A DNA stretch of 36,765 nucleotides from Anaerolineae bacterium (GCA_041082215.1 JBDOIF010000083.1:1-36765), one strand, 5' to 3'; positions 1-36,765 are shown, counted from the stretch's first letter. The notes: generated by a model not told the origin, from the sequence alone. Made by a program: numbers and translations.

Positions 1-29
1 CCCGCTCAATCTGCGTCGGAGGAAGGCCG

Positions 30-3000
30 ATGGATAAGAAGAGACTCCTTTCCCTGCTGATTCTGGGAATCCTGCTGATAGGCCCTGCCCTCTCCTGCCG
101 CCCCCTTCTGGGACCCCGGGAGACGCCTACGCCAACCCGTGAATCCCTGCCCCCTACACACCCCCTCCTCCTCGAACGGTCCCCCGCCCGGGGGGAGGAA
201 GCGCCGCTGGACCGCTCCCTCATCCTCGTTTTCGATCAGCCGATGGACCCCGCCTCCGTGGAGGCGGCCTTTTCCATTGATCCACCGGTCGAGGGGACTT
301 TCTCCTGGCAGGACCCCGCCACGCTGGTCTTCACGCCGCTGTCTAACTGGGAGCGGGCCACCCGCTATCGGGTCCGGCTGGATACGACGGCCCGGTCGGC
401 CGATGGGCTGCCGTTGCGGGAGGAGACGGAGTTCACCTTTGCCACCGTCGGTTATCTGGAGGTGACTCAGGTCATCCCCGAACCGGGCATGACGGAGGTG
501 GAACCGACCGCCGCTGTCACGGTGATGTTCAATCGGCCTGTGGTGCCCCTCCAACTGGTCAGCGCCCCCTCGGCGGAGATGCCGACGCCCGTCCAGTTCG
601 ACCCGCCGGTGGAGGGGAGCGGGGAATGGATCAACACCTCAATCTACGTCTTTCGGCCTTCTACCGGCTTCATTCCCAGCCAGACCTACCGGGCCACCAT
701 CCAGGCCGGCCTCACCGATACGACTGGCGGCATCCTTCAGGAAAGTTTCTCCTGGGAGTTCACGATCCAATCCCCTTACGTCCTCCAGACCGTTCCCGCC
801 AGCGATGAGGGCCAGGTCCCGATCACCCGCCCCATCACCGTCACCTTCAGCCAGCCGATGGACCCCGCCTCGACTGAGGCCGCTTTCTCCCTCCGTACTG
901 AAGATGGGGAGGCGGTCCCCGGTCGCTTCTCCTGGGACGACGCGCACACGACGATGACGTTCTTCCCCGAAGGGCGGCTGGAGCTGGGAATCCGCTACGA
1001 GGCGACGGTCGCCGGGACCGCCCGCGCTGCCGTGGGCAACGCCACCCTGCGAGAAGCCTATAGCTGGCTTTTCTACACGGTTCCCTTCCCCTCCATCCTG
1101 AGGACGAATCCGCGCGATAGGACAACGGTTGATCCCTCAACCTCCTTTGATATCTACTTCTCGGCCCCGATGGACGTCGCTACGCTGATGCCGAACATCA
1201 CCATCCTCCCCGAACCCACCGGAGTCTATACCTGGTGGGACGAATATGAGAACCGCTTTTCTATAGTGTGGAACGTCGAGCCCTCGACCCCCTACGAGGT
1301 CCGCCTGGGAGGGGGAATGGCCGACCTCTACGGCAACACCATCGGCGAAGAGCAGGTTGTCCGCTTCACCACCACCCCTCTGAGCCCTATGGCCTATCTG
1401 GTCGCTCCGGGCAACATAGGGACTTACAACGCCTATACCCCCACCCAGATTTACCTGGCCCATCGGAATGTGACTCAGGTTGACCTGGCCCTCTACCGGC
1501 TGGACTGGGAGGATTTTGTTGACCTGACGGGGCCGAACCGGTGGGAGCTGTGGGATCGGTTCAACCCTGACCGCGAGGCGGAGCTAATGCGGAGCTGGAC
1601 CCTGACGCTTGAAGCGCCTCTGAACGAGATCCGCTACAAGCTGGTGGACCTGGCCGAGGATGGCGGCCCGCTGCCGCCCGGCCTCTACTTCCTGCAGGCC
1701 TCCGCCCCTGAGGTGCAGATCCTGGGAGAAAATCCATCCCGCCGGCTTCTGGTCGTCTCTCCCCTTCACGTCATGCTGAAGCTGGCCCAGCGGGAGGCGC
1801 TGGTCTGGGTGACCGATCTGATGACTGGCAGGCCGGTGGCCGGAGCGCCGGTGCTCATCCTGGGCCCCAATGGGCAGATGATCCGTCAGGGAACAACTGA
1901 CAGCGATGGCGTTTTCCGGGCCGAATTCCGTCCCCTGGAGGATCTGTGGGTTCCCTATACGGCCCGCGTCGGATCGCCGAGGGAGAGGGTGTTCGGCGTG
2001 GCGGTGAGCGACTGGTATGATGGGATCAGCCCCTGGGATTTCGACCTCTCCGCCGATTTCCTTCCTCCACCCTACCGGCTCTACCTGTACACCGAGCGCC
2101 CCATCTATCGGCCGGGCCAGCCGGTCTATTTCCGTGGTGTGATCCGCGCCGAAGACGACGTCCATTTCTCCCTCCCGCCCGCGATCCGCTCTGTCCCCAT
2201 CGCTGTCTACAACGATCAGGGGGAACAGATCTACAGCGATATCCTTCCCCTGTCCGACTTCGGCACGTTCAACGGCCAGTTTACCCTGGGGGAGGAGGCG
2301 GGCCTGGGATACTACTACATCGAGGCGAAGGTGAGCGGACAATCCCAGGGGGTGGGTTTCCAGGTGGCCGAATACCGGAGGCCGGAGTTCGAGGTGAGCG
2401 TCACCGCCGACAAAGAAGAGTATCTGACCGGCGAGCGGGTCAATGCCGTTGTCGAATCCACCTATTTCTTTGGGGGGCCTGTGGCCAATGCCTCTGTTCA
2501 CTGGACATTGCTGGCCCAGGACTATCCTTTCCGACCCGACGTGCCCGGCTGGTGGGACTGGAGCGACACCAGTAGCTGGGATTGGTGGCGACCCCCGGAG
2601 GTCCCGGGCTGGGGGCGGGTGGTCGCCGACGGAGATGGGACCACCGATAGCCGGGGCCGCTTTGTCTTCTCCGTCCCCGCCGATATATCCGAGTCGCAGC
2701 TCAGCCAGCTCTTCACCCTTGAGGCCACCATCACCGACATCAATGATCAGTCCGTCAGCAACCGCACCTCCTTCATTGTCCATAAGGGCCTCTTCTACAT
2801 CGGCCTTCAGCCTCAGCGGTATGTGGGACGGGTCGGCCAGGAGCAGACCGTCGAGGTCCGCACGGTGGACTGGGATGGAGAGCCGGTGGGGAATGTGCGG
2901 CTTGGCGTCACCTATATCCGGAGAGAGTGGCTCAACGTCCAGGAGGAGGATGAATACGGCAACCTCTACTGGACCTGGGTCCCCTCTGATACGGTCGTCT

Positions 3001-5984
3001 TCAGTCAGACCGTGACCACCGACCGGGAGGGGGAGGCAACCGCCTCCTTCATCCCGGAGGAAGGTGGCTCTTACATCGTCCGCGCCGAGGGATCGGACGA
3101 ACGGGGCAACAAGATCGTCTCCGCCACCTGGCTCTGGGTCTCCACCAGCGAGTATGTGAGCTGGCGGCAGGAGAACAGTAACCGCATCCGGCTGGTGGCT
3201 GACCGCCGCTCCTACCGGCCCGGCGACGTGGCCCAGATCCTCATCCCCTCCCCCTTCCAGGGAGAGGTGACTGCCCTCTTCACCGTTGAGCGGGGACGGG
3301 TGCTGAGGCATTGGGTGCAGACCCTTTCCGGCAACGCCGAGACGGTGGAGCTGCCCATCACCGCCGACTATGCTCCCAACGTCTATGTCTCCGTCGTGCT
3401 GGTCAAAGGGTTGGACGAGACCAACCCGGTGCCGGCCTACCGGCTCGGCTACGTCTCCTTCGAGGTCTCCACCGAGCAGCAGGAGCTGCGGATCGAGGTC
3501 ATCCCGGATCGGGACCTGGCGGCGGGGGAGCACTATGGCCCCCGGGAGCAGGTGACGGCCGAGGTGCGGGTGACCGACGCCAACGGTCGGCCGGTGGAAG
3601 CGGAGGTGGGGATCGGGGTGGTGGATAAGGCGGTCTTCTCCCTGGCTGCGCCCAACGCCCCCTCCATTCTGGAGGCCTTCTACGGCGAGCGGGGTCTGGG
3701 TGTCCGCACTGCCGACAGCCTCGTTTTTTCGGTGGATCAGACCAATGTGCGGGTGGCGGAGGAAGCGAAGGGTGGCGGTGGCGGCGGGCCGGAGGCGGCC
3801 CTGGTCGGCGCTGAGTTTATCCGTCAGGAGTTCCCCGATACCGCCTTCTGGGCCCCCAGTGTGCGCACCGACGCGACAGGGCGGGCCACCGTCACCTTCC
3901 GGCTGCCGGACCAGTTGACCACCTGGCATCTGGATGCCCGGGCCGTCACCAGGGAGGCGCTCGTCGGGCAGACAGAGCTGGACATCCTCTCCACCAAGGA
4001 CCTGCTGGTGCGACCGGTGACCCCCCGCTTCTTCGTCGCCGGCGACCAGGCGGAGCTGGGGGCGGTGGTGCACAACAACACCGACCGGCAACTGGAGGTG
4101 GAGGTCTGGCTGGATGCGGAGGGGGTGACGCTCCTGGGGGAGGCCCGCCATACGGTCACGCTGGAGCCAGGCGGTAAGGCGCGGGTGGACTGGCCGGTGG
4201 AGGTGTCGGAGGATGAGGCTGTTTCCGCTGTGGACCTGGTCTTCCACGCTCAGGGCGGCGGCCTGTCCGATGCGGTGAAGCCGCCCGCTGGCCTCCCGCC
4301 GGATCAGCGCCTGCCCGTCTACCGGTACTCTGCTCCGGAGACCGTGGGCACAGCCGGGCAGATAGACGAGGCGGGGAGCGTGCTGGAGGCAGTGGCCCTG
4401 CCCCCCTCCATTGACACAACCCAGGGAGAGCTGACGGTCCGGATCGAGCCTTCGCTGGCGGCAGGGATGACCGACGCACTGAGCTATCTGGAGCATTTCC
4501 CCTACGAATGCACCGAACAACTGATCTCCCGCTTCCTGCCCAATGTGCTCACCTACCAGGCGCTGACCCGGCTGGGGCTGGAGGACCCGGAGCTTGCGGC
4601 TAAGTTGCGGGAGCAGGTGGGAATCGGCCTCCAGCGGCTCTACGCCCGCCAGCATTACGACGGCGGATGGGGATGGTGGGTGAGGGATCAGTCCGACCCC
4701 CTCGTCACCGCCTACGTCGTCTTCGGGCTGATCAAGGCGAAGGAGGCTGGCTTCGCCGTGAGCGGAGGGGCGATCGAACGGGGGGTGGAGTACCTGCGCG
4801 GGCAGATCGGGCCGCTGACAAGGCTCAAGACCACAACGGAGGTCAACCGCCGCGCCTTTATCCTCTATGTGCTGACGGAGGCAGGGGCGGTGCGGGAGAG
4901 CGACCTGACGGCCCTCTATGAGGTGCGGGGACGGCTGGGCCACCACGGTAGGGCCTTCCTGGCGATGAGCCTGGGCCTGTTGAACAAGGAAGACCCCCGC
5001 ATCCGCACCCTCCTTTCTGACCTCAACTCCGCCGCCATCGTCAGCGCCACGGGGGCCCGCTGGCAGGAGACGGATCCGGACCCGTGGAACTGGTCCACCG
5101 ACACGCGCACCACGGCGGTGGTCCTGGACGCCCTGGCCCGCCTGGACCCGGAGAACCGGCTGGCTTCCCAGGCCGTTCGCTGGCTGATGCACGCCCGCAC
5201 CGGAGACCGGTGGGAAACGACTCAGGAAACCGCCTGGTCCCTTATCGCCCTCACCGACTGGATGGTCGCTACCGGCGAGCTGGAGGCGAACTACTCCTGG
5301 GGGGTCCGCCTGAACTGGGAGGACCTGGGGAGCGGACGGGCTACGTCCGAGAACGTGCGGGAGACGACGGAGTTCCGCGTGGCAGTGGCCGACCTCCTGC
5401 GGGGAGAGGCCAACCGGCTCCAGATCGCCCGGGGAGAGGGGCCGGGCCACCTCTACTACACCGCCCACCTGCACGCCTATCTGCCGGTGGAAGAGGTGCG
5501 GGCCCTGAACCGGGGGATTATCATCGGGCGGACCTATGAAATGGCGGATTGTGAGGAGCAATGTCCCTCGCTTGCCGAGGCAAAGGTGGGGGACAGGGTG
5601 CGGGTCCGTCTGACGATCATCGCCCCCAACGACCTGAGTTACGTCGTTGTGGAGGACCCCTTCCCGGCGGGGGCGGAGCCGGTGGACACCAGCCTGCAGA
5701 CCACCAGTGTCGTGGGGGAGCGGCCAGAGCTGCGCCGCACCGACGTGGAGAGCTTCTGGTGGGATTGGGGCTGGGGATGGTGGTGGTTCGCTGAGGCTGA
5801 CCTGCGGGATGAGAAGCTGGTGCTCTTTGCCCCCTCCCTGCCGGCCGGGACCTATGAGTACACCTATCTCCTGGAGATGGGGCTGCCGGGCACGTACCGG
5901 GTCCTGCCGGCCACCGCATATGAGATGTACTTCCCGGAGGTAATGGGCCGGTCGGACGGGATGCTGTTCCGGATCTCCAGGTGA
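30..5984 (+). CDS. Bacterial alpha-2-macroglobulin family lipoprotein with about 4 N-terminal SbsA-like Ig (Big_5) domains
   Basis: 1984 aa ORF with GGAGG RBS and lipobox ALSC. Four Ig-like repeats (e.g. VFDQPMD, TFSQPMD, YFSAPMD), MG-domain motif YTERPIYRPGQ, bait-like KGGGGGG followed by RQEFPDTAFW, and thioester motif FPYECTEQ (Cys codon 4509). Confidence 0.93.
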   Translation: MDKKRLLSLLILGILLIGPALSCRPLLGPRETPTPTRESLPPTHPLLLERSPARGEEAPLDRSLILVFDQPMDPASVEAAFSIDPPVEGTFSWQDPATLVFTPLSNWERATRYRVRLDTTARSADGLPLREETEFTFATVGYLEVTQVIPEPGMTEVEPTAAVTVMFNRPVVPLQLVSAPSAEMPTPVQFDPPVEGSGEWINTSIYVFRPSTGFIPSQTYRATIQAGLTDTTGGILQESFSWEFTIQSPYVLQTVPASDEGQVPITRPITVTFSQPMDPASTEAAFSLRTEDGEAVPGRFSWDDAHTTMTFFPEGRLELGIRYEATVAGTARAAVGNATLREAYSWLFYTVPFPSILRTNPRDRTTVDPSTSFDIYFSAPMDVATLMPNITILPEPTGVYTWWDEYENRFSIVWNVEPSTPYEVRLGGGMADLYGNTIGEEQVVRFTTTPLSPMAYLVAPGNIGTYNAYTPTQIYLAHRNVTQVDLALYRLDWEDFVDLTGPNRWELWDRFNPDREAELMRSWTLTLEAPLNEIRYKLVDLAEDGGPLPPGLYFLQASAPEVQILGENPSRRLLVVSPLHVMLKLAQREALVWVTDLMTGRPVAGAPVLILGPNGQMIRQGTTDSDGVFRAEFRPLEDLWVPYTARVGSPRERVFGVAVSDWYDGISPWDFDLSADFLPPPYRLYLYTERPIYRPGQPVYFRGVIRAEDDVHFSLPPAIRSVPIAVYNDQGEQIYSDILPLSDFGTFNGQFTLGEEAGLGYYYIEAKVSGQSQGVGFQVAEYRRPEFEVSVTADKEEYLTGERVNAVVESTYFFGGPVANASVHWTLLAQDYPFRPDVPGWWDWSDTSSWDWWRPPEVPGWGRVVADGDGTTDSRGRFVFSVPADISESQLSQLFTLEATITDINDQSVSNRTSFIVHKGLFYIGLQPQRYVGRVGQEQTVEVRTVDWDGEPVGNVRLGVTYIRREWLNVQEEDEYGNLYWTWVPSDTVVFSQTVTTDREGEATASFIPEEGGSYIVRAEGSDERGNKIVSATWLWVSTSEYVSWRQENSNRIRLVADRRSYRPGDVAQILIPSPFQGEVTALFTVERGRVLRHWVQTLSGNAETVELPITADYAPNVYVSVVLVKGLDETNPVPAYRLGYVSFEVSTEQQELRIEVIPDRDLAAGEHYGPREQVTAEVRVTDANGRPVEAEVGIGVVDKAVFSLAAPNAPSILEAFYGERGLGVRTADSLVFSVDQTNVRVAEEAKGGGGGGPEAALVGAEFIRQEFPDTAFWAPSVRTDATGRATVTFRLPDQLTTWHLDARAVTREALVGQTELDILSTKDLLVRPVTPRFFVAGDQAELGAVVHNNTDRQLEVEVWLDAEGVTLLGEARHTVTLEPGGKARVDWPVEVSEDEAVSAVDLVFHAQGGGLSDAVKPPAGLPPDQRLPVYRYSAPETVGTAGQIDEAGSVLEAVALPPSIDTTQGELTVRIEPSLAAGMTDALSYLEHFPYECTEQLISRFLPNVLTYQALTRLGLEDPELAAKLREQVGIGLQRLYARQHYDGGWGWWVRDQSDPLVTAYVVFGLIKAKEAGFAVSGGAIERGVEYLRGQIGPLTRLKTTTEVNRRAFILYVLTEAGAVRESDLTALYEVRGRLGHHGRAFLAMSLGLLNKEDPRIRTLLSDLNSAAIVSATGARWQETDPDPWNWSTDTRTTAVVLDALARLDPENRLASQAVRWLMHARTGDRWETTQETAWSLIALTDWMVATGELEANYSWGVRLNWEDLGSGRATSENVRETTEFRVAVADLLRGEANRLQIARGEGPGHLYYTAHLHAYLPVEEVRALNRGIIIGRTYEMADCEEQCPSLAEAKVGDRVRVRLTIIAPNDLSYVVVEDPFPAGAEPVDTSLQTTSVVGERPELRRTDVESFWWDWGWGWWWFAEADLRDEKLVLFAPSLPAGTYEYTYLLEMGLPGTYRVLPATAYEMYFPEVMGRSDGMLFRISR

Positions 5985-6014
5985 CGGGAGTTACGCACTT
6001 GCGGCGGGTAAAGA

Positions 6015-6099
6015 ACCGCGGAGGCGCAGAGGGCACGGAGAAGCACCGAGAAGCCTTTGGGTTCTCCGTGAAGCTCTGCGTCCTCCGCGTCTCTGTGGT
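6015..6099. repeat. Degenerate palindromic intergenic element, family A copy 1
   Basis: Left arm ACCGCGGAGGCGCAGAGGGCACGGAGAA pairs imperfectly with right arm TTCTCCGTG...CTCTGCGTCCTCCGCGTCTCTGTGGT. Related sequences at 29272 and 36007. Confidence 0.7.
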
Positions 6100-6100
6100 A

Positions 6101-6135
6101 GAAAACGAAAGAACCGGTCGGCGGGGGCCGACCGG
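6101..6135 (-). terminator. Intrinsic terminator of tRNA-Val
   Basis: 9-bp perfect stem CCGGTCGGC/GCCGACCGG (6114-6135) with 4-nt loop, followed on the minus strand by TTCTTTCGTTTTC. Confidence 0.75.
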
Positions 6136-6140
6136 CCCAG

Positions 6141-6214
6141 TGGGCGGTACAGGACTTGAACCTGTGACCTCCACGATGTCAACGTGGCGCTCTGGCCAAC
6201 TGAGCTAACCGCCC
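6141..6214 (-). tRNA. tRNA-Val(GAC), CCA not encoded
   Basis: Reverse complement GGGCGGTTAGCTCAGTTGGCCAGAGCGCCACGTTGACATCGTGGAGGTCACAGGTTCAAGTCCTGTACCGCCCA folds as a cloverleaf with anticodon stem CCACG/CGTGG, GAC anticodon and T-loop TTCAAGT. Confidence 0.97.
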
Positions 6215-6224
6215 TTTGAAGTTG

Positions 6225-6253
6225 ATTATACCACCGCCCGGCGGGGTTGGCAA
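6225..6253 (-). promoter_or_regulatory. sigma70-type promoter of tRNA-Val
   Basis: TTGCCA-17 nt-TATAAT on the minus strand, with TG extended -10, 10 nt upstream of the tRNA. Confidence 0.8.
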
Positions 6254-6331
6254 GTAGGGGCGACCGGCCCGGTCGCCCCTATTGCCCGATGGGGTTGGCA
6301 AGTAAGGGCGACCAGCCCGGTCGCCCTCCTC
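6236..6331. repeat. Two tandem 48-bp units, each with a GTAG-type REP-like palindrome
   Basis: gcccggcggggttggcaagtaggggcgaccggcccggtcgcccctatt versus gcccgatggggttggcaagtaagggcgaccagcccggtcgccctcctc. Copy 1 holds the perfect inverted repeat TAGGGGCGACCGG-C-CCGGTCGCCCCTA. Confidence 0.8.
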
Positions 6332-6429
6332 CCCCTGCCCCCTCCGGTGCCTGCTGCAGGCGGGCGGGGGTGGGGTGATGGTCTTTGGGCAAGCTGCAAC
6401 AGCCTGTCCTGCTGACGGGTATCGGCATT

Positions 6430-7422
6430 ATGGTAGAGGAAACCTGGGGTGTGATCGGCCACGAATGGGCAGTGCGCCTCCTGCACCGGGCGCTGGAGCG
6501 GGGGGAGCTTTCCCATGCCTATCTTTTCACCGGCCCGCCGGGGGTGGGGAAGGGGACGCTGGCACGGGCATTGGCTTCGGCTCTCCTGTGCCAGGGGGAA
6601 CCGAAGCCCTGCAAATCCTGCCAGGCCTGTTTCCTGGTCGAGAGAGGGAGCCACCCCGACCTGCATTGGGTCGAGCCGGAATCGGCGACTGGCCGGCTGA
6701 CGATTGATCAGGTGCGGGAACTCCAGCACCAGTTGGCTCTCACCCCTGGCATGGGCAAGCGGCAGGTGGCGGTGCTGGAGCGCTTCGAGCAGGCGACCCC
6801 ATCGGCAGCCAACGCCCTGTTGAAGACGCTGGAGGAACCGCCGGCCCACGTGCTTCTGGTCCTTCTGGCCCCCGATACCGACTCCCTGCTCCCCACCATC
6901 GTCTCGCGCTGCCAGGTGGTACCCCTGCGCACCCTGCCGATCCCGGTTGTGGAGGAGGCGCTGCGGGAGCGGTGGGGAGTGGGGGAGGAACAGGCCCGGT
7001 TGCTGGCCCATCTCTGTGGCGGGCGGCTGGGCTGGGCAGTGCGGGCGGTCGAGGATCGGTCGCTGCTGGAGCGCCGCCATCGGCGGCTGGAGGAGCTGAT
7101 GGGGCTGCTCGGGGCTTCGCTGGTGGAGCGGTTCCGCTACGCCGCCAGGCTGGCCGACGACGAGCCGGAAAGGGTAGAGGAGGCTCTCGACCTGTGGGCG
7201 GGGTGGTGGCGGGATGTGATGGTGCTGGCGGGTGGAGCGGAGGGGCCGCTGGTCAATCTGGATGATCGGGAGCGATTGAGGAGGCTTGCAACGCGGCTGG
7301 GGCCCCATCGGGCGGCAGCACTGGTGGAGGCCACACGGGCCGCCGCCGATCGGCTGCGCCGCAACGCCAACCCCCGGCTGGTGCTGGAGGTCCTCCTGGC
7401 TTTCGATATGCCCCGATTGTAG
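6430..7422 (+). CDS. holB: DNA polymerase III subunit delta'
   Basis: HAYLFTGPPGVGK, zinc module CxxxxxPCxxCxxC, HPD, ANALLKTLEEPP, LLPTIVSRC. Start placed at ATG 6430 (MVEETW); the ORF is open from 6385. Confidence 0.93.
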   Translation: MVEETWGVIGHEWAVRLLHRALERGELSHAYLFTGPPGVGKGTLARALASALLCQGEPKPCKSCQACFLVERGSHPDLHWVEPESATGRLTIDQVRELQHQLALTPGMGKRQVAVLERFEQATPSAANALLKTLEEPPAHVLLVLLAPDTDSLLPTIVSRCQVVPLRTLPIPVVEEALRERWGVGEEQARLLAHLCGGRLGWAVRAVEDRSLLERRHRRLEELMGLLGASLVERFRYAARLADDEPERVEEALDLWAGWWRDVMVLAGGAEGPLVNLDDRERLRRLATRLGPHRAAALVEATRAAADRLRRNANPRLVLEVLLAFDMPRL

Positions 7423-7442
7423 GCGCTTTCCGCAGATCGTGC

Positions 7443-8276
7443 CTACGGTTCCCGGCCCGCCTTTTTCCGCAGGGCTTCCACGCATTCCCACGGCACATAG
7501 ACCGACCCCAGCATCGCCCCCTCCTCGTATCCGGGACTGTGGAAGTCCGAGCCGCCGGTCGCCAGGAGATCATATTGTCGGCAGAGGTCGAGAAGGAGCG
7601 CTACGTCTCTGGGCGAGTGGTCCGGATAATAGACCTCCAGTCCCTCCAGGCCGTACTCCACAAACTGGGGGATCTGGTCTACCGCACCGGAGGCAGCGGG
7701 GTGGGCCAGCACGGCTATGCCGCCCGCGCGGTGGATGGCCTCGATCACCTCGGGGGGGGTTAGGCGGAGACGGGGGACGTAGGCCGGTCCCTCCCGGCCG
7801 ATGTAGCGTTCGAAGGCCTCGGCGATGGAGGAGATGTAGCCCCGGTTGAGGAGCGCCCGGGCAATGTGGGGCCGTCCCACCGATTCTCCTCCGGCCAGGG
7901 CCTGCACCTCCTCCCATTGCAGCGGCAGTCCTATCTCCGCCAGCCTCTCCACCATCCTTTGTGCCCGGCCCAGCCGGGCCTCCCGTATTGCCCGGAGCCG
8001 CTCGTTGAGGAAGGGGTTGGCGGGGTCCACGTAGAGGCCGAGGAAGTGGAGGTCTCCCCAGTCTCCCTCCGAGTTCACCTCCACGCCGGGGATGACCTCC
8101 AGGGACGTTCCAGCCGCTGCGGCCAGCGCCTCGGCCACACCCTCCGTCGTATCGTGATCGGTCAGGGCGATGACGGAGAGGCCCCGCTCCAATGCCAGAC
8201 GGACGACCTCCGACGGCGTCAGCACACCGTCGGAGGCCGTACTGTGGATGTGAAGATCTATTGAGTTGGGGAGCAT
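7443..8276 (-). CDS. PHP-domain metal-dependent phosphoesterase (TrpH/YciV-like)
   Basis: DLHIHSTASDG, ALTDHDT, GRPHIA, LAHP and GGSDFH motifs. ATG overlaps the spoVS stop (ATGA). Confidence 0.9.
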   Translation of the reverse strand: MLPNSIDLHIHSTASDGVLTPSEVVRLALERGLSVIALTDHDTTEGVAEALAAAAGTSLEVIPGVEVNSEGDWGDLHFLGLYVDPANPFLNERLRAIREARLGRAQRMVERLAEIGLPLQWEEVQALAGGESVGRPHIARALLNRGYISSIAEAFERYIGREGPAYVPRLRLTPPEVIEAIHRAGGIAVLAHPAASGAVDQIPQFVEYGLEGLEVYYPDHSPRDVALLLDLCRQYDLLATGGSDFHSPGYEEGAMLGSVYVPWECVEALRKKAGREP

Positions 8277-8572
8277 CAGGTTCCCGGGGAAGAGAGCTCT
8301 TTGGACTGGTTGCATCGGGGCTCAATGGTGAGCCGCACGGCCGTTCGCTCCTGCCCGTCAATCATCACCTCGGAGAAGTAGGGAACGCAGACGATGTCTA
8401 TCCCGTCCAGTTCCAGGTACCCTCTGGCGATGGCGATGGCTTTGATGGCCTGGTTGACCGCTCCGGCCCCGATGGCCTGCACGTCCACCCGCCCTCTCTC
8501 GCGTATGACTCCGGCGATGGCTCCCGCCACTGCGGTGGACCGGGAGTTGGTCGCCACTTTGATGAGCTCCAT
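8276..8572 (-). CDS. spoVS: Stage V sporulation protein S family (Alba-like fold)
   Basis: MELIKVATNSRSTAVAGAIAGVIRE...QAIGAGAVNQAIKAIAIARGY; strong RBS AAGGGAGG; 98 aa. Confidence 0.93.
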   Translation of the reverse strand: MELIKVATNSRSTAVAGAIAGVIRERGRVDVQAIGAGAVNQAIKAIAIARGYLELDGIDIVCVPYFSEVMIDGQERTAVRLTIEPRCNQSKELSSPGT

Positions 8573-8694
8573 TGTACACCTCCCTTTGCTGCTATGTGGT
8601 TGTCCCCTCTTGATGCCCGGGCCTTCGCGGGGCTTGTACCGGCCTGACCGGGTTCTGGTTGGGACAGTCTGTTCAGGTACGGCCTGCGGCCTAT

Positions 8695-8722
8695 ATTTTA
8701 CCTCAAGAGGGGTTTTTTGCAA
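8695..8722 (-). promoter_or_regulatory. Putative promoter for spoVS-PHP
   Basis: TTGCAA-16 nt-TAAAAT on the minus strand in an AT-rich patch. Confidence 0.5.
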
Positions 8723-8867
8723 GCTGCCTGTTCTGCCGTTATCTTATCATGACGGCCGTGCTGCGCCGTTTCTGGAGCGTTACAGAAGGGTTACAGCCCC
8801 TTTCTGTTAACAGGCCGCTACCAAAGCTGGGATAGTGGGGTATAATAGGGCCGATATGGAGGGAGAG

Positions 8868-9758
8868 ATGGTCATTCAGGTCCAGGATCTGTCGAAGCGA
8901 TACGGCGACGTGGTAGCGGTGGACCACCTCTCGTTTGAGGTGGAGCGGGGAGAGGTTTTTGGGCTGCTGGGCCCCAACGGGGCCGGGAAGACGACCACCA
9001 TCCGCATTATGATGGACATCCTGCAGCCCGATGGGGGGCAGGTATGGGTGCTGGGGCGTTCCCCCGGGGAGGCCAAGGAGCAGGTGGGGTATCTCCCTGA
9101 GGAGCGAGGATTGTATCGCAACCTGAAGGTGCTGGAGACCCTCGTCTACCTGGCCCAACTGAAGGGGGTGGAGCGGGGGACGGCCCGGGAGCGGGCGATG
9201 GCTTTGCTCGAGCAGGTGGAGCTGGCCGACTGGGCCCAGCGGAGGGTGCGGGACCTGAGCCGCGGGATGCAGCAGCGGCTCCAGTTCGTCGCCAGCCTGG
9301 TCCACGACCCCCAGGTGCTGATCCTCGACGAGCCGTTCCAGGGGCTGGATCCGGTCAACGTGGAGCGGATCAAACACCTCATTCTGCAGTTGCACAGGGA
9401 AGGGAAGACGGTCATCCTGAGCACCCACCAGATGAACCTGGTCGAAGCGCTGTGCGACCGCATCCTCCTGATCAATCGGGGGCGAGGGGTGCTGTACGGT
9501 CATCTGAAGGAGATCAAAAAGCAATACGCTCCCCACGCTGTCCGGGTGCGCGCCCCGTCGCTCCCTCCCCACATCCCCGGCGTGGTCAGCGCGGAGCCGG
9601 ACGACGGGGCGTTCTTCCTCTCTCTGGCCGAGGACGTCAGCCCCCGCCAGGTTCTGAAGGCACTTCTGGCCCGGGATGTGGAGATCGAGGTGTTCGAGGT
9701 GGCGCCGGTACCGCTGGAGGACATTTTCGTAGCTGTGGTCAGTGAAAGGGGGGAGTGA
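8868..9758 (+). CDS. ABC-2 exporter ATP-binding protein (NatA/YhaQ-like)
   Basis: [23 protein letters not shown] and H-loop STH. Start at ATG 8868 after GGAGGGAG; TATAAT at 8841. Confidence 0.9.
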   Translation: MVIQVQDLSKRYGDVVAVDHLSFEVERGEVFGLLGPNGAGKTTTIRIMMDILQPDGGQVWVLGRSPGEAKEQVGYLPEERGLYRNLKVLETLVYLAQLKGVERGTARERAMALLEQVELADWAQRRVRDLSRGMQQRLQFVASLVHDPQVLILDEPFQGLDPVNVERIKHLILQLHREGKTVILSTHQMNLVEALCDRILLINRGRGVLYGHLKEIKKQYAPHAVRVRAPSLPPHIPGVVSAEPDDGAFFLSLAEDVSPRQVLKALLARDVEIEVFEVAPVPLEDIFVAVVSERGE

Positions 9759-9762
9759 GTTG

Positions 9763-11019
9763 ATGAACTGGCGCAAAGTCTGGATTGTGGCCCGTCACGA
9801 GTATCTGACCAATATCCGGAAGCCGGGATTCATTATCATGACGGCCCTCGTGCCCGCCCTGGGGTTGATTGCCCTGCTCGTCGGGGCCTTCCTGGCCCCC
9901 CAGGCCCGCCAGATCGGCGAGTCGCTGGCCTCCTTTTTCGACACGGCTGGCAAGCGGGTCGGGCTGGTGGACCATTCGGGTCGGTTCACCCCTGTGCTCC
10001 CCGAGTATCAGGAGACGCTCGTCGTCTACGAAGACGAAGCCGCCGCCGAGGCCGCGGTCCGCGCGGACGAGGTCCAGATCGTGCTGGTGGTCGCCGAGGA
10101 CTATATGCAGACCGGCCGCGTCACCGTGCTGACCCGGGGGAGCGGCTTCGATGCGGCGGTTGTCGAGGATTCTCCCTCGATCCGCTCTTTCTTCATAGAC
10201 CACCTTCTGGCCGGAGAGGTGGACCCGGAGCTGCGGGAGCGGGTCGCCGATCCGGTGGAGCTGGAGGTCAGGATGCTCACCTCGGGGGGAGAATCGCGCG
10301 GCATGAGCGGAGGATGGGGTTTTGTCTTCTCTTTTCTGGTCCCCTATTTCCTGGCCCTCTTCCTGGTGATGACCATCTTCACTTCATCCGGTTATCTCCT
10401 GCAGGGGGTGGCGGAGGAGAAGGAGAGCCGGGTGGTGGAGATCATCGTCTCCTCGGTGCGGCCGATGGAACTGATGGCAGGGAAGGTGTTGGGGCTGGGT
10501 GCGCTGGGATTGACGCAGGTGCTGGTGTGGATCGGCAGTGTGTGGGGCTTCAGCGGTGGGGCGGTCCTTATGCTGGCTGTCTCCAGCGCGGCTATGATCC
10601 CTGCCCGCGTTTTCGTGCTGGCGGCGGTGTACTATGTGCTGGGCTTTCTCCTGTACGCCCTGCTGATGGCCGGTGTGGGCGCGCTGGGCGCGACGATGCG
10701 GGAAAGCCAGCAACTGGCCGGCCTGTTCTCCCTGTTTGCGATGGCTCCCTACATGCTGAGCAGTTTTCTCTTCGCCAACCCCAACATGGGCCTGGCGCGG
10801 GCGCTCAGCTATTTTCCCCTCACCGCGCCGACCATGATGATGGTGCGTTTGCCGCTGGCAGATGTGCCGTGGATAGACGTGGTCGTCAGCATGCTGGTGC
10901 TGGTGGCCTCCATCCCGGCTGCCCTCTGGCTGGGGGGAAAGCTGTTCCAGATGGGGCTGCTCATCTACGGCAAGCGTCCGACCCTGCGGGAAGTATGGGT
11001 GATCCTGAGGGGGAAGTAG
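9763..11019 (+). CDS. ABC-2 exporter permease (NatB/YhaP-like)
   Basis: N-terminal TM, large extracytoplasmic loop, VAEEKESRVVEIIVSSV...GKVLG and multiple C-terminal TMs. Confidence 0.88.
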   Translation: MNWRKVWIVARHEYLTNIRKPGFIIMTALVPALGLIALLVGAFLAPQARQIGESLASFFDTAGKRVGLVDHSGRFTPVLPEYQETLVVYEDEAAAEAAVRADEVQIVLVVAEDYMQTGRVTVLTRGSGFDAAVVEDSPSIRSFFIDHLLAGEVDPELRERVADPVELEVRMLTSGGESRGMSGGWGFVFSFLVPYFLALFLVMTIFTSSGYLLQGVAEEKESRVVEIIVSSVRPMELMAGKVLGLGALGLTQVLVWIGSVWGFSGGAVLMLAVSSAAMIPARVFVLAAVYYVLGFLLYALLMAGVGALGATMRESQQLAGLFSLFAMAPYMLSSFLFANPNMGLARALSYFPLTAPTMMMVRLPLADVPWIDVVVSMLVLVASIPAALWLGGKLFQMGLLIYGKRPTLREVWVILRGK

Positions 11020-11031
11020 GGTAATTGGCTG

Positions 11032-11091
11032 GCCCTCACCCCTCTCCCTACCCTCTCCCCTCTCCCGCCGCGCGGGAGAAGGGGTGAGGGC
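11032..11091. repeat. GC-rich long hairpin between convergent genes; possible bidirectional terminator or REP-like element
   Basis: Outer stem GCCCTCACCCCT/AGGGGTGAGGGC, inner stem TCTCCCGC/GCGGGAGA, and a bulge of CCCTCTCCC repeats. Confidence 0.65.
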
Positions 11092-11106
11092 TGTCCTTTG
11101 TTGCAG

Positions 11107-13557
11107 TCAGTTTGTCCTGCAATAGATGGCAGCGTAGACGGCGTAATGCTCGCGGATGCGCTGCAGGTAAAGGCGCGTCTCTCCCAGGGTGATAAGCTCC
11201 AGAAAGAGATCGGGGTCCTCCCCGGCTGCGGCCAGCCACCGCTCGGCGTTGGCTGGCCCTCCGTTGTAGGCTGCCAGCGCCGCATCCAGCCGCCCGCCGA
11301 ACCGGTCCCGCTGCCGGGCCAGGTACCAGGTGCCGAACCGCAGGCTGACGTGGGGCCGGTACAGGTCGGAGGTCCTGTAGCCGGGCGGCCAGCCTAACTG
11401 GCTGGCGATCAGCTCCCCGGTGGATGGGATCACCTGCATCAGCCCGTGGGCATAGGCGTGAGAAGTGGCGAACCCCTCAAACAGGCTCTCCTGCCGGATC
11501 AGGGCAAAGAGAAGGAGCGGGGGTAGCTCCTCGGTGAGCGCGTTGGAGAGGACAAGGTCCTCGTAGTAGGTCGGATAGGCCAGGCGGGCCAGGAAGGGAG
11601 GCGCATTCAGGGCTGTTGCAGCGGGGGAGCGGCGGATCAGGTTGGAGGCGGCCAGAATGGAGGAGCGGTAGAGGCCGATGTCGCGGAAGAGCAGGGCCAG
11701 CCGGTACTGGGTCAGCGGGTCGTCGGCGGTGGCCTGACGGAGTGCCTCCAGCTCCCCTTTCGCCTCCTCCCGGCGGCCCAGTCGCCACAGCTCCAGCCCT
11801 CGCCCCAGGCGCGGGTCGGAAGCCAGAGCGGGGTCGAGCTCCCCTATCCCTTCAGCCGAAGGCAACCCCAGCCAGTCTGCCAGCCACGTCTCTGCCTCCT
11901 CCCGCCCGGCGTCCAGCTCCGATGGAGGGGAGCAGATGGCCGGCGGGAAAGGGGGGGCCGTTGGGTCGGCCAGCAGGTCGGCGGCGCGCAGGCCGTAGTA
12001 GCCGGCCGGGTCGGCCTGGACCGCCTGGCTGAAAGCGGCGGTGGCGGAGAGGGGATGGCTGGCGGAGAGGAGGGTTTTGCCCAGCCAGAGAAAACCGGCC
12101 GCCCGATAGGGGGAATCGGGATACCCTTCGGTCAGGAGCTGCCAGTCATTGGCGGCCTTTTCCATGTCGCCCAGCCGGTAGTGCTGGAGGCCGGCCCGCA
12201 GCAGGGCAGGATCGGCGTAGTCGGAGGTGGGGAAGCTGGCCTGACACGCCTCATAGGCCCGGGCCGCCTCCTCCAGCCGATCAGCTCGCTCCAGAAGCTG
12301 GGCGGCGGTCCAGAGGGCCTCGGGGGCGCGGGGATGGTCGGGCGCAGCCTGGACAAAGGCCCGGTAGGTCTCAACGGCCCCTTCCAGGTCCCCCTGGGCG
12401 TTCAGCGCCTGGGCCCATCCCATCCAGCCGTCTCCCCAGTGGTCGCTCTCCGGGTGGGTCTCCACCAGCGTCTGGAACTGGATGGCTGCCAGGGCAGGGC
12501 TTCCGGCGGCCAGGTGGGCCAGTCCGGCGTAATAGTGGGCGATGCCGGAATGGTCGGGGTTTGCTTCGATATAGTGGTAGAGAGCGGCCACCGCCGGGCC
12601 GTAGGCCTCGCCGTAGTAATCCACGATCCCCCGTGTCAACTCATCCACCTCTACGCCTGCCTCCACCAGCACCACCAGCGACTGGTAGGCCCAGGGGCTG
12701 GCGGGATAGGTCTCCACCACTTCTATGTGACGGGCGTATCCCTCCTGGGCGCGGCCGGCCAGCAGGAGAGTCTGGGCTGTCTGATGGAGGATGCGGGCGC
12801 GGTAGTCGGGGATGCGGGCCTGGGCGAGGATGGCCTCGTACTGGGCCAGGGCGGCGTCGTAGGCCTCCTGGGCGGTGTACGAAAGGGCCAGCTTTTCCCG
12901 CAGGCCGACCTCGAAAGAGAGGTCGGGGGCCAGGGCCAGCCCGGCTTCGTAGGCTGCGGCTGCCCCCCCGAAGTCACCGGCGACGTGGAGGGCGTCCCCG
13001 ATCCACTCATAGAGGTACGCGCCGATGTTTGTTCCCCCGTCCAGGTAGGCCCGGTAATGGTCGGCGGCGGCCTGGTAGTCGCCCGCCTCCATCAGCGCTT
13101 CGGCCAGGAGGAAATGGGCGTCGTGGGCCTGGGGGGAGGCCGGGAAACGGTCCAGCAGCTCCTGAAAGGCAGCCACTGCCCTTTCCGCCTCCCCGTCCTG
13201 CAGGCAGGCGGCCCCCAGCCCCAGGAGGGCCTGAGCGCCCACCGTCTCATCTGACGTGGCGGAGAGGGCGGCCTGAAAGGCCAGCGCAGCCCCTTCCGTA
13301 TCGCCGATGGCCAGCGCCTTCTCGCCGATCTTCAACAGGTCGGCCGGGAGGGGGGTGGGGGTCGGCGTGGGGGATGGGGTGGGAGTGGAGGTGGAGGTGG
13401 GAGGGAGGGGGGTGGGAGAGGCCGTGGGCAGAGGGGCGAGCAGGGCCTGGCAGGCGAGGGAGGCCAGAAGGAGGAAGGCGGAGGGGAGGAGGTATGCCCG
13501 TTTGGAGATGGGCGCGGCGGGGGCCGTGCCCGACGGGGAGAGATGGCCCATGGTCAT
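11107..13557 (-). CDS. TPR-repeat soluble lytic transglycosylase (Slt-like) lipoprotein
   Basis: Lipobox LASLAC, Pro/Thr linker, many TPR-like repeats, and C-terminal SLT motifs IRQES, AHGLMQV and AYNGG. Start placed at the ATGA overlap (13557); the longer upstream ORF extension overlaps the next gene. Confidence 0.88.
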   Translation of the reverse strand: MTMGHLSPSGTAPAAPISKRAYLLPSAFLLLASLACQALLAPLPTASPTPLPPTSTSTPTPSPTPTPTPLPADLLKIGEKALAIGDTEGAALAFQAALSATSDETVGAQALLGLGAACLQDGEAERAVAAFQELLDRFPASPQAHDAHFLLAEALMEAGDYQAAADHYRAYLDGGTNIGAYLYEWIGDALHVAGDFGGAAAAYEAGLALAPDLSFEVGLREKLALSYTAQEAYDAALAQYEAILAQARIPDYRARILHQTAQTLLLAGRAQEGYARHIEVVETYPASPWAYQSLVVLVEAGVEVDELTRGIVDYYGEAYGPAVAALYHYIEANPDHSGIAHYYAGLAHLAAGSPALAAIQFQTLVETHPESDHWGDGWMGWAQALNAQGDLEGAVETYRAFVQAAPDHPRAPEALWTAAQLLERADRLEEAARAYEACQASFPTSDYADPALLRAGLQHYRLGDMEKAANDWQLLTEGYPDSPYRAAGFLWLGKTLLSASHPLSATAAFSQAVQADPAGYYGLRAADLLADPTAPPFPPAICSPPSELDAGREEAETWLADWLGLPSAEGIGELDPALASDPRLGRGLELWRLGRREEAKGELEALRQATADDPLTQYRLALLFRDIGLYRSSILAASNLIRRSPAATALNAPPFLARLAYPTYYEDLVLSNALTEELPPLLLFALIRQESLFEGFATSHAYAHGLMQVIPSTGELIASQLGWPPGYRTSDLYRPHVSLRFGTWYLARQRDRFGGRLDAALAAYNGGPANAERWLAAAGEDPDLFLELITLGETRLYLQRIREHYAVYAAIYCRTN

Positions 13558-15056
13558 CTCCCGTAGATGCTGAGGACCACAGCCGGGGTGATGTGGACCT
13601 CGATCCAGGCTGCCACGGCCAGCATCGGGATGATCAGGGCCAGGAAGAGCTTCAGGAAGTCGGCCAGGGCCTGAAGCCATCCCTCCCCCACCGTCATCCC
13701 CCGCGGGGGGGCGATGAACGTCGCGCCCAGCCGGACCGCCAGGGCGGTGGCGATGATCGCCGCCGGAAGCTCCAGCACCCCGTGGGGCATCACGAAGGCC
13801 AGGAGGAAAAGGAAGGGATTGTAGCCGGCCCAGGCCGCCTGGAAAGCCACGTAGGCGATGATCGCCAGGGGGGCCATCAGCAACGCCACGGCCAGCGAGC
13901 CGAAAGAGAAGGTGCCCAGAAGCGCCGCCGCCAGCAGGGAGCGGATGTTGTTGCCCAGCACCCCCCAGGTGGTGAAGGCGGGGAGCCAGCTGGTGGTGGA
14001 GAGACTGGAGAAACTTTCCTCCGAGATCGAGCCCAGAGTCAGCGCCTGCGGCGGCAGGGTGAAACGAAGGGCGAAGTCCCGCCCCACCCAGGCTGCCCCG
14101 AACAGGCCGATGAGCACCAGAGCAAGGGCCAGCCCGGAGCGACGGAGCACAGCCGGGACCTCCCGCAGGTACAGTCCCGCCAGCGTCCCCGCCCACTGGA
14201 CGGGCCAGGGCTTCTTCGCAAGGTCCATCCCGAAGAGCCAGCGCTCCCAGCTCAGGTGCTGTCGGAATACCCGCCAGAGGCTGCCCAGGTTCAGCTCGTC
14301 AATCTCCCGGCCCAGCAGTTCCTCCCGGTTGAAAAGCCGGATCCCCATCCGCACCAGCAGCACGTCCACCACGATCAGGAAGAGCAGGATGTTCCAGAGG
14401 ACGGCGTTGCCTGCCTGGAGGATGATGAGGCTTTCCCCCTGAACCAGGAGGGCCATCGGGATGATGACGAAGCTGGCCAGCAGATTGGCTGCCCGCACGC
14501 TGGTGGTCTGGCTGGAGATGATGACTGCGCCGGAGACCATAACCAGCGCCTCGGCGGCGGTCAGCGTCAGGATCTGCACAAAGAGGGTGGGGGTGGGATG
14601 CCAGCCCTGGTTCCAGAGCACGGCGACGTACACCAGGATTCCCAGGCAGCCTGCCGCCAGCGGCAGAAGCAGCGCGGCCAGGGTCTTGCCCATATAGAGC
14701 TGGAGGTCGGAAAGGGGGGTCAGCAATAACGGTTCCAGACTCTTGCGCTCCTTCTCCCCCACAAAGGTCTCCAGCGCGATGACGAGGGAGACGGAGACGG
14801 GGAAGAAGCCCACCACCATCAGCATCAGCGGGAGGAGCCGTCGCTCGATCCCTTCCACCCCCCATCGCTCGTAGAACATGTTCTGCGTGCGGACGGTGAT
14901 GAAGTTCATCAGAAGGGGGAAGGCGAGGGTCAGGATCAGGATCGGCGCCAGGATGCGCCAGTCGCGGAGGCTATCCAGCAGCTCGCGGTGGGTGAGGGTC
15001 AGTACCTGACGGACCCACCCACGGCCTTCGTTCAGGCGAGAGGAGAGGGCGCTCAT
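13554..15056 (-). CDS. ABC-2 permease fused to a SpoIIM (DUF95) membrane domain
   Basis: N-half has ETFVGEKERKSLEPLLLTP...GK. C-half has GNNIRS and PHGVLELPA...AAWIEVHIT, typical of SpoIIM. ATGA overlaps at both ends. Confidence 0.82.
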   Translation of the reverse strand: MSALSSRLNEGRGWVRQVLTLTHRELLDSLRDWRILAPILILTLAFPLLMNFITVRTQNMFYERWGVEGIERRLLPLMLMVVGFFPVSVSLVIALETFVGEKERKSLEPLLLTPLSDLQLYMGKTLAALLLPLAAGCLGILVYVAVLWNQGWHPTPTLFVQILTLTAAEALVMVSGAVIISSQTTSVRAANLLASFVIIPMALLVQGESLIILQAGNAVLWNILLFLIVVDVLLVRMGIRLFNREELLGREIDELNLGSLWRVFRQHLSWERWLFGMDLAKKPWPVQWAGTLAGLYLREVPAVLRRSGLALALVLIGLFGAAWVGRDFALRFTLPPQALTLGSISEESFSSLSTTSWLPAFTTWGVLGNNIRSLLAAALLGTFSFGSLAVALLMAPLAIIAYVAFQAAWAGYNPFLFLLAFVMPHGVLELPAAIIATALAVRLGATFIAPPRGMTVGEGWLQALADFLKLFLALIIPMLAVAAWIEVHITPAVVLSIYGR

Positions 15057-15970
15057 TGTTCTGCCTCCACCACCCGCAGATAGACCGCTTCCAGGCTGCG
15101 GGGCACTTCGCTCAGGGTGACGACCGGGACTTTTGCCTGTGCCAGGGCCTGGAGGATGGGCGGGTTGACCGATTCCGGGTCCGGGGCTTCGTATCGCAGC
15201 CAGCCCGGCCCCCATTCCAGCGGGTGGGCGAAGCGGGAAACGATGGGCAACGCCCCGTCGGAGGTGGTCGCCAGCCGCAGCTCCATCACGGGGGGACCCA
15301 GGAGGCGCCGCTTCAGCTCGGCGGGAGTGCCCAGCGCCACGATCCGCCCGCGGCGGATGATGGCGATCCGATCCGCCACGATCTCCGCCTCCGCCAGGTT
15401 GTGGGTGCAGACCAGGATGGCTCGCTGTTCGTTGCGCATGGAGAGGATCGCATCCCGTACCAGCTTGGCGCTGTGGGGGTCCATCGCCGAAGTGGGCTCG
15501 TCCAGCAGCAGTACTGGCGGATCGTGCAGCAGCGTTCGGACCAGCGCCAGCTTCTGGCGCATCCCTTTGGAATACTCGCCGATCCGCCGGTCCCAGGCGT
15601 CCGGCATATCGAACTGCGCCAGGAGCCTGCGTGCCCGCTCCTGGCGGGTCTGCCGATCCAGCCCGTAGATGCGGCCGAAGAAGTCCAGGTACTCCCCGCC
15701 GCGCATCCGCAGGTAGAGGCCGGGGTGTTCGGTGAGCATCCCCACCCGCTGGCGGACGGCGATGGGGTCCTTCTGAGTGTCGAACCCGGCCACCACTGCT
15801 CGCCCCTCGGTGGGGGCCAGCAGGGCGGCCAGCATGCGCACCGTCGTCGTCTTACCGGCGCCGTTGGGGCCCAGGAGCGCGAGGATCTCGCCAGCGTTGA
15901 CCGAGAAGCTCACGCCGTCCACCGCCGTGAAGTCATCAAACCGCTTGACCAACCCTTCCAGATAGATCAT
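15053..15970 (-). CDS. ABC transporter ATP-binding protein
   Basis: [23 protein letters not shown] and CTH. Start MIYLEGL at the ATGA overlap with the kinase stop. Confidence 0.9.
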   Translation of the reverse strand: MIYLEGLVKRFDDFTAVDGVSFSVNAGEILALLGPNGAGKTTTVRMLAALLAPTEGRAVVAGFDTQKDPIAVRQRVGMLTEHPGLYLRMRGGEYLDFFGRIYGLDRQTRQERARRLLAQFDMPDAWDRRIGEYSKGMRQKLALVRTLLHDPPVLLLDEPTSAMDPHSAKLVRDAILSMRNEQRAILVCTHNLAEAEIVADRIAIIRRGRIVALGTPAELKRRLLGPPVMELRLATTSDGALPIVSRFAHPLEWGPGWLRYEAPDPESVNPPILQALAQAKVPVVTLSEVPRSLEAVYLRVVEAEQ

Positions 15971-18900
15971 GGCGCCTCGATCTTCCCTGACGTAGCTACC
16001 GGCATCGTGAAGGTGAAGGTGCTGCCTTTGCCCGGCTCGCTTTCCACCCAGATCTCCCCGCCCTGGAGTTCCACCAGGCTCTTGGTGATCACCAGCCCCA
16101 GGCCGGTGCCCGGGATGCTGCGGACCGCCGGGTTTTGGGAGCGGAAATACTTGGTAAACAGCCGGGCCTGCTCCTCCGGAGTCATGCCGATGCCGGTATC
16201 GGAGACGGAGCAACGGACGAAATGGCCGTTGTCGGCTTCTGCCAGGATGCGGATTCGCCCGCCCTCCGGTGTGTACTTGTAGGCGTTGCTGAGGAGATTG
16301 GTGAGGATCTGGACCAGCCGGTTGCGGTCGGCGGTTACGGGGGGGAGGGGGGAAGGGAGGTGCACTTCCAGCACCTGCTTCTTTGCCTCTACCTCCCCAC
16401 GGACCAGCTGCACGGCCTCCTCGACCGCTTCTTCCATCTTCACCAGCCCGATCTCCAGCTTCAACCGGCCCGCCTCGATGCGGGAAATATCCAGCAGGTC
16501 CTGCACCAGCGCGTTCATCCGCACTACATTGGAGCGGATCACCTCCAGGAAGGAGCGCTGCAGATCGTTCAGCTCCCCTGCTGCTCCGTTGAACAACAGG
16601 TCGGCGTATCCCTTAATAGAAGTCATCGGCTGTTTCAGTTCGTGGGAGACGAAGGAGATGAACTCTGTCTTGGCGTTGTTGGCTGCCTGGACCGCCTCGA
16701 ACAGCCGGGAGTTCTCGATGGCGATGGCGGCGTGGTCGGCCAGGCGGGTGACGAATTCCAGCGCCCCCTGGTCAAGCTGGCCCTGCTCCGACGACTCCAG
16801 GGCGATGACGCCGATGATCTCCGCCTCCCGGCGGATGGGCACGGTCAACTGGCTCACCATGCCTTCCACCACCGGCTCGTAGTCGGGATCGGACCGGACG
16901 TCCTCCACCAGCTCCGCCTTCCCTGTTCGCAGGGCCCGGCCGATCAGCCCTCGCTCGGCAGGCCACGGCTCTTTGCTGTGGGAGGAGATCAGCTCGTCGG
17001 GGTAGCCTTTGCTGGCCAGGAAACGGAGTCCTCGCGCCCCCTGCTCCGTCGTGACGACGATGGCCACAAGCCCCACATCGGCCCCTGTTGTCCGCAGGGC
17101 CCATTCAAGCGTGATTTCCATAACCCGGCGGTAATCAAGCGTGGCGTTCAGCTCCCGGTCAATGCGCTGCATCATCGAGAGTTCCTCCACCCGGGCGGCC
17201 AGCGCCTGGTCAGTCATCGTGAACAGCCGGGCGTTCTCGATGGCAATGGCAGCGTGGGAGGCAAAGGCGGTCAGCAGGTGGCGGTCCTCGGCGTTAAACG
17301 GGTTCCCGTCCTTCCGGTTCAGCAGTTCGATCACACCGATCACCCGGCCGTGGGCGATCATCGGCACACAGATGACCGAGCGGGTGATGAAACCGGAGCC
17401 GGCGTCCAGACCAGAGAACCACCGTCGGTCTTTCTGGACATCGTCCACGAGGATAGGGGTGGCTGTCTGAGCTACCCGGCCGACGATGCCGGTGCCCATC
17501 GGCAGACGGGTCCCTTCCAGGTCCGCCTTTCGCGGGCCGGTGACGACGTGGAACTCCAGATCGCCCCGCTCCTCATCCACCAGCAGAAGCGACCCGGCCT
17601 CTGCCTGCAGAAGCTCGATGGCCTTCTGCATGATCAGATGGAGCACCACGTCCAGTTCCAGGCTGGAGGTGATGACGCTGCCGACCTCGTTCAGCGCCTC
17701 CAGTTGTCGGGCGCGCCGTTCCATCAACTGATAGAGACGGGCCTTATCCAGGATGGCGGCGGCCTGATCGGCGATGGCGCGGAAAAGCTGAACCTGCTCT
17801 TCGGTATAGACCGTGTCGGGGTCGAAGCTGGAGACATTGATCACCCCCAGCACTCGATCCCGGGCGATGAGGGGCATGCCCATCCAGGCCTTCCCGGGCT
17901 TTCCGCCGGGCTGGACCCTTCGCCGCTGGCATTCAGCCAGATAGTCGTCGGTGACGATGGCCCGTCCGGTGCGGACGATGATGCTGGTCAACCCTTCTGT
18001 GTCCGACCAGACGTCGGTGGGGTAGCGGCGTTCCCCATCTTCCACGTAGAAGGCGAAGCGCAGGGTGTGGGCCTCGGGGTCGTAGAGGGCGATGTAGAAG
18101 TTGGAGACGTCCAGCAGCCGGGCCGCCTGGGCGTAGATCAGCTCCAGCAGGTCGTCCACCTGAACGGAGAAAGTGACCGACTGGGCGATCAGCCGGAGGA
18201 CTTCCATCTCTTCGATGCGCCGCTCCAGGGCCGTCACCAGCCGGACCCGTTCCAGGGCGGCGGCGATCTGGGGGGCCAGCAGTTCCAGGAAGCGGATGTC
18301 GGCGGCGCGGAACCGGTGCCCACGGGTCGGCCCCAGGGTCAACCACCCCTGACCGACGAGGGGGACGAAGAGGGATGGCCCCAATTGTGCCAGCCGTTCC
18401 CGCTCCGGCTCCAGCTCCTGTGGCAGTTCTCTTTCGACGGAGAGGAAGATCGGCCGGGCGTCGGTCGTCAGACGGCGGGCCAGCGGCCGGTCGGGGCGGA
18501 AGCGGACCGTGGTGGGAGGGTTGCCTGTGACCGAATGGGGTACATACCATCCCGCCCGTTTGTCCATCAGATAGAGCAGCCCATATCGGGGGGCCAGGGC
18601 CCGTTCCAGCGTCTGGCCGATAGCTCTCAACACCGTCTCTTCCGACCGGGCCGTTGCCACTTCCTGGGCGAATATCTGCAGCGCCTGTTCGGGCGCCATC
18701 CGCCGGCCCAGTACCAGCCGGTCCACCAGCCGTTCCAATCCCACCCGGACGGGCTGGATACCCAGGGCCACCAGCAGGCCGAAGAGGGCCAGCAGGATGG
18801 GGTGGAAGGGGGAGAGGGTGGGGTAGAAAGCCCGTCCGATCATCACGAGAAGGAGGTACAGGCCGATGACCCCGGCTGCCACCAGGGCACGGGGGACAGC

Positions 18901-19965
18901 ACGGCGCACCAGCCCGTCCACATCCAGCGAGCGGCGGCGCAGGAGGGCGTAGGCGATCGAGAGCGGGAACAGCACCGTCCAGGGCAGGATCAGCAGGGGG
19001 GAGAAGGGGATGGAGAGCGGACGGGTAGTCAGCACCCACATCACGTAGGGGCCGAATCCCAGGAGCGTTCCCAGAAGGATAGTGCGTGCCTGGGAGCGGA
19101 TGACCGGGGAGATGGAGAGGAACCGCCGCGCCAGCATCGAAGCGAAAAGCCCCAGAGCGCCCAGCCCGGCCCACACCATCCCCCAGAACCACGGGTCAAA
19201 ATAAGCCGTGGGGGCATTCCAGCGCGTCGTCGCCGCCACCGCCACCACCCCAATCGCCACCCCCGGCAGATAGACCAGGAGCGGGAGCCAGCGGGCGCGA
19301 CGGAGCGGGCCGATCCGTTCGGGGAAGACCATAGCCAGATGCAGGCCCAGGCTTCCGGCGAGGGGAAGACAGAACACCCAGCCCCACCAGAGCAGGTGGG
19401 TGGTCAGAAGGTCGAAAAAGAGCCCGCCGATCAGCGAGAAGGCGGCGCAGAGAAGGGCGAAGACCGGCGTTCCCTCCTCGCGGGGGGCGGAGCGAAGGAC
19501 CCATACCCCGATGGTGAAGAAGGACCACCCCAGAAGGGTGGGAAGGACGAAGAAATTGAGGGTTGTGCTCGCTGGCATCGCAGCCAGGCGAACGCGGACC
19601 CCGGCCTGTTCCCCGGTGGATGGGTCCTGCACCGTGATCCCGATTTCGTCCCCCACCTGGTGAGCAGAGAGGAGGGAGATCAGGGCGGTGGGGCTTTGCA
19701 ACGGCTGGCCGTCTACGGCAATCACCCGGTGGGGGAAACGCAGCGCTGTCTGTTGGTCGGGCCAGGCCGGGTCCCTCATCTCGGTGATGATGAGGGTAGG
19801 TTCGGCGAAGAAGCCCGGGAAGGGTAAGGCTGCTGCTCGCAACCCGGCGATAGCGGCAAAGAGGAGGGCAGCAGCCGCCGCCAGCAGGAAAAACGGCACG
19901 ATGAAACGAACCGGGCCGGTCTGGTGGCGCTCTTCCGCAGCCGGTGGGGGTTGTTTTGTGCTCAT
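15967..19965 (-). CDS. Membrane sensor histidine kinase (PDZ-like, multi-TM, about 4 GAF, HisKA, HATPase)
   Basis: PDZ-like RVIAVDGQP, a run of hydrophobic helices, GAF repeats ending AAIAIENARL, H-box SHELKQP, N-box NLLSNAYKY, DTGIG and GTGLGL. Start taken at MSTKQ. Confidence 0.9.
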   Translation of the reverse strand: MSTKQPPPAAEERHQTGPVRFIVPFFLLAAAAALLFAAIAGLRAAALPFPGFFAEPTLIITEMRDPAWPDQQTALRFPHRVIAVDGQPLQSPTALISLLSAHQVGDEIGITVQDPSTGEQAGVRVRLAAMPASTTLNFFVLPTLLGWSFFTIGVWVLRSAPREEGTPVFALLCAAFSLIGGLFFDLLTTHLLWWGWVFCLPLAGSLGLHLAMVFPERIGPLRRARWLPLLVYLPGVAIGVVAVAATTRWNAPTAYFDPWFWGMVWAGLGALGLFASMLARRFLSISPVIRSQARTILLGTLLGFGPYVMWVLTTRPLSIPFSPLLILPWTVLFPLSIAYALLRRRSLDVDGLVRRAVPRALVAAGVIGLYLLLVMIGRAFYPTLSPFHPILLALFGLLVALGIQPVRVGLERLVDRLVLGRRMAPEQALQIFAQEVATARSEETVLRAIGQTLERALAPRYGLLYLMDKRAGWYVPHSVTGNPPTTVRFRPDRPLARRLTTDARPIFLSVERELPQELEPERERLAQLGPSLFVPLVGQGWLTLGPTRGHRFRAADIRFLELLAPQIAAALERVRLVTALERRIEEMEVLRLIAQSVTFSVQVDDLLELIYAQAARLLDVSNFYIALYDPEAHTLRFAFYVEDGERRYPTDVWSDTEGLTSIIVRTGRAIVTDDYLAECQRRRVQPGGKPGKAWMGMPLIARDRVLGVINVSSFDPDTVYTEEQVQLFRAIADQAAAILDKARLYQLMERRARQLEALNEVGSVITSSLELDVVLHLIMQKAIELLQAEAGSLLLVDEERGDLEFHVVTGPRKADLEGTRLPMGTGIVGRVAQTATPILVDDVQKDRRWFSGLDAGSGFITRSVICVPMIAHGRVIGVIELLNRKDGNPFNAEDRHLLTAFASHAAIAIENARLFTMTDQALAARVEELSMMQRIDRELNATLDYRRVMEITLEWALRTTGADVGLVAIVVTTEQGARGLRFLASKGYPDELISSHSKEPWPAERGLIGRALRTGKAELVEDVRSDPDYEPVVEGMVSQLTVPIRREAEIIGVIALESSEQGQLDQGALEFVTRLADHAAIAIENSRLFEAVQAANNAKTEFISFVSHELKQPMTSIKGYADLLFNGAAGELNDLQRSFLEVIRSNVVRMNALVQDLLDISRIEAGRLKLEIGLVKMEEAVEEAVQLVRGEVEAKKQVLEVHLPSPLPPVTADRNRLVQILTNLLSNAYKYTPEGGRIRILAEADNGHFVRCSVSDTGIGMTPEEQARLFTKYFRSQNPAVRSIPGTGLGLVITKSLVELQGGEIWVESEPGKGSTFTFTMPVATSGKIEAP

Positions 19966-20088
19966 ACTCACCCCGGGGCGATGCGCAGCAGCAATCTTCC
20001 CTCTCAATATTTTAGCATGTTCCGGACAAAAGTCCACCCCTTCCGGTGTCGGTGAGGTTACAGTTTGATAAAGGGGGGACCGGGGGGT

Positions 20089-20721
20089 TTATGGGGAGAA
20101 GTAGTCAGGGTAGGCGGCCTGCAGTTCTTCCCGCAGGTCGCCGAAGACGGCTGGGGCGTGGGGGTAGATGGCCTCCAGCATCCGCACCGCTACCTGGCGG
20201 ATCTCCCACTGGGCGTGGGGGGAAATGCGGAGGCGGAAGATGTGGCGCAGCTCACGGAAATTGTAGGTGGCGACGAGGCGGGTTGCAGCGGCGTTGGGGA
20301 GGACGAAGCGGGCGTCCTCTTTGCGGATCCCCCGCTGACGAAGGGAACGATAGGCCGCTTTCACCTCATCGGCGAACCGCTCCCAGATAGCCCGGGCTTC
20401 CGGGTCTCCGGCGACGGCAGGGGGGAGCACCCACTCCGGATCGGCCATGTCCACATACCGCTGGCTCTCCTGGCTGTAGGAGGCGATGCGGTGGCGGACC
20501 AGTTGATGGCTGCAGGCCCGGGAGATGCCGCTGATCTCGAAGGTGGCGGAGGCGTGCTCGATGAGGCTCTCGTGCCCTTCACGAATCCGGGCGCGGAGGA
20601 AGGCGGCGGGGTCGCCCCGGCCCTCGCTCCGATAGCAGACCCGCCCGGCATGTTCCAGCAGCTCCTCGGGTGTCCCGTTCCCCCTCAGGTAGCGGGTGAT
20701 GGCGATAAGTTCCACCTGCAT
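20089..20721 (-). CDS. thyX: FAD-dependent thymidylate synthase
   Basis: GHESLIEH, ThyX motif RHRIASYSQESQRY, EDARFVLP and AQWEIR. Confidence 0.96.
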   Translation of the reverse strand: MQVELIAITRYLRGNGTPEELLEHAGRVCYRSEGRGDPAAFLRARIREGHESLIEHASATFEISGISRACSHQLVRHRIASYSQESQRYVDMADPEWVLPPAVAGDPEARAIWERFADEVKAAYRSLRQRGIRKEDARFVLPNAAATRLVATYNFRELRHIFRLRISPHAQWEIRQVAVRMLEAIYPHAPAVFGDLREELQAAYPDYFSP

Positions 20722-21714
20722 TTACCCTTCTCCATACACTTCCGGATTGGCACAGTAGGGCAGCCGCTCCCCGGATAGCCCTGCCAGCAGGTTTTCGGCC
20801 GCCATCTCTGCCATCCGGTCCCGCGCTGAGATGGTGGCGCTGGCGATGTGGGGGACGACGATGCAGTTGGGCAGCTCCAGCAGGGGATGGTCTGGTGGGA
20901 GAGGTTCCGGGTCGGTCACGTCCAGCGCAGCGGCCCGGATCCAGCCTTCGCGCAGGGCCACCAGCAGCGCGTCTGTATCCACCACCGGCCCCCGTGCAGT
21001 GTTGATCAGGACCGCCGTCGGTTTCATCCGCCGCAGGGTTGCTTCGTTGATCAGGTGGCGGGTCTCGGCGGTCAGCGGGCAGTGGAGGGAGACGAAGTCG
21101 GACTGGGCCAGGAGCTGATCCAGCCCCACATACTCCGCCCCCACCTCCGCCGCCGCGTCCGGCCGGGGAGCGCGGTCGTGGTAGAGGAGCCGCATGGTAA
21201 AGCCCCGGGCGCGGCGGGCCACCGCCGTACCGATGCGGCCCAGGCCGATGATCCCCAGCGTCGCCCCCCAGATGTCGGTGCCCAGCAGGCCCAGCGGCTC
21301 CCATGTGTGCCACCGTCCTGCCCTGACCTTTTCGATCCCCTCCGGGATGCGGCGGGCCGCGGCCATCAGCAGGGCGAAGGCCATATCGGCGGTGGCCTCG
21401 GTGAGCACCCCCGGCGTGTGGCCGACGGGGATCCCCCGTGCGGTCGCTGCTGCCAGGTCAATGTTGTCCACCCCCACAGCGAACTGGCTGATGACGCGGA
21501 GGCCGCTTCCGGCGGCGATGACCTCCGCATCAATGGGGTCGGTCAGCAGGCAGAGCAGGCCGTCGCAATTCACCACTTCCTGGAGGATCGTCTCCTTTGG
21601 GGGAGGAAGCTCCTGGTCCCACAGTCGCACCGTGCAACGCTCTCGCACCCGCCGGAGTCCGGCCTCCGGGATGCGGCGGGTGACGAAGACAACCGGTTGG
21701 GTTGCATCAGCCAT
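20722..21714 (-). CDS. D-2-hydroxyacid dehydrogenase (glyoxylate reductase / D-glycerate dehydrogenase)
   Basis: [39 protein letters not shown] and PHIASA; RBS AAGGAGGAG. Confidence 0.9.
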
Positions 21715-21781
21715 ATAGCTCCTCCTTCAGGTGTGGACAAAGCAGCCTGGTCCCTTGTCTCTTGACCGGCGGCGTTCTTTA

Positions 21782-21810
21782 ATCATACTGCTGGAGCGGG
21801 CTGCCGTCAA
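21782..21810 (-). promoter_or_regulatory. Promoter for the dehydrogenase-thyX operon
   Basis: TTGACG-17 nt-TATGAT on the minus strand. Confidence 0.7.
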
Positions 21811-21859
21811 GGTGGGCTGAGACAGGTGTATTTCAGTTCGGGGCAAGCTTCTAGCTCTA

Positions 21860-21888
21860 TTGACACCGGCAAGGTAACGGGGTATAAT
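21860..21888 (+). promoter_or_regulatory. Consensus sigma70 promoter upstream of the riboswitch
   Basis: TTGACA (21860-65), 17-nt spacer, TATAAT (21883-88): an exact consensus match. Confidence 0.9.
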
Positions 21889-21906
21889 CAAACTGGACAA
21901 GCAAGC

Positions 21907-21953
21907 CAGGTGATGAGGCTCACCTGAACCGCCATTTTGGCTGATGGCCTCTA
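21907..21953 (+). ncRNA. Fluoride riboswitch (crcB motif) aptamer
   Basis: CAGGTGATGAGGCTCACCTG-AACC-GCCATTTTGGC-TGATG-GCCTCTA. First stem CAGGTGA/TCACCTG, small hairpin GCCA/TGGC, pseudoknot GAGGC (21915-19) with GCCTC (21947-51). Matches the pattern GGYGATGRnGYYCRCC..AACCGC..GCTGATGRCnYCTA. Confidence 0.92.
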
Positions 21954-21984
21954 TGGAGAGTAGTTTCTCCATAGAGGCTTTTTT
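21947..21984 (+). terminator. Riboswitch expression platform: intrinsic terminator
   Basis: 13-bp perfect stem GCCTCTATGGAGA/TCTCCATAGAGGC, loop GTAGTT, then TTTTTT. The 5' arm is the aptamer pseudoknot strand. Confidence 0.92.
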
Positions 21985-22010
21985 CCTTAAGGGAATAGAA
22001 CAAAAGGAAA

Positions 22011-23549
22011 ATGAACGGTTTTGCAACAATCAGTATTCTTTTCGATAGAGACAACTCCCGGCCGGAAACAATCGGACAGCCCGATTGTTTTGCCGATCTC
22101 AATCTGGATCAGATCATTCGCGCCCTTACCGAGTCCAGGCAGGAATACAACCTCACCCCCTTCTTCTACACACCTTTGCGTGATCCAGAAACGGTGCGCT
22201 ACAGACAGGAAGTGATGCAGGATTTGGAAGAGGAAGCCGTCATAAAGCAGGTTAAGGCTTTTGCGGAAAAAATGGTTATTGTCCGCCGTTACCTTGCTCT
22301 GGCAGAGAAGCTGGACTTTGCGTATCACCGGGAAGGGTGGATTCTGGAGGGAGCCCTGGTCTACTGTGAGGCCATAACGACCCTCGCTCAATATTTAGCT
22401 GCTGCTCCCCTGAAGTCGCGTGGCCTGCTAGCATTTCGAGGCTACCTGATGCGCTACGTCTCGTCGCCAGCTTTCCAATCCCTGATGGGCGAGGCGCAGC
22501 AGGTGAAGCAAGCCCTGGCCGAGATCCGGTACGCTGTGATTATCGAGAGCGGCGAGTTCAGCGTCAGGAAGTATGAAGGCGAGACGGATTACAGCGTGGA
22601 AGTGGAGAGGACCTTTGAGAAATTTAAACAAGCCGATGCCACGGACTATGCGGTGCGCGTTCCGGAAAGCAACGGGATGAGTCACATCGAAGCCAAGATT
22701 CTGGAATTCGTCGCCAAGCTATTTCCGGAACCCTTCGCAGCCCTGGATCGCTTCTGTGCCCGACACGTTCCCTTCATCGCTCCCACCATTGGGGCTTTTG
22801 ACCGGGAAGTGCAATTTTACGTTGCCTACCTGGATTTCATCGCCGACCTCAAACGTCAGGGGTTGCCTTTCTGCTATCCCGAAGTCAGTGCCACAAGCAA
22901 GGAAGTTTACCTGCGCGATGGCTTTGACCTGGCCCTGGCCCATAGCCGGCGTTATAGCCAACAGCCTCTCGTGTTTAATGACTTCTTCCTCCGCGACCCG
23001 GAGCGCATCCTGGTGGTCACGGGGCCGAATCAGGGAGGAAAGACCACCTTCGCCCGGATGTTTGGACAGGTGCACTACCTGGCCAGCCTCGGGTGTCCCA
23101 TTCCAGGCCGGTCAGCACGCATGCTCCTTTTCGACCAAATTTTTATGCATTTCGAGCGTGTTGAAGATGTTCGTAGTCTGCGCGGCAAGCTGGAAGACGA
23201 CCTGGTCCGCCTGCATGCCATGCTCGCTTGTGCCACCCCTCACAGCATCTTCATCCTGAACGAAGTTTTCACCTCTACAACCGTTCAGGACGCCCTCTTC
23301 CTGAGCCAGGAGATCATAGCGCACCTGACCGCTCTCGATGCGTTGGTGGTGTGGGTCACATTCTTGGACGAGCTGGCTTCGTTGAACGAGAAGACAGTTA
23401 GCATGGTGGCCCAGGTTGACCCTCGGGATCCTGCGGTGCGCACCTTCAAGGTCGTGCGTCAGCCTGCCGACGGGCTGGCTTACGCTCTCTCGTTAGCCCG
23501 GAAACACGGGCTAACCTCCACGCAACTTGAGGAGCGACTGTCTCGATGA
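22011..23549 (+). CDS. Short MutS-family ATPase (MutS4-like), first subunit
   Basis: 512 aa with C-terminal MutS domain V: VTGPNQGGKTT, DQIFMHF, GKLEDDL, ILNEVFTST. No mismatch-binding or Smr domain recognisable. RBS AAAGGA. Confidence 0.85.
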   Translation: MNGFATISILFDRDNSRPETIGQPDCFADLNLDQIIRALTESRQEYNLTPFFYTPLRDPETVRYRQEVMQDLEEEAVIKQVKAFAEKMVIVRRYLALAEKLDFAYHREGWILEGALVYCEAITTLAQYLAAAPLKSRGLLAFRGYLMRYVSSPAFQSLMGEAQQVKQALAEIRYAVIIESGEFSVRKYEGETDYSVEVERTFEKFKQADATDYAVRVPESNGMSHIEAKILEFVAKLFPEPFAALDRFCARHVPFIAPTIGAFDREVQFYVAYLDFIADLKRQGLPFCYPEVSATSKEVYLRDGFDLALAHSRRYSQQPLVFNDFFLRDPERILVVTGPNQGGKTTFARMFGQVHYLASLGCPIPGRSARMLLFDQIFMHFERVEDVRSLRGKLEDDLVRLHAMLACATPHSIFILNEVFTSTTVQDALFLSQEIIAHLTALDALVVWVTFLDELASLNEKTVSMVAQVDPRDPAVRTFKVVRQPADGLAYALSLARKHGLTSTQLEERLSR

Positions 23550-25069
23550 AAGTGTTTTTGCTCTACCCCGACCGGGATTTTGATCCATCACAGCCGTTGC
23601 TTCCCCACAGCCAAGATCTGGTACAAGATCTGGGGCTCGATATTTTGTTCCAGGCTATGGCCCGAGGCGACGAGTTCATGTTCCAGGTGGCACGGCAGGT
23701 CGTCTTGTCCGGCGATCAAGACATTGCCACTATCCTTTACCGCCAGGCGATCCTGAAAGACTGCATCCAGCACCCTGAGGTTGTCAGGGAGATCTATCAG
23801 ATTCCCCTGGAATTCCTCGATCGCAAGCGCAGGCAGTGGTTATGGATCCCATCGCGCCATTCCAGCCCCAGTTCCATCCTCAACGGTGCCCGGCAGCTCC
23901 TGGAAGCCTCTCTGGACCTGCTGCGCCGGCTGCGCCAAATTGCCGACCAATATGCCGGGGCCTTTGCTTCGCAGGGCTTTCGTCGGTTCTTCACCATGGT
24001 CCAAGAGGAGCTAGACGACGAGTACTTGCAGCAGGCAGCACAACATGTTCGGATGCTCCGTTTCCCCTCCGGCGCATTGCTCAGAGCGCGTCTGGGAAAG
24101 GGAAATGGAGGGACAGATTATGTGCTCTGCAGGCCCGATAGCGCAAGCCGGACTTGGCTTCAACGCTTCTTCACCTTCCGTTCACCCTCCTACTCCTATC
24201 GCTTGCATCCCCGCGATGACGCTGGGGCGCGTATTTTGGGCGAGTTGCGCGACAGAGGACTCGCCCGGACGGCCAACGCCGTGGCCCAGGCCGCCGAACA
24301 CGTGGAGAGTTTCTTCAACGTGTTGCGCCGGGAGCTGGCGTTCTTTATGGGATGTCTGAACCTGTATGAGCAATTGACCCTGTTGGGTGAGCCTGTGACT
24401 TTTCCACAGCCGGCATCCGCCGACGCCTGTCGGTTCTCATCCAGGGGGTTGTACGATGTCACCCTGGCGCTGACGATGGGCAGGCGCGTTGTAGAAAACG
24501 ATGTCTCCGCCAACGGGAAATCGCTGGTGCTGATCACCGGCCCCAACCAGGGCGGTAAGACTACGTTTCTGCGCAGTCTCGGCCTGGCTCAGTTGATGAT
24601 GCAGAGCGGTATGTTCGTTCCAGCCGAACGTTTCTCGGCCAGTGTGTGCACAGGCCTTTTCACCCATTTCAAGCGGGAAGAGGACAAGACCATGGAGAGC
24701 GGCAAGTTCGAAGAGGAGCTCAGGCGCATAAGCAGCATAGTTGACCAGATCGGCCCGAACGCAGTGCTCCTGTTCAACGAGTCCTTTGCGGCCACCAATG
24801 AGCGTGAAGGGTCAGAGATCGCCTGGCAGATCACCCATTCGTTGCTTGAACACGGCATCAGGATATTTTACGTCACCCATCTCTACGAGTACGCTCGCCG
24901 CTGCTACGAAAGGGAGGGGAAAAGATGCCTTTTCTTGCGTGCGGAGAGGTTACCGGACGGCACACGGACTTTCAGGCTCAGGGAAGCCAAACCGATGGGG
25001 ACAAGCTACGGGATGGACCTGTATCATAGAATATTCGGCGTTGAACAGCAGCGGAGCATAGCCGGATGA
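23546..25069 (+). CDS. Short MutS-family ATPase (MutS4-like), second subunit
   Basis: 507 aa with ITGPNQGGKTTFLRS, QLMMQSGMFVPA, FTHF, SGKFEEEL, LFNESFAATN and VTH. ATGA overlap with the upstream paralog. Confidence 0.85.
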   Translation: MKVFLLYPDRDFDPSQPLLPHSQDLVQDLGLDILFQAMARGDEFMFQVARQVVLSGDQDIATILYRQAILKDCIQHPEVVREIYQIPLEFLDRKRRQWLWIPSRHSSPSSILNGARQLLEASLDLLRRLRQIADQYAGAFASQGFRRFFTMVQEELDDEYLQQAAQHVRMLRFPSGALLRARLGKGNGGTDYVLCRPDSASRTWLQRFFTFRSPSYSYRLHPRDDAGARILGELRDRGLARTANAVAQAAEHVESFFNVLRRELAFFMGCLNLYEQLTLLGEPVTFPQPASADACRFSSRGLYDVTLALTMGRRVVENDVSANGKSLVLITGPNQGGKTTFLRSLGLAQLMMQSGMFVPAERFSASVCTGLFTHFKREEDKTMESGKFEEELRRISSIVDQIGPNAVLLFNESFAATNEREGSEIAWQITHSLLEHGIRIFYVTHLYEYARRCYEREGKRCLFLRAERLPDGTRTFRLREAKPMGTSYGMDLYHRIFGVEQQRSIAG

Positions 25070-25097
25070 ACGCTCACTCCTGGGGGCAGAACGCGGG

Positions 25098-26360
25098 CTA
25101 TATCGTTGTCCCGTCGGGGATAACGGCGTTCTTGGGAATGACGACGATCCCGTCACGGATCACGTAGTTCTCCTCCTCCCGGTCCGGCTCTCCCTCGTGG
25201 GAGCGGATGATGACTCCCTGGCCGATGCGGGCGTTCTTGTCTATAATCGCCCGTTCGATGATGGTGTTGGAGCCGATCCCTACATGGGGGCGACCCAGCC
25301 GTCGGTTTTCTGTCTTCTGCACCGCATCTTCGTAGTAGTCGGCGCCGAGCAGCACAACCTGCCGGAGATGGGCGCCCGGCCGCACAATGCTCCGCAGGCC
25401 GATGACGCACTCCTCCAGCTCCGCGTCGTACAGCCAGCATCCATCTGCCAGCACCACCCGCTCCAGGCGACAGCCATCCACCCGCGAGGCGGGAAGGAAC
25501 CTGGGCCGGGTGTAGATCGGCCGGGCAGGGTCGTAAAAGTCGAAGGGAGGGTTGGGCTGGGTGAGGGCCAGGTTGGCTTTGTAGAAGGCGGCGATCGTCC
25601 CAATGTCCTCCCAGTATCCGTCAAAGGGGAAGGCATAGACCCGTAAAGACTGGATAGCGGCGGGGATGATCTCTCTGCCGAAATCGTCTCCGGGCGTTTC
25701 CTCCAGCAGGCGGGTCATCAAATCCAGACGGAAGACATAGATGCCCATCGAGGCAAGGTAGGGGCGGGCGCTGTCGCCTGTAGGGCTTTGTAGCCCTTCC
25801 AGCTCCTGCGGGGTCTGGGGCTTCTCCCGGAATTCAACGATGCGCCCATCCCCGTCGGTCTTGAGGATGCCGTAACGGGGCGCGTCTTCCTCCGGGATGG
25901 GGAGGGCGGCGATGGTGGCATCCGCCCGCTTCTCGCGGTGGAAGGCGATGAACTCCTGGTAGTCCATCCGATACAGGTGGTCGCCGGCCAGGATCAGCAC
26001 GTCCTCCGGCGCACGGCTGAGGAACCGGTGCAACTGGCGACGGACCGCGTCGGCTGTCCCCTGATACCAGTCGGCGCGGGTCAGCGTCTGCTCGGCCGGC
26101 AGGATCTCCACAAACCCGTCGGAAAACACGTCGAACTTGTAGGTCTGGTAGACGTGGCGGTGGAGGGAGGCGGAGAGGAACTGGGTGAGGATGAAGATGC
26201 GGGTGATGCCGGAGTTGATGCAGTTGGAGAGGGGGATGTCTATCAGCCGGTACTTGCCGGCCAGAGGGACGGCGGGCTTGGCCCGCAGCTTCGTCAGAGG
26301 GTAGAGGCGGGTCCCCCGGCCTCCCCCCAGGACGACGGCCAGGACGTCTTTCTGCGGCAT
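25098..26360 (-). CDS. glgC: Glucose-1-phosphate adenylyltransferase
   Basis: LGGGRGTRLYPLTKLRAKPAVP, WYQGTADAV, GDHLYRMDY, EKP, ASMGIY, YWEDIGT and a C-terminal beta-helix. Confidence 0.96.
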   Translation of the reverse strand: MPQKDVLAVVLGGGRGTRLYPLTKLRAKPAVPLAGKYRLIDIPLSNCINSGITRIFILTQFLSASLHRHVYQTYKFDVFSDGFVEILPAEQTLTRADWYQGTADAVRRQLHRFLSRAPEDVLILAGDHLYRMDYQEFIAFHREKRADATIAALPIPEEDAPRYGILKTDGDGRIVEFREKPQTPQELEGLQSPTGDSARPYLASMGIYVFRLDLMTRLLEETPGDDFGREIIPAAIQSLRVYAFPFDGYWEDIGTIAAFYKANLALTQPNPPFDFYDPARPIYTRPRFLPASRVDGCRLERVVLADGCWLYDAELEECVIGLRSIVRPGAHLRQVVLLGADYYEDAVQKTENRRLGRPHVGIGSNTIIERAIIDKNARIGQGVIIRSHEGEPDREEENYVIRDGIVVIPKNAVIPDGTTI

Positions 26361-26390
26361 GCCCCTCCTCCTTATTTGTGAAGAGTCCGA

Positions 26391-27773
26391 CTATGGCGCA
26401 GGGGGTCGGTAGTCCGCTCCGAGGGTCACAACGATGTCCACCTCTGCCTGCGGGTTCTGCTGAGCGACGATGGCTGTGGGGGGAAGGCCCAGCAACCGGG
26501 CGATGGTCTCGGCGGTGAAGCTCTTGCCGGTGTAGGTGACGATCAGGCTTCTTTCATAGTCGAACCGGTCGGCGTTGCCGTAACCGGCGACCTGAATTCC
26601 GTGGGCCTGGAGGTACTCGGCGGTCTGCTGGGCCAGCCCTGCAACCGTCGTACCGTTGTAAACCTTTACTGTGGCGGCCTCGGCCGCCAGACGGGCGGTC
26701 GGATCTTCCTCCTGAGCTGTTTCGGGTTGGGTGGTGAAGATATCGTCCCGTATCTGCCGGATGCATTCCCGGATCGGGATCAACACCTGCTGGCCATCAG
26801 GCGTCTCCCAGAACATCGTGCATTTTTCGTCAATCACGCCCATCTCGATGTTCTCGCGGGGGATCTGGGTGGCCAGGTTAGCCAGGCGGACGATCTGATC
26901 CAGGGTGAGGTCGGTCTGGACCGAGCCACTGAGGGTGGTCCAGAGTTGAGGGGCGCGGGGGAGAAGCTGGGGGAGCATGTTCAACCGGGTTACCTTGTCC
27001 AGGATAGCCAGCAGCACCTGCTGCTGGCGCCTTGCCCGATCGAAGTCCCCTCCGCCGGTGTGGCGGGTGCGGGCGTATTTGAGGGCAAGCTCGCCGTCCA
27101 TATGCTGCCAGCCAGCGTCAATGTGGAGCGGATCGAAGCCGTAGGGATCGGCCGGGTCGCTGGAAGGGTAGGTGGGGTCGTTGATCTCCTCTTCGACGTA
27201 AATATCTACCCCACCGATCAGGTCCACCAGCTCGACGAAGGCGCGGAAGTTGACGCGGACGTAATGGTGAATGTGGACGCCCAGGTTCCACTGGACGGTC
27301 TGCATGGCAAGGGCCGGCCCCCCGCCGGGGTGGTCGTAGGCGTCCCCCAGGTAGTTGGCTGTGTTGATGCGCCCCTCGCCATAGCCGGGGATGGGCACCC
27401 AGAGGTCCCGGGGGATGGAGAGGAGGCCGGCGGATTTGGTCAGCGGGTCCACGGTGAGGACCAGCATCGTGTCGGTCCGCCAGGGCCCTTCTTCGCTTTC
27501 CCGCTCATCAATCCCCATCACCAGAATATTCACCCGCTCGGTCCCCTCCCAGGTCGGGAGAGGGCGGCCGGGCGACCAGTTAAGCCCCTCGTTGGGGTTG
27601 TTGGAGGTCAGTTCGGGCAACCCCTCCGCGTTGGCAACCCAGTTTCGTATCTCGATGTAGAAGGCATAGCCAATTCCACCGGCGATGAGAAAGAACAAAA
27701 CAAGCAGGCTCAGGACAAAGGTCACCTGGGCCCGGCCTGCCGACCGCCGGCTCCCTGCGGATCTTCGTGCCAT
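26391..27773 (-). CDS. LytR-CpsA-Psr (LCP) family protein with LytR C-terminal domain
   Basis: N-terminal TM, NILVMGID, RTDTM, SIPRDLWV, ARTRH, DFDRARRQQ and C-terminal VYNGT..GLA. Confidence 0.92.
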   Translation of the reverse strand: MARRSAGSRRSAGRAQVTFVLSLLVLFFLIAGGIGYAFYIEIRNWVANAEGLPELTSNNPNEGLNWSPGRPLPTWEGTERVNILVMGIDERESEEGPWRTDTMLVLTVDPLTKSAGLLSIPRDLWVPIPGYGEGRINTANYLGDAYDHPGGGPALAMQTVQWNLGVHIHHYVRVNFRAFVELVDLIGGVDIYVEEEINDPTYPSSDPADPYGFDPLHIDAGWQHMDGELALKYARTRHTGGGDFDRARRQQQVLLAILDKVTRLNMLPQLLPRAPQLWTTLSGSVQTDLTLDQIVRLANLATQIPRENIEMGVIDEKCTMFWETPDGQQVLIPIRECIRQIRDDIFTTQPETAQEEDPTARLAAEAATVKVYNGTTVAGLAQQTAEYLQAHGIQVAGYGNADRFDYERSLIVTYTGKSFTAETIARLLGLPPTAIVAQQNPQAEVDIVVTLGADYRPPAP

Positions 27774-27842
27774 AGATTTCCTCCAGCCTTTGCTCCTCTA
27801 CGGATTGGATGGCTCGCCGAACAGGCAAGCCTGGCGACCGCA

Positions 27843-27870
27843 ATTATAGCACGGTTGAGGAGGTGGGCAA
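27843..27870 (-). promoter_or_regulatory. Putative promoter for LCP-glgC
   Basis: Extended -10 TGCTATAAT with TTGCCC 16 nt upstream on the minus strand. Confidence 0.55.
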
Positions 27871-27877
27871 AGCGGAT

Positions 27878-27905
27878 TTGACAAAGCGGTCGTTTTGACT
27901 AAACT
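27878..27905 (+). promoter_or_regulatory. Putative promoter for the liv-type operon
   Basis: TTGACA-16 nt-TAAACT. Confidence 0.5.
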
Positions 27906-28040
27906 ACTCTCAGGCCCGGCCCACACCGGGGCGGAGCGAGATGGACAGAAAGGAGGTGGTCGGCAAAGAACGGGCAAATCGGAACGGGTTGGCGTAGAAT
28001 CCACAATCCCCGATCAGTTTTTTCGGTAAGGAGGAGAAGG

Positions 28041-29195
28041 ATGACCAGAAAGCTTGTGCCGGCATTGCTCGTCGTCGTCCTGCTTGCCTCTCTGTTCACC
28101 GGGTGCAAGAAAGAGGCAGGCACGATCAAGATCGGCCTGGAAGGGCCGCTGACGGGCGACTACGCATACGAAGGGCAGGGCTTCGAGAAGGCGGTCCGCC
28201 TGCTGGTGGATCAGGTCAACGAGCAGGGTGGGTTGCTGGGCCGCCAGGTGGAGCTGATCGTCGAGGATGATGCGGGCGACCCGACCCAGGCGGCGCTGGT
28301 GGCGCAGCGGCTGGTGGACGCCGGGGTGATCGCCGTGATCGGGGCCTACAACTCCACCGCTACCGAGCCGGCCTCCGAAATCTACAACGAGGCTGGCATC
28401 CTCCACATCACCCCCTCTTCCACCGCCACGCGCCTCACCGAGAAGGGCTTTCAGCGCTTCTTCCGCGTCTGCTTCCTCGATGACCGGCAGGGCCTGTTTG
28501 CGGCAAAGTTCATGAAGGAGATCCTGGGCGCCCAGAACATCGGCATCCTCCACGACAACTCCACCTACGCCCAGGGGCTGGCCGAGCACACCAAGCGGTA
28601 CGCGGAGGAGTTGGGGCTGAACGTTGTCTTCTACGATGCCATCAACCCCGACGACACCGATTTCACGCCCACTCTGACCAACATCGCGGGGGCGCATCCG
28701 GATGCGGTCTACTTCACCGGCTACCATCCGCAGGGCGGCCTCCTGCTCAAGCAGAGCGGTGAGCTGGGGCTGGACCTCCAGTGGGTGATGGGCAACGCCT
28801 GCAACAACCCGGAGCTGATCCAGATTGCCGGCCTGGAGAACGCCGTCGGCACCTACGTGACCACGGAGCCGCTTCCCAAGGACCTGGATTATCCGGAGGC
28901 GAGGGAGTACGTCGCGGCCTTCGAGGCGAAGTACGGCGAGCCGGTGGCCAGCGTCTGGTGGCTGATGGCCGCCGAGGCCTTCAACGTGATCCGCTACGCC
29001 ATCGAACAGACCCAGTCCACCGACCCGGCCGTGCTGGCCGAGTTCCTCCACACCAGGGCCAAGGACATCCCCGGCCTCACCGGCCCGATCCTGGGCTGGG
29101 ATGAGAAGGGAGACCGGCTGGGCACGATCCACGTCGCCTACGTCATTGACGAGAACGGCAACTTCACCCTCAACCCCGAACAGCCATCGCCGTAA
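28041..29195 (+). CDS. livK: HAAT (Liv-type) ABC substrate-binding lipoprotein
   Basis: Lipobox FTGC, IKIGLEGPLTG, VEDDAGDP and VIGAYNS; RBS AAGGAGG. Actual substrate is not determinable from sequence. Confidence 0.88.
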   Translation: MTRKLVPALLVVVLLASLFTGCKKEAGTIKIGLEGPLTGDYAYEGQGFEKAVRLLVDQVNEQGGLLGRQVELIVEDDAGDPTQAALVAQRLVDAGVIAVIGAYNSTATEPASEIYNEAGILHITPSSTATRLTEKGFQRFFRVCFLDDRQGLFAAKFMKEILGAQNIGILHDNSTYAQGLAEHTKRYAEELGLNVVFYDAINPDDTDFTPTLTNIAGAHPDAVYFTGYHPQGGLLLKQSGELGLDLQWVMGNACNNPELIQIAGLENAVGTYVTTEPLPKDLDYPEAREYVAAFEAKYGEPVASVWWLMAAEAFNVIRYAIEQTQSTDPAVLAEFLHTRAKDIPGLTGPILGWDEKGDRLGTIHVAYVIDENGNFTLNPEQPSP

Positions 29196-29207
29196 ACCTG
29201 CCTGTCC

Positions 29208-29244
29208 GCGCGGGGGGAGTCCGGTCCCCGGGCCCCCCCCGCGC
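29208..29244 (+). terminator. GC-rich stem-loop after the binding-protein gene (partial terminator or mRNA stabiliser)
   Basis: GCGCGGGGGG...CCCCCCGCGC with a weak T tail. Confidence 0.55.
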
Positions 29245-29271
29245 ACGTTTATGAGGTGCGGTACGTTGGCG

Positions 29272-29329
29272 ACCGCAGAAAACGCAAAAAGTGCAAAAAT
29301 TCTTGCCCCACCTTTGCGCCCTTTGTGGT
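29272..29329. repeat. Degenerate palindromic element, family A copy 2 (AT-rich variant)
   Basis: ACCGCAGAAAACGCAAAAAGTGCAAAAA...CTTTGCGCCCTTTGTGGT, with the same ACCRC...TGTGGT termini and about 9-nt period. Confidence 0.5.
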
Positions 29330-29359
29330 CTCTCTTAACGGCTGTGGAGGTTTGACCCG

Positions 29360-30265
29360 ATGCAGTTTCTCCAGCAGCTCATCAACGGGGTGACGATTGG
29401 CGCGTTCTATGCGCTGGTCGCCCTGGGATACACGATGGTCTACGGCGTCCTGAAGCTGATCAACTTTGCCCACGGCGACCTGTTTATGTGGGGGGCTTAC
29501 CTGGGGCTGACAGGGCTGAACGTCATCCTGGCTGCGATCGCCAGGACAACCCCCTGGGCAATCCTGCCGACCGTGATCATGGTGATGGCGACGGTCGCGC
29601 TGGTCGGAGTGCTGGTGGAGCGGGTGGCGTATCGTCCGCTCCGCACGGCAGGGCGGCTGGCCCCGGTGATCTCCGCCCTGGGGGTGGCCTTCATCCTGGA
29701 GAGCCTGGCCCGCAATATCTACGGAGCCAGCTGGAAAACCTATCCGGCCGGTATCACCCCCGGCGGCGGGCTGGTCCTCTCGGGGGGGGTCCGCGTCGGC
29801 GTTATGCAGATCATCGTGCTGGCCGTCTCCTTCCTCCTGATGGCCGGGCTGTACCTCTTCGTCCACCGCACCCGTATCGGCACCGCGATGCGGGCCGTCT
29901 CCCTGGATCACAACGTCTCCCGGCTGATGGGGATTGATGTGGACCGGATCATCATGGTTGTCTTTCTCATCGGACCCGGCCTGGGGGGCGTGGCGGGGAT
30001 GATCGTGGCCCTTTATTACGGCTCGTTCGACTTCACGCTGGGATGGGTCTTCGGCCTGAAGGCCTTCATCGCCGCCATTCTGGGAGGGATCGGCAACATC
30101 CCCGGCGCGATGGTGGGAGGGATGCTCCTGGGGATCATCGAGACGCTGGGGGCGGGCTATATCTCGCCTCAGTGGAAGGACGTCATCGCCTATGTGATCC
30201 TGATCCTGATCCTCATCTTCCGCCCCACCGGACTGCTCGGCGAGCGGGTGGCGGAAAAGCTGTAG
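29360..30265 (+). CDS. livH: HAAT ABC permease
   Basis: YALVALGYTMVYGVLKLINFAHG and KAFIAAILGGIGNIPGA. Confidence 0.92.
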   Translation: MQFLQQLINGVTIGAFYALVALGYTMVYGVLKLINFAHGDLFMWGAYLGLTGLNVILAAIARTTPWAILPTVIMVMATVALVGVLVERVAYRPLRTAGRLAPVISALGVAFILESLARNIYGASWKTYPAGITPGGGLVLSGGVRVGVMQIIVLAVSFLLMAGLYLFVHRTRIGTAMRAVSLDHNVSRLMGIDVDRIIMVVFLIGPGLGGVAGMIVALYYGSFDFTLGWVFGLKAFIAAILGGIGNIPGAMVGGMLLGIIETLGAGYISPQWKDVIAYVILILILIFRPTGLLGERVAEKL

Positions 30266-30274
30266 GGGGATGAG

Positions 30275-31276
30275 ATGATGACCGCGTTGCGTGAACGTCT
30301 CCGGACCATCCGACCCCTCTGGTGGCAGTTGGGCCTGCTTGGGCTGGCCCTCCTGCTCCCCCTCCCGATGGGCGACTACTACCGCTCGGTACTCTGGCGG
30401 ACGGCCCTCTATATCATCCTGGGTCTCAGCCTGAACGTTATCGTCGGCTATGCGGGGCTTTTCCAGCTCGGGCACGCGGCTTTCTACGCCCTGGGAGCGT
30501 ACACTACCGCTTTGCTCAATCTCCATTGGGGGATCCCGATCCTGTTAACCTTCCCGATCAGCATCCTCGTCGCGGCTTTCTTCGGTTATCTGATCACGCG
30601 GCCGATCCTCCACCTGCGGGGCGACTATCTCTGTATCGTCACCATCGCCTTCGGCGAGGTGGTGCGGCTGGCGCTGGTCAACAACATCTTCGGCATCACC
30701 GGCGGGGCCAACGGGCTGAGCGGCATCGCCCGGCCGGTCCTCTTTGGTTTTGCTATCCGTGAGCCGATCTATCATTACTATATGGTGCTTCTCTTCCTGG
30801 TTTTCACCATCTTCGCCGTCCGTCGTCTGGAGAACTCCCGCCTGGGCCGGGCGTGGATGTACGTCCGTGAGGATGAGGTCGCCGCCGAGGCGATGGGGAT
30901 AGACACCACGCGGGTGAAGCTTCTGGCCTTCGTCATCGGCTCGGGCTGGGCAGGGCTGGCCGGTTCCCTCTACGCGGCCAAGATCACGGTCGTCTCGCCG
31001 GACCAGGCGAAGTTTCTGGAGTCGGTGGTCATGTTCTGCATCGTCGTCCTGGGCGGCACCGGCTCCATCCCCGGCGTCTTCGTCGGCACGCTGGGGATGG
31101 TCACCCTGCCGGAGCTCTCCCGCGCCCTGAAGGAGTGGCGGGATGCGTGGCTGGGGCTGGCGATGGTGACGATGATGATCGCCCGTCCGGAGGGGCTCTG
31201 GCCCAGCCGACGGATCCGGATGGAGATTCGGGCAGCCCAAGAGGAGGCGCTGGCCGCCCCCGCTTCCGGCGATTGA
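30275..31276 (+). CDS. livM: HAAT ABC permease
   Basis: [26 protein letters not shown] and SRLGRAW..VREDE. Confidence 0.92.
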
Positions 31277-31295
31277 ATCCGACGAGGCAAGCGCG

Positions 31296-32159
31296 ATGGC
31301 ACTGCTGGAACTCCAAGGTCTGACCAAACAGTTCGGTGGCCTGGTGGCTGTGGACCATGTGGACTTTGATGTCAACGAGGGAGAGATCCTGGGGCTGATC
31401 GGCCCGAACGGGGCCGGCAAGACGACCATCTTCAATATGATCACCGGGATCTATCCCCCCACCGAGGGAAAGATTTACTTCCGCGGGGAGCGCATTGCCC
31501 ATCCGCCCCTGACCTGGAGGCAGCGGTTTTCCACTCCGGTGTGGTGGGTCAGCTGGCTGCCTTTGCCGTCTGTGAAGCGGCGATGGGACGAGGTGCGCAC
31601 GCTCCGTCCCCACGAGATCACCGAGCGGGGCATTGCCCGCACCTTCCAGACGATCCGTCTCTTCAAGAACCTCACCGCTCTGGAAAATGTAATGGCTGGC
31701 CTTCACCATCGCACCCACGCGGGGGTGTGGGGAGCAGTCGCTCGGCCCCCCTCTCAAAAGCAGGAGGAGACCTTTATCGTTGCCGAGGCGGAAAAGTACC
31801 TGGCCTTCATGGGGCTGACCGATTATCGAGACGAGCTGGCCAAAAATCTTCCCTACGGCCATCAGCGACGGCTGGAGATCGCCCGCGCCCTGGCTGCTGA
31901 ACCCTCCCTCCTGGTCCTGGATGAACCGGCGGCCGGCCTCAACGAGCAGGAGACCCTGGAACTGATGGCGACAATCCGACAGATCCGGGATTCCGGCATC
32001 ACCATCCTGCTCATCGAGCACGATATGAAGGTGGTGATGGGCATCTGTGAGCGGATCGTCGTTCTGGACTACGGGAAGAAGATCGCCGAAGGGACTCCCG
32101 AGGAAGTGCAGAACAACCCCCGGGTCATCGAGGCGTACCTGGGCGAAGAGGAGGTGTGA
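31296..32159 (+). CDS. livG: HAAT ABC ATP-binding protein with an internal Trp-rich insertion
   Basis: [44 protein letters not shown] and VIEAYLG. Confidence 0.92.
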
Positions 32160-32878
32160 CTGTGGCTCTTCTGGAGATCGAGAACCTGCACACCTATTAC
32201 GGCCACGTCCATGCCCTGAAGGGCATCGAGCTGACCGTTGAGGAAGGGGAGATCGTCACCCTGATCGGGGCCAATGGGGCGGGGAAGACGACCACGCTGC
32301 GTACCATCTCCGGCCTGATCCACCCCCGCGAGGGCCGCATCCTCTTCGACGGACGGGAGATCGGCGGCCTTTCTGCTCATAAGATCGTTCAAATGGGAAT
32401 CTGCCACGCGCCGGAAGGCCGCCAGATCTTCAGCACGCTGACGGTGATGGAGAACCTGAACATGGGGGCCTACTCGCTGGGCGGGGATAAGGAGGCCATT
32501 GAGGAGAACCGCCGTCGCGTGTTCGACCTTTTCCCCCGGCTGGCGGAGCGGAAGAACCAGTTGGGCGGCACCCTCTCCGGCGGCGAGCAGCAGATGCTCT
32601 CCATCGGGCGGGCACTGATGTCCAGACCGCGTTTGCTGATGCTGGACGAGCCCTCGCTCGGCCTGGCTCCCCTCCTCGTCAGGGCGATCTTCGACACGAT
32701 CCGGGAGATCAACCAGCGGGGGGTGACGATCCTCCTGGTGGAGCAGAACGCCCGCGCTGCATTGAAGATCGCCCATCGTGGCTACGTCCTGGAGACCGGA
32801 CGGGTGGTCCTCTCCGGGCCGGCTCAGGAGCTGTTGCAGGACGAGCGGGTGCGGAAAGCCTACCTGGGCGAGCGGTGA
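32156..32878 (+). CDS. livF: HAAT ABC ATP-binding protein
   Basis: GANGAGKTT, PEGRQIF, LSGGEQQM, LDEPSLGLAP and VEQNA; GTGA overlap. Confidence 0.93.
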   Translation: MTVALLEIENLHTYYGHVHALKGIELTVEEGEIVTLIGANGAGKTTTLRTISGLIHPREGRILFDGREIGGLSAHKIVQMGICHAPEGRQIFSTLTVMENLNMGAYSLGGDKEAIEENRRRVFDLFPRLAERKNQLGGTLSGGEQQMLSIGRALMSRPRLLMLDEPSLGLAPLLVRAIFDTIREINQRGVTILLVEQNARAALKIAHRGYVLETGRVVLSGPAQELLQDERVRKAYLGER

Positions 32879-32881
32879 AAA

Positions 32882-32909
32882 TGTAGGACAAGCTTCAGCT
32901 TGTCCTATA
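32882..32909. repeat. GTAG-type REP-like palindrome
   Basis: TGTAGGACAAGC-TTCA-GCTTGTCCTATA inside an operon, with no T tail. Confidence 0.65.
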
Positions 32910-32922
32910 AGGAGGGAGGGAT

Positions 32923-33912
32923 GTGACGGCGCTGCGGATGCTCTCGCGGGACGACGTTCGCCGGGCGCTGCCCATGCGGGAGGCCGTCGAGGCGATGAAA
33001 CGGGCCTTCGCCCAGCTTTCTCGGGGTCAGGCCATCCTGCCGCTGCGGGTAGCGTTGCCGGTGGAGCGGCACAACGGCGTCACGCTCTTTATGCCCGGCT
33101 ATCTGGCCGGTGATGACCGGATGGCGATCAAGATTGTCTCCGTCTTCAACGATAACCCCGCCAGGGGGCTTCCGTTGATTCACGCCCTGGTGGTGGTGGT
33201 GGATGCCGGGACCGGAGTGCCCGCGGCGGTGATGGACGGGACCTATCTGACCGCCCTGCGGACGGGGGCAGCCTCCGGCGCAGCCACCGACCTGCTGGCC
33301 CGGGCGGAGGTGGAGACGGCGGCGGTCTTCGGCGCGGGCGTGCAGGGACGTACCCAGTTGGAGGCAGTCTGCGCCGTGCGGCCCATCCGTACTGCCTGGG
33401 TCTATGACCTCGATCCCGGGCGGGCCACCGCCTACGCGGAAGAGATGGCTGCCCGGCTGGGCGTTCCGGTCCTTGTAGCTTCTTCCCCCGCTGAAGCTGT
33501 CCGCCAGGCCGATGTGATCTGTACGGCCACCACCTCTGCTACCCCCGTCTTCGACGACGCCGACCTCCGCCCCGGAACCCACATCAACGCCGTCGGCGCC
33601 TACACCCCTCAAATGCAGGAAGTGCCGGCGGAGACGGTGGCCCGGGCCAGGGTGGTCGTTGACCATCGGGAGGCCAGCCTGGCCGAAGCGGGCGACCTGA
33701 TCATCCCGCTCCGACAGGGGTTGATCGCCGAAGACCACATCTGGGCGGAACTGGGGGAGATTGCGGCAGGGTTGAAGCCGGGCCGGACCGATCCGGACCA
33801 GATCACGCTGTTCAAGTCGGTGGGGGTGGCGGTGCAGGATGTGGCCGCTGCAGCGGCGGTGCTGGCAGCGGCGGAGCGGCTGGGGTTGGGGGTCGAGGTA
33901 TCGCTGGGGTGA
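32923..33912 (+). CDS. Ornithine cyclodeaminase / mu-crystallin family protein
   Basis: MPGY, IKIVSVF, LTALRTGAASG, GAGVQG, HINAVGA and FKSVGVAVQD; GTG start after AAGGAGGGAGG. Confidence 0.9.
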   Translation: MTALRMLSRDDVRRALPMREAVEAMKRAFAQLSRGQAILPLRVALPVERHNGVTLFMPGYLAGDDRMAIKIVSVFNDNPARGLPLIHALVVVVDAGTGVPAAVMDGTYLTALRTGAASGAATDLLARAEVETAAVFGAGVQGRTQLEAVCAVRPIRTAWVYDLDPGRATAYAEEMAARLGVPVLVASSPAEAVRQADVICTATTSATPVFDDADLRPGTHINAVGAYTPQMQEVPAETVARARVVVDHREASLAEAGDLIIPLRQGLIAEDHIWAELGEIAAGLKPGRTDPDQITLFKSVGVAVQDVAAAAAVLAAAERLGLGVEVSLG

Positions 33913-34787
33913 GGTCGGAACGACTGCGGGGCTACGGGCTCGTCCTCCTGGCTGCCAGCCTCTGGGCCACCATCGGCCTTTTCTACCGGTACCTGGAAGC
34001 GCAGGGGCTTTCCCGCCTGACCATCGCCTTTTACCGCGCCGCCGTATCGGCTGTCCTTCTGTTCGCCGCGCTGGGCTGGCGGGCGCCCCGATCCCTCCGT
34101 GTGCACCGCCGCGATTGGCCTCTTTTCCTCGCCTTTGGCCTCTTCGGCGTGGCTGCCTTCTATGTCGTCTACATCTACGCCATCGCGCTGGCCGGGATGG
34201 GAGTGGCGGCGATTCTGATGTACACCGCCCCGGCGTGGGTTGTCCTCCTCGGCGCGCTTTTCCTCGGGGAGCCGATGAGCTGGACCAGGGGGGCGGCTCT
34301 GCTGCTGGCTGTGGGGGGATGTGCGCTCGTCGGCCGGGTGTACGATCTGGCAGGCATCCGCCTCGGCCTGACGGGGGTCCTGGCCGGGCTGGGGGCGGGC
34401 TTTACCTACGGCCTCTACACCCTCTTCAGTAAGGCGGCCGTGCGCCATTACACCCCGTGGGCCACACTGGCTTACGGGCTTGCTCTCGGTGCACTGTTTA
34501 TGCTCCCCCTGCAGTCGCCAGCCAACCTGGCCCGGGCGGTAAGCTCCCCGTCCATCCTTGTTGTGGTGCTGGGGCTGGGGCTCCTGCCGACTGTGGCGGC
34601 GGGAGTGGCCTTCAATCTGGGCCTGGAGCGGCTTCCGGCTGGCAATGCCAGCATCGTTGCCACGCTGGAACCCGCCCTGGCGGCTTTGCTGGGCTGGCTC
34701 TTCCTGGGGGAGCGGATGGAACTGCCTCAAATAATGGGAGCGGCATTGATTCTGATGGCGGTCGTGGTACTGCAACGGAATACGTAA
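33909..34787 (+). CDS. EamA/DMT family transporter
   Basis: About 10 TM in two repeats; LMYTAP and ASIVATLEP; GTGA overlap. Confidence 0.88.
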   Translation: MRSERLRGYGLVLLAASLWATIGLFYRYLEAQGLSRLTIAFYRAAVSAVLLFAALGWRAPRSLRVHRRDWPLFLAFGLFGVAAFYVVYIYAIALAGMGVAAILMYTAPAWVVLLGALFLGEPMSWTRGAALLLAVGGCALVGRVYDLAGIRLGLTGVLAGLGAGFTYGLYTLFSKAAVRHYTPWATLAYGLALGALFMLPLQSPANLARAVSSPSILVVVLGLGLLPTVAAGVAFNLGLERLPAGNASIVATLEPALAALLGWLFLGERMELPQIMGAALILMAVVVLQRNT

Positions 34788-34817
34788 TACGCAATACGTA
34801 CTCCGTATTCCGTGTTC
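34775..34817. repeat. Heptamer tandem repeat arranged as an inverted array
   Basis: GGAATAC GTAATAC GCAATAC then GTACTCC GTATTCC GTGTTCT; perfect inverted repeat ACGGAATACG/CGTATTCCGT. Confidence 0.7.
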
Positions 34818-34840
34818 TGGCCTGTGATGGAGGTTCGCCA

Positions 34841-35998
34841 ATGGAGCTGCCCAGGACAGCAGATGTTGTCATCGTCGGCGGGGGGGTGATGGGTACGAGC
34901 GCTGCCTATCACCTGGCGCTCAAGGGTTGCAGGGATGTGCTGCTGCTGGAGCGAGAGCCCTTTTTCGGAACACAGGCGACCGGTAAGTGCGCCGGGGGAA
35001 TCCGTTACCAGTTCAGCACCGAGATCAATGTCCGGCTTTCCCTCCTCAGCCTGCCGATGCTGGACCGGTTTGAGGAGGAGCTGGGGCAGCCGATTGGCCT
35101 CAGGGCCTGCGGCTACCTCTTCCTGCTGACCCGGGAGGAGGATGTGGCGGCCTTCCGGCGGAATGTGGAGATGCAGCACCGGCTGGGGGTGGAGACGGAG
35201 TGGCTTGCGCCGGAGGAGATCGCCCGGATGGTGCCTCTGATTGACCTGGAGGGGGTGATCGCCGGGACCTTTCATGCCCGCGACGGCCTGGCCGACCCCA
35301 ACTCCGTCGTCCAGGGGTATGTCTCTGGGGCGCGGCGACTGGGGGCAAAGCTGCTTACTGGAGTGACGGTGACCGACGTGCTCGTGGAGGGGGGGCGGGT
35401 GCGGGGCGTGGTCACCGACCGGGGGGCTGTCTCCGCACCGGTGGTGTTGAACGCTGCCGGACCGTGGGCGGGCGAGGTGGGGAGGATGGCCAGGGTGGAG
35501 ATCCCCATTGTCCCCCTGCGTCGCCAGATCGTCGTCACCTCCCCCCTGCCGGAAGTGCCCCCTGGTTTTCCTTTTGTCATTGACTTCGCCCAATCCCTCT
35601 ACTTCCATCGGGAGGGTCCAGGCATCCTCACCGGCATGTCCAATCCCAACGAGAAGGAGGGGTTCGACCAGTCGGTGGACCTGGAATGGGAGCTGGTCCA
35701 TCTGGAGGCGGCAATCCAACGGATGCCGCTGTTGCAGAAGGCGGGGCTGGCCAGCCACTGGGCCGGCCTGTACGAGGTGACGCCCGACGCCCACCCCATT
35801 CTGGGGCGTATCCCGGAGGTAGAAGGATTCTATTGTATCGGCGGCTTCAGCGGCCACGGTTTCATGCACGGCCCGATCTGTGGGTTGCTGCTGGCAGAGG
35901 AGATCCTGGAAGGGAGGGCCCACACGCTGGACATCACACCGCTCTCCATCGAGCGGTTCCGACGGGGGGAGAAGATTGTCGAATACAACGTCGTGTGA
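34841..35998 (+). CDS. FAD-dependent oxidoreductase, DAO / sarcosine oxidase beta-like family
   Basis: VVIVGGGVMG, ATGKCAGGIR, NAAGPW, WAGLYEVTPDAHPILG and GFSGHGFM; ATG 34841 after GGAGG. Confidence 0.9.
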   Translation: MELPRTADVVIVGGGVMGTSAAYHLALKGCRDVLLLEREPFFGTQATGKCAGGIRYQFSTEINVRLSLLSLPMLDRFEEELGQPIGLRACGYLFLLTREEDVAAFRRNVEMQHRLGVETEWLAPEEIARMVPLIDLEGVIAGTFHARDGLADPNSVVQGYVSGARRLGAKLLTGVTVTDVLVEGGRVRGVVTDRGAVSAPVVLNAAGPWAGEVGRMARVEIPIVPLRRQIVVTSPLPEVPPGFPFVIDFAQSLYFHREGPGILTGMSNPNEKEGFDQSVDLEWELVHLEAAIQRMPLLQKAGLASHWAGLYEVTPDAHPILGRIPEVEGFYCIGGFSGHGFMHGPICGLLLAEEILEGRAHTLDITPLSIERFRRGEKIVEYNVV

Positions 35999-36006
35999 GG
36001 TCACCC

Positions 36007-36051
36007 ACCACAGAGCGCGGAGTTTCTCCGTGTCCTCTGTGTCTTTGTGGT
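36007..36051. repeat. Degenerate palindromic element, family A copy 3
   Basis: ACCACAGAGCGCGGAG-TT-TCTCCGTGTCCTCTGTGTCTTTGTGGT; right arm resembles 6062-6099. Confidence 0.7.
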
Positions 36052-36065
36052 TTCTGTTCTTTACC

Positions 36066-36094
36066 TTGCCCTCTTCCCCGCTCTGGGTTATACT
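36066..36094 (+). promoter_or_regulatory. Promoter directly ahead of the GTG start
   Basis: TTGCCC-17 nt-TATACT, 8 nt before GTG 36103. Confidence 0.6.
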
Positions 36095-36102
36095 CCCATC
36101 TC

Positions 36103-36765
36103 GTGAACGGACGTCGTCTCTTTGATGGGGGGCTGCTGGCTGCGCTGGCCCTTGCCCTGCTGGCTGCCAGCCCTTTTCTGGCGCGGCCGGGCCTGCCCCG
36201 GGATACCGACGCCGAGCTTCATGTCTTCCGGGCAGCGGAGGTCCTCGCCTGCTGGCAGGCGGGGGTCCTCTACCCCCGCTGGGCCCCCGACTTCTATTAC
36301 GGCTACGGCTACCCGATTTTCAATTACTACGCCCCGCTGACCTATCATCTCTCCAGCCTTCTGGCCCTCCTGCCGGGCGTGGGGATCGTCGGGGGCGTGA
36401 AAGGGGTTTTCGTCCTGGGGCTGGTGCTGGGCGGGGTGGGGGCCTGGCTGCTGGCGCGGGACCTGGCGGGGTCGGCGGCGGGGGTCGTGGGAGCGGCTGC
36501 CTTCCTGTTTTCTCCATATGTCCTCTTCATTAATCCTCACGCCCGGGGTGACCTGGCAGAGCATTTCGCTGTGGGGCTTTTGCCGCCAACTCTCTTCTTC
36601 CTGCAACAGCTGATCAAAAAGGGCGGCTGGCGCGCGCTGGCCGGTTCTGCAATTAGTATTGCGGCACTTGTCTTGAGCCACAATCTGCTGGGCGGTGTGG
36701 GGCTGGGGGTCCTGCTCGTTGTTCTCCTCTGGCAGGGGGCGGTCGAAGGGCGGTGGGATGGGGTG
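36103..36765 (+). CDS. Partial polytopic membrane protein, PTPS-related / GT-C glycosyltransferase-like; runs off the window and is absent from the ORF track
   Basis: Manual translation MNGRRLFDGGLLAALALALLAASPFLARPGLPRDTDAELHVFRAAEVLACWQAGVLYPRWAPDFYYGYGYPIFNYYAPL..., with the YPRW...GYGYPxFNYY signature and further TM segments. Confidence 0.75.
   Translation, partial: MNGRRLFDGGLLAALALALLAASPFLARPGLPRDTDAELHVFRAAEVLACWQAGVLYPRWAPDFYYGYGYPIFNYYAPLTYHLSSLLALLPGVGIVGGVKGVFVLGLVLGGVGAWLLARDLAGSAAGVVGAAAFLFSPYVLFINPHARGDLAEHFAVGLLPPTLFFLQQLIKKGGWRALAGSAISIAALVLSHNLLGGVGLGVLLVVLLWQGAVEGRWDGV

Follow-up and report, generated by a model that had tools for sequence, protein, structure and literature searches.

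A predicted fluoride riboswitch ahead of a MutS4-like ATPase gene pair in an Anaerolineae genome with no detected fluoride exporter

Why should a riboswitch for fluoride be placed in front of two genes that resemble mutS? The question is raised by a locus in a 36,765-nt stretch of DNA from an Anaerolineae bacterium (GCA_041082215.1, JBDOIF010000083.1; hereafter the window, meaning the whole stretch analysed). Genes annotated mutS already appear among the crcB-motif targets in the available text of Weinberg et al. 2010 (PMC2864571), so that the first-pass annotation of this DNA, which presented the locus as a candidate uncharacterised system, overstated its novelty. The text supplements of that paper do not mention mutS, while a separate discussion file may say more, and it was the sole relevant match in a literature search on MutS or mismatch repair in connection with fluoride and with the crcB motif, which yielded nothing on what riboswitch-linked MutS genes do. 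Public records label these genes ‘DNA mismatch repair protein MutS’. The fluoride riboswitch and its regulon are reportedly the subject of an article by Baker et al. in Science in 2012. The listing of 2010 was left unexplained, and the features described below, namely an Asn/Asp swap, the loss of a histidine in one subunit only and natural gene fusions, offer specific and testable points of entry.

The elements of the switch that had been annotated at first pass all lie where they were placed, on the forward strand. A sigma-70-type promoter (TTGACA, 17 nt, TATAAT; 21860–21888) matches the consensus at 12 of 12 positions, in a region with five promoter-like sites against a shuffle mean of 1.0. 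It is followed by a fluoride riboswitch aptamer (crcB motif, RF01734; 21900–21960), for which a covariance-model search by Rfam cmscan returned 47.1 bits (E 3.5e-10) against a gathering score of 34 bits, the match spanning the full model (positions 1–64 of 64) with both aptamer helices paired in the alignment. Our own covariance model, R1, scores the same segment at 54.5 bits. This is the one RF01734 match in the window and also the only one in the 3.53-Mb assembly. The pseudoknot, which lies outside the covariance model and was read by eye, can form five Watson–Crick pairs between GAGGC (21915–21919) and GCCUC (21947–21951). An expression platform is present in the form of an intrinsic terminator, recognised from sequence and folding (21946–21985; 15-bp stem at 21946–21979, 4-nt loop and T run), whose stem covers the final 15 nt of the aptamer; the folding of the leader (−41 kcal/mol, z −4.7) was equalled by none of 200 shuffles. 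A purine-rich tract, AAAAGGAAA (22002–22010, forward strand), is taken as the ribosome-binding site, although its AGGA (22005–22008) lies just 2 nt from the ATG, which is a short spacing; the start of mutS4A at 22011 is backed by the N termini of orthologues.

Since the pseudoknot arm GCCUC is part of the terminator's 5′ strand, a leader with bound ligand is not expected to terminate, nor a terminating one to bind ligand, in keeping with the ON-type switch proposed at first reading. At low fluoride, transcripts starting at the 21860 promoter would end at the terminator, whereas in the fluoride-bound aptamer the pseudoknot would sequester the terminator 5′ arm and allow RNA polymerase to read through into mutS4A–mutS4B, with mutS4B probably translated by coupling at the overlap of the two genes. 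From this anatomy we infer that the pair is induced by fluoride in the Anaerolineae source organism.

The two genes, both on the forward strand, are a mutS4A-like gene (22011–23549, 512 aa) and a mutS4B-like gene (23546–25069, 507 aa), the stop of one and the start of the other sharing the sequence ATGA. They are bounded by a divergent 2-hydroxyacid dehydrogenase gene (20722–21714, reverse strand) and a convergent glgC (25098–26360, reverse strand), and the predicted transcript behind the riboswitch is mutS4A and mutS4B alone, as first annotated. The absence of an exporter, noted originally for the window, extends to the whole assembly, which is 96% complete: Pfam searches of both detected neither CrcB nor CLC, and the CrcB protein of a same-family relative, used as a query, found no CrcB in either. 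The same combination of a single fluoride riboswitch and no detectable CrcB or CLC recurs in ten other carriers of the pair. CrcB is nevertheless present in 53 of 80 carrier genomes, and the idea that the MutS4 pair is a general replacement for export was rejected on that ground. The present locus is about the cleanest natural case available: the operon is pair-only, its fluoride riboswitch has no second copy in the genome, and no CrcB or CLC was seen in the lineage.

The link between riboswitch and pair is strong and is not peculiar to this genome. Across loci, tallied with R1 and with whole-genome Rfam searches, a same-strand riboswitch lies no more than 450 nt upstream of A in 45 of 71 evaluable cases from many phyla, and in about seven more the pair sits inside a longer riboswitch-headed operon; of the 26 loci without a riboswitch directly upstream, about 19 also lack one elsewhere within reach. 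Rfam detected one or more fluoride riboswitches in 77 of the 80 carrier genomes. In the Rfam cross-check, which covered the first 40 loci, matches coincided by hand mapping with all 20 upstream riboswitches, 15 of them above the cut-off. A hand-written riboswitch pattern, which matched at 18 of 80 loci, was dropped as too strict. The neighbours of the pair among the 80 loci include enolase (19), DUF190 (11), Usp (11), CrcB (9) and a Na/H exchanger (9), which are typical fluoride-regulon genes, as well as His_Phos_1 (7); the enzymes among these neighbours are general members of the regulon rather than specific partners. DUF6062 was not found in the source genome, but control genomes were equally silent, which leaves this negative with little weight.

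By the features set out for the subfamily, the pair fits MutS4A/MutS4B, named by Lin, Nei and Ma in 2007 (PMC2190696). As described in the available text of that paper and of a later one (PMC5742357), sequence searches recognise nothing in these proteins beyond the MutS ATPase domain, the two genes lie side by side and overlap at the A stop and B start codons, and A and B form separate clades with a patchy distribution over bacteria and archaea. The first two features are seen at the locus, where Pfam finds MutS_V alone, at the C terminus of both proteins, and the third is shared by the present set. A FastTree phylogeny of the ATPase domain drew on 14 of the 70 A sequences, 14 of the 79 B, 13 of the 26 MutS2 and two MutS1 sequences. 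In this tree A, B and A+B are supported at 0.998, 0.846 and 0.994, and A and B are sister clades that stand apart from MutS1 and MutS2, which fits the MutS4 identity suggested originally. A and B are full-length paralogues (hhalign E 6e-40), and cross-scores of 500–940 bits within a type fall to 56–105 bits between types. Homologues from Thermoanaerobacterium, a genus that we take to be related to one species listed in the 2007 paper, are 52–53% identical.

Several observations argue that the two proteins act together. A precedes B at 77 of the 80 loci, about 54 of these 77 having a 4-nt overlap by hand count; divergence of A and B is correlated (r 0.85, reached by none of 1000 permutations); and 21 of 23 longer homologues are single-chain A-to-B fusions. 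The fusions, the fixed order and the co-divergence lend support to the heterodimer of the first-pass annotation, and an A:B assembly is accordingly the form in which we would expect the pair to work, as far as genomic patterns can indicate.

The predicted models of A (pLDDT 89, pTM 0.86) and B (pLDDT 87, pTM 0.86) were compared with the cores of MutS2 and MutS. Residues 23–497 of A superpose on residues 1–472 of the Thermus MutS2 core with a Z of 28.5 and 3.0 Å over 356 aligned positions and also match residues 268–776 of E. coli MutS, while residues 21–486 of B superpose on residues 1–489 of B. subtilis MutS2 (Z 27.9). Over nearly the whole chain, 7vuk_B gives a Z of 28.5 for A and 28.4 for B, and the ribosome-bound MutS2 7qv3 gives 27.7 and 27.9, respectively. 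Both models begin at about residue 260–270 of E. coli MutS and cover domains III to V, so that each protein is predicted to consist of a helical core and lever, a tip shrunk to a small hairpin at the clamp position and an ABC-type ATPase. Both N-terminal regions carry a net negative charge, with a median of −9 for A and −3 for B, which, together with the reduced clamp, does not favour broad DNA binding. Sequence comparison was less revealing. The N-terminal 290 residues scored E 0.16 and 0.27 against a profile of 26 MutS2 sequences, compared with 0.28 and 0.36 for the reversed controls, and their similarity to MutS2 is therefore not significant by sequence; hhalign against a single MutS2 aligned the ATPase domain alone; Pfam MutS_III was weakly matched in 10 of 70 A proteins (best E 0.023) and was absent from the top 25 families matched by B members; and an Atlas search returned unnamed clusters only, plus a MutS_III lead at 0.83. 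It was the predicted folds alone that settled the nature of the N-terminal region.

The nucleotide-binding sites carry a distinctive signature. The A protein combines a Walker A motif GPNQGGKTT with a Walker B Asn417–Glu418 and has Phe451 where MutS has the histidine of its T-H motif; B has Asn411–Glu412 and keeps the histidine as His445. All 70 A proteins and 78 of the 79 B proteins carry the Asn; the Phe is likewise present in every one of the 70 A, and the His in 78 of the 79 B. The source genome's own MutS and MutS2, full-length proteins encoded separately in reading frames 882 and 888 aa long, have D-E, STF and T-H at the corresponding places. The Asn also occurs at loci without a riboswitch and is thus a family trait that is not tied to the switch. 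Canonical MutS1 mismatch repair was rejected for this pair, given proteins of only about 510 aa each that match neither MutS_I nor MutS_II in Pfam and carry Asn-Glu for Asp-Glu. The fold and domain content likewise argue against the label in public records, and with the models starting some 260–270 residues into E. coli MutS and separate genes for MutS and MutS2 present, the earlier suggestion that the pair is not a mismatch-repair factor holds. A precedent for the substitution exists in E. coli MutS D693N (PDB 3k0s; Lebbink et al. 2010, PMC2857095), for which the available text describes an empty metal pocket, uncoupled sites and defective repair, with ATP still hydrolysed in the presence of Mg; an Asn at this position therefore does not mean metal-free chemistry. 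A MutS–ADP–BeF3–DNA complex has also been solved, according to the title of entry 1nne.

We tentatively propose the following explanation, to which we give rather less than an even chance of being correct in full. A and B would most likely form an obligate asymmetric heterodimer whose two ATP sites are composite; at each site Asn takes the place of the Mg-holding Walker B Asp of MutS, and only B would contribute the switch histidine. Induced by fluoride, this heterodimer may serve as an ATP-gated clamp on a nucleic-acid-bound target that is stalled under fluoride stress, and its Mg-loose sites could keep it working while ADP–metal–fluoride complexes jam ordinary P-loop NTPases. The clearing of metal-fluoride-trapped complexes, put forward in the first-pass annotation, would be one speculative mode of action. 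The switch anatomy, operon, predicted fold, motifs and conserved association are shown directly by the data above; fluoride induction in the source organism, the heterodimer, the target of the clamp and its hardening against fluoride go beyond them. If it is true that the pair protects without export, it would constitute a second principle of fluoride tolerance. A bolder version appears quite doubtful to us: that in exporter-less Chloroflexota MutS4A/B alone is the inducible fluoride defence, a MutS-core clamp whose Asn-substituted, Mg-loose sites could not be frozen by ADP–metal–fluoride and which would use ATP to remove fluoride-locked P-loop NTPases or nucleoprotein complexes. Were it correct, cells could achieve fluoride tolerance through repair in the cytoplasm, a route separate from export.

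Other roles can be envisaged for the same architecture. An unlikely but reasonable one is that of a recombination or repair factor, in which the MutS2-type core would bind branched or damaged DNA and alter recombination or repair once fluoride stress has harmed DNA or halted replication. The predicted fold, corresponding to MutS domains III to V, would suit such a function, DNA-damaging stress was suggested by Weinberg et al. (PMC2864571), and the available text of Kim et al. 2017 (PMC5742357) reports that a mycobacterial MutS4 operon raises homologous recombination in M. smegmatis. This is the one experimental MutS4 paper, however, and it draws no link to fluoride: neither fluoride nor riboswitches are mentioned in the available text of the two MutS4 papers (PMC2190696, PMC5742357; no occurrences in the latter). 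The pair has no nuclease, mismatch-binding or MutL-connector domain, and its acidic N-terminal regions and reduced clamp also speak against this role. Furthermore, we know of no established fluoride-caused DNA lesion in bacteria. The superposition of both models on ribosome-bound MutS2 (7qv3) raises instead the prospect of a ribosome-rescue ATPase that splits ribosomes stalled by fluoride-trapped translational GTPases, as the MutS2 ABC ATPase is described to split stalled ribosomes in the available text of PMC10897456. We consider this improbable, as MutS4A and MutS4B lack KOW and Smr domains (no Pfam match in A or B), ending directly after the ATPase domain and its C-terminal helices, and no ribosomal gene recurs beside the pair at the 80 loci.

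Very unlikely, in our estimation, is a reactivase or chaperone that pries metal-fluoride or fluoride-phosphate complexes from enzymes such as enolase. Its model would be KamC (NF052383), a lysine 5,6-aminomutase reactivase of about 508 aa whose MutS-type ATPase is annotated as acting on an enzyme, not DNA. The 508-position NCBIfam model of KamC does give 43.1 bits with A and 70.8 bits with B, and enolase and His_Phos_1 lie near the pair at 19 and 7 of 80 loci; yet these scores are far under the cut-off of 300 bits and no better than those for MutS and MutS2, the locus has no aminomutase context, the full lever-and-clamp architecture appears to be kept in the models, and the neighbouring enzymes belong to the general fluoride regulon. 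It is hardly credible that the pair gives no fluoride protection at all and is a horizontally mobile cassette that just happens to have a riboswitch, or that it uses fluoride as a cue, for example for induced genome change. The roughly 19 of 71 loci with no riboswitch in reach could be read in this way, and identity of about 50% over many phyla and two domains, taken with the available text of Lin et al. (PMC2190696), does imply frequent transfer. Against this, the association itself spans many phyla and both domains, the pair lies within fluoride islands of known tolerance genes, and matches to defence systems are confined to the level of the P-loop. Anti-phage defence was rejected in this connection, the best PADLOC match, to mad8 (E 3e-4), being limited to some 40 residues at the P-loop. 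The clamp acting on a stalled, nucleic-acid-bound target is the reading that we tentatively retain.

In comparison with known systems, the models match end to end the fold of the MutS2 core (Thermus thermophilus 7vuk and 7vuf; Bacillus subtilis 7qv3), with domains I and II missing. The available text on B. subtilis MutS2 (PMC10897456) describes a homodimer on collided ribosomes, in contrast to the probable heterodimer of two paralogues in MutS4; MutS2 has KOW and Smr domains that MutS4A/B is without, and its Walker B D-E and STF motif are replaced by N-E and GK[L/F] in MutS4. Although E. coli D693N shares the Walker B substitution, it is an engineered, repair-defective mutant, whereas the Asn of MutS4 is natural, near invariant in both subunits and accompanied by further changes in the site. 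The regulatory region is in line with the fluoride riboswitch class: the aptamer is of the same type, a terminator overlaps it and, as judged from this overlap, the ON logic is shared. What sets the locus apart is its cargo: described fluoride riboswitches mostly control exporters or fluoride-sensitive enzymes, while here the MutS4 pair is the sole cargo and stands behind the only fluoride riboswitch of a genome with no detected exporter, unlike most described members of the regulon.

The operon of A and B, the mutS4A-like and mutS4B-like genes, is headed by a perfect-consensus sigma-70-type promoter (TTGACA-17 nt-TATAAT; 21860-21888, + strand) and a fluoride riboswitch aptamer (21900-21960, +), which scores 47.1 bits with the full Rfam model against a gathering score of 34; next comes a terminator with a 15-bp stem and a T run (21946-21979, +), which overlaps the 3' end of the aptamer. 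The promoter, aptamer and overlapping terminator that the first-pass annotation had placed upstream of A are thus all present at 21860-21979, and the covariance model bears out its riboswitch call. The leader folds with an energy of -41 kcal/mol (z -4.7), a stability reached by 0/200 shuffles. Within the terminator 5' arm, GCCUC (21947-21951) is complementary to GAGGC of the first aptamer loop (21915-21919), and these five Watson-Crick pairs, read from the sequence, occupy the pseudoknot position of the fluoride riboswitch class. Since one pseudoknot arm lies within the terminator 5' arm, ligand binding and termination would be mutually exclusive, as for an ON switch; ON switches of the crcB motif were themselves predicted from overlapping terminators in the cited passage of Weinberg et al. 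2010 (PMC2864571). The gap from AGGA to the start codon of A is short (2 nt), but otherwise the regulatory part of the locus is as well supported as sequence alone allows.

A (22011-23549, +; 512 aa) and B (23546-25069, +; 507 aa) each match only Pfam MutS_V, at the C terminus, and the stop of A and the start of B have an ATGA in common. The gene upstream, for a 2-hydroxyacid dehydrogenase, is divergent and glgC downstream is convergent, so that the regulated transcript comprises A and B only, as had been claimed. Near the operon lies a histidine kinase gene (15967-20037, -; 1356 aa) whose product has four stretches that match GAF and, at the N terminus, a weak HisKA_7TM match below cut-off. 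The window also holds two adjacent ORFs to which Pfam assigns no family at E 0.01 (28014-29246, -, 410 aa; 29249-30526, -, 425 aa), a called ORF of 1984 aa (30-5984, +) and a tRNA gene (6141-6214, -; 71.2 bits).

Searching species-representative genomes with B, we kept the best 80 of 198 confirmed relatives, which share 48-83% identity and span many phyla and two archaeal MAGs; phylum names follow record titles and general taxonomy. Our own covariance model, built from 22 aptamers with seeds drawn from these same loci, was run on all 80, 9 of which were unjudgeable (contig end or no A gene). A same-strand riboswitch lies within 450 nt upstream of A at 45/71 loci, with none there at 26. Seven of the latter (L013, L020, L027, L036, L042, L066 and L068) carry a riboswitch on the same strand farther upstream (0.8-2.3 kb), and the ORFs that lie in between also run on that strand, which fits longer operons; one further locus is ambiguous and one gives a weak direct match. 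In the first 40 loci, covered by a cross-check with Rfam that was mapped by hand, 20/20 own-model matches coincide with Rfam whole-genome matches (15/20 above the gathering score), and 38/40 carrier genomes of the first batch and 39/40 of the second have at least one fluoride riboswitch. The genes recurring near the pair are typical of fluoride regulons: enolase (19/80 loci), DUF190 and Usp (11/80 each), CrcB and a Na/H exchanger (9/80 each) and His_Phos_1 (7/80). Baker et al. 2012 reportedly also counted mutS among riboswitch-linked genes. The suggestion of a new candidate fluoride-response system is not supported as it stands: the passage cited from Weinberg et al. 2010 (PMC2864571) names mutS as one of the genes found downstream of the crcB motif, and the link itself has been in print since then.

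Several further features were seen around these loci. A dynamin-family GTPase gene (Pfam Dynamin_N, E 1.5e-23; L077:1-1146, -) adjoins the pair at 18/80 loci, and three recurrent neighbour clusters (14, 11 and 11 of 80 loci; for example L055:6445-7677, -, L075:7712-8341, - and L072:8585-8977, +) match nothing in Pfam at E 0.001. In a sister genus (L083:1034-2555, +; L082:1174-2193, +) a fluoride riboswitch lies 5' of an unannotated ORF of ~198 aa, with which a second-frame ORF that matches DUF6062 overlaps, and one protein of 1100 aa (P0130) fuses a DUF6062 region to MutS4A; together these tie DUF6062 to the same fluoride response. Some carriers have many riboswitch matches (at least 17 in G068, 14 in G045, 13 in G051 and 12 in G064, the genomes of L069, L046, L052 and L065), often grouped, among the matches listed, into fluoride islands that span a few tens of kb.

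The absence of a CrcB or CLC exporter gene, noted at first for the window, holds for the whole assembly (3.53 Mb, 174 contigs, 96.1% complete, one fluoride riboswitch), in which neither CrcB, sought with the Pfam model and a same-family relative's CrcB, nor a CLC of any kind was found. Across 41 genomes of the same order, this one included, CrcB occurs in 1, CLC in 20 (the Pfam match does not separate fluoride-specific CLCs from others), a fluoride riboswitch in 9 and MutS4B in 3. All three MutS4 carriers of the order have a riboswitch adjoining the pair and neither CrcB nor CLC. Among the 80 carriers elsewhere, CrcB is found in 53; the other 27 comprise 18 with CLC and nine with neither family. 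Four of these nine are Chloroflexota MAGs, of which three (L002, L004 and L005) belong to the four nearest relatives of the window among the best 80 of 198. Apparently exporter-less carriers are a recurring minority (9/80, this genome and G114; all MAGs of unstated completeness). Among the order's genomes G081-G120, riboswitch and CLC lie on different contigs wherever both were mapped (3 genomes). In an Allopusillimonas isolate (G040, locus L041) the sole fluoride riboswitch precedes the MutS4 pair, while CrcB lies on another contig, where no riboswitch was detected.

All structural statements on A and B rest on predicted structures of high confidence (A, pLDDT 89.1, pTM 0.86; B, 87.2, 0.86), which match MutS-family structures end to end. 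A overlays the Thermus MutS2 core (7vuk_B; 23-497 on 1-472, Z 28.5, rmsd 3.0 Å, 356 aligned), E. coli MutS (1wbd_B; 23-499 on 268-776, Z 27.4, 3.9 Å, 374) and B. subtilis MutS2 on the disome (7qv3_v; 23-511 on 2-507, Z 27.7, 4.3 Å, 408); B overlays the last (7qv3_w; 21-486 on 1-489, Z 27.9, 4.4 Å, 368) and E. coli MutS (3zlj_B; 15-486 on 261-770, Z 28.4, 4.8 Å, 383). By sequence, the N-terminal ~290 residues give no significant match to a 26-sequence MutS2 profile (E 0.16 and 0.27; reversed controls 0.28 and 0.36). Of 61 genomes scanned, one flagged as unpublished (G158) was left out of the profile, and none of the conclusions depends on it. The end-to-end matches indicate that each subunit is a MutS core, predicted to run from long core/lever helices through a small beta hairpin at the clamp position (A 174-187, B 178-195) to an ABC ATPase. 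These elements are common to MutS2, whereas its KOW and Smr domains are absent from both models, as are the mismatch-binding and connector domains. The lack of domains I and II is used by Park et al., in the passage cited, as an argument against MutS2 as a mismatch-repair protein (PMC10897456), and it applies equally to A and B. The same genome also encodes separate full-length MutS (two genes) and MutS2, and A and B are, on the predicted folds, not mismatch-repair enzymes, in agreement with the first-pass annotation.

Several observations bear on whether A and B act together. Their order is fixed and their translation coupled, and their divergence is correlated (r 0.85, reached by 0/1000 label permutations), as is expected of adjacent genes anyway. 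Homologues 905-1112 aa long number 23, and in 21 of them one chain joins an N-terminal A half to a B half; V-T-F is kept in the A half of 18/21 and V-T/S-H in the B half of 20/21. Eight of these fusions form one clade that was seen on several contigs, the longest reaching 1.5 Mb, so that the fusions are not all assembly errors. We aligned A and B with the genome's own MutS and MutS2 and counted ATP-site residues over 70 A and 79 B orthologues. Walker A is invariant in both and present in MutS and MutS2, but the Asp-Glu of their Walker B is Asn-Glu here (A 70/70, B 78/79), their signature-like S-T-F is G-K-L/F (Lys 70/70 and 79/79), and the His of the T-H motif is kept in B (His445, 78/79) and replaced in A (Phe451, 70/70). 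Two composite sites built differently would follow, as in many heterodimeric ABC proteins. The natural Asn stands where E. coli MutS D693N carries an engineered one. According to the cited parts of Lebbink et al. (PMC2857095), the wild-type Asp coordinates water molecules around the catalytic Mg. In D693N the metal pocket is empty when ADP is bound (3k0s), high-affinity ATP binding is lost, the ATPase is higher and no longer coupled, and repair in vivo is poor; a MutS-ADP-BeF3-DNA complex (1nne, by its title) shows that ADP-metal-fluoride can occupy a MutS site. From these properties and this structure we infer, by analogy, that the natural Asn of MutS4 may make its sites hold Mg loosely and so be harder for metal fluorides to trap.

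The best-supported interpretation, built on the predicted folds, is that A:B would be a fluoride-induced, asymmetric clamp ATPase: fluoride would bind the aptamer, the terminator would be excluded, and A and B would be made and form a heterodimer with two unlike composite ATP sites. Among possible targets of the clamp, DNA is favoured by the history of the family and by one recombination report on MutS4 (PMC5742357); the acidic N-terminal regions and the predicted reduced clamp speak mildly against plain DNA binding. A role on the ribosome would, by analogy, have a precedent in structure, but A and B lack the KOW and SMR domains that serve for recruitment in the cited part of PMC10897456. Reactivation of an enzyme is weakly suggested by analogy with KamC, a MutS-domain protein annotated as lysine 5,6-aminomutase reactivase.

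Whatever its target, the proposed A:B clamp ATPase belongs to a very large family (at least 8000 scored clusters at E 1e-20) whose public records read "DNA mismatch repair protein MutS" or "MutS-related protein". Homology between the two proteins extends from end to end (hhalign, columns 19-494 aligned to 17-488, E 6e-40), with scores of 500-940 bits within and 56-105 bits between types; in an ATPase-domain tree (14/70 A, 14/79 B, 13/26 MutS2, 2 MutS1) they are sister clades separate from MutS2 and MutS1 (support 0.998, 0.846 and 0.994). The locus is valuable as a minimal test case for riboswitch-linked MutS4 and for specific active-site hypotheses. In the passage cited, Lin, Nei and Ma (2007) describe MutS4A and MutS4B of bacteria and archaea, then functionally unstudied, as adjacent genes with only the ATPase domain and an A stop overlapping the B start (PMC2190696). 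Set against that description, A and B appear to match: the ATPase-only Pfam call, the ATGA overlap, the bacterial and archaeal range, an A-type gene directly upstream of B in 77/80 loci and the sister clades uphold the MutS4A/MutS4B assignment made at first, and the locus is a further member of the already known type in which MutS4 is joined to a riboswitch.
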